From the NCBI GenBank assembly GCA_002269645.1, contig NIVC01000363.1, positions 558,001 through 622,000 of the forward strand: a stretch of 64,000 bases of DNA, written 5' to 3'. The position numbers and the translations under genes were made by a program. The notes under the pieces were generated by a model that was not told where the DNA came from, did no database searches, and worked only from the letters and a program-made list of their open reading frames with translations. Below, piece after piece: positions 1-64,000 of this stretch; position 1 is the first letter of the stretch, and the number at the start of each line of letters is the position of its first letter. The DNA is from Macrostomum lignano. Lineage: Eukaryota.

Positions 1-225
1 TATTCACCTCTATATAATTGGATGCTGGATTGAATGCATAGAAGTTTATAAATCAATAGCACACATACACTGTATGCTACTATATAGTTTGTATTTTCTA
101 TATTACCAATCAATATTTCGAGCTGTCAACCAATGCCTGACTTGTCAGATAGTTTAGCCACTTTTCTACTATGGTGTTTCGCACGAATAGTTCTGCTGTC
201 AAAGCTGCTGTTGTCTCTGTTGCAG

Positions 226-3200
226 GAGCAGCTGTCCAGCGTTCTCACTCGAGTTGAATCGCTTGAGCTGCATCAGCGGAGGCTGGAAGGTCAGGTTGAT
301 CGGCTGGATCGGGTTCAGTCGGAGCAGCAGGAGAAGCTGGAGAAGCAGCCGGTGATGGAGAGGGAAAGGTGAGAGCTTTTCACGAAGGTTATGAAGGTTT
401 TGTCATTGTAACTATACAGATTATAGAGATCATAGGGATGGTAACTAGACTTAGAGGTCTTATACGAGCTGCGTGTAGGTCACAATAGTCTGGTCATTGT
501 GGTCATGGTGGTCATATTGGTCATAGTGGTCATAGTGGTCATGTTGGTCATAGTGGTCATAGTGATCATAGTGGTCATAGTGGTCATAGTGGTCATAGTG
601 GTCATAGTGGTCATGGTGGTCATAGTGGTCATGGAGGTATAGCAGTCATAGTGGTCACAGTGGTCTTAGTGATCATAGTTTTCATGGAGGTCATAGTGGT
701 CATAGCGCTCATGGAGGTCATACTCGTAGTGTTAAAAGTTCAAACAGTTCATATTTACATTTCATCTCACCTTCTATTCATTCTCCTAATATCAATTTTC
801 CCTCATCACCAGCGCCGCCTGCCAGACACCGCTGCTCTCAAATCCCTACAGCTGTCCGACTCCTCTCAGTCCGGACAGCGGCCGGCCAGGCACCTGCACG
901 CCATCCTGTTTCCATGGCAACGATAACTTTCTTCCAGCAAGCTGCTGCGATTCTCAAGGACCCAGTAAGTGGGATCTCTACACTCCATCCCCTCTCTACC
1001 CTCCATCCCCTCTCTACCCTCCATCCCCTCTCTACCCTCCATCCCCTCTCTACCCTCCATCCCCTCTCTACCCTCCATCCCCTCTCTACTCTCCATCCTC
1101 TCTCTACCCTCCATTCTTTCTCTACCCTCCATCCCCTCTCTACCCTCCATCCCCTCTCTACCCTCCATTCCCTCTCTACCCTCCATCCCCTCTCTACCCT
1201 CCATCCCCTCTCTACCCTCCATCCCCTCTCTACCCTCCATCCCCTCTCTACCCTCCATCCCCTCTCTACCCTCCATCCCCTCTCTACCCTCCATCCCCTC
1301 TCTACCCTCCATCCCCTCTCTACCCTCCATCCCCTCTCTACCCTCCATCCCCTCTCTACCCTCCATCCCTCTCTACCCTCCATCCCCTCTACCCTCCATC
1401 CCCTCTCTACCCTCCATCCCCTCTCTACCCTCCATCCCCTCTCTACCCTCCATCCCCTCTCTACCCTCCATCCCTCTCTACCCTCCATCCCCTCTCTACC
1501 CTCCATCCCCTCTCTACCCTCCATCCCCTCTCTACCCTCCATCCCCTCTCTACCCTCCATCCCCTCTCTACCCTCCATCCCCTCTCTACCCTCCATCCCC
1601 TCTCTACCCTCCATCCCCTCTCTACCCTCCATCCCCTCTCTACCCTCCATCCCCTCTCTACCCTCCATCCCCTCTCTACCCTCCATCCCCTCTCTAAATC
1701 CTTACCCTCTACCTCTCTCTGCCCCTAACGAATCCTCCGAACACTTCTCTCTCCGTCTCTACCTCTCTATCCTCCACTCTCATGTATTGTGTCCACCCTC
1801 ACTCTCCTAAATTTCAACATCAATCAGTTTTTTTATTTTCAACAACTATAGCAATCTAACGTTTTATCTAGATGAAGATTAAACCGTTATAAAACTTTAC
1901 TAACTGAAGCCACATAGCGTCTCCACTCTTTATCCCTGGCACATCTTGTCCAACATTCCATTCATTTCGGCAAGAGATTAGCCCAGATCCCAATGCAATT
2001 TTGATTTTCCACACAAGCCAAGTCGTACAGGTTAGAACGAAAATAAACTATCAAGGTCCCAGCCGCCATCCCGGTGTGACATTTTCGACATTTTCCCCAT
2101 CGCTAGCCATATTCGAGAAAATCAGAAAAAATTCTGGAAAATAAACTACGACATTCGAAGGCTGTGGGAGGTTTGGGCTCCATTTCCTTCGATAGAAACT
2201 GAAAGAAATTTTACTGCAGCGGCCCCAGCGGCAGATCTGGTGGGAAACCGAATTTAACCGCTTTTGTCCAACGTCCTATTCTCCCACCTCTCATCTCTCC
2301 CCTATTCTCCCACCTCTCCCTCTCATCTCTCCCCTATTCTCCCACATCTCCCTCTCATCTCTCCCCTATTCTCCCACCTCTCATCTCTGCCCTATTCTCC
2401 CACCTCTCCCTCTCATCTCTCCCCTATTCTCCCAGATCTCCCTCTCATCTCTCCCCTATTCTCCCACCTCTCATCTCTCCCCTATTCTCCCACCTCTCCC
2501 TCTCATCTCTCCCCTATTCTCCCACCTCTCATCTCTCCCCTATTCTCCCACATCTCCCTCTCATCCCTCCCCTATTCTCCCACCTCTCCCTCTCATCTCT
2601 CCCCTATTCTCCCACCTCTCCCTCTCATCTCTCCCCTATTCTCCCACCTCTCCCTCTCATATCTCCCCTATTCTCCCACCTCTCCCTCTCATCTCTCCCC
2701 TATTCTCCAATCTGTCCCTCTCATCTCTCCCCTATTATCCCATCTGTCCCTCTCATCTGTCCCCTATTATCCCATCTGTCCCTCTCATCTGTCCCCTATT
2801 ATCCCATCTGTCCCTCTCATCTCTCCCCTATTATCCCATCTGTCCCTCTCATCTCTCCCCTATTCTCCCATCTGTCCCTCTCATCTCTCCCCTATTCTCC
2901 CACCTCTCCCTCTCATCTCTCCCCTATTCTCCCACCTCTCCCTCTCATCTCTCCCCTATTCTCCCACCTCTCCCTCTCATCTCTCCCCTATTCTCCCACC
3001 TCTCCCTCTCATCTCTCCCCTATTCTCCCACCTCTCCCTCTCATCTCTCCCCTATTCTCCCACCTCTCCCTCTCATCTCTCCCCTATTCTCCAATCTGTC
3101 CCTCTCATCTCTCCCCTATTCTCCCATCTGTCCCTCTCATCTCTCCCCTATTATCCCATCTGTCCCTCTCATCTGTCCCCTATTATCCCATCTGTCCCTC

Positions 3201-6200
3201 TCATCTGTCCCCTATTATCCCATCTGTCCCTCTCATCTCTCCCCTATTATCCCATCTGTCCCTCTCATCTCTCCCCTATTCTCCCATCTGTCCCTCTCAT
3301 CTCTCCCCTATTCTCCCACCTCTCCCTCTCATCTCTCCCCTATTCTCCCACCTCTCCCTCTCATCTCTCCCCTATTCTCCAATCTGTCCCTCTCATCTGT
3401 CCCCTATTCTCCCATCTGTCCCTCTCATCTCTCCCCTATTTTCCCATCTGTCCCTCTCATCTCTCCCCTATTCTGCCATCTGTCCCTCTCATCCTTTCTC
3501 TGCCTCCCTCTCCCAAATCACATTCTAATCCCCTTTGACCAGTTGCAGACTCCATTCCTACTCCATCAGAATCTCACTTACTGCCCTCGCTCCTCTTATT
3601 AACACTCTCGCTCCTTGAGCATCTGTCAGATTCGATTAATTCCAATCGATGGATCAGTGCAAAGTGCACGCACGCTCTAAAAAGCTGCGCTGAAGGAAGC
3701 GCTGGACCTGTCGAGGTCCGTCTGTACGCGGCACGCCAAAGCAGAGTATGGGCCAAAGGCAATCACTGAGAGCCTCTCTGGCTCCTCCAATCCGAAGTCC
3801 TACAGAACCTTCTCTTGTGCAAGTTTGGCCCAGCCACCCCTCTCCCCGTGTCCTCAAGCTGACCTCTTCTCCTTTGCTACACCTCCTGTTCCCATTCAGC
3901 AACTCCTCTCTGCTTTGTATACAGCTTGTACTTTCTAAACTTTGAGAACCAAACTGAAATCTGGACTATATGTATTTAAGTGGATTAACAATATTATTCT
4001 GTAACTGGAAATAAATTTTCTAGCTACAAGCTCTGGTCACGTGGTGGCCGAGAAAACTTTGAGCATGTCGCGGGCTCTGGCGGCTCAGCAGGTCACCGGT
4101 GGCTGCTCGCCTGACTGCCGATTCGATGCTGAACATCGGCAGGGAGATGAGGAGGTGAGAAATGACTTTGGGAATGTAGTCTACTCACGTTGAGTATAGT
4201 CTACTCAGATTGAGTATAGTCTACTCATATTGAGTATAGTCTACTCATATTGAGTATAGTCTACTCATATTGAGTATAGTCTACTCAGATTGAGTATAGT
4301 CTACTAAGATTGAGTATAGTCTACTCATATTGAGTATAGTCTACTAAGATTGAGTATAGTCTACTCATATTGAGTATAGTCTACTCATATTGAGTATAGT
4401 CTACTAAGATTGAGTATAGTCTACTCATATTGAGTATAGTCTACTAAGATTGAGTATAGTCTACTCATATTGAGTATAGTTTACTAAGATTGAGTATAGT
4501 CTACTCATATTGAGTATAGTTTACTAAGATTGAGTATAGTCTACTCAGATTGAGTATAGTCTACTCAGATTGAGTATAGTCTACTCAGATTGAGTATAGT
4601 CTACTCAGATTGAGTATAGTTTACTAAGATTGAGTATAGTCTACTCATATTGAGTATAGTTTACAAAGATTGAGTATAGTCTACTCAGATTGAGTATAGT
4701 CTACTCAGATTGAGTATAGTCTACTCAGATTGAGTATAGTCTACTCAGATTGAGTATAGTCTACTCAGATTGAGTATAGTCTACTCAGATTGAGTATAGT
4801 CTACTCAGATTGAGTATAGTCTACTCAGATTGAGTATAGTCTACTCAGATTGAGTATAGTCTACTCAGATTGAGTATAGTCTACTCAGATTGAGTATAGT
4901 CTACTCAGATTGAGTATAGTCTACTCAGATTGAGTATAGTCTACTCAGATTGAGTATAGTCTACTCAGATTGAGTATAGTCTACTCAGATTGAGTATAGT
5001 CTACTCAGATTGAGTATAGTCTACTCAGATTGAGTATAGTCTACTCAGATTGAGTATAGTCTACTCAGATTGAGTATAGTCTACTCAGATTGAGTATAGT
5101 CTACTCAGATTGAGTATAGTCTACTCAGATTGAGTATAGTCTACTCAGATTGGCTATAGCCTACCCAGGTTGAGAGTAGTCCACCCAGATTGAGTTGTCT
5201 ACTCAAATCGAATATAGTCTATCTACTCAGATTGAGTATAGTCTACTCAGATTGGGTATATACTCTACTTAGTATCTATCGATCTCAACTGCAGGATCTC
5301 ACGGACAGGCTGTCCGAGTGCTCAAACGGAGGCAGCATCATCAGTGGCACGACTGTGGAGCAGCACCAGAAGCAGAAGGTGTCCCAGCAGCTTTCGGGTG
5401 AGACTTTTGTGCCAGTCTGTTAGAATTGGACACTGTAATGTCAGTGTCAGAATGTCAGATTGTCACACTGTATTGACTGACATTGACCTCACAATGTCAC
5501 ACTGTATTGACTGACATTGACCTCACAATGTCACATTGTATTGACTGACATTGACCTCACAATGTCACACTGTATTGACTGACATTGACCTCACAATGTC
5601 ACATTGTATTGACTGACATTGACCTCACAATGTCACACTGTATTGACTGACATTGACCTCACAATGTCACACTGTATTGACTGACATTGACCTCACAATG
5701 TCACATTGTATTGACTGACATTGACCTCACAATGTCACACTGTATTGACTGACATTGACCTCACAATGTCACACTGTATTGACTGACATTGACCTCCCAA
5801 TGTCACACTGTATTGACTGACATTGACCTCACAATGTCACACTGTATTGACTGACATTGACCTCACAATGTCACACTGTATTGACTGACATTGACCTCAC
5901 AATGTCACACTGTATTGACTGACATTGACCTCACAATGTCACACTGTATTGACTGACATTGACCTCACAATGTCACACTGTATTGACTGACATTGACCTC
6001 ACAATGTCACACTGTATTGACTGACATTGACCTCACAATGTCACACTGTATTGACTGACATTGACCTCACAATGTCACACTGTATTGACTGACATTGACC
6101 TCACAATGTCACACTGTATTGACTGACATTGACCTCACAATGTCACACTGTATTGACTGACATTGACCTCACAATGTCACACTGTATTGACTGACATTGA

Positions 6201-9200
6201 CCTCACAATGTCACACTGTATTGACTGACATTGACCTTAAAAAACCGCATCAAACTTCAAAATGAAGGCGCTGATCTCTGAATCTTTTGCAAGTCTCATT
6301 AACCGCCGAACCCTCGTGTACTTTTACAGATAAGAGGCGCAGAATCTGCCAAGAAATCGTGGAGACAGAGAGGCGCTACTGCTCGGACCTGTGGACAGTG
6401 ATTGATTTAATCGCCGAAACGCTCAAATCTGCCAGCTTCATCTCCATGAAGGATTTATGGTGAGTAATAGCTGCGTGCTAAATTAGTGCCAAGCCTTTCA
6501 ATTGCATTGAGTTGATTCACTGAACATAAATTATTGATAAGAAATCAAGCTTCCCGTCTCAGGAAGGTGTCTCTCAGAAATGTCTGGCATGAACTCTGTC
6601 ACGCAATTAATAAAATTAACCTTGCTTTCTAAATGTCTCAGCTTGTTCAGGCTCTGGCAGCGCTAGAAATTCTTGTTTCCGAAGTGGCAGAACTTTCTTG
6701 ACGTTTCTGACAGCTCGCAACACATTCCCTTAAACACGTGAGTGTTTACTCACCTCACTCTGTGTTTCTCTCTCCTCTCTGTGTGCTTCTCTCACCTCTC
6801 TGTGTGTTTCTCTCTCCTCTCTGTGTGCTTCTCTCACCTCTCTGTGTGTTTCTCTCTCCTCTCTGTGTGCTTCTCTCTCCTCTCTGTGTGTTTCTCTCTC
6901 CTCTCTGTGTGTTTCTCTCACCTCACTCTGTGTTTCTCTCACCTCTCTCTGTGTGTTTCTCTCTCCTCTCTTTGTGTGTTTCTCTCTCCTCTCTCTGTGT
7001 GTTTCTCTCACCTCTCTCTGTGTGTTTCTCTCACCTCACTCTGTGTTTCTCTCACCTCTCTCTGTGTGTTTCTCTCTCCTCTCTTTGTGTGTTTCTCTCT
7101 CCTCTCTCTGTGTGTTTCTCTCACCTCTCTCTGTGTGTTTCTCTCACCTCTCTCTGTGTGTTTCTCTCCTCTCTGTGTGTTTCTCTCACCTCTCTCTATG
7201 TGTTTCTCTCACCTCTCTCTGTGTGTTTCTCTCACCTCTCTCTGTGTGTTTCTCTCACCTCTCTCTGTGTGTTTCTCTCACCTCTCTCTGTGTGTTTCTC
7301 TCACCTCTCTCTGTGTGTTTCTCTCACCTCTCTCTGTGTGTTTCTCTCACCTCTCTCTGTGTGTTTCTCTCACCTCTCTCTGTGTGTTTCTCTCACCTCT
7401 CTCTGTGTGTTTCTCTCACCTCTCTCTATGTGTTTCTCTCACCTCTCTGTGTGTTTCTCTCACCTCTCTCTGTGTGTTTCTCTCCTCTCTGTGTGTTTCT
7501 CTCACCTCTCTCTGTGTGTTTCTCTCTCCTCTGTGTGTTTCTCTCTCCTCTCTCTGTGTGTTTCTCTCACCTCTCTCTGTGTGTTTCTCTCACCTCTCTC
7601 TGTGTTTCTCTCACCTCTCGCTATGTGTTTCTCTCACCTCTCTCTGTGTGTTTCTCTCACCTGTCTCTGTGTGTTTCTCTCACCTCTCTCTGTGTGTCTC
7701 TCTCACCTCTCTCTGTGTGTTTTTCTCTCCTTCCTTTTACTGTCGAACCTTTTGCATTCCTGTTCCCCTTTCTCGGTGCATCATTTTATCACCTCGGCGG
7801 TCACATCGCAGCCGTAATTAGTTAGCAGGAGCTGGCCAACTCATCCGTGTCTATCCTCTGGACCTGCACAAGCCTCATCATACCGGTCTGCTTAATCCCC
7901 TGTGAATCCACACTGTCTTAATGCTAGTTTGGCTTCATCCTTAAAGCTGAAGGCTAAAAAGGCATTTGCCTCAGATAGAGAGACTGGCCCGGATTAGACA
8001 GAAAGGGAGCTGTAGCAACCCGCACTAATTCGCTCTATCAGGAAAGAAGCATAAAATCTAGATCGTACAGACGTAATATTATTTTGCAAATTTTTGCATC
8101 TTATCTCACCTGTCTAAATTTTCTTTGTTATCTAATCTCACCTGTTTCACCTTTCTTATCTATCTAATCTCATCTATCTCACCTTTTTTATTTGTCTAAT
8201 CTCACGTGTCTCACCTGTCTTACAATCTTGAATTAGCTATTAGAATCAAATCATAATCCATACAGATTATTCATCGAATCTTACTCGTTCTGCCCCATCA
8301 CCCCAAACTGCCCAGCATCCGCCTTCTCAGTGTGAAGCCCCATCAGTCAATGCCAGTGTGTACCCATCATTAAAACCCATAAACTTGGCACCAATGTAAA
8401 ACTATGAGCCGCTGACACGGCGGGCCAAATAATCGATCAATATGCGTGTCGTTGCACAATTAATGGATTGAATGGGCCGGCGTGAGGACACGCCCTTTTA
8501 CGCACGCACGGAAACAGAGTTAGGTAGAAAATGTTTTTCTTTTCAGTACATTCTGTACTTTTTTCTATTCGTTACTTAGAAAGCTTGGACTATTACAGAA
8601 AGCATTTTATAGGTCAATTTTTCTGGCATACTTATGATTTTCAGACAGTGTTAGACACCCACAATGCACCCTTAAATTGATGGCAAATAAACTAATTTGT
8701 TTAAACAAACTGACAAACATAAACGAATCGTTTCAAATTCAATCATGCAACCCTGCAGTTTAATCTTCCCGAAGTGCCTGCCGCGTCTGTACGACCTTCA
8801 TTCGACCTTTCTGGGCCTGCTGGAGACCCAGCTGACGGACGGTAACGCCGAGCAGTCAGGCGAAATCTTTCTAGCCAACGTCTTCCTGGACTTCCTGGAC
8901 GCAAACAATGGCGAGCTGTTCGAGCTCTACAGACGATATGCCAACGATTTTGGCTCGGCAGTTCGAACTATTCGAGCATATCAGCAGCATTCGGCTAGGT
9001 TTCGCTGTCTGCTGAGCAGCCTGCAGCGGCATCCCAGCTGCGGTGGCTTGGATCTGACAGCCTTCCTGCTCACACCTGTGCAGCGCCTGCCTCGCTACCA
9101 GCTACTGATGCGGCAGCTCAGTCTCCATACTCAACAGTCGCACGGCGACCGATTAGGACTGGACAGATTGCTCTCGAGGCTGCACAGTCTGCTTGACGAG

Positions 9201-10788
9201 CTCAACTTCTCAATTCAGACGGCGTTGAAACAGGCGCAGCAACAGCAGCAGCAGCAGCAACAGAGATGGAAGCGGTCTCGCTCGTTGACACGCTCGTCGG
9301 CTGTCAGCAACTGCAGCGGAGGAGACTGGACTGCCGCCGATGAAGCTGCTAGCGGCATTCGGGAAGCCGCTTTACCTGGCAAGCGCTGCCACCAGTCGGC
9401 CATTTCAACTGGCAGTGGCGCCCATTTCCTCGCGTCAAATGCCCGATGCAGATCGGCTACACCGTCAAGCGGACAGCAGAAACAGCAGGCAACAAGGTGA
9501 AATGCTGTTTATGATAATGTGAAGCATTTGTCGATTGTCAATTTGTGTCCAATCGATAAGCAGGCAAAACTCGTAGAATAGAAATTCCCGGACTTGTACC
9601 TTCGGTGCAAACCTTCAGATACGCTGTCGGCCTGTCTCAATTTGGCGGCTCGAGTACTGCGCTGGAAACGCAGGCGTGCCACCAGCAGCAGCAGCAGCAG
9701 CAGCAGCCGCAACAGTTACAGCGCACGCCAAGAAGTCCCGCAACCAGTCTGGGCACGCGCAGCCGATGGCTTTCGCGTCAGATGCGCTCCGTCGACAGGT
9801 GCGTATCGGCTAACGACATACTGCGCGACACTGTGTCGCCTTCGCCGTCAAACTCGCCCGCACCCTCGCCGGCACCGTCGTCGGCATCGGCGTCGACGTT
9901 TGTTGACGACCGGCCGCGGCTGCGACGCACTGCGGGACGAGCGTCAGCCGCGTCGACAGTCGCCGCCGGCACGGCTACGACGTCGCAGCTGCAATCGGCG
10001 CACAAGTCGACGCCGACGCTGAAAGAGTCTTTCCGGCGAATGTTCCAGTCTAGACGGAAGTGAGTTTTGGGATGGCTATAGGGGCTGGGGGGTTGACAGA
10101 AGCTCAAAGAAGATGCAAGCAGATCATTCAGAGTACACTACCTGGATTTGCAGGCTACCCAAAATAAATCAAAGAAATTTTCTTCAAAGAATTAGGGAAG
10201 AATTCAGTTTCTTGAGTCAGAGTAGCTCAGCGTTTTTCACGTCAAAGTATCCAGGTTCGATTCCTTGACCTGCCACACTAAGTTGAGGCTTGCTCTTGCC
10301 CATTAGGACAGTCCCACGAATACCACCCGTATAGAAATCCGACTTCGGCGATGTCGGTCGACATTTTCGACGTCTATAACGATGACGTTTCGATGACAGA
10401 TGTGCACTTTTTCATTGCACCGACGTTCAGCCGACGTATGATGTCACTATCCGTCTATGTAATTTAAAAGTACATATCTGTCAGCGACGCTCACAGTCCC
10501 GTAAACTAGCTAGCTCGTATACTACAGAGACAGTTTGGCTTTCCAAGTATGGTTGAATGTAAAACTAACTTACTATTGGAGAATTACATTTACATGTACA
10601 GCGTATAAGCAGATGCATCATATGTTCCTTACACGTACAAGTAGCTAATCTACAATCCTTAATTCACATGCAATAGCTATTCTTTCAGATCGTCGCTAGC
10701 CAAACTGGAGTCGCTGCCGCCGCCAGTGGCCGCGAACTGCAGCGCCACATTCGAGGACGAGAATGGCGATCCGTGCACCGACGTTTAA
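226..10788 (+). CDS. RhoGEF (Dbl-homology domain) protein, 5' end outside the window; N-terminal coiled coil, DH domain, Q/S-rich tail
   Basis: Phase-consistent exons 226-368, 813-964, 4024-4154, 5295-5397, 6330-6459, 8759-9496, 9619-10059, 10689-10788 (TAA), all with AG/GT boundaries. DH motifs RRRICQEIVETERRYCSDL and LDLTAFLLTPVQRLPRYQLLMRQL. The C-terminus is CTDV. Confidence 0.85.
483..715. repeat. 9-bp minisatellite (GTGGTCATA)n, RhoGEF intron
   Basis: Direct tandem repeats visible in the sequence. Confidence 0.9.
975..1697. repeat. 18-bp minisatellite (CTCTACCCTCCATCCCCT)n
   Basis: About 40 units starting ~10 nt after the donor at 965; source of ORFs 838-1810. Confidence 0.95.
2275..3495. 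repeat. ~32-bp pyrimidine-rich minisatellite (CTCATCTCTCCCCTATTCTCCCACCTCTCCCT)n with shorter variants
   Basis: Tandem units; source of ORF 2264-3538. Confidence 0.95.
4176..5270. repeat. 20-bp self-complementary minisatellite (TAGTCTACTCAGATTGAGTA)n
   Basis: About 50 units filling the intron 4155-5294. Confidence 0.95.
5446..6236. repeat. 34-bp minisatellite (TGTCACACTGTATTGACTGACATTGACCTCACAA)n
   Basis: About 23 near-identical units. Confidence 0.95.
6745..7727. repeat. 20-24-bp CT/GT minisatellite (TGTGTTTCTCTCACCTCTCTC)n
   Basis: Tandem units; source of ORFs 6730-7825. Confidence 0.95.
10213..10275 (+). mobile_element. tRNA-derived SINE head or truncated pseudo-tRNA
   Basis: A-box-like TAGCTCAGCG and B-box GGTTCGATTCC, spaced too closely for a full anticodon arm. 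Confidence 0.45.
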
Positions 10789-13700
10789 GCCAACCAATAT
10801 ATATACGCTTGTACATGTATGAGCATTGCTAAACTGCTCACAGATATATACACATGTAAAGTCTTCTGAGAATTTTATACTTTGATGAACTCAAACAGAG
10901 GGTATTTCTTCTTCGTAAACATATCATTACAGAATGAATTGAGTGTATACCGCGGGTAGATCTGTAACTCGTACAACTTTTCATTGGCACACATTTTAGT
11001 TCTCATATCGTTTTTTATTTCATTTCATCATTGCCTTGTATAGCTACTATATAAAATCTGCTGATTTAGTTCTCAGATCACATTTCAGGATTAATCTGCA
11101 CGATGCCATCATGTGTACTATCCTTAGACAGGCAAAAGTCATAGAAAAATGATTATTTCTTCATCTGTAAATACATACATCTGCAAAAATGCTGTTTATA
11201 ACTGAAGCTCGATAGTAAGATCTGGTAGTTAATAGCTAAATACCCGTCTAATGGTTTTATTAAAATTGGTATTAAGACATGTATTTCACCATTTGATTAC
11301 AAGTTTTGGATTTTTTCTCATTAGTATTAATTTACATGCTGTTAACTTTGTGCTGATAATGTTTCCAAAAAGAGTTATTTTTGATTTATTAAAGATTAAC
11401 AAATATTGAATGAAATGTTGGTTAATATTACTTATTTGATTAAGCCAAAGTTGTCATTCATGATCAAACTATTGGTGGCAGTTTGAAGTACAATCTTCAA
11501 GTTAAATCTTCAAGAAATTTCAGAAGTGCCAGTACAAATAGAAACAGTGCTGAAGTTGCTGAGAAATGCTGAAGTGCTGAAGAAAAAAGTGCATTGTGAC
11601 TTAATTGCCGTAGAAAATGGTAATACTTTTAAGTTGTTTTTTTTAACTTAAGATATTTTATTATATTATTATAGGTCTAAGACCTATTGATCTCAAAACT
11701 TAACTTCTTATAGTTTTACTGTAGTAGTGTTATTTGTTTTACTTTAAATGAGTTCATGTGAATTAGAAATCTTTTCTTATTTCGCTATTCTTTCGGTTTG
11801 TTAGAATTGGTTCTAACGCAATCCACAACGTGCTGCACGTGAGGCAAATAGAGTTGTTCTAGTCTTCTCTGATTTAACATGGACAGTAGCCGTCCTTCCC
11901 TTGTCCTTCAGTAGTAAGGGACAGGGAAATGACTGATCATTCAACAAATCACACAAAAGTTCGACAACAGCAACAATCGTATCCTTTTCTATAATTCAGC
12001 ATTGGTATTATTTCTGCAGTGACCTTTGTGTGTTATTTGACTTGACCTACCTGTTAGACAGTTTTTGATACATCAACATTCTACAGGCATAGGCCTATAG
12101 GCCCTTATAAATCTAAGTTTGTAGTATGTTTTTATTTTATTTTAAAAAAATTGATTTAGTGTGGACTGTGGAGGATTGTAAATGTGAAGTTAAAATAGGT
12201 TAGCTTGGCAAGCTAAATTTTTTCTATCACTAGGTCCAGCTCCCTACAGTCCTACACTAAGATTTTTGTAGGCATCAAGATGTGAAATCTCATCAAAGGT
12301 CCAAATTTTAGGTCTAGCCCATAGTTGGCAGTAGATTTCACTAAATTTTCCAGCACAAATTGGCCATTTCTCTACTCTGGCATACTTGGCGCATTTGGTG
12401 CAAAAGGAAAAATGACAGCCTGCAACTTGGCACAGTTGGCGCATGGGATAGATTCCTTTGATCAGTAAATAATAATATAATCAAGTAGCCTTTGTGATAG
12501 GCCTATATATTTTTTTTATATTTTCAGATATTTTGTTGTTACAATTATAGTGACTTTGACAAAAATTGTTATTTTTTATGAACATAAAAGACTGCTCAAA
12601 GTTCAAATTCAAATTTCCATTTACTGTTTGCTATGTGCCATTTGATCTTATTGCTAAATCAATATTGTTATATTGTTATAAATAGCATTTTTAACTATTC
12701 CAAGCACTGGTGCATGGCACAAAGAAAAAATTGCTGTGGTGCATAATGCATTAGAAAAAAATGGGGGAAATTTAATCAGCACATATGGCACACCTTCCTA
12801 ACTATGGGGTTCAGCCTATTTTGGTGAAGGAATTTTTGGCAAAAGTGAATTTTCAGTTAGCATAGGCTTCCTAAGATTTTTATAATCTTTATAGGCCTAA
12901 TTGGTTTATATAAGATTAAAAAAATTGTAATTGGTAATATCTTGGGCCTAATTTAAATTTTTTTGATAATTTTAGTTACAACATTTAAAAAAAATATTTA
13001 TAGGCCTTAATATAATATATGCCATACTTAAAGACCTGGTGGCTGTCTATAATGCAGAAACTTATAGACACAATAGCCATGTCTTTAATAGTGACTAGGT
13101 CCATACTTATAGATAGCCACTGTGTCTATAGTATAGGGTTTTCTTTTTTGCCAGAAATAAGATACAAAATTGCACTCTATGCTCACTTTCATGGTGCAAT
13201 TTTAAGGCTCAAAGTGCAATTTCTCTTTTTTCTTATTTTAAGGCAGTGCAAATGAGGCTTTAATAGAAAAATAGGTTATGAGACTGCATCTAAACTGCAC
13301 CTACATTTCAATTTCAGGGTGCAATTTTAAAATTTAAGGTGCATACGCACACTACGCACAAAAATAAACCCAGCTATAGTATAAGTTTTTGCATTATAAA
13401 CATGGCTATTGTCTATAAATATAGACCTAGTCACTATTAGACATTGCCATAGTGACAATGAAACTTGCATGATTGCCATGTCGTTAATATTGAATGGGTT
13501 CACACTTAAAAACAAAGTAGGAGGTGGCAGTGAAATTAATATTGAATTGAATGGGTTCACATTTAGATACATGGTGGGTAGTTGTGTCTATAATATTGGA
13601 GCTTATAAGTATGGCTGCCATGTATATAATCATCAATATAAAATGCGTGTTCTATAAGGCTCTCTCATAAGCAAATAGTAGCTTAGTGGATAAGTTAATT

Positions 13701-14928
13701 GCCTTGTGATTGCATGAAGTTTCAAATCCCAAGTGGACAATTTTTTATTTGAAATTTTTTAAAATAAATAATTTTTTAGGAGTAACACTAAATCTTAAAG
13801 TGCAGCCACAATTATATATATCGTTTCAGTATATATCAGCTGCATTTTGTCATGAGTTAAACTATATAGCCTTATTAAATGCGTAATTAAGCTACTTGAG
13901 AATAAATGAAAATCCAGCAATAACTAAAAAGCATGAACAAAATTAAAAAGTGTGGCAAACTGTTTGAATGCTTCCAGATATAGCTACATATATAATTGTG
14001 GCTGCACTTAAAGATTCAGTTTTACTCTTAATAAATAGTTATTTTAATTTATAATTTTATTTTAATTTAAAAACTTGAAAAGTTCAAGATGCATTTTTGC
14101 TTTCAATTTCTTCTATAGTATTAGTCTCGCATGTGGTGTGCAATGCAAATGAGGCCTTTGCCTTGGTATACAGTGTGCAGTGCATATGAGATTCTAAATA
14201 ATCTTGGCATATGGGAGGCAGGGTCAAAAAATTTTTGTGGCATATATAGAACATCTTCAGGACTTAAGGTCACAACTTAGCCAGTAGCTATTTTATATAC
14301 ATGCAAAGTGCAATTGATAGTTTAAGGATAATAGTATGCTTTTTATATTTCAAAGTCCTAATTCATAAATTTTACTTTGAAATAATCCCATTATATAGTA
14401 CAATGGTACCTAATAAAATAACTTACTAATCAGAAATTAAAATTGCCATATAATAAAAACATGACAATAAAATAGTCTTTATAAAGTTCCTTTTTTCATT
14501 TTTACTTTTTTCCTAAAACAATAAGAACTCTTTACTTATTGCCAAAGCTTAGATCTATCTTAACAAATTGTTTGCCAAAATGGCCATCTTTATATGAAGT
14601 TGTCACTGCAAAAGTATTGTTTACCATTATCAACTTTTGCCAAAATGGCTTTGATGTCATTGTCCAGATCATGCTAGGTGCACATATACATGCCCAATAC
14701 CTATCTGACCTGTCTGGACCAGATGGGTGAAATGGCCACTGGCCAAGGTAAGTCGCAGAGTCTAAAATGCAAAAAAATGAAAAATTAAAGGAAAAAAGAA
14801 AGAAGCAGAAAAGAAAAGGAAAAAGGAGAGAGAATAAAGAGGGGAAAAAAGAGAGAGAAAAAGAAAGAGAAGAAAAAAGAAAAGGCAAGAAAAGTCATAT
14901 ACAAAGTGAAAATTAGGTTGCAATCAAG

Positions 14929-15027
14929 GGAACTAAGTTGCAATTGGGAGGAACTAAGTTGCAATTGGGAGGAACTAAGTTGCAATTGCGAGGAACTAAG
15001 TTGCAATTGCGAGGAACTAAGTCGCAA
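14929..15027. repeat. 21-bp tandem repeat (GGAACTAAGTTGCAATTGSGA) x~5
   Basis: Direct tandem repeats. Confidence 0.9.
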
Positions 15028-15818
15028 ATCTGGACAAAACTAAATTGCATTGGACAGGTGAAATTTTGAGGTTGGGCATGTATGGGTGCATACCTAAACA
15101 AAAATTGAAGAGTTACAAATACTCCAAAGTCTGTACTATTTATAGAAAATATTGCTTTGCACAAACTTTTGTTTAAATACATTATTAACAAGTTTAAAAA
15201 CTAGAAAGTTTAAAATTTACACAAAAGTATAAAAAATTGTCAATTTTTTTTCACCTAACACTAACTCTTTTGCATGATTCTATGAAGTGCATACCAGGTA
15301 TGCAGGCTTACTATTTTTTTAAGAGTTATGCTCATTAACTGCAACTGTGCATGCCTAAATTTAAGCATGCAAAGCTAATGCATGACCAAATTTTCAGGCA
15401 TATATATGATTTGGAATGTGGCTTCAGTGAAATTGGTTGAAATCCCAATTTAAAGTTAAATAGTCAAGATATTAGGCCCTATATAGTATCTCATAAAAAA
15501 CTTAGCTTAGGATTTTTCCTAGTGCTATGATTTACAATTGCATTTTTTATTTTACTGTGGGTACTATCATGTACATAGTCATAGTTGTAACTGTGGCAGA
15601 ACAACATCTGTTAATTGGAATGCATTGATATGTTAACATTTTGTTCAATTAAAATGAAAATTTTCCTTAACCTTCTCTGTTATTTCAATCTAGTTTTTCA
15701 TCTGGATTTCAAGGTGAGTCAGCTTGTCTCAGTTGCACATGCATCGTTAGTGTAATTTATTTGATTAATACCAATCTATTATTATTATTCTCTAGGAAAT
15801 ATTAATGCACCAGGAACA

Positions 15819-17156
15819 ATGGATCATGGACAAGCAAATGTTGTAAGTTAATAATATTGAGTTTTATTATGATAATACTGCTAATAATATAGTATGTATA
15901 ATGATGTTCGAGGACTTAAATATCTTTTTAATCTCTCTTTAATCCCATAGGCCTACAATGGCGGCTATAATCACGGCGGTAACCGGGGTGGCAGGCCAAG
16001 CTACAATAACAGTTACCGAGGCAATGGTCACAGAATGCAGCACCATGGCAACCATCAGCATCATCAGCAGCAAGGAGCTAATGCCAATTTGCCAAATAAT
16101 TTGCCAGCGCAATCCTATGCTTCTAGTGGCAATCCAGTGAATCCTGCGCCTGCTATGTACTATCAGGCAATGCAACCGGGTGGCGTGCCCGTGCCCATTG
16201 TGGTAAGCCAAATGATTGCAATAGACTCGGTGCAGTTATTATCTACTAGTTTTATAGTTGATTTAAACAGTAATAATGGCCAATGGTGACTGCAGCTTGT
16301 CTAGTTTGGGTAAAATTATATTTTCTATTTGCATATTTTCACTAAGCATTTAACACCCGCGTATCTTAAGCCGTTAACTTAATCCTCTTTATTCTTATTG
16401 TACGCCTATCTCTATTGCAGATGTGTGCTCCATTGCATCAGGTGGTTATAATGTTTATTTATATATTTTCGTATATGTTTAGTTTTGTTATTACTAATTC
16501 CTGTTGTGTTGAATTGTGTACAACTGTAGCCAAACTTTCAATCAATATATAATTGAACACGGGGAGTACTATGTTTCACGCGTGAATTTTCGGCTAGAGG
16601 TTGGCCGGTGGATTTTAGTGCGATTCACAGCTATGAGAGCCAAGGCAACAGAGAGTGTACACATGCTTGACGATCAGAAAGTCAGGGTCAATGTACACCC
16701 TTGTGTGAGCGTGTGTTTGAGTGCGTGCCTGTGTACAGTACTGGTGCGCTTGTCTGCTTGTTGACCTGCAATAGCAAAGTTGTATTTCAGTTAAAAATCA
16801 TTTTAAGCTTCCATTGCTACCAGAGCTTTTATTCCTTACGACTTTATTAAAGGAATTACTAACCAGCAGTAGAGGTTAATTGGTTGGAAGCAATGCACGC
16901 AAATTTTTGTCTGTGTCTTTGGCATTAGCTGATGTTGTTACCCAGCAAGTTATATGCTATGTGGGTGGATGTACGCTTTTTCGTCTGCTTCAAAAATCCA
17001 CTCTTTGTTTGCAATTTGTGTTTGCTTTGCTCTATACATTTTTTTTTAATTGACAGGTGCTGTCTTAGTTGTATTTGAACACTTAGCGAGATTTTTTAAA
17101 GCCATTAAATATGCATCTAGACTAAACACATCCTGGCTATTCGTATATCTGGAACC

Positions 17157-17201
<45 letters not shown>

Positions 17202-20200
17202 GTCTGTCTGTCTGTTTATCTATCTATCTAACTATATATCTATCTATCTATCTATCTGTCTGTCCATCTATCTACCTATCTGTCTATCTATCTATCTATC
17301 TATCCATCTATCTATCTATCTATCTATCCATCTATCTATCCATCTATCTATCTGTCTATCTATCTATCCATCTATCTATCCATCTATCTATCTATTTATA
17401 TCTAATGCCAACGAAGCAAAACATCAATGCACCAAAAGGTTTTTAATTGTTAGCAAGACAGCCAATGTGGTTTGGTATTGTATGAACTCGTACCTATCAG
17501 TGATTAAGATTTCAATGCTAGTCTAATTTAATATATTTACTCTATTCAACCATTGAAGCCGCACTACGGTCAGCCTGGCTGGCCGGCAACGTCGGCTGGC
17601 GCAGCGCAGGGCCTCCCGGCTGGGCACCAATTCGCCCCCCAGCACCATCCGCATGCGCATCAGCAGCACATGATTGGAGCTGCACCGCCAGGAGCTCCGG
17701 CTATGTACTATCAGCAGCCGCCTCACGCTATGTACGGCGCCCAGCCTGCCTACGTGCCAGCCGCTCATCAGCAGCACCCAGCCCCAATGTACGCTCCCCA
17801 CGCCAGCCATGCTGGCGCTTATAATATTCCTCCGCTGGCCTCTACTCAGCCGCAGCCGCTTCTGCCGCCGCCGCCTCAGCATCAGCAGCAGCAGCAACAG
17901 CAGCATCAGCAGCAGCGACATCAACAACAGCAGCAGCAGCAGTCCCAACAGCAAGCTAACCAGCAGCAACCGCAGCAGCCGGATGTAACACAAAAGAAGA
18001 TACTGACATTTATCGATCCGAGGACTAATTCTGCAATTGAGTTGAAACCGAAACAGCCCACTCAGCCGCAGCAGCAGCAGCAGCCGCCCCAGCAGCAGCA
18101 GCAGCCGCAGCCCCAGCAGCAGCAGCAAGTCACGCCTCAGCCGCAGCAGCAGCAGCAACAGCAGCAAAGCGACGCCGCGAATAACAAAGGCAAACAGGAG
18201 CAGCGTTATGTAGTGCAAAAAGACATGCTAGCCCAGGTTCGTTCGGCTAAAGACGGCAAAACTTCGCCGCCAAATCCAGAGGCAGCCAATGCTGGCACTG
18301 TTGTCAAGGATGAGGCTGGAAAAACCGACACGCCGGTTACTGAAGCTGAAAGCGTCAAATATGAAGTTGGCGAACGACTGCCTAAATTTGATGCCGATAT
18401 GTTGAGACCGGCGCCCACGACTCTGCGCAGTCAGTCAGTCGATGCGGTCAGCGTGCTGCATCACAGTCACAGTCACAATCAGTTGACTTCTCTGGCTGAG
18501 GCTGGAAATGCCGGTTCAGCTGCTGCTGGCGCTGACGCTTCATCTTCAGGCGGCGCCGGAGCCGCTAGCAAAGCGCCAAAATACGAATTCAAGCCTGAGA
18601 AAGGCGAATCGGACAAAGTTACGCTTGAACGTAAAAAGACTTACGATAGAGATTTTCTGCTTAAACTGCAGGATGCTCAATTATCTACCCAGAAGCCTAG
18701 TACACTGCCTTGCGATATTCCCGAACTGTTGCGAAAGACCGAAGTGGTAAGTAATTCAACTTTGTGCTTATTATTCTTTATGGCACTGATTGGTGGGTCA
18801 AGTTCTTTCTAATAGGGTTGGCGTGTAGGGAGCGCCATTTTTTTAGTGCTAGGTGTGCCACTTTGTGTGCTTGCTGTGCCACTTTGTATGTTATCTGTGC
18901 CTCTTTGTGTGCTAGCTGTGCCACTTTGTGTGCTAGCTGTGCCACTTTGTGTGCTGGCTGTGCCACTTTGTGTGCTAGCTGTGCCACTTTGTGTGCTAGC
19001 TGTGCCACTTCATGTGCTAGCTGTGCCACTTTGTGTGCTAGCTGTGCCACTTCATGTGCTAGCTGTGCCACTTTGTGTGCTAGCTGTGCCACTTCATGTG
19101 CTAGCTGTGCCACTTTGTGTGCTAGCTGTGCCACTTTGTGTGTTATCTGTGCCACTTCATGTGCTAGCTGTGCCACTTTGTGTGCTAGCTGTGCCACTTT
19201 GTGTGTTATCTGTGCCACTTTGTGTGCTAGCTGTGCCACTTTGTGTGCTAGCTGTGCCACTTTGTGTGTTATCTGTGCCACTTTGTGTGCTAGCTGTGCC
19301 ACTTTGTGTGCTAGCTGTGCCACTTTGTGTGCTAGCTGTGCCACTTTGTGTGCTAGCTGTGCCACTTTGTGTGCTAGCTGTGCCACTTTGTGTGCTAGCT
19401 GTGCCACTTTGTGTGCTAGCTGTGCCACTTCATGTGCTAGCTGTGCCACTTTGTGCGCTAGCTGTGCCCCTTCATGTGCTAGCTGTGCCCCTTCATGTGC
19501 TAGCTGTGCCACTTTGTGTGCTAGCTGTGCCACTTCATGTGCTAGCTGTGCCACTTTGTGTGCTAGCCGTGCCACTTTGTGTGCTAGCTGTGCCACTTTG
19601 TGTGCTAGCTGTGCCACTTTGTGTGCTAGCTGTGCCACTTCATGTGCTAGCTGTGCCACTTTGTGCGCTAGCTGTGCCCCTTCATGTGCTAGCTGTGCCC
19701 CTTCATGTGCTAGCTGTGCCACTCTCTGTTTATGTGCACTATGAGCGTTTAGTGTGCATCATGCCAGTTGCACAGTTGTCCTAATGTATACAAATAGCAA
19801 TGATCTCCACGGCTATGATGACACATGCGATCGGATTAATCAATAAAAATGATGAATCAGAAACGCTACTGAGCCATGAGTACTATATATTATATGGAGC
19901 AATTAACTAGTTAGTAAAATTTGACTTATAGTTTTGATCGGCAATGATGATATCCGCAATCTGATATGCATGAGAGATTCAGAAACGCTACTGAGCCTTC
20001 AAACTGCAAGCGTATAGAGTGCTTGGAGCATCTAAACAATTAGTTAATGATTTCAGCTAACCAATGCATAGTAACCCCCCCCCCCCCCCCAATTTCTCAA
20101 ATTCAAGCAACGCATTCAAGGCGTTAACTTCATGCCTACCTACGTGCAATCGGTTCCTAGCCACATGGCCACGCCTAAGGATAAAAGCAAATCGGGCGCA

Positions 20201-23200
20201 TTTCCTAGGCAACAGCAGCAGCAGCAACAACAGCAGATTAGTCGCGGCAACACGCCTAGACAGCAGCATCAACAGCCGAAGCAGATGGTTATTGAAGTTC
20301 GAAGCCGCGAAAAAGTGGACCTGCATCACACTGATAACGCCTACGTGCCTGGCTTTTTGCAAAAGAAAACTGACGACCCGGATACCGATAGGAGGCAGGA
20401 TATCGAGCGCAGCATTCGATCCATCCTGAACAAGGTGACGCCGCAGAATTTCGAATCCTGCTTTCAACAGCTGACCAAGTGCGATATTGGCACCGAGGAC
20501 GGTCTGAAGTGCTGCGTGGATATCATGTTTGAAAAGGTGCTATTTGTTGCTCCGTTTTTGGGGTCATTTTTTCACATCTAGATTATGAAATGCCAGTCTC
20601 CCAGATCCTCAGTTGCTGGGCCAGCCTCCCAGATCCTCAGTTTCTGGGCCAGCCCCTCAGATCCCCAGTTGCTGGGCCAGCCAGCCTCCCAGATCCTCAG
20701 TTTCTGAGCCAGCCCCTCAGATCCTCAGTTGCTGGGCCAGCCTCTCAGATCCCCAGTTGCTGGGCCGCCTCTCAGATCCTCAGTTGCTGGGCCAGCCTCT
20801 CAGATCCCCAGTTGCTGGGCCGCCTCTCAGATCCCCAGTTGCTGGGCCGCCTCTCAGATCCTCAGTTGCTGAGCCAGCCTCTCAGATCCTCAGTTGCTGA
20901 GCCAGCCTCCCAGATCCCCAGTTTCCGGGCCAGCCTCCCACATCCTCAGTTGCTGAGCCAGCCTCCCAGATCCCCAGTTGCTGGGCCAGCCTCCCACATC
21001 CTCAGTTGCTGGGCCAGCCTCCCAGATACCCATTTCTCATTTGCAAAGCAGTGGTTGTGCAAAGAAGAAGGCCAACAAAACAATGATGATTGTTATCCCT
21101 GTCTTACACAAAAAATCGTGTAGTCAAATCATAACAAAATGGTAACTTTAAAATAATTGTCTGAATGTTTTGTTAAGCCTTTTTCGGTATTGTTAGCAAA
21201 ATCTGCACATTCCGTCTATAAATCTGGCGGGACGGAGTCCTTCCCAGTCAAGCATGGCGACTCAAATTAATAAAAAAAGCAAAGCACACAGCACCGTTTA
21301 GGTTTGAGCGGAAAAATCGATAATAGCTGTTAGCTGAGTTCCTCACCGATAGGAAAGGCAACTCCAAACGTGTGTCCTCAGACTAGATCGGTCAAGTTGC
21401 ATTGCCTGTCTGTCTGTCCTGTTCCGCTTTCATTCACCTTTCTGTCGCTTGTCTTCCTTTTTGTTGATTTGATTTGTTTTGGACTAGCAAAATTAAATGC
21501 TTCGCCAGCGTATAGGCATAAAAATGGTGTGTCCTGCTGCCTGGCTGTGTTTTAATTGGCTTTAGGGTCAAAACTCTGTTTGGTTTATCTATGCCAGTAT
21601 TATTAGACTGGTGTAACTAAATCGCTAACAGACTGACCGAAATATTGTTAGCGGGAATTCAGAAAAATTATCTTAAACATGCTCTTTACATTCCTAACGC
21701 TAGTGGAGTTAATGAAAGTTGTTTTAAATACAATGTTTAAACTGACACAACCGGAACTCTCTTCTTGTTTCTTTGCAGGCCACCCGAGAGACCTCTTATT
21801 CGTCTGTGTTTGCCGAGATCTGCAAGCGGTTATCGTTTGTAAGTTGGGATTTATGCATGCTGCACAATGTGAACATTAGCTAATACGTTAGCACTCTATT
21901 GGCATTATGCATGATGTGCACATATAAATTAAGGGTACACAGTTACGGTACACACAGCTGGGTCGAGTTTAAGCGCTGTTGACAGCTTTTGTTGCTATTC
22001 TCTTGTATAGACAAGCTGAGGCCAAGTATGTATGCGGCACGCGGCTATATGACTGCCAGTCTTTCTCTGTTGCAAACCCCGCGTGTCCACTCTGTAACCC
22101 CACTTCGTCTTTTTTGTCTCTGTGTCTCTCTGTCTCCTGTCCCACCATATGCCCGATTCTAATCAAGCTTATCTATATACTGGCCTCTGTTCTGGGGCGG
22201 GTGGGCGCAGCGCTGCACTGTTCAATGTTGCAGCAGTTCCTTCTCTTCACTATTAAACCCAGCCAACTATAAATGTTTTTCTGGTGTTTTCTAAAACTTG
22301 TAAGAAAGTAGTGCATGACAATATTGTAAGATAAAAACTTGACAACTGTTGTACGCACGGACAAAATTTTTATTCAATACGTTATCTAGTTTCCTCATGC
22401 ACTTATGTTGGATGCATATTGACAAAAATTTTTGCGTGGGCGGTGATCAGGCTTTCTTCAAGTTGGTTGAATTCTCATTCTGCGTCTTTTAAACTATTGA
22501 TAGAATGAATTTTTCGTAATTAAGTATGTTACTAATTGCAAGTTGAATACGAATTAAGCGTTAGTTACAAACACTAGCATCTGATTTCACAAATCCTGTC
22601 TTTCACAAAACTCTATCTTCACCAACTTCAACCTGCACAAACCTCAACCTGCACAAACCTCAACCTTCACAAACCTCAACCCTCGCAAACCTCAACCTTC
22701 GCAAACCTCAACCCTCGCAAACCTCAACCTTCACAAACCTCAACCCTCGCAAACCTCAACCTTCACAAACCTCAACCCTCACAAACCTCAACCCTCGCAA
22801 ACATCAACCTTCACAAACCTCAACCCCCGCAAACCTCAACCCTCGCAAACCTCAACCCTCGCAAACCTCAACCTTCGAAAACCTCAACCCTCGCAAACCT
22901 CAACCTTCACAAGCCTCAACCCCCGCAAAACTCAACCCCCGCAAACCTCAACCCTCGCAAACCTCAACCCTCGCAAACCTCAACCTTCACAAGCCTCAAC
23001 CTTCACAAGCCTCAACCTTCGCAAACCTCAACCTTCACAAGCCTCAACCTTCACAAGCCTCAAGCTTCGCAAACCTCAACCTTCACACACCTCAACCTTC
23101 AAAAACCTCAACCTTCGAAAACCTCAACCCTCGCAAACCTCAACCTTCACAAACCTCAACCTTCGAAAACCTCAACCCTCGCAAACCTCAACCTTCACAA

Positions 23201-24329
23201 ACCTCAACCTTCGCAAACCTCAACCTTCGCAAACCTCAGCCTTCGCAAACCTCAGCCTTCGCAAACCTCAGCCTTCGCAAACCTCAGCCTTCGCAAACCT
23301 CAACCTTCGCAAACCTCAACCTTCGCAAACCTCAACCTTCAAAAACCTCAACCTTCACAAACCTCAACCCTCGCAAACCTCAACCTTCGCAAACCTCAAC
23401 CTTCACAAACCTCAACCTTCAAAAACCTCAACCTTCACAAACCTCAACCCTCGCAAACCTCAACCCTCGCAAACCTCAACCCTCGCAAACCTATTGCAGT
23501 TAAAAGTGAACACGGACAAGACTTTGCCCGACAAGTGCATCACTCACCGCTCGCTGCTGTTGAAAAAGTGCCAATTAATGTTCGAAACTCCTCTATTGGA
23601 CCAGATGGAGACTAAAGCGGATTATTGGGATCAAATTATTAGCAAGGAGGAGAAAGAAGACAAGAAAAAATCGTTAGAAGAAGAAAAAGAGGAACAAGTG
23701 AAGAAAGTGAAGGATCAATACTATGGAAATATTCGGTAAGCTAAAAATAATTGCAAACAATTTCAATTCTGGCAGCCCGTAATCTGCGTAGCTAGGTCTT
23801 ATAAATTGCTACAGTTCGTGTTTCCTAGCTCTAGGACTGTAGTACACTGAGTTATTAGTGTTTCCGCCCAGCTAACTGACTCTAATTAGTGTATAGTAAT
23901 AGTATGCCAACAGCCTGAGGATGCGCGCTCTACAAGCTCTGATTGTGTAGAGACATGCTACATGCGGTATTATTCTAGGTCTTTATGGCAGCAAAGTATT
24001 TCTGTTTTTTTCCATTTTTGGCTCCCTGGTTTGTTTGGCAGATCATGATTCCTTTTTAATCTCTTAATCAGGCGAGCGTGTCGTTAATTGCGCACTGTTT
24101 TTACTGCTTGTCACGCTAATATATAGGAATTACTAATGCTATGTAATACTGCACAGGTAATATGCAGCTACATACTAATGCATCTATATTCACTTGGTAA
24201 TATACTGTTCCACTGCTGCTACTGCTACTGAAACTACTACTACTATTCATACTACTACTGCTACTACTACTACTGCTACTACTACTACTACTACTGCTAC
24301 TACTACTACTACTACTACTACCACTACTG

Positions 24330-24380
<51 letters not shown>

Positions 24381-27300
24381 AAACTGCTACTACTACTACC
24401 GTCGCGATCCTAGTTAACTATAATTTTTCACGCTTTCGTCAACTATTTCAGATTCATTGGCGAACTCTACATGAAAGGCGTGCTGACGGCTAATATAATC
24501 TACAGCTGTATAACAGCCCTCCTTAGCTGTCATCAGCCTTCAAAGAGCAACAGTCGAGGCACTCTAGTCGAATCGCTGGAATGCCTGTGCGAGCTGTTGC
24601 GTACTGTTGGTAAGAAACTAGAAACGCCGACAGGAAATCGCAAGCAGAACGAGTCCACCCAGTTGGACGCTTCGTTCGGTCAGATTAAAAAGATCATAGC
24701 CGATAAAAGCATCGAATCCAAGGTCCGATTTAAACTAATCGACGTTGTTGAAATGCGCGAACGCGGCTGGGAGCTGCGCGAAATGGAGCGCCGGCTTCAG
24801 GAGCGACCCATGACCAAGGAGGAGCTGGAACAGAAGGAGCGCGAAGAGGAGGCCAGGCGTGCCATGGCTGCTAGCAACATTGGCGGCGGAGGAGGCGGAG
24901 GAGGCGGTCGCGGCGGCCGCGGCAACTACGGCAGGCCGCCGGCGTCGCCGGGCAACTCAGCTCTGCTGCCGCCAACATCGGCTGACGCTGAATGGACCCC
25001 AGTGGTGGCTAATAGTCGGCGCCAGCAGAAGATGGACACTAGGAAGCTGATTCTGGATAGTGGCGAGTCTTCCGGCATTGCTGGCGACGCGTCAGCTAGC
25101 GGCGGTCTCGGTGGCAGCGGCGGCTCCGCTCCTATGCGGCTTGGACCGTCCCGGCCGAGTATTAGTCGGGCGCGCGGAGCTGGCGCCGGCGCTGGCGCGG
25201 GCCGATCACCAGCTTTACAGCGGTGAGTCAGCCTTGTTGTTGAAGAGATAGAGATCCCCAAAGTGCAAGACGAACCAGCGAAAGCGCAACTTCTGACCAG
25301 TTCGGTTGCTTTTCCCAACACCCAAGGGAAAGGCTGGCTGAGCCAGTCTGAACACATTTGCGACAATCTCTCCTAAACGTCTTGCTAAATCAAATTTATC
25401 AGGCTTTCTGTTTGAGTCTCTGCAGTTCTCACCGCTATCTGCCGGGATTTAGGTAGAATATGCCACATATGCTACTGACTCATGTTTAGCTAAGTAGTCT
25501 GCACAGGCTTTGCAATGCCACCAGCGAGACCGCAGATAAATGAAACAATTTGCGAGCTCTCCTACAGGCGATTGCTGACAGCAGCATGAGCTGGCTCTCC
25601 TGTTTGAGTCTCAGCAGGTGCGCTTTGCTTGCTGGGATTTAGGTTGGGAGCTACACTTAATATTGTTCTCCCGTGTGCTACTCTGCGTGTCTGTCTGTCT
25701 GTCTGCATTAGTGTCTGTCTGTTGTCGTTGTCTGTTGTCATTGTATGTCTGTCTATCTGTCTGCATTAGTGTCTGTCTGTTATCATTGACTGTCTGTCTG
25801 TCTTTCTGTCTGTTGTCATTGTCTGTCTGTCTCTGTCTGTTGTCATTGTCCGTCTGTCTGTTGTCATTGTCTGTCTGTCTGTCTGTCTGACTGTCTGTCT
25901 GACTGACTGTCTGTCTGTATTAGTGTCTGGGTGTCTTAGTGTCTGTCCGTCTGTGCCTTGTGTCTAGACGTTTGTGTGCCTTTCCTAGTGTCCAGTCATT
26001 GTCTTTCAGTCTCTGAATGTACAGTTCTGCTAGTTTTTATGTATCCATTTTAATTTTTTTCTGTTCATCCTTTTCAGTCTGACTGGCGGCGTCAGCGGAG
26101 GCGCCGGCGGGCGCCGGAACAACAGTCGCGAGTCGAGCGGCAGCCGGGGTGCCAGTCGCGAAGGCTCGCCGCACAGCACCCGCGACCAGCAGCAGCCAGT
26201 TCAACAGTCCCAGCTAGCCAGACAGCAGACCCCCGGACCAGCGCCCAAAGCCGTGACAGCATTGTCAGCTGCTCCCTTGGTCGGCATGCACCGGTCCATG
26301 TCCACTCACGAGTTGCCGTCCCGCCTGGGCGCTTCGGCCTCGGCTACTGCCAACATTCTCGACAAAGAGGCTCTTGGCCGCAAATCTAAGAACATTATGG
26401 AAGAGTGGCTCGCCGGCGTTATCTCTCTAGACGAGACTAAATCCTGCTTCCAAGAGATCGCCTCGCATCCGCATTTGAAAGTGTTTGTTGACATCAATGC
26501 CGAGCATTTGCTCAACGCTAATAGTAAAGAATTGCGCGAAAAAGGCGGTCGGCTGTTCTTCGAGTTGTTGGATTGTCGGCTTATCGATATTCGGACTGTT
26601 ATTGACGGGTTCGTTTGTTATTAAATCTACACTTTGCGTGTGGTGATGTTTGCTTTTTGGAGTGTTGCGATAAAATTAGGGACTATTGGCGTGTGCTGTA
26701 TGAGTAGTAGTGAGTTGGAGGACCCCTAGAAAACGATACCGTGACCAGAATCGAACGACTCAAAGCCGCTCAAATGCGACAGGGAGGCGACTATTGCGTC
26801 ACGCGAGTTGCAGAATCGTATAAAAGGAGTCGTCCAAAGACCGTTGTGTTGGCGCTAAAATTTCGCTAAAAGATGTGACTCTATAGCAACTATAGCACGC
26901 CTCAAATACGACTCTACGGCTCCAGAGTCGTTTCAGAGTCGCAAACAATAAAACGCTTCAAATTGACTATTAGACTTTGACGGCTTTTTGGCAACTTGTA
27001 CCGTGACATCTCGTTGTTTAAGCGTTACCCGCTTAATAAAATTGATAGCACAATCAGCAAAGCAGTTTGACCTGAAATGAAGTGCATTCAACTCATGCTA
27101 ATACAGTTCTGTTAAGTTCGACCAAAACAAATAAGTAGGCGTCTCAATGCAATTAGGATTCCTAATGCGTGTAAAAATTTTGCAAGACGAACCAGCGAAA
27201 GCGCAACTTCTGACCGGTTCGGTTGCTTTTCCCAACACCCAAGGGAAAGGCTGGCTGAGCCAGTCTGAACACATTTGCGACAATCTCTCCTAAACGTCTT

Positions 27301-29045
27301 GCTAAATCAAATTTATCAGGCTTTCTGTTTGAGTCTCTGCAGTTCTCACCGCTATCTGCCGGGATTTAGGTAGAATATGCCACATATGCTACTGACTCAT
27401 GTTTAGCTAAGTAGTCTGCACAGGCTTTGCAATGCCACCAGCGAGACCGCAGATAAATGAAACAATTTGCGAGCTCTCCTACAGGCGATTGCTGACAGCA
27501 GCATGAGCTGGCTCTCCTGTTTGAGTCTCAGCAGGTGCGCTTTGCTTGCTGGGATTTAGGTTGGGAGCTACACTTAATATTGTTCTCCCGTGTGCTACTC
27601 TGCGTGTCTGTCTGTCTGTCTGCATTAGTGTCTGTCTGTTGTCATTGTCTGTCTGTCTCTGCTTTAGTGTCTAAGTATCTGTCTGTGTGTTTTAGTGTCT
27701 GTCTATGTATCTACCTTTAATTACATTCCTATCCCTTACTCCACATCCCGCAGCTTCTCCAATTTAATGGAGAACGCCGAGGACATGCAGTCAGACTTCC
27801 CTCTGCTCGGCTCCTACCTGGGCGAAATATTTTCCTCTTTCCTGCAAAAATCTGCCAGCTATTTGGACTGCGTACTCCGCCTGGTGATGCTGATCCCCTC
27901 CGACATTCTCTGCTTTGCTGGCGGCAAAAAGTCGCCTCTACGCGGCGAAATTCTCTCCCGTGCCGCTCATCTGGCCAGCGTCCGGCTCGGCCACGAACGG
28001 GTTGGCCAAGATTTCCGCGACGCCGGCGTCTGCTGGCCGACCGTGCTGGAGACGTCCGCCGAATCGGCCGCCGCGTTTGTCACCAGCAAGGAGCTGGAGT
28101 TCACCGAGTCCCCGCTGCCCGATCCGGACTCGGCCGCCTCTCGGCTCAGTTTCGAACGCCTGGCCGGACGAGTTCAAGAAGTTGTCCGGGCCGGCCTGCC
28201 CGAAGGCGACGCCGACAAACTGGCTGAGTCGGTCATCGACCTGCTGGAAAGGGGAGTCGCCAGGGCCGACCGGGACTGCGAAGCCTTCAACCGGGAGCTG
28301 ATGCGCGGCGTCTGCGGCGCCTGTCTGTGCGCCGGCCAACTAGACGCTGGCCTGTTAAAGCGGCTCTGCTCGGTGTTGCAACAGTTTGTTGAAGGCTTCT
28401 CCCAGGAGATCTGGTCGCTGAAGGCGACGGCCGCTTGTCTGGTTGACGGCTCGTCTGTTGGTGAGTCAGATTAGCTGCTGCCCCCCTGAGGCCCCTTCAG
28501 TTCAGTGACAGCCGCTGCCCCCCCCCCGAGGCCCCTTCAGTTCCAGTGACAGCCGCTGCACCCCCCCCCCCCAGGCCCCTTCAGTTCAGTGACAGCCGCT
28601 GCCCCCCCCCCCCGAGGCCCCTTCAGTTCAGTGACAGCCGCTGCCCCCCGAGCCCCCTTCAGTTCAGTGACAGCCGCTGCCCCCCCCCCCCGAGGCCCCT
28701 TCAGTTCAGTGACAGCCGCTGCCCCCCTGAGGCCCCTTCAGTTCAGTGACAGCCGCTGCCCCCCCTGAGGCCCCTTCAGTTCAGTGACAGCCGCTGCCCT
28801 CCACTGTTAAATTGAATTAAAAGTCTATTAAATCTTAGCCAAGTGCACTCGATTCTCAATCGCGCAACCAAAACTCCGCACTGGCAGAACTGCTGCCAGA
28901 AGTATTCACAGTCTTTCTTGACAACCGTCTGGTGTCAGAGGAGTCATTCAAAAACTGGTACGACGAACACGCCGACGGCAGTCAACGCGAGGCGACGCGG
29001 ACTTTTGTGGGCACCCTGGAATCCACGGCCACGCTGCACGATTGA
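15819..29045 (+). CDS. eIF4G: Eukaryotic translation initiation factor 4G
   Basis: Exons 15819-15842, 15951-16202, (16421-16441 optional), 17559-18746, 20108-20536, 21779-21838, 23500-23735, 24452-25222, 26078-26608, 27754-28460, 28888-29045; phases are consistent. PABP-site-like KKILTFIDPRT, eIF4E-binding YDRDFLL (YxxxxLphi), MIF4G (IRSILNKVTPQNF, GNIRFIGELY, KVRFKLIDVVEMR), MA3 (DMQSDFP), W2 (FLDNRLVSEESFKNW). Probable 5' UTR microexon at 15694-15713. Confidence 0.95.
17156..17404. repeat. (TCTG)n/(TCTA)n microsatellite
   Basis: Tetranucleotide runs. Confidence 0.95.
18853..19725. repeat. 21-bp minisatellite (GCTAGCTGTGCCACTTTGTGT)n
   Basis: About 41 units; source of ORFs 18764-19784. Confidence 0.95.
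19811..19875 (+). ncRNA. Box C/D snoRNA candidate 1 (eIF4G intron)
   Basis: Terminal stem GGCT/AGCC, C box ATGATGA 19815-19821, internal C' ATGATGA, D box CTGA 19869-19872 preceded by TCAGAAACGCTA. Confidence 0.75.
19940..19997 (+). ncRNA. Box C/D snoRNA candidate 2 (paralog of 19811-19875)
   Basis: Stem GGC/GCC, C box ATGATGA 19944-19950, D' CTGA 19961-19964, C'-like ATGAGA, D box CTGA 19991-19994 with the same TCAGAAACGCTA guide; ends 110 nt before the 3' splice site. Confidence 0.8.
20592..21026 (+). repeat. 28-bp minisatellite (CCTCCCAGATCCTCAGTTGCTGGGCCAG)n, copy 1 of a dispersed family
   Basis: Tandem units; the same unit occurs at 35385-35907 (inverted) and 56852-57086. Confidence 0.95.
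21074..21174 (+). ncRNA. Box C/D snoRNA, snR38/SNORD1-like
   Basis: Perfect 9-bp terminal stem AACAAAACA/TGTTTTGTT, C box ATGATGA 21083-21089, guide GTTATCCCTGT complementary to conserved LSU rRNA ACAGGGAUAAC, D'-like CTTA 21103-21106, D box CTGA 21161-21164. Confidence 0.8.
22625..23491. repeat. 16-bp minisatellite (AAACCTCAACCYTCRC)n
   Basis: About 54 units ending 8 nt before the acceptor AG at 23498-23499. Confidence 0.95.
24210..24399. repeat. (ACT)n microsatellite
   Basis: Intronic trinucleotide run; source of the poly-Thr ORF. Confidence 0.95.
25265..25470 (+). ncRNA. Box H/ACA snoRNA candidate 1A, SNORA9/ACA9-like, with an enlarged 5' hairpin
   Basis: Lower stem GCAAGACG/CGTCTTGC, pocket ACCAGC/TCCT, H box AAATCA 25387-25392. 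The 3' hairpin has pocket GTTTGA/TAGGT and ACA at 25465-25467. Confidence 0.75.
25512..25658 (+). ncRNA. Box H/ACA snoRNA candidate 1B, SNORA9/ACA9-like
   Basis: Stem GCAATGCC/GGCGATTGC, pocket ACCAGC/TCCT, H box ACAGCA 25578-25583. The 3' hairpin has pocket GTTTGA/TAGGT and ACA at 25653-25655, 14 nt from the upper stem. Confidence 0.8.
25690..26000. repeat. (TGTC)n-type microsatellite
   Basis: Tetranucleotide-derived low complexity; its start is included in the 463-bp duplication. Confidence 0.9.
26740..26800 (-). mobile_element. Diverged tRNA-derived SINE-like head
   Basis: Minus-strand B-box-like GTTCGATTCTGG preceded by CGCCTCCCTGTCGCATTTGAGC, resembling the element at 57829-57900. Confidence 0.3.
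27182..27387 (+). ncRNA. Box H/ACA snoRNA candidate 2A (duplicate of 1A)
   Basis: Copy of 25265-25470 at offset +1917; I saw one substitution. Confidence 0.75.
27429..27575 (+). ncRNA. Box H/ACA snoRNA candidate 2B (duplicate of 1B)
   Basis: Copy of 25512-25658 at offset +1917. Confidence 0.8.
28474..28799. repeat. ~35-bp minisatellite (CAGTTCAGTGACAGCCGCTG-Cn-GAGGCCCCTT)
   Basis: About 9 units with variable poly-C, starting 13 nt after the donor at 28461. Confidence 0.95.
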
Positions 29046-31172
29046 GCTCAAACTCTGAACTGAAAAGTAGAGTTTTTTGTGTTGCTGGCTGGCTGACCCC
29101 GTATCCAAATCCTCATTATTGTGACTCATGCTCCTTGATCTATTATTATTCTATTATAATTTTCTAACCCCAAATTTCCGCCCGTAATTTTCATTTCCAC
29201 AATTAAATTAAGATATACATGTGATGATTATCCTACTTATAGGGCTACTGACAGAAAATACGCTATAAAATGTATAGCAATGAAATAGTAAATTTCCTAA
29301 ATAAATTAATAGTGGAAGCGACAATTATATAAATTTTAGTATGGATTCTTTAAGATTTAAATTTGTTTTTCTTGCTTTCAAATTTCCTGCGTGCCCGTCA
29401 TACTCAGTAATTATATATTTTAATTATTGTTATTATTTATTCTCGTTATAATTTGACATATTTTGCTGCTGTTACGTTTTGGTGTTCTGTTGGATTCGAA
29501 TAAAAGATATCTAAGACTTGTGTTTTTGGTCTCAATTTGTTACAAGTGTTGTTCGCGAGTTCGTTTTGTGTGTGTTTCCGGGGGTGCAGGATTAATGTAG
29601 TATAATTATTATATTAATGTTTCTGAAGTAATTTTTCTCTCGCTGCTCTTTTGTTTTTTTTTTTCTTGGCTTGAAAATAACTTATTTTTGTAGCGTAAGG
29701 ACTTAACTAATGTTTTTTTCTTCATTTACCTGATATACTAGTTGTTACATTATATTAAGCATTGCTTGAGACTACTCAAGTTTCATAGTAAATTAATTTT
29801 TGTCGTAATTAATATTATGACTGAGTATTGTCAGGTGTCAAGTTTGATTCAATGACTAACTTGATAATGGATTGGAATTGAATGAATAAAATCTTTCTAT
29901 TGTCTTTTTTGATCTTCCAATTAATTTAAAATATCTCCTACCAATAATATTATAGTTGGTCAGAGGAAACACACTGAAATTAATGATTTAAAATGCGCCA
30001 CAAATTAATGGTTTTTTCTTGCTTCTCTGTCTGTTCCGAGTTTTATTGTTGCAGATTTGTTTCTGCGCAAACTTAATAAAAATTAATCCTATTTAAAATG
30101 CTTGCACTGAGCTATATACTACTTATAGTGGATGCTAATAGCAGTCAGATTGAACTGATTCAGCTGATCGATTGATCCGCGGTGAGTGACCGGGCCGTTC
30201 GATTATTAAAAAGAAATAAACATCTATTAGGACAAATGCTGTTGGGTAAGAGTTCGAGCAGCTGGTGCCTTAAAAAAGAAATTTTTGTTGATTTCTTGAT
30301 TTGCTTTTTCAAATTTTAACTGCTGTTTTGGTAGTGATATTCGGAAGTTCGACTACTTCGAGCGGTTACAGGAATATCATCTATAGTAAATAGCGACATT
30401 GAACTGTGTGCAGTGAGATGTAATTGAAGCGGGCACTATCTCAAGGTCCAAAAATCGTTAGAAGGAACGGCCATAGACAGTTCAACTGGAACTTCTATGT
30501 GCGTGTTGTACCTAAGCTGGTGTGTATCCATAAACTATAATTCAATGAAGTGAAGTATTTTATAACTAATTAATCCGTAATTAACCAAGCACATTATAGC
30601 AGAGCATTCTGACAATACGAGAGCAGGAAAATAGGAGATGAATTGAGTTAAACGCGTTTATTTTCTGTATATTATTAGAAAATCGTATTTACGAGCAAAC
30701 AAAGCTTTATTGCGGATAGAGTTGAACAATTATTAAGTAATTATTGAACAATGTCGTAGGATCGGAAAGGAATCGTAGGAGTAGTACTCAAGAACAGGAG
30801 CAGGAAATAGTTTTTTACCCTGCGCGTTGTTTAGTACTTGTACTTAAAAAATCAACATTAAGTACTTAATGTATTTTTCTATTTTATTTTTTACTTTAAT
30901 TTTATTTCATTTCGTATTTCTATTCGAAAAGTACAATTTTTACTTGTATTTAAAAAACGTGCTTCTATTTGAAAAAAGTACATTTTGTACTTTAATTTAA
31001 AAAGTACAATTCGTACTTCTATTTGAAGAATTACAATTTGAACTTTTATTTGAACAAGTATAATTTTACTTCTGTTTTATAAAGTACTTCTGTTTTACAA
31101 TCCCCTCTTCAGTTGTCAAACGCAAAGAAATTAATTATAAATATATATTATTGTTACATTTTTTAAATTTAT

Positions 31173-34100
31173 TTAAAATCCGCCTCGCAAATTAAAACCC
31201 GGCGGCAACTGCGGCTGTGGCTGAGACTGCGCCGGAGGCGGAGGCAGTTTAGCGCTAACCGCGGCAGCTGCGGCAGCCGCAGCGGCAACAGCAGCCGAAG
31301 GAGCCGCAGGCGGATTAGCCGTATCGGCGGCTACACCGCTATTAAAAATTTCGCCATCTCCGCCGCGGATTAGCCGAGAATAGGCCTTGCCACCGGACGG
31401 CGGCTTGGGGCTGTGCCGGTTCTGCTGCTGCTGACTTTGCTGATGCCCGTGCGACGCTCCGGCCCGATGACCCTCGGACCTGGCCGGCCAGGTGGGGAAC
31501 AGGGACGGGTCAATCGCGGCCGGGCGCTCGCTAAAGTACTCGTGCTTCAGCGCCTGTTCAGCCGTGAGCCGCCTGCTCGGATCGAATGTCAGCAGGCCGT
31601 TGATAAGGCCGAAAGCGGCGTCGGACATCCTGTCAGCCGGGAACCGGTTTCTCAACCGGTTAAACCGGTATTCATCTCCGTCAAATAGCGGTTGTTCAAC
31701 CAGTAACCGTTTAGCCGCTGCCAGCTGCAGCAGATCCGGCCAGATCTTCTCCGTCGGCCGGCCCAGCTCGCGGAATATCAGTTTGAGCTGTTCGATCTCG
31801 CCTTTGCCCCGGAATAGCGGCTCTTTGAGCAGCAGTTCGCCAAATATGCAGCCAACGCTCCAGCAGTCGATGGGTGTGCTGTAGAGCCTAGTGCCCAGCA
31901 GCAGCTCAACTGAGCGATACCACAGGGTCACCACAACGGTGGTGTACTTTTTCAATGGGCTGCCGTACTCGCGAGCTAGGCCGAAATCGCCGACTTTCAA
32001 TATGCCCTGATGGCTGAGCAGCAGATTGGAGGTTTTCAAATCGCGATGCAGAATCCAATTATCGTGCAGGTGAGCCACGGCACGAAGGAGCTGCAGCATC
32101 AGGCATTTCACCTCCTCGATCTGCGGGGCGCAGGCGGTGACAGCTATCACCATTGGGACAGAGAGAATGCCTTTGTAACTAGGGGTGGATAAGACTACGG
32201 TGAGGGGCGGCTGTGTCTGTGTAAGGGGGCGGATGAGTCTGTAAGGAGCGGATGAGTCTGTGTTAGAGGACGGATGAGTCTGTGTTAGAGGGCGGATGAG
32301 TCAGTATAAGGGTAGTGGATGAGTCTGTATAAGGGGGCGGATGAGTCTGTATAAGGGGGTGGATGAGTCAGTATAAGGGGGCGGATGAGTCTGTATAAGG
32401 GGCGGATGAGTCAGTATAAGGGGGCGGATGAGTCAGTATAAGGGGGCGGATGAGTCAGTATAAGGGGGCGGATGAGTCTGTATAAGGGGGCGGATGAGTC
32501 TGTATAAGGGGGCAGATGAGTCTGTATAAGGGGGCGGATGAGTCTGTATAAGGGGGCAGATGAGTCTGTATAAGGGGGCAGATGAGCCTGTATCATTTAC
32601 CTTGAACGGTTTAGTCATAATTTCCATCAGCGATTTGAGATCGTGGGCAACATAGTCCATGACAATGTAGATCTTATCCATATTGCTGCCAACCACAATC
32701 TCCCTGACAGTAACAATATTCTCATGTTGAGCTTTTAACAGGGTGTTAATCTCGCGCAACGATGTAATGGGAAAGCCTTCGCGTTCGTTCTCCATTTTTA
32801 ATCGTTTCAAGGCAACAATTTCTTTGGTCTTTTTGTCGCAGGCTCGGTAAACAACGCCGTAGGTGCCTTCCTCGATGCGGTTGAGGCAGTGGTACTCTTC
32901 CACATTGCGGCAGCCCTGGATAGCCGGCAGGTAAACTCGACGGGGCGGCTTCGGCGGCTCCGCCTCTTTCTGCTCCTGCTGTTGCTCAGGCTGCTTCTGC
33001 TTAGTAGGCGACTCTCTTGGCGAGGATGAGCCTGCTCCAGCGGAGGATCTGGATGAAGCCACTGACGAATTCGATGGGGAACTGGCGATGGCTGTGGGAT
33101 GATTTGCATTGCCTGCCGACCGAGGCGGCTCTTCAATCGACACCATTGGCGAATTGCCGACATCAACATCGTCGTCCTCGTTGGCCTGTTCATCAAATTT
33201 CTGCTTCTGCTGTTGTTGTTGTTGCTTTTTCTGCTGCTTTTCTAAGCGCTCTTTCTCGCGGATTTTCAATTCCAATCGTCGGCGCATCGCCTCCTCTTGA
33301 CGCTCGGCGGACGACGCCGAAGGACGAGACTGCTTTGCCGATGGCGACGGGGATCGAGCTGGGGACCTTCCATGCCGACGCTTCCGACTGTCTCTGGACG
33401 TTCTGGAGTCCCGATCGCGATCCCGATGGTCCCGACGCCGGTCGCGCGACCGATGCCCCTGACGATCGCGACTGCCGACGTCGCTCCGACGTTGCGCTTC
33501 GCCGCCGCCGCTGCCGCCGCGCTGCTCCTGACGCCGGCGCGATCGCTCGTGACGTCGCTTTGAGTCGCGCCGGTGCTTCTGGCGTCGAGAAGCGGACTGC
33601 TGCTGCTGCTGCTCAGAGGACGCGGCCGAATCGGACGATGCAGATGATGACCGGCTGGATCGGGGAGACTCGGAGTCGTCGCTGCGCACAAGAATCGGCT
33701 CCGGCTGGCGCTCCTCGCCCTCAGAGTAGGACGACGCAGACGAAGGCGAGCGTGGCGGCTGCTGCTGCTGCTGGCCGCGCGAGCTGGAGGCAGCCGCTGA
33801 AGATGCCGACGGTGCTTGAACCACGCTGATTGCCGAGGTTGGACGAAGCCGCTGCTGCGGCTGAGGCGGTGGCGGCCGCATTCCGCCTTTATTATTGCTG
33901 TCCTCTTCGTTGCTGGCGCTGCCGCTGCTGCTGCTGTCGTTGTAGTTTCGGCGAGACTGGAAGACGCGTAGAGGTGCGATTGTAGAGCTTGTATATATAC
34001 TACTAATATCGTCTATTGCAGCATAGTTTAGAAATGGAACCATCATTTAGATAGGGGGCGGAGAGGCAGATTCTTAAGGACTGAGGGGAGGGGGGGGGCG

Positions 34101-34908
34101 GAGTGGCAGATTCTTAAGAACTGGGGGAGGAAGCGGAGAGGCAGATTCTTAAGGACTGAGGGGAGGGGGGCGGAGTGGCAGATTCTTAAGAACTGGGGGA
34201 GGAAGCGGAGAGGCAGATTCTTAAGGACTGAGGGGAGGGGGGCGGAGTGGCAGATTCTTAAGAACTGGGGGAGGAAGCGGAGAGGCAGATTCTCAGGGAC
34301 TGAGGGGGGCGGAGAGGCAGATTCTCAAGGGCTGAGGGGAGCGGAGAGGCAGATTCTCAAGGACTGAGGGGAGCGGAGAGGCAGATTCTCAAGGACTGAG
34401 GGGAGCGGAGAGGCAGATTCTCAGGGACTGAGAGGGCGGAGAGGCAGATTCTCAAGGACTGAGGGGAGCGGAGAGGCAGATTCTCAAGGACTGAGGGGAG
34501 GGAGCGGAGAGGCAGATTCTCAAGGACTGAGGGAGCGGAGAGGCAGATTCTCAAGGATTGAGGGGAGGGAGCGGAGAGGCAGATTCTCAAGGACTGAGGG
34601 AGCGGAGAGGCAGATTCTCAAGGACTGAGGGGAGGGGGGGCGGAGAGGCAGATTCTCAAGGACTGAGGGGAGGGAGCGGAGAGGCAGATTCTCAAGGACT
34701 GAGGGAGCGGAGAGGCAGATTCTCAAGGATTGAGGGGAGGGAGCGGAGAGGCAGATTCTCAAGGACTGAGGGAGCGGAGAGGCAGATTCTCAAGGACTGA
34801 GGGGGCGGAGAGGCAGATTCTCAAGGACTGAGGGGAGGGAGCGGAGTGGCAGATTCTCAACAAATAACTTCAAGAAAAAACAAACAATAGAAACAAGACT
34901 TAAACCAT
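31173..34908 (-). CDS. CDK11: Cyclin-dependent kinase 11 (PITSLRE), with RE/RS-rich N-terminus
   Basis: Exons (minus) 34908-34906 (ATG, tentative), 33956-32601, 32120-31173. Motifs IEEGTYGVVYRA, GFPITSLREINTLLK, HRDLKTSNLL, DFGLAREYGSPLK, TLWYRSVELLLG. Confidence 0.95.
32205..32592. repeat. 20-21-bp minisatellite (GATGAGTCTGTATAAGGGGGCG)n, CDK11 intron
   Basis: Tandem units starting ~10 nt from the donor at 32600. Confidence 0.95.
34053..34860. repeat. ~28-33-bp minisatellite (GCGGAGAGGCAGATTCTCAAGGACTGAGGG)n
   Basis: Tandem units filling the putative first CDK11 intron. Confidence 0.95.
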
Positions 34909-34926
34909 TGTGCACAAGAATTTTAT

Positions 34927-34937
34927 AAAATGGCGGC
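34927..34937 (-). promoter_or_regulatory. YY1-like motif GCCGCCATTTT upstream of the putative CDK11 ATG
   Basis: Plus strand AAAATGGCGGC, about 20 nt 5' of ATG 34908; matches the YY1 consensus. Confidence 0.35.
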
Positions 34938-35384
34938 AGAATTATAATTGGATGCTATGATTACTTCTGAATAATTATTAATGAAAAAATAGCAAACAGC
35001 GAATGACTAATACATACTTGTAAAAGACTGTTATACTCAGCTGTCTTTCTCAATTAAACAAATGACGACAAAAAGTAAAACAAAAAATAAACAGCAAAAA
35101 ACTGACAGCTCCCGTTTTGTTTCATTTTGCCTATACTATATAAAAAAGGCGGGCGAATCTCTCAACAGTCTACATAATGATTTCTAGCAATGCACAATTC
35201 TTGGTAAAAGCCGATGGCAAACAGGTATCCAACCCTAATGAGTTGCCGAGCTGAACCGCTAATGAGCAAAGGTGCCTGTGTAAGGTGCCTTGGGTGCATG
35301 CTAAGAGTTGCTAGGTTTACGCTTGAACTTGTGTTGCGTGTGTGGTCAGAATAATCAGTGCTTTGTCATTGTGCGATTCTTCAT

Positions 35385-35907
35385 CTGAGGCAGTGGCCCA
35401 GCAACTGGGGATCTGGGAGGCTGGCTCAGAAACTGGGGATCTGGGAGGCTGGCTCAGCAACTGGGGATCTGGGAGGCTGGCTCAGCAACTGAGGATCTGG
35501 GAGGCTGGCTCAGCAACTGAGGATCTGGGAGGCTGGCCTAGAAGGCCCAGAAACTGAGGATCTGAGAGGCTGGCCCAGCAACTGAGGATCTGGGAGGCTA
35601 GCCTAGCAAATGAGGATTTGGGAGGCTGGCCCAGCAACTGAGGATCTGGGAGGCTAGCCTAGCAAATCAGGATTTGGGAGGCTGGCCCAGCAACTGAGGA
35701 TCTGGGAGGCTAGCCTAGCAAATCAGGATTTGGGAGGCTGGCCTAGTAACTGAGGATTTGGGAGGCTGGCCCAGCAACTGAGGATCTGGGGGGCTGGCCC
35801 AGCAACTGAGGATCTGGGAGGCTGGCCCAGCAACTGAGGATCTGGGAGGCTGGCCCAGCAACTGAGGATCTGGGAGGCTGGCCCAGCAACTGAGGATCTG
35901 GGAGGCT
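35385..35907 (-). repeat. 28-bp minisatellite, copy 2 of the dispersed family (inverted)
   Basis: CTGGCCCAGCAACTGAGGATCTGGGAGG is the reverse complement of the unit at 20592. Confidence 0.95.
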
Positions 35908-35988
35908 AATTATTAAGGGTTAATACAAGAACAAAAGCTGTTTAAAAACTCGTAGCACTGCAAAACAGTCTAAATGTCATGCCAGCCC

Positions 35989-38900
35989 TCAAACCCAGCA
36001 GACGCAGAGTGCCTGCAGGAAGCCGGCAGCAGCCGCAGCCAACATCGGAGGCCGCAATTCCAGTTTAGCACAGCCGCAGTTGCCGCTAACAACGGGCCGG
36101 CCGTCCAGCTCCCAGGGCGAGCGCCAACACTGCGACGGTCCCAAGAGCTGCGGCGGCGGTAGCTGCCCAGAACCGCAGACGTGGATGCTCAATCGATACC
36201 ATTGATTTGGCAGCAGCACCAGAGCCCTGGGAAAGGTCACCTCAGTGAGGCTGACAGCCTGTCTAACCGTCTGACTGCATTCTAGCGATGCTTCATTGGG
36301 TTCGAATCTGCTATTAAACAGGCAGTGCTCAACATCTTCCACTGAGGTCACTTCAGCCATTATGGACATGTCTGAGCCGCTAGGATTCTGCTGCTGTGCT
36401 TGAACTTGTCTCAATCGGCTACTCGACGACTCGGATTTAGGCGGCTGTCGGAACAGATTAAAGCCGGTTAATAGCAATCGGCGATTAGTTCGCATCTCGA
36501 TGCTGCCGAATATGGCGAACTGCTGATCAGCTGCGATAGGGGGGATTTAAACAAAAGATCAACATTGGTGTGATGGAAAATGTTCTGGCTTTCTGTCTCC
36601 CACTGTTACATTAGCTTTACTACCACTCACCCTTCATACCCTCTCATCCCTCACAGTCTCACTCTCGGTATACCACATTCACTGAATCTTTCACTTTCAG
36701 TCTTTCACTCTCAAGGTCTCACAATCTCACACTCTACACTGTCACTTACAGTTTCAAACTCTCAAAGTGTCACTCTCTTACTCTTACAGTGTCACTCTCT
36801 CACTCTCACAGTGTCACTCTCACACTCTCGCAGTGTCACTCTCTCACTCTCACAGTGTCACTATCTCACCCTCACAGTGTCACTTTCTCACCCTCAGTGT
36901 CACTCTCTTACTCTCACAGTGTCACTCTCTCACTCTCGCAGTGTCACTCTCTCAATCTCACTCTCACAGTGTCACTCTCTCACTCTCGCAGTGTCACTCA
37001 CTCAATCTCACTCTCAGTGTCACTCTCTCACTCTCACAGTGTCACTCTCTCACTCTCGCAGTGTCACTCACTCAATCTCACTCTCAGTGTCACTCTCTCA
37101 GTCTCAAATTTTCGGAGTTTCACTCCATTTTCAACCACTCTTTCACTCTCTCCTTTTACCCCCTCACTACCACACAGTCTCACCCTGAGCTACAATGGGC
37201 CAATTACCTAAGCTCAGCAGACCGGATGCTGACACAAACGTGGACGCTGAAGACGATTCGTCTGTCACTGACGGCGGCAGGGCCATGGGCAACCTGGCCG
37301 ACACCTGGGAGGGTGCAGCGGCAGCGCGTACAGCGGCGGCGGCCGCGGCCAAATCACACAGAACCAGCTGTTCGGGTTCGCCAGGAAGGCTTGGGCACCG
37401 CGGCTGAGCGTTGAATTCAACGACGGTGTCTCGGTCTGAAGGTGGGAGAGATGGTAAATTGAGCTGCCACTATACATCAAATATGCCATTAGAGATCAAT
37501 ACACTAGCATTAAAAGTGCCATTTGAGAACAAGAAACTGGCATTCAAGTGCCATTTGAGAACAAAAGACTGGCAATCAAGTGCCATTAGACATCGATGCA
37601 TTGGCATCAAAAGTGCCACTGGAGATCAATACACTGGCATCAAAAGTGCCACTAGAGATCAATGCACTGGCATTTAAGTGCCACTAGAGATCAATACACT
37701 GGCATTTAAGTGCCACTAGAGATCAATGCACTGGCATTTAAGTGCCACTACAGATCAATACACTGGCATTTAAGTGCCACTAGAGATCAATGCACTGGCA
37801 CCCAGAGTGCCGCTAGAGATCAAGATAAATATTCAAGGCCACACTCTTACCTAGATTATCCCTGTCCTGTCCTGTCAGAATTCTGACCAATTGTCCATCA
37901 GTCAATAGCCCGGTAGGCGCCACTAGACTGCCAATCTGGCGTCGCGACATTCTTGAAAATCTAACGCATCGTAGCAACGGTGCATAATCGGTTAAATCCC
38001 CGACAGTCCCCAATGATGACAATGAACCAGACGGTTTATCCTCTTCATCAGCATCAGCACTATTACGAGACTTTGCCCAGCATAAAATCCAATCAAATAT
38101 TTCCACCTCGTCGCATGGCAGACCATCCTGGGACAGAACGCAGGCAATCAAATCTTGAGAATACGTGTTTCCATGGCAACCGAGCAGATCCGAACTGATT
38201 CGTTCCCATTGGTGACAAATTAAACGGAGACATGGTTGCACAACTGAAGGCACCTGGACAGTGAAATATTTATTGATTGATAAATGCTAAGTGAACCAAT
38301 TCGTTCCTATTTAGGATTTAAATAGAATACTCTGTTTATAATCCAGAGGGTTCTTCCTAATTTTAGAATCTGAAGTGATTTTCACTCACTATTTTAAAAT
38401 AATAACAAATGGTAATTCCATACTTCAGGATCTGAAAGGTGGTGCATCCCTGTCTCAGGATCTGAAAGGTGGTGCATCCCTGTCTCAGGATCTGAAAGGT
38501 GGTGCATCCCTGTCTCAGGATCTGAAAGGTGGTGCATCCCTGTCTCAGGATCTGAAGGTGGTGCATCCCTGTCTCAGGATCTGAAGGTGGTGCATCCCTG
38601 TCTCAGGATCTGAAGGTGGTGCATCCCTGTCTCAGGATCTGAAAGGTGGTGCATCCCTGTCTCAGGATCTGAAAAGTGGTGCATCCCTGTCTCAGGATCT
38701 GAAAGGTGGTGCATCCCTGTCTCAGGATCTGAAAGGTGGTGCATCCCTGTCTCAGGATCTGAAAAGTGGTGCATCCCTGTCTCAGGATCTGAAAGGTGGT
38801 GCATCCCTGTCTCAGGATCTGAAAGGTGGTGCATCCCTGTTTCAGGATCTGAAGGTGGTGCATCCCTGTCTCAGGATCTGAAGGTGGTGCATCCCTGTCT

Positions 38901-39945
38901 CAGGATCTGAAGGTGCTGCTTCTCTGTCTCAGGATCTGAAAGGTGGTGCATCCCTGTCTCAGGATCTGAAAAGTGGTGCATCCCTGTCTCAGGATCTGAA
39001 AGGTGGTGCATCCCTGTCTCAGGATCTGAAAGGTGGTGCATCCCTGTCTCAGGATCTGAAAAGTGGTGCATCCCTGTCTCAGGATCTGAAAGGTGGTGCA
39101 TCCCTGTCTCAGGATCTGAAAAGTGGTGCATCCCTGTCTCAGGATCTGAAAGGTGGTGCATCCCTGTCTCAGGATCTGAAAGGTGGTGCATCCCTGTCTC
39201 AGGATCTGAAAAGTGGTGCATCCCTGTCTCAGGATCTGAAAGGTGGTGCATCCCTGTCTCAGGATCTGAAAGGTGGTGCATCCCTGTTTTATTTTGGGAT
39301 CAAAATTTGGTGCTGCCAGGTTTTAGAATTTAAAGATGGTGCTCCGCTGTTTCAGGACCTGACGTAATTTTTCACTGCACTATTTCGCACCTGTAGAAAC
39401 ATACAATGCTCCAGCACTGTAAGCGCATTATCCACAGTCAAATGCTGACGCAAGTACTCGCAGCAAGCGTTAGCAAGACCATCAACAAGATATTTCTTAG
39501 CGGCGTACAGCGTTTGAAATACGTTGCTATCGGTAACACCTTCTGTACAGTCTGTATAAGCAAATATTAATAGATTCTCAAAGGCGCTGGACTCAATATC
39601 AGATAGCTCGTGGATAGTCTCATTCATCAGTTTGCTATTGTGATTAGAATCCGGACTCTGCAGCTGCCGACTCAATGGGCTATCGAACATAGCTCGGAAC
39701 ACTGGACTGACAGATGCTAGTACAACACGGTGAGCATTGAATCGGATTTTAGCATCGCCAATTAGAAAGGCTACATCGGAGAATTCGCCACTATCTAGAC
39801 TGAGCTTCAAGCGCTGGCACAGTGTGAGCGGAATCTGCGGTGCAACCTGCTCACTAGCTTGATTGTTTGAGTCTGCAGACTGCAGTTGAACGGTTGGTGG
39901 TCCCAGTGTCTGAGCTAAACAGAATGAGTCCTCCAATTCTTGCAT
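35989..39945 (-). CDS. BTB/POZ-BACK-PHR domain protein (BTBD1/2/3/6-like Cullin-3 adaptor)
   Basis: Phase-consistent exons (minus) 39945-39391, 38253-37851, 37435-37208, 36530-35989. BTB motifs FSDVAFLIG, FNAHRVVLASVSPVFRAMF, TLYAAKKYLV; BACK DEVEIFDWILCWAK and LLRCVRFSRMS; PHR-like RTNRRLLLTGFNLF and LVLLPNQWYRLSI. Confidence 0.9.
36730..37100. repeat. ~22-bp minisatellite (CACTCTCTCACTCTCACAGTGT)n
   Basis: Tandem units in the BTB intron. Confidence 0.9.
37540..37818. repeat. ~31-bp minisatellite (AAGTGCCACTAGAGATCAATRCACTGGCATT)n
   Basis: Tandem units in the BTB intron. Confidence 0.9.
38424..39286. repeat. 30-bp minisatellite (TCAGGATCTGAAAGGTGGTGCATCCCTGTC)n
   Basis: About 29 units. 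Confidence 0.95.
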
Positions 39946-40639
39946 TCTAATTGGTTGTTTGATGAATCAATAGGCTCTGAGATGTCAGCAAAAAAATATA
40001 GATTTATGACAATGCTTGGTAATTGGTATACTTTATGCCTACAATAATTGACTGCAGTAAAATAGGAACCTGCAATAGCTATTGATATGGCCATATAAAA
40101 CAACTGCTCTTACAGCAATAACTATAAAAATATTGTAGTTTGAAGTTTTGTTGTTTTACATGTACTTTTTAATTTTTTTGGAAAAATAGAAAATAAAGCA
40201 AAATTATTTTAATAAAGGTACCACAATCTAATAAAAAGTTAAATTATAAGTAACCACTTTAGAACAGAAAAGCATATTAAAGAATTAAAAAACATACTTT
40301 TTTTTATTATATAGTAACTTTTAATTGCAATTTAATATTAAATTTGCCAATCTAGACCTATAAAAATTTTACATATAAAACATAAAAAAGCACTTTGTAA
40401 GAAATACAAAAGAGTCATTTAGACCAAAAAAGGCATCATGTCAGACATGAAAGAAGCATCATATAAAACATGAAAGTGTCATGCATAATATATAAGAAAC
40501 TTCATTTAAATTATAAAAGAAGGGTATAAAACATAAAGAAGTGTCATATAAGAAATAAAATAAAAGCCATATAGACCAAGAAGCACCATGTCAAACATGA
40601 AAGAAATGTGTTCTAAAAAATAATCATGTCAAACATATC

Positions 40640-41450
40640 ACAAAATAAGTGTTATGTAGTTTTGAGGAGAATTGCTGAGATGTCAAGGCTTACTACAGAT
40701 TATTGACATTTCAAGGCTTATTGTAAAATTGCTAAGATGTCAAGGCTTATGAGGGAATTGCTAAGATGTTAAGGCTTCTTGGGAGAATAGCTAATTATAA
40801 GATGGCAAGGCTTATAGGGAGTATTTCTTAGACTTAGATGTCAAGGCCTTGGGAAATTGCAGAGATGCTTATGGGGGGATTACTGAGATACTAAGGCTAA
40901 TGTCAGAAGCTACATAGTAGTCTATATTCTTTGTTGGCTCCTAATGGAAATAGAAAAAGTAGCATTAAAATAAAAGAAGTGTCATTTAGACATGAAAAAA
41001 ACATTATTTAAAACAAAAGAAATGTCAAGTCAAAAAGAAAAGAAATCATATAAAACATAAAAGAAGCATCTATCAGACAAAAGAAGCATTATTTCAAACA
41101 TAGATTTATTTAGGAATTGCTACAATGTCAAAGCTTGGAAGGATTTGCTATAAGGCTATAACTATTGGGGGAAATTACTAAAATTTCAAAGTGTATATAA
41201 GAAGAATTGCTAAGAAGTCAAGGCTTAAGGGTTAAGGTTAAAGTGGGTTGCTAAGATTTCAAAGCTAATAGACACTTATTAAGATTTCAAGGCTTATAGG
41301 AGGCATTGCTCATGGGGATTGGGAAAAGACTATTAAGATATCAAGGCTTACTAAGGGAATTGCTAAGATATAAGGCTTTCTAAGGGGAATTATATAGATG
41401 TCAAGGCTCAAGTTAAATTGCTAATAGATATATCAAAGTTTGAAAGTTCA
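40640..41450. repeat. Degenerate ~30-bp repeats (GAATTGCTAAGATGTCAAGGCTTA)
   Basis: Recurrent diverged motif in AT-rich DNA. Confidence 0.6.
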
Positions 41451-42219
41451 CCTAGCTATTAAAGTTATTTTTTGATCAAAAATGCAACTTACCTAATACC
41501 CTATTAAAGAAATGCAAACTAAAGCAAAAATCAATGTAATTTTAAATAAAAAGCAAAAGTAACTATGACTATCCAATCTATCTAATCTATCCATCCATTC
41601 CATCCATCCATTGTTTCCTATCCTTCCTATCTTCTCCATCTCCTCTCTAACCAATATACTAAAAATGAGTTGTCTATGGGTATACAATAAATTAAAAAAA
41701 TGGCTCAATTGATTTTCTTCAAGCTTGCACCATTTGATCAGAAATTTTCCTGGACAGTACATGCATCTTGGCTAAGAAATTGCTCAGTGTTAAAGGGATT
41801 AAATATTCAAAAAACATGCTTTTTTGCAAAGGTCAAGCTAAATTTTTTACTTGAAATACATTGGAAGAATGCTAGAGAAAACACTGACTGACTGAATTTT
41901 GATTCTAATAAAGATTACATCACAACAAGTTGAAAACAGTGTTGAAGAAATGCGCACAAGACTTGATTGAAGTTTCGTAACCATATTGCTAACTTAAATT
42001 GAGACTGATACTGGCTGACTAAGAAATTGATTATGTGATTATGTCATAACTTTTTACTCTAACCAACTTGCTGAAGATATTGAATTATAAGGGCCACAAT
42101 TCATGTTCTCTAATTGAAAAGAGATAGCCTAGATACAAACAGACTGCTAATGTAGCAACCTGGGTTTGAATCTTAGTAGTGCAAAATACCATAAAAAATA
42201 CAAAATGCTAAAGATAAAA

Positions 42220-43215
42220 GAGCCACCATGTCAAACATAAAAGAGCCACCATGTTAAAAATAAAAGAGCCACCATGTCAAACATATACATGACTACATGT
42301 TGAACATAAAAGAGCCACTATGTCAAACATTTGTGACTCCATGTCAAACATATATGTGACTCCATGTCAAACTACGTGACTCTATGTCAAACATATATGT
42401 GACTCCATGTCAAACTACGTGACTCCATGTCAAACATTAAAGAGCCACCATGTCAAACATTAAAGAGCCACCATGTCAAACATAAAAGAGCTACCATGTC
42501 AAACATAAAAGAGGCACCATGTTAAACATATGTGACTCTATGTCAAACATAAAAGAGCCACCATGTTAAAAATAAAAGAGCCACCATGTCAAAAATAAAA
42601 GAGACACCATGTCAAACATATACATGACTACATGTTGAACATAAAAGAGCCACTATGTCAAATATTTGTGACTTCATGTCAAACATATATGTGACTCCAT
42701 GTCAAACTACGTGACTCCATGTCAAACATATATGTAACTCCATGTCAAACATTAAAGAGCCACCATGTCAAACATTGAAGAGCCACCATGTCAAACATTA
42801 AAGAGCCACCATGTCAAACATAAAAGAGCTACCATGTGAAACATAAAAGAGCCACCATGTTAAACATATGTGACTCTATGTCAAACATTAAAGAGATACC
42901 ATGTCGGACATTAAAGAGCCACTGTGTCAAACATAAAGAGCCACCATGTGAAACATAAAAGAGCTACCATGTGAAACATAAAAGAGCCACCATGTTAAAC
43001 ATATGTGACTCTATGTCAAACATTAAAGAGATACCATGTCGGACATTAAAGAGCTACCATGTCAAACATAAAAGAGCCACCATGTTAAACATATGTGACT
43101 CTATGTCAAACATTAAAGAGATACCATGTCAGACATTAAAGAGCCACTGTGTCAAACATAAAGAGCTACCATGTCAAACATTAAAAAGCTACCATGTCAA
43201 ACAAAAGAGCCACCA
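42220..43215. repeat. 22-23-bp minisatellite (GAGCCACCATGTCAAACATAAAA)n with higher-order variants
   Basis: Tandem units; the same motif resumes at about 43980-44030. Confidence 0.9.
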
Positions 43216-43284
43216 GTTTAAGCATAAAAGAGCCTGGCAATCTTCAAGTTTTGTTCATTAAATTTTTTTTCAATGATTTCTGAA

Positions 43285-43757
43285 CTATCTTGCTGAGATG
43301 ATTATTTTTGAGCTCTCCAGTGTACCCAGCCCTTTCCTAGCTGAGAAAGTAGCAGCTTTGTTAATATTAACCTCTAAGGTACCATAAAGCCAGAAATATA
43401 AGATGCAAACAAGCAAAGCTAACATGTAACGCTGAGTACAAACAGACAGAAATAGTAACACAGTGGGGTACAACAGGGGCAGTAGTAGCAGTCCAGTTCA
43501 GTAGCAACAGTTTAGCACATAGCATGGCAGTTGGTGCAAGCCCAAGCGTAGCCGTCAATAAAGCGGTCATCTTGACGGAGCTGCAGCCGAAGTTGAATGG
43601 TTGAGTGGTATTTGGCCATCCAATTCATGGTATCCCTTGTTGTTGCCATAATCACAGCCAGTTCCTGCATTGTCAAGGTGATGTCACACAAAGCTGCAGC
43701 TAGTTGCACTTGTGCTACTGGTACAATAAAAGTGGGTGCCACTGGTTGTCCTGCCAT
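43285..43757 (-). pseudogene. Possible degenerate Merlin/ISXO2-like transposase N-terminus
   Basis: LQLRQDDRFIDGYAWACTNC followed, in another frame, by LLVCILYFWLYG. This resembles the DGYxWxCxxC...ILYFW pattern I associate with eukaryotic IS1595/Merlin transposases. No DDE core or terminal inverted repeats found. Confidence 0.35.
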
Positions 43758-46129
43758 AGTATATTAGTCTTATAGTGTATTAGCTGCTTGTCTATTAACT
43801 GTGTATGATATTACTCCATGCCACTCCTAAAGCTGCGTACAGTAGCATCTTTATTCCCCATAGACGTTCTTTGCTAAAATGCCACGTCAGTGAAAGCCAC
43901 GTCATCATTACGTTACCATGGTCCGTAATATGGGCCATAGACATTCCTTTGCCTACCAATGACTTTACGGTACATTTTGACACCATGTCAAACATAAAAG
44001 TGACACCATGTCAAACATAATAAGAGCCACAACTTAATTTAATTTATTGTGTTGCAGGGCATGCTGTGTGCCATGCTGCGCAACACTATGGCGCACAACA
44101 CTGCACTGCAACTGCGCAATATTAGCCTATGCCACACAAGTCACAACACTGCGCCGCACAACACCACACCACACAACACCGTGTCATGTGTCACAGATTT
44201 TGGACTGTTTTTTTGCACCCGTGTAGTGCATCCGCAGGTTCTGGAAAGTTATTCCAATAAGGGACCCTTTGCCATCTGTATATATATATCAGCATATTTG
44301 CAAGTCACAAGACAAGACAAGACTAAAATTCCTAGGGTCTACTAATTTAGGGCCCAGCTACTGCCACTGGCACTAGTACTTGTAAATTGGTAACAATTAA
44401 ATTAATAATAAGCCCCGTCGGCGTCATGATGATTATATTTATGTTAGGGCCTAGGCCGCCTAGCCCCCCCCCCTATGGCTATAATAAGGAAATAAAAAAT
44501 GAAATTGTAAAAAATGATCAGGTTTAGAAGAAATAGGCCTATCATATAGACTAGAGTACTAGTACTAGGCCTAGGAGCAGTATCAGTGGAAAGACCTATA
44601 AGGATTGGCCTCGAATTCGATCGATCGTCGCGGATCCTGTTAAAAGAAGATTTAAAAAACCCTCAAGCAAACGATACTTCTTGTTCTTATCTTTTATTAA
44701 AAGTAAAAAAACAAAAACAAAAAACTTTTAGGCCCCCTAATTTCTTAATTTTTAAATCTGATTGCGAGGGGGGCTACGGCTAGGTTTAAGAACACTTTTG
44801 TTATATTTTTAAACAAATTAATTGAACAAAGAACAAATATTCACGGCATGCACGAAAAACTTCAGAGCCTCAGAGACATTATCTATTAGGCTTTCGCCCT
44901 TGTCAGTAGCCGTAGCCTTAGCCATGAAATGGCACGAAAGAGAACTAAGGACTGCTATTAGGCCTTAGTCGTGGCCTTTAGGCTTTAATTCCTTAAGTCC
45001 TAATGCTAAGGCCAGGATGTAGGTAGGTACCATGTACCAGTAGGCCTAGGGCCCTACTGTACTACTCAATTTGTCTACTAAGCTGTTTATCATAAAAATA
45101 ATTTCAAAGTTAGATCTTTTAAGTTTATTTTCTTAAAAATTTAAGACTTGGCATGAGCTTGACTTTAGCTTATATATAATATAATATAGGCCTATATAAT
45201 ATGTAGCTATAGGGCCTATTACTAGGCCTAGGTTACACCAAATTTGTTTTTGCCAATAGATCTAGACCTAACTAAAATGTAAGAAATTCAATGTAAGATT
45301 CAAACAGTTAAAACAAACTAAGAAAAATTGTCAAAAACAAGACAGACTTATCTACTAAAGTTATTTCTTTACATAATATGCAATTAAATAAATTTCTATA
45401 ATTCTATATACTTAACTCAATGAGCAAAATATTGTTAGACTTTAATATAATTTTATGATTTGCTAATTATACATTATTATATCATATGAGTAAAATAGCT
45501 CAGTTTAATATAAATTGAATCTATCCAAGTTTTGTTTATTTTTTTAACCATTAACTAAGCGGCATTAACAAAGTTTTATTTAAGTATGACTACAAATTCC
45601 AAAATGTATGCAAATTATTAGCTCTGGGGATTGAAATTCATTGGGTTTCAAATCCTAGATTTTAACAAGCTGACTTGTGAAAAATAAAATTAGATAAAAA
45701 CTATTCATTTCATTTATTTCAATTATTTCTTTTGTATCTCTTGACTTCTCAAATAACATTTGTCTCAATTTTTAATATATAATAATAATACTAGTTAATA
45801 GTGTATAAGTGTGTATAGTTAGATAACAAAAATGGTTAACAATACATTGAGAAATGAACCAAATTCATGAATAGTAAGTTGAAAAGTTAGATGTTGACAA
45901 ATTTGGTGGCATCCATATAACCTACTTATTATACCATAATAGATAGGTCCTATATTATTTAATGTAAGCAAATTATTTGAATAATTAAATGTATATTTTG
46001 AATAATGCATTGCTAATATTATATATAACTTTATAAGCCTATAAAATTTAGGCACAGCCTTACCATGGGTCTATATTCCCATTGGCCTTGGCAGAGTTAA
46101 TATAAGTATTGGTATATGTTTATATTATA

Positions 46130-47262
46130 TGAAGTACAGGTGTCTTGCCTGTGGTTGTCTAGAGGCCTTCAATAGGAACGCTGCCCCGGTGAAGTACAGT
46201 TGCTTGAGCTCCTCTGGGAAGTCTCCGGGTTGATCTAGTAGCGTTGGTAGTGCTGCCACCAGCTTCGCAGAGTCGCAGCCTTCGGTGAGGTGCTGAGCTC
46301 GTAGAAGCAAATAACTAAGACGAGAGAAAGAGACTCGCACTTCGTGCAGATTTAGCAGTTCTCGCGCAGAGGTGCCCACCGTCAGCAGTCCCTGCCGGGC
46401 TGGTGCGGGGTGAGAGCGAAAGTGCTAGCTTCGGGCGATCTGAGCTGGCCTGCTAGCTGATAGCAGGAACAATCAGAGCCAGAGGCAGTCACGCGCAAAG
46501 TCGGGAGTCTTGGAGTTCAACTTAAGCGTCAACTTGGCACACAACTTAGAGTTCGCTAGAAACGAAACGGAAGGAACGCTAGGAAAGCTTGGAAAGCTAG
46601 GAACGCGAGGAACGGTAGGAACGCTGAAAACGCAGAAACGAGAGGCTGAAACGGAAGGGCCGGTTAACGGAAGGAAAGAAAGGCTTGTCTGAGCCAAGCC
46701 AGGAGAGGGGCTGCATTTATAGGGAGGATCGATTGCACCATAGCACGAAAGGCCCCCGCTGAGAGTCATAAGTGACTCTGTTGCTATTTTTAGCAACAAA
46801 CAAGCGGGCCCTGCCTCAGAGGAGGCAAGGGGGGGTCCGGGCGCACGTGATCTCCCCATAAACACGAGCCCAGCGTACAATGATGAAATCATTGCACTTT
46901 GGACTAAAGAAGGAAGAGGGCCTTGTCATGTGACTGACTCACATGACAAGGGGAAAAGGCCCACAAGTGAAGGCACTCGTGACCGTGGGACCGGAAAACA
47001 GGAAGGCACTCCAAATTTGGAGATGCCTGACAGAGAACGAAACAGAGGCAGGCCAGACCAAGCTGTCTGGGCACTGCAAAAAGGGAAAGCGAGACAAAAG
47101 GGGCAAACGAGGACAAACAGACAGACAGACAAACGGGCAGAGGACAGGCCAGGGACAGGCGGGAGGGACAGGCAACTGCCCAGCGGCAGACAGAAACCTG
47201 GGGAGAAGGCGAGGGCAACAGCTGACTAGTGCGGCGCCTAACTAAACTAGCGACTCACTACA
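46130..47262 (-). repeat. 3' LTR
   Basis: No differences from 55182-56314 seen by eye; the ORF translations inside are identical. Minus-strand TATAAA at 46721-46716; internal 9-10-bp GGAACGCTA-type repeats at about 46574-46632. Confidence 0.97.
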
Positions 47263-47270
47263 CTCTCCCC
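47263..47270 (-). other. Polypurine tract GGGGAGAG
   Basis: Directly abuts the TG start of the 3' LTR. Confidence 0.85.
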
Positions 47271-47664
47271 GTTCAAATAAAGAGGCGGAGTGAAGCGGCG
47301 CGCGCTTTATTTAAAACAAAGTAAACGTGAATTTACTGACAAAAGAAAACACACAAAATTTCAAATGCGCTCGTGAAATTGCGCGACTGGCCAGGTCGTA
47401 AAGATAGTGGCCTGATACCGCGGGGGCGCCAACCCGCTAATAGCCTGCGCCTAACTATTCCTCGTGCTCCAGCCCGCAAAATTAGTGCTCGAATTTGGTG
47501 TGGGGGCGCCGGCCCACCCTAGAAATGGCGCCTAAATATTGCGCGGGCGATACCTGAATACACAAGCCAACCGGCTTAAAATTCCTGCATAAGGGCGCTT
47601 AACTAGCGCGGCAAACGGGGCAACTTCATTGTCAACAGGGCGTACATCAGCGTACGGCCGCCAA

Positions 47665-50600
47665 TCAGTCAAAATAGCACAGACGCGGAGTCATCAAGAG
47701 CATCGGCAGGTCTTCTTCCCCGCCGCCCATGAATCGGGCAACGCGGACGGCCGCCAGGTGGAGAGCGTACGGCCGGTTCGGCCGCTCCAGGTCGGGGCCG
47801 GCCAGGCCGACCGCCTCCGCGAATAACCGGCTCCTCTCCTCGGCCGTGGTTTGACGGAGCTCCGCCCAGATCGGGCCACCGAGGTCAACGATTTCTCCGC
47901 CTTGCCGAGCCGCTCTGACGAGTACAGCGCTTGTCAGGTTGGCGCCGGCAGCGATGACGGTAGCTCGGTATTCCGGTATTGGCGACTCCGTTTGAGTGCC
48001 GGTATCGAGCGTTTCCGCCGGACGTTCGGGCGATGGTGGCGGGGCCCTGGGCAGGGTGCGGCGCAGCGACGCGGCCAGGTCGGTCCAAACAGCTGAGGAG
48101 CATGCGGCCGCTCCCTGAGTGTCATCGGTCCAAGACATCGGAGACGGGGCCGCGTCGGGATGCCTGGCGTCGTCGAGATCCCCTCCGCGTTCATCTGTTC
48201 CGCCGGGCCTGCCATGGTGCTCCGACCCGACTCGCTCACGGGCCGCCGGCCGAGCCCCGTCGATGTCTGGAAGGGAATTGCGGACTTGGAGGCGGATGTC
48301 CGCCAAGCCCCGCATCACCTGCTGTTCCAGCTGCACGTAAGCCAAAGCGGCCGCGATCCGGTCGACCATGAGTGTCCGCGCAGTCGCGTCTGGCGATGGC
48401 GAGTCGCGCGTGAGGTCGATGACTTCGGGCGAGTGTCGTTGACCCCGAGCGGGGTGTTGAGCTGCATGGCTCTCCAGAACGGGCGAAGGGCTTCGCCTGG
48501 GTGCCGATGTTCGGAGTGGCCTCCCATTCCGCCTCTGGGGCTCGGGAGACGGCGTGCGACGGTGAGGGCGCCGATCAACCTGGCGCGTCGGCCTCGCCGA
48601 GCCGTTGCCTTCAGCCCTGAGTCTCCGGTTAATTGTCTCCAGCGGGCGCCGCGGGATCCCCATGGTCTCTGGCGAGACCGGGGTACCAGGTCGGCGCCGG
48701 CTACGGCTAGGCCGCCCTTGCTCCGCATCGGACGAGGAGCTTGAGCTCACGTGGAGCGGACGCTTGTGCATTTCTGCGCTGCAAGGTTTTAATTTGTGCA
48801 CACGCATGCGGGCGGTGCGACTAACGTACGTTTTGGCCCTAGGATCGCTAATCAGAAGCCTCTCCGGCGGCCTCCGATCCCTAACTGGCCTACCTACCAC
48901 TACTGGTATGGGAGACGCTTCCACCTGAGTGGTGCAAGGAGGTGGCGCAGGAGACTGCACCGCCGAAAAAGGTTCGGGAAGGGGGGACGCATGGACAGGT
49001 GAAAAAGAAGCAGCAGGTGCAGACGCATTCAAACCAGGCACACCATCATGGCGATCACCATACGGCAGTGGCTCACGCCGAAATGCACTTGCCTGGTTCG
49101 CTGGTGTCGTGACCGGTCCACCTCCTGGCTGCACATCCGGGATCGCCAACGGCCGGAAGCGCCACCGGAAGGCCGGCCATGCGTCATCATCATCATCGTC
49201 CTCGTCCGGATCGTCCTCCGGAATCGGTGTCAGAGTCGCGGGTCCTGCACCGTCCGGGGCATCAGTCAACCTGCAGCGCTTCTTGGCCTGGTCGACTTCT
49301 GGATCCGAAGTCAGCTGGTAGTCGGCATCAGGGACGAGTAGCAGATTCCGGCGATGGACTACTAGCTCGTCGCGCCTGGCCCGCGGGTTTGGCACTCTAC
49401 GGCGAATCTTGTAGACGACCTCGCCCTTGGGTTCGACTACCTCGTACAGCGCTTTGCGAGGTCGATGGAACTTCGCCGCTTCATCCGGTTCGAGCACCGG
49501 GTTGTTGAGGAAAACCAGGTCACCAGGTTGGAGCTTCTTGGCAGCGGGCAGGTTCGAATAGTGCTCGTCGCGCAGTTGCTGATGCAGATGCAGGCGTTCT
49601 TTGGCTAGCTCAGTCGCTTCGTCCAAACGGCGCTGGAAGTCCTTGACATAGTCAGGCAGATTGGCATACTCCGGCAGCTTCTTGATCGCGTTGTCGATTG
49701 GTAGTCGAAAGTCTCGACCAAACACCAGGTAGTGAGGCGTGAAACCTGTCACCGGGTGTACACTAGAGCGGAGCGCCATCAAGCAGGCTGGGAGGAAGGT
49801 GTCCCAGTCGTTATGGTTGCGCTCGAGGAGGCAGGTGAGGACACTCTTCAGCTGCTTGTTGAGGTTCTCGACTTGCCCATTAGAAGCTGGGTTGTACGGT
49901 GTTGTCGTCGTATGCCGGATGCCAAACAGGTCGCAGAACTTCTTGAAAGCTGAGCCAGTGAAATTGGTTCCTTGATCAGTGTGTATCCAGCATGGTACAC
50001 CAAAGTCAGGGATCAAGCGCTCCTGCAGGATCTTGATGACCGTCTTGGCTTTCTGGTTCCTCATCGGATAGGCGAACGGATACTTCGACGTCGCGTCGCA
50101 TAGCGTCAAGATGTAGCGGTTCCCGCTCTTGCTCTTCTGGGCGATAGGGCCTACTACATCGCAATGTACTCTTCCCAGAACTTCGCACACAGGGAAGCTC
50201 TGTACAGGTACTCGGTCTCGTCTTCGGGATTTACTTTCAAGACAGGCGCGGCACTTACTGATAAAGTTCTCGGTGACACGGGCTAATCCGGGCCTCCAGA
50301 ATCGTTCACGTAGCCGCTTCAACGTCTTCGTCTGGCCGAGGTGTCCACACAGTGGCGAACTGTGGAGCTCCTGGAGCACCTGGGCATCAAGAGACTCAGG
50401 CAGGACAACCTTCGGGGACTGCTGGCCATCAGTCAGATCGATCATCAGCAGGCCGTTGTCCTCTAGCAGATTATCATAATATCCGAGCAGATTCCGCTGC
50501 TCCTTCGTCAGTCGCAACCGGGCGTCGAACTCAGGCTTCGGGCTTTGTTCTCGACCAAGTTGAGCACGTAGCTGATTGCTCGGTCGGCGCGCTGCGCGTC

Positions 50601-53600
50601 GACAAACTGTTGCCGCGTCATCGGCATCCTCATAAAATCAGTGAGCACGGCGCGGCATGGCTGAGGGTTCCGGATTTCCTCAGTCTCCGCTTCTGTGGCT
50701 CGCAGTTGATCACGCGACTCCGTCTTGTCGGCGTCAGGATTAGGTCGCTCCGAGGGACTTTGTCTCACAACGTCGGCGTACGATCGCTGATCTCGTTTCG
50801 AAGTTCTCATCGTCGCTCTCTTGACAGGAATTTCCGCAGCTGGAGCAGTGCACTTGCCTCCACTGCACAGCCCAGGCGACTCTTGGCTGTAGGGCGAGAC
50901 GCAACACGTGAAGCACGCCTCGTCGCAGGCAGCCGTAGCCGTCGGCTCGATCATCGTCGTCATTGGGTGAGTCTTCTCCAGCACTGGGCGGTGTCGCAAA
51001 GGGGGACTCGACTTTCCGCACAGGCGATGAGCAGCTGTCTGTCGGCTCGGGGGACAGAGCGTTGACCTTGCAGCCGTCGCGAGAGTCTGGCCTCTGTCAA
51101 CACGGCGAGAACTCTCAGCGCAAAACTCCGGGGAGTTGAACTTACATTGCTGGTCTGGATTCGCGTTGTGGGCTGTCATCAGAAGGGCTGCTTGTTCAGT
51201 GGCCTCTGAGTCGTGGTCCATGGGCGTCTCCAGATTCCGAGACCCGCAGTCTTGGACATCATCAAGGAGGTCTACGTCAGCAGTGGCCTCCGAGGGTTTG
51301 TCCGGGCGAATCTCCAAGTAACGGCAGTCGGCGTGGGCGTCGCTGCGGAGGGCTGAGGTGTCAGTGGCCTCCGGGTTGGTGTCCAAACCGGTCTCCAGGC
51401 GTTGACTGCAGCGATGGTCGTCGTGCTGAAGGACTGCTGGCGCAGTGGCCTCCAGGTCTTCGGCCAGGGCAGTTTCGGCCTCCTTGTTGCGAGTGTGGAC
51501 CTTCTTCGGGGCTGCTCTTGCAGTGGCCTCACGGTGGTGTCCAATTCCGGCTCCAGCTGGTGTCATCACGTCGGGCTGCAGAACGGGTGCTCAGCAGTCG
51601 GCCGTGCTCGAAGTCAACCGGTGGTGTCTCCGGGCGTCTTGACAGGGCGTCAGCGTTGGCGTGGTCCTTGCCTTTGCGATGGTGAAGCTGGAAGCGGAAC
51701 TCGCTTAATCGCTCAATCCAACGGCCCAAGATGCCTGTGACCTGCGTCTGGTTCAGCAGCCACAGCAAGGCCCGATGGTCAGAACGAACTTCAAACTTCT
51801 TGCCGATTAAATAATGACGGAAATGTCGCATCGCGTCCACGATTGCAAGCAGCTCTTTCTTCGTGACCGTGTAGCGCTTCTCAGGATCACGAAGCTTCCG
51901 GCTAAAGAATGCAATTGGGCGCTCGACGCCGTCGGATTGCCGTTGTCCAAGACAAGCGCCTATGCGAATGTCTGAGGCATCCGTGTCTAGGACAAACTTC
52001 ACATTAGGATCTGAGTTAAACTCAGGCAGAGCGAGAACTTCAGTCGAACACAACTTCTTCTTCAACGTGTCGAACGCTACCTGGTGCTCATCAGTCCAAT
52101 GCTGCCGCAGGCTGCCGATGTCCTTTCGAGTCAGGGCATGTAGCGGCGCAGCAAATCCAGCGTAGCCGTTGACAAACTTGTGGTAGTAATTGGCGAGGCC
52201 TAGGAATTGTCTCAGTTGAGTAACGGACTGTGGCACGGGCCAATCACGGATCTGCGCAATCTTGTCCTCACAGGTCTTCAGGCCGTCGGGAGTCACGACG
52301 TGGCCTAGATAATGCAGCTCCTTGAGGAACAAATGGCACTTCTTCGGCTTGACCTTGAGGTTGGCTGCGATAATCCGCTGGAGTACAGTCCGCAGGTTGT
52401 CCAGCTGCTCCTCGAAGGTCACAGAGTGCACCACGATGTCATCCATGTAGCCAAGCGCAGTCTTTGGCGTCAGGCCGTCCAGGAGCTTATTGATGCAACG
52501 CTGAAAGCTGCCTGGACTATCGTGGAGACCCATCGGTAGAACATTGAAACAGAATTGTCCGCGGTCAATCACAGAGAACGCCGTCAGGTGCTGATCGCAG
52601 TCGCGCAGCGGGATCTGCCAGAATCCTTGAGCGAGATCCAAGCTAGAGTACCACTGGGCACCACGCAGCTTCGCGAAGGTCTCCTGAATGTGCGGCAGCG
52701 GGTACGGGTGGTACACACACTTGTCGTTGAGAGCTCTGAAGTCATGCACCAGCCTGATGTTGCCGTCCTTCTTGGGCACTATCAGCATTGGCGAGTTGTA
52801 GCTAGAATAAGCCGGGCGAATGATGTGCTTCGCCAGCATCTCGTCTAGCAGGGCGTCTAGCTTGTCCTTCAGATGAGGCGGGATCCTGCGCGGTGGTAGC
52901 GCAACTGGTGTCCGATCCTTCAGGATGATCTCGTGGGTCACCAAGTGTGTCAGGCCAGCGTCTAGCAGATGCTTCGAGAAGGCTGCTTGACACTCAACTA
53001 GTAGATCTCGCACTCTCTGTCGTTGATCTTCGGACAGCTCGCTGTTGATCTCGACTTCCTCTAGCCAAGCTGTGCTGGACTCTTCAGGGCTCCTTGGCAA
53101 ATGTCGCACTTCAGGTTCCGGCGTCTCTTCCAGGTACATCAGGTCGGCAGTTCTAAGTGGTGTCGCAACACCAACGCGGATGCCCGACTGCAGGAACACC
53201 TCACAGTCAGCAGTGTTGACGACCTCGATGTAGCCTCGACCTTCAGGCATAGTCATCAGAGCTGGAGCTGCTTCCAGAGTGTTGCAGCTGGGGTGCAGTC
53301 TCGACTTCACCAGCTCGACGATTGATGGCGATCCTCGGTTCTCGGGGTGGCCGACATCCAACTGGACGGCCAACAGCGCTGAACTTCTCGGCGGCAGAGT
53401 GCACTTCTCGGAGGTGTACACCCGGCATGATTGAAGCTCACGGCGCGAATAGCGAACGGGAATGCACGCGCCATTGTTGAACTTTAACATTCCTTGAGCA
53501 AAGTCCAAGTTCTGGCAGTGTTCACGCATGAAATTAATACCAAGCAAATTTTCACAATCGGTGACCGTGACCAGGAATTCGGTGTCCGCGACGACATCAC

Positions 53601-54026
53601 CGAACTCCACCGGGATGATCACCTTACACGCAAGGGGTAGCTGCGTACCGTCGTACATGGTCACGCAATCCGGGATAGCATGCGATATGATACAACGAGG
53701 CATCCGACGTCTAACATTGGCCCAGGTCGACGCTCCAAGAAAGTTTTTCCGACTGCCGCTGTCTAGTAGGAAAGGGACTTCTCGGCCCGCCAATCGGCCG
53801 GTGACGTACGGATCAGCCTCACGCGCATGGATTTTTTATCATCGGAGGTGTCCACGAAACCTCCGCACTCAGCCTCACTTACTGATGAGCGACTGTCGGA
53901 CTGGGCATTGGCGTCTGCGCAGCCGACATCCTCTTCTTCTGGTGAGCGTTCGGAGTCTGCCAAGTAGCCGGGGCTTGGGCTCTGCGGAGGGCGTTGCCGT
54001 GGGCGCTCTCCGTCTCGCCGTTTCCC
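47665..54026 (-). CDS. pol: pol polyprotein: protease, RT, RNase H, repeat spacer, integrase, ~370-aa C-terminal extension; interrupted by frameshifts in this assembly
   Basis: PR FLLDSGS; RT YPLPHIQE, LDLAQGFWQI, YMDDIVV; RH LDTDASD, KELLAIV, DHRAL, NADALSR; IN H-H-C-C zinc finger, CDVVGP, TDQGTNF, GQVENLN. Frame breaks near 53835, 51600-51530 and 50545. Confidence 0.95.
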
Positions 54027-55047
54027 TGGTTCTGGCGTAACGGGCACTGTGCATTGCGATGACCAGGCTGACCACAGCCATAGCAGATCATGGCTTTCGC
54101 CGGCGGACTCGTTTCTGCTGCTGGTCACGCTGCACCAGGTTGTCTAGCAGTCGCTGCTGTTTCTCTAGCAGATCAGTCAGAGCTAGGAGAGCTTGAGCGG
54201 TGGCGTCGGGCGTCGGGTCACCGTCGCGCTCCCCGTTCAGCATGCGAACCGGGGGTTGAGCAGAGCGCTGCGCCAGTTCCTTGGCGCCTTCCAGACGATG
54301 GAGTTCTCGAATAGCGGCCAGCAGATTGTTCGGGCGGACCCAATAGAGCCGCTCGCGCAGATCTGGTGTCGTCCTGATGCCAGCTAGGAACTGATCAGCC
54401 AGCTCCCGCTCTCGATCCTCAGGGTGCATTCGAGGGTACGCTCGCTCTCCCAAGGTGCGCAGGGCATCAGCGTACTCTTCTGCTGACTCGTTCTTGCCTT
54501 GCTGACGGCGCCTCAGCAGCTCTCGATATTCATCCGCGCCACCGTGGCGGGCGAATCTCTCGATCAGTCGCTGCCTGACCTCCTCGTAGCCAGCATAGCG
54601 TGGGAGGTGCATACTGAGCAGAGCCGGGTAAGCGGTTGCCAGATCTAGACTCGCAACGAGGTGCTGCTTCATCTCGATCGGGTCTTCGATACGCTCCATC
54701 TCGCAGCGCTGCTCGAACGCGGCGAGCCAGACGTGGATGTCCTGGCTGGGCGTGTACTTTACAATCTTAACAGATTTGCTTACCGGCCGCTCCATCTGCT
54801 GCTGCAGAGCTGCCATCATCGTTCTCACATCCTGGGGCCTGATGTTCTGGCCGAGGTCGTCCAAACCTGGCAGAAGCTCGTCTGGCGGGTCTTCGGACAC
54901 TTCGCTTCTCGCACTTCGCCGCGGCATCTGCTGACCAAGGTCGTTGACCGCTGCTGCTGCGGCAGCCGATGCTGCTGCAGGTCTCGAACTGCTGATGTGC
55001 TGATCCAGCCGGCTGCTGCACCGGCTCTCTTCTCTCTCGTTAAACAT
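53879..55047 (-). CDS. gag: gag: capsid-like domain and CCHC zinc knuckle; one frame break at 54124-54091
   Basis: ORF 55047-54088 contains QQGKNESAEEYADALRTLGERAYP. CYGCGQPGHRNAQC (Cx2Cx4Hx4C) lies in the -1 frame and ends at TAA 53881-53879. Confidence 0.9.
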
Positions 55048-55156
55048 TTCAAATTAGTAGAATAGCCGAATTCTTACTCGAAAGAGCGGTTGTCTTGGGT
55101 GTAGTAGTAGTCGAATCTTGACTTGTCGGATCCCAGATAGTCGTGTCGTTGACTCG

Positions 55157-55180
55157 TCGAATCCCACCGCTGAGTCACCA
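55157..55180 (-). other. Primer-binding site, tRNA-Leu-like
   Basis: TGGTGA[CT]CAGCGGTGGGATTCGA, 1 nt from the LTR end; complementary to a tRNA 3' end of type TCGAATCCCACCGCTG..CCA. Confidence 0.85.
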
Positions 55181-55181
55181 G

Positions 55182-56314
55182 TGAAGTACAGGTGTCTTGC
55201 CTGTGGTTGTCTAGAGGCCTTCAATAGGAACGCTGCCCCGGTGAAGTACAGTTGCTTGAGCTCCTCTGGGAAGTCTCCGGGTTGATCTAGTAGCGTTGGT
55301 AGTGCTGCCACCAGCTTCGCAGAGTCGCAGCCTTCGGTGAGGTGCTGAGCTCGTAGAAGCAAATAACTAAGACGAGAGAAAGAGACTCGCACTTCGTGCA
55401 GATTTAGCAGTTCTCGCGCAGAGGTGCCCACCGTCAGCAGTCCCTGCCGGGCTGGTGCGGGGTGAGAGCGAAAGTGCTAGCTTCGGGCGATCTGAGCTGG
55501 CCTGCTAGCTGATAGCAGGAACAATCAGAGCCAGAGGCAGTCACGCGCAAAGTCGGGAGTCTTGGAGTTCAACTTAAGCGTCAACTTGGCACACAACTTA
55601 GAGTTCGCTAGAAACGAAACGGAAGGAACGCTAGGAAAGCTTGGAAAGCTAGGAACGCGAGGAACGGTAGGAACGCTGAAAACGCAGAAACGAGAGGCTG
55701 AAACGGAAGGGCCGGTTAACGGAAGGAAAGAAAGGCTTGTCTGAGCCAAGCCAGGAGAGGGGCTGCATTTATAGGGAGGATCGATTGCACCATAGCACGA
55801 AAGGCCCCCGCTGAGAGTCATAAGTGACTCTGTTGCTATTTTTAGCAACAAACAAGCGGGCCCTGCCTCAGAGGAGGCAAGGGGGGGTCCGGGCGCACGT
55901 GATCTCCCCATAAACACGAGCCCAGCGTACAATGATGAAATCATTGCACTTTGGACTAAAGAAGGAAGAGGGCCTTGTCATGTGACTGACTCACATGACA
56001 AGGGGAAAAGGCCCACAAGTGAAGGCACTCGTGACCGTGGGACCGGAAAACAGGAAGGCACTCCAAATTTGGAGATGCCTGACAGAGAACGAAACAGAGG
56101 CAGGCCAGACCAAGCTGTCTGGGCACTGCAAAAAGGGAAAGCGAGACAAAAGGGGCAAACGAGGACAAACAGACAGACAGACAAACGGGCAGAGGACAGG
56201 CCAGGGACAGGCGGGAGGGACAGGCAACTGCCCAGCGGCAGACAGAAACCTGGGGAGAAGGCGAGGGCAACAGCTGACTAGTGCGGCGCCTAACTAAACT
56301 AGCGACTCACTACA
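55182..56314 (-). repeat. 5' LTR
   Basis: Duplicate of 46130-47262. Confidence 0.97.
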
Positions 56315-56618
56315 TATAGAAATCCAATAAATAATATGTTGAGCTAATGGTATGTTTTTTTAATTTCTGGTTTCTGGCTTAACTTTGAGACAAATCCAAG
56401 AAGCAATTAGGAGTTAATTATTCTATGCCATTCCAAAAGGCACTTATTGCAGTGTGGACTTAGACTAATTTAAAGAGAGAATGTCTAGTCCTGTGCTACT
56501 ACGATCTAGTGCTCCCTGGAGTGATGATGCTAAATATGTAAGCCTATTTTAACCTTTTTAAAAACCTATGTAACCAGAAAATATATTGTTTATTCCCATT
56601 TTTCAATGCAACATTCAG

Positions 56619-57344
56619 GCCATGACCAAACTTGAGCAGCACTGCAATGCCATACTGGCTACTCTGACCTACCTGAAGCGTGTCTGTCTAACAAGGGCTG
56701 CCCAGTCGCAGTTGGAGAGTGTGCAGTACTTGCTAATAAGTCAGCATGGCGAAATGACAACATCTGTTAAACTGCTTTGTCAGGATTTGTATAGAAAGTA
56801 AATTAAATGCAGTTTATTACATTTAAATAAAAAACATTAAGGGCATCGCCATCCTCCCAGATTATCAATTTCTGGACCAGCCACTCAGATCCTCAGTTTC
56901 TGGGCCAGCCCTCCCAGATCCTTAGTTGCTGGGTCAGCCTCCCAGATCCTCAGTTGCTGGGCCATCCTCCCAGATCCTCAGTCGCTGGGCCGGCCTCCCA
57001 GATCTTTAGGTTGCTAGGCCAGCCTCCCAGATCCTCAGTTGCTGGGCCAGCCTTCCAGATCCTCAGCTGCTGGGCCAGCCTCCCAATACTCAGGCTAGGT
57101 CGCCCAAGAATCCCACCAGTTTCATCACTGTTCCTAAACTGAACTCATTCCCCGCCGCCCACGCAGGCAGTCGAGCCAGTTCGAGTCCCAGTTACTAGCC
57201 GCCAACTCCAGCTTAGCAAGCCTCTGCTCCTCGCTAGACCGCCGCATCCATCTGGCTGTTAGATTTGGTGATCAATTCGATTTAGAAGACAACAGCTTGA
57301 ACGATTGGACTCGACTGATGGCGGATTATCGCGAGACAATATCG
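56619..57344 (+). CDS. Internal exons of an unidentified, predicted helical protein
   Basis: Exons 56619-56797 and 57167-57344 join in phase: AMTKLEQHCNAILATLTYLKRVCL...LYRK|QSSQFESQLL...DWTRLMADYRETIS, with CAG acceptors and GTAAAT/GTAAGC donors. Further candidate exons at 57731-57828 and 58122-58157. Confidence 0.6.
56852..57086 (+). repeat. 28-bp minisatellite, copy 3 of the dispersed family
   Basis: Same unit as at 20592 and 35385, more diverged. Confidence 0.9.
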
Positions 57345-57828
57345 GTAAGCGCAATTCGCTTAAAAGGTAGTTTTTTCGGTTGGCATCCTGGTGAATAAAA
57401 CAAGGGTGAAATTCACAGCCACATTCATTTGGGCTTCGCATTCATGAGGGCCAACTCCCTAAGTTGCGAAGGCCTTTGTACACTCTGTGTGTGGTCAGGA
57501 GTCAGTGAAATGGGCAGAATTGCCTCAGCGCTAGTTGGGAGATGATGCCTTTGAACGTGAATATTTATATTGTGTAATGGCGACCTAAATAAGACTTGCC
57601 TAAACAAAATTAACATAATTTTGGGTATACGGCAGGAGTAAATATAACTGTATTATTAAGGCTAAAAGCCTCGTCATCTTGTTAGTACTTAGTTATTAGT
57701 GTTGCACATTTATGCAAGCCTGTGTTGCAGGCCATCAGTGATGCCTCCTCTAATTGTTGTACCAAAGGCTCTGCAAATTCGCAAGTTACCATAGGCTTTG
57801 TCCGTCTTTCCACTACACACACACACAA

Positions 57829-57900
57829 GTGAGGGAATCGAACCCGGGACTTAAGCTCAAGCGGGGGAGGCGTTGGCGTTGCTACTGAACTATCGGGTCA
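57829..57900 (-). mobile_element. tRNA-derived SINE-like element with a (TG)n tail
   Basis: Minus strand A box TAGTTCAGTAG and B box GGGTTCGATTCCC, followed by TGTGTGTGTG. Confidence 0.5.
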
Positions 57901-58482
57901 AATAAGTCAAGTGTTGGAGCTTTCTTGGCATCGTTTCTTAGATAGACCAATGTTTACTTTTAATTGCGTATATCGTTTCTGCTGTTCACGCGTGTGTATG
58001 AATTTCATGAACCCAACTAGCCTGACTACCTCCGGCTGACTTGCATCTATCTGCGCTGCACAGTGTATATAGGTTAATTGAACCGGTCTTGAATTGCGAA
58101 TATCATTTTTTCTCTCTCCAGAGAAGCTTTTAAAGATTTCTCTAACGGCGACTGTTGGTAAGAATTATAATTTCATATTGATTCATTGTTTCCTATTTTA
58201 CTATGTTGTCAGTGTTAGAATATCTTTATTCTTTCTTTATTCTTGTAATCCCTGTTTTATTTAATTGAACATTAAGATACCTTAGTTCCTTATTTTATTA
58301 TGTTTTTGTAGCTAAGGATAGTAGGTGCAGTCTGCAACCATAATTGATAATCACTCATAACGAAGTAGCTTTTATTCGGATATTATTATCTGTGTACTCG
58401 TAGCGCTTGTTGTTTTAAAAACTTTGTCGCTTTTGTTAATCGGTCAATTTGATTTTTTATCGGTCTCTCAGTGGGCACCGCT

Positions 58483-59460
58483 ACACCCTATCCCACTACC
58501 CCCTACCCACTACCCCCTATCTCTCTACCCCTATCCCACTACCCCCTATCCCACTTCCCCCTACCCGCTACCCCCCCTATCCAACTACCCCTAGACTCAC
58601 TACCCCTATCCCGCTAACCCCTACCCACTACCCCCTATCTCTCTACCCATATCCCGCTACCCCCTATCCAACTACCCCCTATCCAACTACCCCTAGACTC
58701 ACTACCCCTATCCGCTACCCCTACCCACTACCCCCTATCTCTCTACCCCTATCCCACTACCCCCTATCCCACTTCCCCCTACCCGCTACCCCCTATCCAA
58801 CTACCCCTAGACTCACTACCCCTATCCCGCTACCCCCTACCCACTACCCCCTATCTCACTACCCCTAGACTCACTACCCCTATCCCGCTACCCCCTACCC
58901 ACTACCCCCTATCTCACTACCCCTATCCCGCTACCCCCTAAACCACTACCCCCTATCTCACTACCCCTATCCCGCTACCCCCTAAACCACTACCCCCTAT
59001 CTCACTACCCCTATCCCGCTACCCCCTACCCACTACCCCCTATCTCACTACCCCTAGACTCACTACCCCTATCCCGCTACCCCTACCCACTACCCCTATC
59101 TCTCTACCCCTATCCCACTTCCCCCTACCCGCTACCCCCCTATCCAACTACCCCTAGACTCACTACCCCTATCCCGCTACCCCCTACCCACTACCCCCTA
59201 TCTCTCTACCCCTATCCCACTTCCCCCTACCCGCTACCCCCCTATCCAACTACCCCTAGACTCACTACCCCTATCCCGCTACCCCCTACCCACTACCCCC
59301 TATCTCACTACCCCTAGACTCACTACCCCCTAAACCACTACCCCCTATCTCACTACCCCTAGTCTCACTACCCCTACCCGTTACCCCCTACCCGCTACCC
59401 CCAATCTCACTAACCTCTATCCCACTACCCCCTCTCCGCCACCCCTTCTCCGCTGACACC
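58483..59460. repeat. C-rich compound minisatellite (CTACCCC(C)TATCCC...)
   Basis: Tandem CTACCC-based units. Confidence 0.95.
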
Positions 59461-59935
59461 TACCTTATCTGTCCTATTAATCTAACCGTCGTATTTACGC
59501 GTAATAAATTGGCCATATTAGTAAATGCCTAGTTACCGGTTACTCATTAGTGTCGTCATTTCTCAGAACCAGTGTAATTTTCTCCTTTAGCAAAGCTCAC
59601 ATTCCTTTCTCTTTTGAAGCGTGTACGAAACACGTGTCTGAAAATGCAGGATCGGCCAAAGTCCTTTATGGGCATTTTTTCTTCGCATTCCCCCCTCTCT
59701 CTCTCTCTCAACATCTGGCCGCTGTGCAGTTGCCAGCTTGGATTGGTGCAGTCGGTCTATTGGCTGTGCACGGGCAAGCGCGCTGCTGAAGGGTCGGCTT
59801 GAGGGGAAACGAACAACTCTCCACACTTTGTTAGGCTTTCTTGGGTGGGGGGTCTGGATGCTTGGGGATGAGGATTGGGAGAGGGGAGAGGCTTCGAACT
59901 GGCTTAGCAATAAAAATATTGGGGGACAAGCAGCC

Positions 59936-61350
59936 ATGCGGCAAGGAAGTAAAGACAGACTGTATCGTGCACAGCTTCAGTCATTGAACGAATACGATAG
60001 AGGCCATCAGAAAACGGCTGCCAAGAAGTGAATTGGTCAGGATTACCTTGGCTGTACCTGCTAATCCCAAGCTATTTCCGTAATTCCTTGATTTTTTCAG
60101 TTACGTATATACAGTATAAGGTACCCGCTTACCTATTGCCAATTAATTTCAGAGCATCATTGACGCCTGCCGGTCACCGAGAGTTGAAACTCACAGGTAT
60201 GGCTGATTGGGGATGGAGATTTCGGGATGCCAGATGGGGATTTCGGGATGCCAGATGGGGATTTCGGGATTTCAGATGCGGATTTCGGTATTCCAGATGG
60301 GGATTTCGGGATTCCAGATGGGGATTTCGGGATTCCAGATGGGGATTTTGGGATTCCAGATAGGGATGTCGGGATTCCAGATAGGGATTTCGGGATCGGG
60401 ATTCCAGATAAGGATTTCGGGATTCCAGATAAGGATTTCGGGATTCCAGATAGGGATGTCGGGATTCCAGATAGGGATTTCGGGATTTCAGATAAGGATG
60501 TCGGGATTCCAGATAGGGATTTCGGGATTTCAGATGGGGATTTTGGGATTCCAGATGAGGATTTTCGGGATTAAATATGTGAATATGAATATTTCGAAAG
60601 ATTTGAAGATTTTGGAATTCGAATAGGGGATTTCGAGTTTTATATTCCAGCCAGGCAAACACCTCGCCGCATCCCCGTCGATTTTCAGTCGCGAACGGCT
60701 GCGCAGCTCGCTGCCTTCGGAGCTCGAAGGACTGCACGTCGCCGGATCTGAATCGGAAGACGAAAACAAAGTGAACGAACTTGTTGACGCCGCCGGTAGT
60801 CAGCTGAGATCCACTCTGGTTTTTATGGAGCCCTCTGACTCTGAGTCTGCTTGCGCGGCGCCGGCAAACACTAGCCGATTGCTTCGGTCTTCCTCTCCTG
60901 CGTCTTCGGCCGCTTCGTCTGATTCGTCTTCTTCCTCCGGAGCTTCATCTCTGGTTGCTAACGCGTCCTCCACCTTGGCCATCGCCCCCAACGACAAAGG
61001 CGACGATGAAGCTGAATTAAACAATCGATCGGAGGACTCGACTCAGACTGAAGAGGAAGTCACCGAAGAGTTCGTTAAAGTAGACGGTGTACTTTATAAG
61101 CGTCGAATATTGAGAAGACGGCGTCAGAAAGTTGTGCGAACTCGAACTGTGGTGTCGTCGGCTGAACCGCCCGTGGTGACCGTGGCTGCGACATCTGCTG
61201 CTCCTGACCATCAGGAGTCACCGCCGCCCCCTCCACTGCCTCCCAGACTTAACAAATCAGCTAATAACACTGATGAAGACGGTACTGATGCTGGATCAGG
61301 TGTTATGCTAAGACGGCCTGAGACTGCGGCCAATGACCAGATTCGATTGG
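59936..61350 (+). CDS. Unidentified Ser/Glu-rich protein, probably continuing beyond the window
   Basis: GCCATG at 59936; phase-consistent exons 59936-60027, 60153-60196, 60655-61350 (MRQGSKDRLYRAQLQSL...ELKLTGKHLAASPSIF...EEVTEEFVKVDGVLYKRRILRRRRQK), donor GTGAGT at 61351. It may instead belong to the gene at 56619. Confidence 0.6.
60205..60570. repeat. 21-bp minisatellite (GGGATTTCGGGATTCCAGATR)n
   Basis: Intronic tandem units. Confidence 0.95.
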
Positions 61351-61424
61351 GTGAGTTGTGTCTGTAAGCTTGATTGTTGAGCACTTCATTGGGTAATTTC
61401 TCGTCGTCCCATTCACTCTACCCT

Positions 61425-62700
61425 CACTCAAATCGCCCCTGAACCCTTACTGAAAATCGCCCCTGAACCTTCATTAAGAATCGCCCATGAAGCCTCACTA
61501 AGAATCGCATCTGAAGCCTCACTAAGAATCGCATCTGAAGCCTCACTAAGAATCGCATCTGAACCCTCACTAACAATCGCCCATGAAGCCTCACTAAGAA
61601 TCGCATCTGAACCCTCACTAAGAATCGCCCATGAAGCCTCACTAAAAATCGCATCTGAACCCTCACTAACAATCGCCCCTGACGCCTCACTGAGAATCGC
61701 CCCTGAACCCTCACTGAGAATCTCCCCCGAAGCCTCACTAAGAATCGCCCCTGAAGCCTCACTAAAAATCGCCCCCAAGCCCTCACTGAGAATTGCCCCT
61801 GAACCCTCACTGAGAATCTCTCCCGAAGCCTCACTAAGAATCGCCCATGAAGCCTCACTAAGAATCGCCCATGAAGCCTCACTAAAAATCGCATCTGAAC
61901 CCTCACTAACAATCGCCCCTGACGCCTCACTGAGAATCGCATCTGAACCCTCACTAAGAATCGCCCATGAAGCCTCACTAAAAATCGCATCTGAACCCTC
62001 ACTAACAATCGCCCCTGACGCCTCACTGAGAATCGCCCCTGAACCCTCACTGAGAATCTCCCCCGAAGCCTCACTAGGAATCGCCCCTGAAGCCTCACTA
62101 AAAATCGCCCCCAAGCCCTCACTGAGAATTGCCCCTGAACCCTCACTGAGAATCTCTCCCGAAGCCTCACTAAGAATCGCCCATGAAGCCTCACTAAGAA
62201 TCGCCCATGAAGCCTCACTAAGAATCGCATCTGATCCCTCACTAACAATCGCCCCTGACGCCTCACTGAGAATCGCATCTGAAGCCTCACTAAGAATCGC
62301 CCCTGACGCCTCACTGAGAATCGCCCCTGAACCCTCACTAACAATCGCCCCGAAGCCTCACTAAGAATCGCCCCTGAACCCTCACTGAGAATCTCCTCCG
62401 AAGCCTCACTAAGAATCGCCCCTGACGCCTCACTGAGAATCGCCCCTGAACCCTCACTAACAATCGCCCCCAAGCCCTCACTAAGAATCGCCCCTGAACC
62501 CTCACTAAGAATCGCCCCTGACGCCTCACTGAGAATCGCCCCTGAACCCTCACTAAGAATTGCCCCGAAGCCTCACTAAGAATCGCCCCTGAACCCTCAC
62601 TAAGAATCGCCCCTGAACCCTCACTAAGAATCGCCCCTGAACCCTCACTGAGAATCGCCCCTGAACCCTCACTGAGAATCTCCCCCGAAGCCTCAATAAG
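61425..62700. repeat. 24-bp minisatellite (CCTCACTAAGAATCGCCCCTGAAS)n
   Basis: About 53 units; source of ORFs 61424-62553. Confidence 0.95.
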
Positions 62701-63214
62701 AATTGCAGAATCTCATTTTATAGAGTGGCTCACCAATGGAAAATAAGTGCCGGAAACGCATTAAAATAAATAAAGGCTTCAGTTTTATAATTGAATTATA
62801 TGATACCAAGAGCCCAAGATATAGATAGACCTGTGACACAAAACTATAAAATTATTAATAAACCAATGCGCTTCGGAGTTAAAAGTTATGTGAAAATATT
62901 GCCACTGACCTGTTTATATCTGACCGCATTCAGTCATGCCGCATTTCCTACTGCCATGGCTGATTCTGCCAGTTACCATATGCTATCTGTATATCTGTCT
63001 CCATCCATTACCCTTTACTAAAGTAGCTCTACGAAATGAATCTGGTTTCTCGTAATTTGCGCTGTCAGTTCTGAGTTTAGTTTATGCCTGTTTACGTAAT
63101 TGCGCCTGATTCCGACCTTTGGTCTGAGAAATTTTCTCAATTACGCTAATAGATTTTCCGTTGCTAAATAGTCTAAGTAATGTAATATCTTGTCTGATAC
63201 TTTAAAGTATGGTT

Positions 63215-64000
63215 TTGTGTCTATTTGATATTTTCCGTTTCTCTGCATTTGATCTAGGGTGAGATTTCCGTATCTCTGTGTTGTGTCTAGGGTGAGATTT
63301 CTTTTTCTCTGCTATAGGTCTAGGGTGAGATTTCAGTGTCTGCGTTGAATCTATGGTGAGATTTCCGTGTCCATTTATTGGATCTAGGATGGGATTTCCG
63401 TGTCTATTAATTGGGTCTAGGGTGAGATTTCCGTGTCCATCCATTGGATCTAGGATGGGATTTCCGTGTCTATTCATTAGATCTAGGTGAGATTTCCGTG
63501 TCTCTGCATTTGATCTAGGGTGAGATTTCCGTGTCTCTGCATTTGATCTAGGGTGAGATTTCCGTGTCTCTGCAATTAATCTAGGGTCAGATTTCCGTAT
63601 CTCTGTGTTGGGTCTAGGGTGAGATTTCCTTGTCTCTGCTATAGGTCTAGGGTGAGATTTCAGTGTGTCTGCGTTGGATCTAGGGTGAGATTTCCGTGTC
63701 CATCCATTGGATCTAGGATGGAATTTCCGTGTCTATTCATTAGATCTAGGGTGAGATTTCCGTGTCTCTGCATTTGATCTAGGGTGAGATTTCCGTGTCT
63801 CTGCATTTGATCTAGGGTGAGATTTCCGTGTCCATCCATTGGATCTAGGATGGGATTTCCGTGTCTATTCATTAGATCTAGGGTGAGATTTCCGTGTCTC
63901 TGCATTTGATCTAGGGTGAGATTTCCGTGTCTCTGCATTTGATCTAGGGTGAGATTTCCGTGTCCATCCATTGGATCTAGGATGGGATTTCCGTGTCTAT
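63215..64000. repeat. ~33-bp minisatellite (CTAGGGTGAGATTTCCGTGTCTCTGCATTTGAT)n
   Basis: Tandem units running to the end of the window. Confidence 0.95.

Follow-up and report, generated by a model that had tools for sequence, protein, structure and literature searches.

A selected and used splice acceptor ahead of a swappable accessory gene in a Ty3/gypsy retrotransposon of Macrostomum lignano

Structure of the element and its sibling copies

The window, i.e., the whole 64,000-nt stretch of contig NIVC01000363.1 that was analyzed, carried a young Ty3/gypsy LTR retrotransposon on the minus strand of the Macrostomum lignano sequence, and all features below lie on that strand. The 5′ LTR (55182–56314) was 1133 nt long, ran from TG to CA and was 100% identical to the 3′ LTR (46130–47262) over 1133 nt in blastn. 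The element was flanked by a 4-bp target-site duplication (TATA), a TGG start resembling a primer-binding site followed the 5′ LTR, and the polypurine tract (PPT) was located at 47263–47274. The LTR termini, target-site duplication and PPT are those of a Ty3/gypsy element, as are the domain order PR-RT-RH-IN and the Ty3-like RT, and pol matched Ty3 Gag-Pol at 2e-74. The element may belong to the Gmr1/Osvaldo clade. AATAAA occurred once in the interior (47306–47311), just upstream of the PPT and outside the 3′ LTR, and TATAAA was present in the LTR at 55768–55773. Dense minisatellites (periods of 16–34 nt) occupied window positions 1–46000 and 56800–64000, and one unit was found again, inverted, at ~20850, 35400–35900, and 56910.

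The gag gene (53879–55047) encoded a CCHC knuckle and contained a candidate −1 slippery site, G GGA AAC (54020–54026), which we take to be of the −1 slippery type; the gag and pol frames overlapped in sibling copies. A candidate donor, GTAAGT (D1, 53877–53882), overlapped the gag stop and a Val-Ser of the pol frame. The protease-RT-RNase H part of pol (51532–53835) was recognized by Pfam (RVT_1 1.7e-32, RT_RNaseH 3.5e-36), with the protease below the cut-off (E 0.0046). It was followed by a spacer of ~360 codons (50511–51590) that matched nothing in Pfam, contained a repeated 10-nt unit and was interrupted by several frame breaks in the window copy, and then by the integrase (49330–50400), comprising H2C2, core and C-terminal part (rve 7.7e-16, Integrase_H2C2 1.4e-15). 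After the integrase, the same frame included 370 further codons, termed X. Beyond the integrase lay a conserved nucleotide block (49060–49124) around a GC donor (D2, CAG/GCAAGT, GC at 49092–49091), an acceptor TTGCAG (A1, 48779–48784), and the X coding region (47665–48771), which would encode 368 aa from its own ATG in frame with pol. A second acceptor, TTCCAG (A2, 48267–48272), was located inside X.

The gag frame of the window copy was broken near 54090–54124, and the original prediction needed this break (54124–54091) to be an error. It was indeed private to the window: gag was open in most siblings, 25 of the 41 copies with the donor motif (window included) were open for at least 380 codons to the stop, and 19 of 21 close copies differed from the window at the break. 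The window pol was also broken near 53835, 51495–51590, and 50535, which the prediction had not mentioned. In total, the window copy departed from most of the 21 close copies at eight places, seven of them in pol. Since these private differences coexist with identical LTRs, they suggest assembly errors.

A search with 124 candidates yielded 39 other scored copies, and further copies were obtained via gag (14), via an exact motif (32 new places) and as wider regions (10). The 5′ flank could be seen in 31 copies, which had 30 distinct flanks, and all copy counts are lower bounds. Contigs were taken from 8 of 24 listed runs, presumed to be RNA; such contigs show presence, not absence. No match to the LTR motif of the element was found in five supplements of PMC12801592, which deals with the LTR elements of this worm, and neither "splic" nor "ORF" appeared in the accessible part of its main text.

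Acceptors, the GC donor and insertions without the intron

An acceptor with AG at 48780–48779 and an exon start at 48778 had been predicted, and the sequence read accordingly. A1 is a working splice site, used in genomic copies that have no intron. The copy on contig C1341 lacked exactly 49092–48779, the 314-nt D2-A1 intron inside the pol frame, and had the target-site duplication CATT. The same exact loss was seen with another X type on C1069 and C2766, which shared flanks and were counted once. The copy on C3306 lacked exactly 49092–48267 (D2-A2) and had the target-site duplication TACC. The pieces lost in these three insertions began with GCAAGT (D2) and ended with TTNCAG (A1 or A2). Because the GC-AG ends were exact, we infer that the insertions were retrotransposed from spliced RNAs.

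The acceptor was also conserved among siblings, as the prediction had proposed to check: of the 42 unspliced copies, which came from a BLAST across the site (38) or via gag (four), 40 had TTNCAG at A1. Set aside from this count were 11 loci without the region, comprising seven truncated, three X-less, and one D2-A2 copy. A further 24 of 24 motif-picked copies had TTNCAG at A1. The peptide across A1 varied (PCS, HFS, PFS, HSS, or NFS) while TTNCAG stayed, and therefore selection acted on the nucleotides. TTNCAG occurred only five times in the 7.9-kb interior, with A1 and A2 being two of them; A1 was better than chance and was used in the intron-less copies. The AT-rich patch said to precede the acceptor was present (GC 0.30 in the 20-nt window at 48802), but a patch at ~50481 of the same open reading frame was lower still. 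The branch-point-like sequence did not hold as a fixed motif, since its letters varied between subfamilies and the TT-CAG was invariant.

D2 read GCAAGT in 37 of 39 copies and GTAAGT in one, and was joined in another; L033 had GT instead of GC. Third codon positions were variable in 1 of 22 columns around D2 vs. 114 of 179 upstream (Fisher p 5e-8, with sequences that are not independent). The near-invariant block of 65 nt at 49060–49124 was broader than a donor requires. A stable hairpin at D2 was not found (z 0.52). The phases of D2, A1, and A2 were 0, 2, and 1, respectively, and thus translation beyond the D2-A1 and D2-A2 joins would depart from the X frame and end after 23 and 110 codons. 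D2 was the sole demonstrated partner of A1, in a join that is out of frame with X. The AG of A2 was intact in 18 of 18 copies covering it, and, were a leader to be added at A2, an in-frame Met at ~48139 would yield just the C-terminal domain.

The D2-A2 joint (49093–48266) was present in contigs of runs X13 and X3. It was not counted as fresh splicing: the X13 contig had 12 differences there vs. 14 for the C3306 copy, which also shared variant letters at 49207, 49222, and 49234. Run X14 was not accepted as spliced RNA only, as it covered pol too. No D2-A1 joint (49093–48778) was seen in the contigs of the eight runs, which are presence-only data.

The copies on C1069 and C2766 (L054 and L055) were short elements consisting of LTR, integrase tail, D2-A1 join, X, and LTR, with no gag or primer site; their jump from the LTR to 49712 was rejected as a splice. 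Three X-less copies (L067, L069, and L072 on C2839, C981, and C511) had different flanks and represented three insertions. In this X-less subfamily, a pol stop lay at the position of A1 and the TT of the acceptor was lost, and D1 and D2 were retained. A loose end at window position 47314 in runs X1, X2, X13, X8, and X3 resembled the X-less 3′ region by eye.

The X protein family

Thirteen X types were recognized, which is a lower bound; they measured 350–470 aa from the ATG after A1 and were 22–63% identical. The ATG was located 8 nt after A1 in 13 of 13 types. The dN/dS of X was 0.07–0.43 in nine pairs, two C-terminal values being saturated. Among the window copy, L018, and L025, the dS of X was 1.3–1.8, vs. 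0.04 for the integrase end in the two pairs tested. This indicated that recombination directly behind A1 had placed old alleles of X on young backbones, and X was swapped between near-identical backbones. Replacement of X by unrelated DNA was rejected, since the types are homologous proteins. The core finding is a selected and used acceptor before a swappable non-Env accessory gene.

X comprised an Arg/Ser/Pro-rich disordered part followed by a conserved helical domain of ~95 aa, and a helical bundle was predicted with confidence for the last ~95 residues (pLDDT mostly >90). Neither a signal peptide nor a clear membrane span was found in any of the 13 types in a simple Kyte-Doolittle scan, where the best 19-aa hydropathy was 0.75–1.62 and the N-termini were hydrophilic. 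A VIDLT-like motif occurred in 11 of 13 types and a strict TQT in 7 of 13; these presumably resemble SUMO-binding and dynein-LC8-binding motifs. When 1.84 billion representatives were searched with a profile, four proteins matched, all labeled M. lignano. There was no Pfam match for X, no match for the X of the window as a lone query, no usable match in the Atlas, and exact searches for 10 other forms of X gave no match. In the PDB and viral libraries no fold match reached E 0.001, and the best Z was 6.2 in a wide fold search with only the last 150 aa; neither result shows a new fold.

X was in the pol frame in nearly all copies, and intact copies had frames of 2139 and 2206 codons. L107–L109 (C46, C321, and C4188) carried a deletion between D2 and A1, which left X open but out of the pol frame. 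They were rejected as evidence, as a common flank made the three loci a single insertion.

Possible routes to the expression of X

The TTNCAG motif, the starts of public transcript models and the ends of contigs placed spliced-leader trans-splicing first. We consider it evenly balanced whether X is a stand-alone protein made from the ATG 8 nt past A1, probably through trans-splicing of the host leader. About 30% of M. lignano genes are trans-spliced, the leader is 35 nt long and ends in ATG, and [T/C]TNCAG is the leading motif where host RNAs are trans-spliced, according to the accessible part of PMC8629364. A1 has this motif next to a start codon. Four public transcript-based models contained X alone, and all began within 10 nt of A1 (two at the ATG, one at the first full codon past A1 and one a codon after the ATG); none was of the window's X type. 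The annotation from which models of this kind come splits transcripts at trans-splice leader peaks (PMC5730564, accessible part). However, three of the four starts were not exactly at A1, and for two a D2-A1 cis splice is just as good an explanation.

Contigs ended at 48779 in at least two of the eight runs (X2 and X4), which is the branch position expected for an upstream piece whose final G follows a letter other than A, such as a leader with TG at its end; the branch points expected for D1 and D2 are 48778 and 48781, respectively. These ends are a weak hint of a leader, as they fit a branch at 48749 or a phase-0 donor at 54783 equally well. Runs X1, X8, and X10 passed A1 unbroken, and no leader-to-A1 junction was found among the loose ends listed for the contigs of the eight runs. 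The loss of the acceptor TT together with X in the X-less copies, which yet keep D1 and D2, was counted for the leader. Trans-splicing favors acceptors without an upstream donor (PMC8629364, accessible part), but the cis donor D2, a weak GC donor, was used 314 nt upstream of A1. The retention of X in the pol frame also counts against a leader, as a separate gene would not need the frame.

If the leader is used, the unspliced RNA would yield Gag and, by −1 frameshift, Gag-Pol-X, while some transcripts would take the spliced leader at A1, discard everything upstream and become a short X mRNA. Such a leader-capped mRNA would have no primer site and would not be copied back into the genome. D2 would compete in cis for A1 and A2, and both joins would end pol early and remove X. 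X-less copies might perhaps be supplied with X in trans.

The alternative that survives best, though rather unlikely, is an internal promoter in the integrase tail, from which a short non-coding exon ending at D2 would be spliced to A1, with X read from its own ATG. It would account for D2-A1 being the only A1 join demonstrated and is consistent with the 65 nt conserved around D2 at the nucleotide level with no stable hairpin. In the subfamilies of the public models P0001 and P0002, moreover, the frame before D2 had a stop 28 codons back and no Met, which would leave a complete open reading frame from the X ATG. The env promoter of the Oikopleura elements Tor3b/4b likewise lies in or after pol (PMC4402516, accessible part). 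However, the D2-A1 joint was unseen in the contigs of the eight runs, the C1341 copy carried it on a full-length RNA, and D2 was retained in X-less copies.

The original prediction itself, a splice from D1 at the gag stop to A1 that would produce a 759-aa Gag-X, appeared improbable. Much of its basis stood: the GT at 53882–53881 overlaps the gag stop, D1 and A1 are both in phase 2 and give the joined length by arithmetic, A1 is real, gag is open to the stop in most copies, X is selected and in the pol frame, and Cer1 offers a precedent for the logic. What was not supported was D1 as the partner of A1. GTAAGT was found at D1 in 28 of 28 covering copies, but the gag stop and the overlapping pol Val-Ser fix its letters and explain its conservation. 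The +6 position of D1 varied, and D1 persisted in elements without X. GTAAGT occurred three times and GT[AG]AG 17 times in the 7.9-kb interior, so an excess over chance was not shown. The invariant ATG would also be left unexplained.

The D1-A1 join was seen neither in genomic copies nor in public proteins, and the proposed search for an RNA junction (53883–48778) gave no joint in the contigs of the eight runs, which is weak evidence as contigs cannot prove absence. None of the cis parts (LTR, primer site, leader, and PPT) would be missing from a D1-A1 RNA, and therefore the absence of any D1-joined copy beside three D2-joined insertions counts moderately against Gag-X. Joined copies were sought genome-wide by exact patterns (the D1 end followed by non-G, and the A1 exon after non-G), and none was found. 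The first pattern gave three matches, which were rejected as gag ends of a related family because none aligned to the element; at two of these loci no gag or pol frame was among the open reading frames listed. The second gave four matches, two point variants and two unrelated. The exact-motif search gave 68 matches, and of its 32 new places, 24 belonged to the family and had an acceptor that was not joined, while eight were unrelated repeats. No Gag-X was present among the public protein matches of 192–823 or 824–2350 aa, nor in the profile search. P0004, a public model of 950 aa, was rejected as evidence for Gag-X; it strings together RNase H, the gag start, the integrase tail and part of X, and looks like a gene-prediction chimera.

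It is quite improbable that X exists only as the protease-cut end of Gag-Pol-X, with D2-A1 and D2-A2 splicing acting as an attenuator by which pol would end early or the RNA would be targeted for decay. The frames of 2139 and 2206 codons in intact copies agree with this, as does the exit of both known joins from the X frame, but it fails on the ATG beside A1, the joint loss of acceptor and X, and the transcript models of X alone. A CERV-like multi-exon mRNA, in which a phase-0 gag donor at 54783 (GTAAGC or GTGAGT) would join a 32-nt exon (49124–49093) read in another frame, as is CERV exon 4, and then D2-A1 to bring the Gag N-terminus in frame with X, is very improbable: the frame arithmetic agrees, the AG at 49126–49125 was invariant (20/20) and 19 of the 21 representatives that have D2 showed 26–49 open codons ahead of it in the alternative frame, but that AG has no pyrimidine tract, the joint was absent from the run contigs and the genome, and the conserved block is symmetric around D2 rather than limited to the exon.

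Comparison with known elements and implications

Oikopleura is a trans-splicing host, and errantivirus env (Drosophila gypsy/ZAM) is made from a spliced subgenomic RNA. Like that env, X is a third module before the 3′ LTR that is reached by splicing (PMC4402516, accessible part); unlike it, X lacks a signal peptide and any clear membrane span and is fused in the pol frame. The leader donor, too, is unconserved here in contrast to errantiviruses, the site at 55077 being lost in L035–L037. The env of Tor3b/4b is likewise a third ORF in a host with trans-splicing, and is made from a subgenomic RNA with its start in or after pol, as is proposed for the X subgenomic RNA. Unlike X, however, it is expressed from an internal promoter with no splicing involved, its product is a membrane glycoprotein, and "trans-splic" was absent from the accessible part of that article (PMC4402516).

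The closest logic was found in Cer1 of Caenorhabditis elegans, in which exons of the Gag frame are joined by splicing to a non-Env ORF after pol, at a TTTCAG acceptor (PMC10309623, accessible part). The CERV mRNA carries SL1 at its 5′ end and its exon 4 is read in another frame (PMC10309623), and its product is needed for export of the genomic RNA (PMC10309623, PMC3315495, accessible parts). Fusion of a Gag peptide to a non-Env protein by splicing is thus already known, and the predicted fusion has a precedent, although CERV does not contain the full Gag. In both elements a fast-evolving non-Env ORF lies between integrase and the 3′ LTR, sharing the polyprotein frame, behind a conserved TTNCAG acceptor (TTTCAG/TTGCAG in Cer1), in a host with a spliced leader, and the splice sites must be skipped for genomic RNA. 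Unlike in CERV, no gag join was seen here in the genome or in the presence-only contigs, X starts with an ATG of its own at the acceptor, and its alleles have moved from one backbone to another. The searches gave no CERV match to X, the profile search matching only the four M. lignano proteins. The arrangement also resembles operon-type trans-spliced host genes, which have [T/C]TNCAG just before the start codon on a longer precursor (PMC8629364, PMC5730564, accessible parts); unlike in these, A1 lies inside a continuous retrotransposon pol frame with a cis donor upstream.

On its composition, its motifs and the analogy with CERV, we tentatively suggest that X may be a nuclear accessory that aids the survival or nuclear exit of unspliced genomic RNA; this is possible, but the balance is clearly against it. 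That a leader releases the mRNA of a nuclear accessory from inside the pol frame in an operon-like manner, with ancient alleles swapped as in a silencing arms race, is a plausible though somewhat doubtful view of the whole.

No report of a spliced leader releasing an internal retrotransposon ORF was found in the openly accessible literature. The known routes to third proteins of retroelements are cis-splicing, internal promoters, frameshift and read-through; if true, release of an internal ORF by a host spliced leader would be an added route, and would explain how downstream non-Env ORFs are expressed without an evident donor in trans-splicing hosts. Genomic copies without the intron provide a record of splicing without RNA data. 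X is an uncharacterized, selected and swappable accessory family, in a worm that offers transgenesis and RNAi.

Follow-up and report, generated by a model that had tools for sequence, protein, structure and literature searches.

A retrotransposon with a long open frame behind its integrase

The window (the whole stretch of 64,000 nucleotides of Macrostomum lignano DNA analysed here) contains a Ty3/Gypsy LTR retrotransposon, all features of which lie on the minus strand. It exhibits the hallmarks of this superfamily, i.e. LTRs with TG..CA ends, a primer site, a polypurine tract and a target duplication, the latter being the 4-bp TATA that flanks the element. The two LTRs of 1133 bp each (5' LTR at 55182..56314, TG...CA, with TATAAA at 55773; 3' LTR at 46130..47262) are 100% identical to each other and the insertion is therefore very recent; a pattern search for heat-shock elements in the LTR found none. 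Directly after the 5' LTR there is a candidate primer-binding-site-like stretch (55161..55181), followed by an ORF in the gag position (54088..55053; 321 aa from stop to stop), which is 84–100% identical in sister elements and has no significant Pfam match. Protease, reverse transcriptase (RT), RNase H and integrase are present in this order, as seen from Pfam matches and from the single Pol ORFs of sister copies. The protease–RT–RNase H part (51529..53835; RVT_1, 1.7e-32; RT_RNaseH, 3.5e-36) and the integrase (49345..50400; H2C2 at 50400-50224, 1.4e-15; catalytic core at 50175-49888, 7.7e-16; a weak p58-type C-terminal domain at 49446-49345, 0.016) are linked by a spacer of about 340 aa without Pfam match (50508..51590). 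In this copy Pol is split over three frames; in the copies L061, L062 and L077 it is a single ORF of 2139–2215 aa, the C-terminal end of which is the extension considered in the following.

A single stop-to-stop frame of 990 aa (50637-47665) runs through the integrase to the end of this extension. A preliminary description of the locus had noted that the frame stays open past the motif DRRPPERL, and this is indeed the case: downstream of the motif (48879-48856) another 396 codons remain open, and from an ATG at 48771 onwards they encode 368 aa (47665..48771), an ORF with its own start that is also in frame with Pol and is termed ORF3 here. DRRPPERL had also been taken for the usual end of an integrase; the last Pfam integrase domain, however, stops earlier, at about aa 431 (49345), with about 560 aa beyond. 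ORF3 is succeeded by a 3' UTR (47263..47664, with AATAAA at 47311) that includes the polypurine tract (47274-47263). The GC content of this 3' region is 68%.

Sibling copies show no scatter of stops or frameshifts in ORF3. Among 13 other near-identical genomic matches, six carry an unbroken ORF3, six have 1-bp deletions in short runs and the remaining one (L014) lacks the 5' part of ORF3 through an exact splice-type join. Since short-read contigs across ORF3 are gapless (four runs), the 1-bp deletions are probably long-read or assembly errors. For comparisons over larger distances, 54 intact loci (some of them overlapping) were grouped into 14 clusters at 80% identity, and among these 14 lineages ORF3 is only 25–50% identical.

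Conserved motifs and a helical domain in the ORF3 protein

The motifs listed in the preliminary description were all found at the positions given there. The protein begins with a basic arm rich in Arg, Ser and Pro (48442..48771), predicted to be disordered (pLDDT mostly 39–53) and including RRTPSP (48561) and RRSPSP (48498). It continues with a SUMO-interacting-type motif (SIM), VIDLT followed by DSP (48409..48423), a predicted amphipathic helix (aa 127–166; 48274..48393), an LC8/DYNLL-type motif, DTGTQTE (47986..48006, with TGTQTE at 48003-47986), in a disordered stretch, and a C-terminal domain of about 100 aa that is predicted to be all-helical (47668..47988). AlphaFold on ORF3 gave disorder save for the helices 127–166 and 222–239 and this C-terminal domain, for which a model from a 34-sequence family alignment reached a pLDDT of 87.7 and a pTM of 0.82; its near-invariant residues are A26, P33, P39, W41, R45, R52, G89 and P95.

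The core of the SUMO-interacting consensus is [VI]-[IV]-D-L-T. A regular expression for the SIM-type motif finds it in ten of the 14 lineages, with 0.011 expected by shuffling; once YIDLT is included, [IV]DLT occurs in 11/14 and is missing or degenerate in the other three. The LC8-type word xQT[DESAN], a TQT-type anchor within a disordered region, is present in 13/14 lineages, the 14th having CQAD, and LC8 genes are present in the host. This is conservation rather than independent recurrence, because the lineages share ancestry, yet for proteins so strongly diverged it goes far beyond chance. In shuffles of this single ORF3, by comparison, p was 0.0017 for a VIDLT-type word, 0.046 for a bare TQT and 0.66 for loose SIM patterns. 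Judged at the level of sequence, the motifs in one copy alone are weak evidence, and it is their conservation across lineages that carries them. The first 120 aa have a net charge of +9 to +17 and each ORF3 has 7–13 [ST]P sites, both in all 14 lineages, and part of the predicted helix, VxRGLxxIRxQV, recurs in seven lineages and is doubled in three.

That the extension is neither a chromodomain nor an Env protein, as already suspected, was borne out. There was no chromodomain Pfam match in 18 members of the family, and the models contain helices only. The N-terminus is basic, ORF3 of this copy has two Cys and a peak 19-residue hydropathy of 1.41, and the corresponding peaks in 14 ORF3 proteins (0.79–1.62) coincide with the first helix of the folded domain or lie close to it, i.e. 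neither a signal peptide nor a transmembrane anchor is apparent. No match to a chromodomain or Env family, including viral fusion glycoproteins, was obtained in Pfam, PDB sequences, BFVD or PDB folds, although for the fusion glycoproteins such absence does not exclude homology.

More generally, the ORF3 protein (P0001) had no Pfam match at E<=1, no match among 7997 candidates when used alone as a query, no usable match in the ESM Atlas and a best E of 0.14 against PDB sequences. A profile of the C-terminal domain matched one of 7995 candidates and three of 1.84 billion representatives, all from M. lignano. Neither the full model nor the domain had a match in BFVD at E<=0.001. Foldseek with the predicted domain, a check proposed beforehand, yielded nothing significant against the PDB (best E 2.3), and a VIA comparison with 48161 chains gave a best Z of 5.8 (rmsd 3.6, 87 aligned). 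Several cullin chains appeared with Z of 4.1–5.7, which is under the level that helical bundles require, and a likeness to cullins was rejected. Such blank fold searches show neither a new fold nor the exclusion of a family.

A spliced leader is joined directly upstream of ORF3

Just upstream of ORF3 there is a splice acceptor (A1; 48772..48800), the AG of which (48780-48779) is located 8 nt before ATG 48771. In runs X2 and X4, which come from two studies, contigs depart from the element exactly at this AG (48779) and continue into foreign letters, and these loose ends (16 nt in X2, 11 nt in X4) agree with the 3' end of the spliced leader published for M. lignano (PMC8629364). Leader joins were thus seen in at least two of six runs, with one contig each, among the matches listed; that the runs represent RNA is our guess, and, consisting of contigs only, they yield no expression level. 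The join is not present in the genome, where a 15-nt join pattern occurs at four places; all of these lie outside the element, and at no place does the leader precede the match. Unspliced contigs that span A1 were found in runs X1 and X10. Among the contig joints listed, there was none between the 5' leader region on the LTR side and A1, as would correspond to env-style cis-splicing.

A leader-RNA gene was looked for as well. Among the leader-matching genomic loci, eight of 100 were viewed and in none is the match followed by a GT donor, and Rfam recognized no leader family in the three such loci scanned. Because no leader-RNA gene was found among the loci viewed, the identity of the leader rests on the published sequence as given in PMC8629364. 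According to the same source, about 30% of M. lignano genes are trans-spliced. In run X13 this leader was moreover encountered at 56368, an unrelated position beyond the element. Given this and the high proportion of trans-spliced genes, some of the leader joins may be incidental.

The immediate surroundings of the acceptor have been maintained. In front of the ATG, the word (T)TTCAG CGCAG AAATG persists in lineages that share only 25–50% identity in their extensions, and it occurs 83 times in the genome as opposed to four times for a reversed control. Moreover, public M. lignano gene models of relatives describe stand-alone proteins of 366–418 aa: P0003 and P0004 start at the ATG, P0005 one residue later and P0006 two residues upstream of it, precisely at the acceptor ('AEMH'). 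The leader itself ends in an AUG that is out of frame to ORF3 and in a weak context (U at -3), whereas ATG 48771 has G at -3, which suggests that ORF3 would be reached by leaky scanning. A conserved peptide starting from the leader's AUG was rejected, as this frame has a variable length of 9–85 codons.

Overall, ORF3 is very probably a separate gene that receives a spliced leader. The term integrase extension used in the preliminary description thus holds insofar as this part of the frame is in frame with Pol and under selection; that it is an extension only does not agree with its own acceptor and AUG, the leader and the stand-alone gene models.

A conserved GC donor and a possible role of the fusion

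Further upstream, a GC-type splice donor, CAG|GCAAGT, is conserved (49085..49095; exon end at 49093). Across eight sequences, 18 of 20 four-fold sites around it are invariant, whereas for the integrase core the figure is 63 of 147 (p=6e-5). Together with A1 it delimits a GC-AG intron (or outron) of 314 nt (48779..49092), which contains DRRPPERL. A second acceptor (A2; 48267..48280), specific to this subfamily, is located inside ORF3. In the genomic copy L013 the donor is joined exactly to A1, in L014 donor 49093 is joined to the second acceptor (48267), and L071 and L074, which belong to another lineage, show an exact donor–acceptor join that represents one event, the flank being common to both. 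We read these copies as reinserted spliced RNAs. A joint between 49093 and 48266 in run X13 was discounted as RNA evidence, as it is also present in L014, and depth peaks near the donor were discounted as collapsed contigs of many families. In 51 distinct contexts the GC is found in 51 and the AG in 50, although the search patterns themselves select for these letters. Excision of the 314 nt shifts the frame, and Pol of L013 stops 23 residues past it.

At a shared acceptor, a cis-donor has been described to outcompete the leader (PMC4558846), and the weak GC donor may thus set the balance between cis-splicing and leader addition. An internal promoter at ORF3 is equally possible.

One question is whether the functional form is in fact the integrase fusion, with the SIM, the LC8 motif and the helical domain tethering or carrying the integration complex to chosen chromatin, in the manner of chromodomains, and the leader join being a by-product. 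This explanation comes close to the accessory module envisaged in the preliminary description, for which transport, oligomerization or nuclear targeting are conceivable roles. In its favour, no stop interrupts the frame between integrase and ATG in 13 of the 14 lineages, the spacing between donor and acceptor preserves the frame in 36 of the 51 contexts, and the uninterrupted Pol ORFs of L061, L062 and L077 include the extension. However, acceptor and ATG are conserved exactly at the point where divergence between lineages sets in, and the public gene models begin at the acceptor or ATG. Also, the lineage L130–L132 keeps an ORF3 frame of 396–397 aa despite a deletion between donor and acceptor, as a result of which ORF3 and Pol of L130 and L131 are in different frames, and a sister Pol with 59% integrase identity terminates shortly past the tail motif. 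As the only functional form, the fusion therefore appears improbable; that it also matters is argued by the frame being open in 13 of 14 lineages.

ORF3 behaves as an old, apparently exchanged cassette

Divergence between lineages starts at ATG 48771: identity is 86–100% in the four preceding 150-nt bins and mostly 50–85% thereafter. ORF3 plus 3' UTR are about 63–73% identical between elements with integrases and LTRs that are often 94–100% identical, examples for integrase/ORF3+UTR/U3 being 0.99/0.63/0.98, 0.98/0.64/1.00 and 0.98/0.65/1.00 (18 of 20 loci were usable). Between lineages, dS is 0.8–2.8 in ORF3 and as low as 0.03–0.06 in the integrase; for L078 versus L077, it is 1.6 and 0.04, respectively. 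A comparison of dN/dS among copies, which had been suggested as a check, gave 0–0.07 for the integrase and finite values of 0–0.72, i.e. always below 1, for ORF3 in 17 pairs of natural copies, with several dS values saturated and with the domain boundary set too early for L061, L062 and L064. Positive selection on ORF3 was rejected on these grounds. By its pattern of substitution, ORF3 is an old cassette under purifying selection and not a fast-adapting tail.

These data bear on the simplest alternative, namely that the extension is neutral read-through of a GC-rich 3' region. A GC content of 68% does make long open frames easier, but dN/dS below 1 at saturated dS, the confident fold from the family alignment and the conservation of the motifs already contradict this explanation, which is hardly conceivable any more.

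Three backbone groups mostly reappear in trees of integrase, ORF3 and U3, with different pairings within groups; L139, for instance, has L061 as its partner in the integrase tree and L062 in the ORF3 tree. On each of the three backbones, 4–7 sampled ORF3 versions were found. Apparently, ORF3 versions have been exchanged as a block between elements, as these tree comparisons suggest. Within groups ORF3 does not co-vary with the U3 of its own element; co-evolution with its own LTR was rejected and recognition of that LTR by ORF3 is therefore unlikely. Hidden tetraploidy has been reported for M. lignano (PMC12801592), but alone it cannot give such a contrast in divergence within one element.

That near-identical flanks enclose a deeply diverged cassette, with several versions on every backbone and the same domain occurring both free and fused to Pol, could also point to an incompatibility or copy-number function, in which free ORF3 would bind the domain of a same-type Pol and restrain it, such that rare types escape and many coexist. 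Ty1 p22 and phage immunity regions would be analogues. Yet SIM and LC8 motifs suggest host partners rather than self, and homotypic binding is purely hypothetical, so that we regard this explanation as quite improbable.

Does ORF3 protect the element from silencing?

We tentatively propose, lending the idea almost as much credence as doubt, that ORF3 is a third gene, with the leader joined 8 nt before its ATG, and that its product is likely a nuclear adaptor shielding the element from SUMO-dependent silencing. One locus would then give rise to three products: unspliced RNA would yield a fusion of Pol and ORF3, use of the GC donor in cis-splicing would shift the frame and produce an integrase with a short tail, and trans-splicing would generate a short mRNA with a cap; ribosomes scanning this mRNA would pass the weak out-of-frame AUG of the leader and start at ATG 48771 to make free ORF3. 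In this protein, the basic arm would serve nuclear entry and nucleic-acid binding, LC8 would dimerize two ORF3 chains, the SIM would dock on chromatin factors that carry SUMO, and the effector would be the helical domain. Old ORF3 versions might be kept by frequency-dependent selection and be exchanged as blocks by template switching. That ORF3 is a nuclear helper of its own element is somewhat more probable than not, whereas counter-silencing specifically is a possibility that falls short of probable.

The analogy is taken from Drosophila, where Piwi-guided silencing is reported to require LC8, which dimerizes Panoramix via TQT motifs (PMC7861614), as well as SUMO, which recruits SIM-bearing effectors (PMC8490990). 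Panoramix (PICTS/SFiNX) is described as largely disordered, with LC8-bound TQT motifs, in a SUMO-dependent transposon-silencing pathway (PMC7861614, PMC8490990). It is a host silencing factor of the fly and resembles ORF3 by motifs only; no homology is claimed, but it illustrates that LC8 and SUMO are plausible targets. By this analogy, a protein with SIM, LC8 motifs and long-kept alleles would fit counter-silencing best. The precedent is from the fly only, and its transfer to a flatworm is by analogy.

Alternatively, the trans-spliced mRNA could encode ORF3 as a Rev/CERV-like factor, the Arg-rich arm of which would bind unspliced element RNA and cause its export or a block of splicing. The genomic RNA does carry a conserved donor and acceptor and must skip both, a response element within the ORF3/3' UTR cassette would account for protein and UTR moving as one unit, the basic arm and the 7–13 [ST]P sites are found in all 14 lineages, and leader joins and gene models attest a subgenomic spliced mRNA. 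There is also precedent in Cer1, the 2.4-kb mRNA of which is SL1-trans-spliced (PMC3315495) and whose CERV is described as needed for genomic RNA export and as relying on proline-directed phosphorylation (PMC10309623). Against this, class-1 nuclear export signals occur in just 3/14 lineages, where 2.0 are expected, i.e. a conserved leucine-rich export signal was not found; in contrast to CERV, ORF3 shares no exons with gag and lacks a Cys finger as well as a G-like domain, and such a factor has no need of a conserved SIM. For ORF3 we consider this role somewhat unlikely, although it ranks closely behind counter-silencing.

Irrespective of function, Cer1 of C. elegans is a close parallel. As described (PMC3315495, PMC10309623), it is likewise a Ty3/Gypsy element in a spliced-leader-using animal, with splice sites to be skipped by genomic RNA and a highly divergent accessory non-Env protein with a leader-bearing subgenomic mRNA. 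CERV, however, is made from a 5-exon cis-spliced mRNA with gag-shared exons and is characterized by a Cys loop and a G-like domain, whereas ORF3 is a single-exon 3' gene in frame with the integrase, with an acceptor inside pol, SIM- and LC8-type motifs, an all-helical domain as predicted and many cassettes in one genome. Bdelloid LTR elements, too, have a family-specific non-env third ORF, which is placed downstream of pol and ahead of the 3' LTR and is described as typically relying on spliced messages for its expression (PMC5408684). Unlike the in-frame fused, trans-spliced ORF3 of M. lignano, for which the searches run here found no homologue outside this species, the bdelloid ORF3s are separate frames and encode either membrane proteins or enzymes acquired by capture, namely a GDSL esterase or a DEDDy exonuclease (PMC5408684).

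In chromoviruses, an in-frame C-terminal targeting domain follows the integrase of Ty3/Gypsy Pol, and other integrases have such domains as well. ORF3 differs in having no chromodomain match, an all-helical model and its own acceptor and ATG.

Novelty and perspectives

Non-Env third ORFs (PMC5408684) and a leader-bearing accessory mRNA (Cer1) are thus already known from these accounts. What appears to be new, in that we did not find it in open-access print, is an ORF3 in frame with the integrase that is entered by trans-splicing inside pol, its domain and the cassette pattern; nor did the open-access literature yield a retrotransposon with this combination of a subgenomic, spliced-leader trans-spliced mRNA. 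Ty3/Mdg4 families of the same host, i.e. the same superfamily, have been catalogued computationally (PMC12801592), in a main text that, as available, does not contain 'splic', 'ORF' or 'chromodomain'; four short motifs of the ORF3 element family were not found in five supplements, within the cell text available.

To our knowledge, counter-defence proteins of animal retrotransposons are scarcely known. ORF3 represents a selected orphan candidate for such a protein in a transgenic, RNAi-tractable stem-cell model and is directly testable. In its most far-reaching form, the preferred interpretation would imply that the operon machinery of the host, by trans-splicing inside pol, frees a SUMO/LC8-targeting counter-silencing protein with an undescribed helical fold, maintained as a dozen ancient swappable cassettes, which taken as a whole is unlikely. 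If true, counter-silencing cassettes on one homogenized backbone would resemble phage immunity regions. An apparent integrase tail entered by trans-splicing is a route to a subgenomic mRNA that is missed by annotation, and the same route may explain other ORF3s in the M. lignano genome. Whatever the role of the protein, saturated divergence that is boxed in by 94–100% identical flanks clearly points to cassettes that have been kept for long and exchanged; in broken form, the ORF3 cassette is also found behind two foreign pols.

The ORF3 cassette in foreign elements

At other M. lignano loci, the ORF3 cassette (ORF3 with its 3' UTR) has been relocated, as a separate ORF, behind a foreign pol. 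At three such loci (L126:6758-9140, L127, and L128 at about 4200-5250), an unrelated integrase, only 26% identical to that of the studied family and presumably Mag-like by its motifs, terminates, and about 430 nt past its stop codon begins a captured piece of the studied family that comprises the acceptor region, a broken ORF3, the 3' UTR and the polypurine tract, followed in turn by a Tc1-like transposase fragment. A second chimera of foreign pol and ORF3 cassette is found at L145:6500-9700 as well as at L059 and L060. Behind a distant Gypsy pol (about 50-59% identity in the reverse transcriptase and 40% in the integrase) come AT-rich repeats, then a decayed ORF3 and lastly an LTR that is 85% like that of locus L077.

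Splice sites and 3' end of ORF3

Direct joins of the GC-type splice donor to the acceptor ahead of ORF3 are present in a 3.4-kb two-LTR copy that lacks gag and most of pol (L071:5632-10000 and L074:5816-10000), and represent a single event because both loci share a flank. In another lineage (L130-L132), a deletion has left 120-121 nt between donor and acceptor, despite which both sites and an ORF3 of 396-397 aa have all been kept. As to the 3' end, AATAAA occurs at window position 47311, about 40 nt upstream of the polypurine tract, and also in L126, and neither AATAAA nor ATTAAA is found in the LTR at 46130-47262; the ORF3 transcript may end ahead of the LTR.

Further features of the element and its host

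The spacer that separates RNase H from integrase (window 50508-51590) is unusually long, at about 340 aa; it is 71-99% identical among sister elements and had no match in a Pfam search. Around the element, minisatellites whose repeat units measure 14-34 bp form dense arrays (window 860-7650, 18700-23200, 35300-39400 and 58400-64000). In the host genome, a dynein light chain search gave 110 matches to the LC8 family, eight of them near-canonical, a large expansion of this family.

The host's spliced leader is also joined at window position 56368, just beyond the 5' LTR, in sequencing run X13 (RNA by guess only); the window's own copy has no AG at this site. Twenty-three nucleotides of the leader occur at 100 genomic places; the eight viewed (L084-L091) have no GT donor, and some of them are arranged in tandem, with a spacing of about 7-8 or 11 kb between units.
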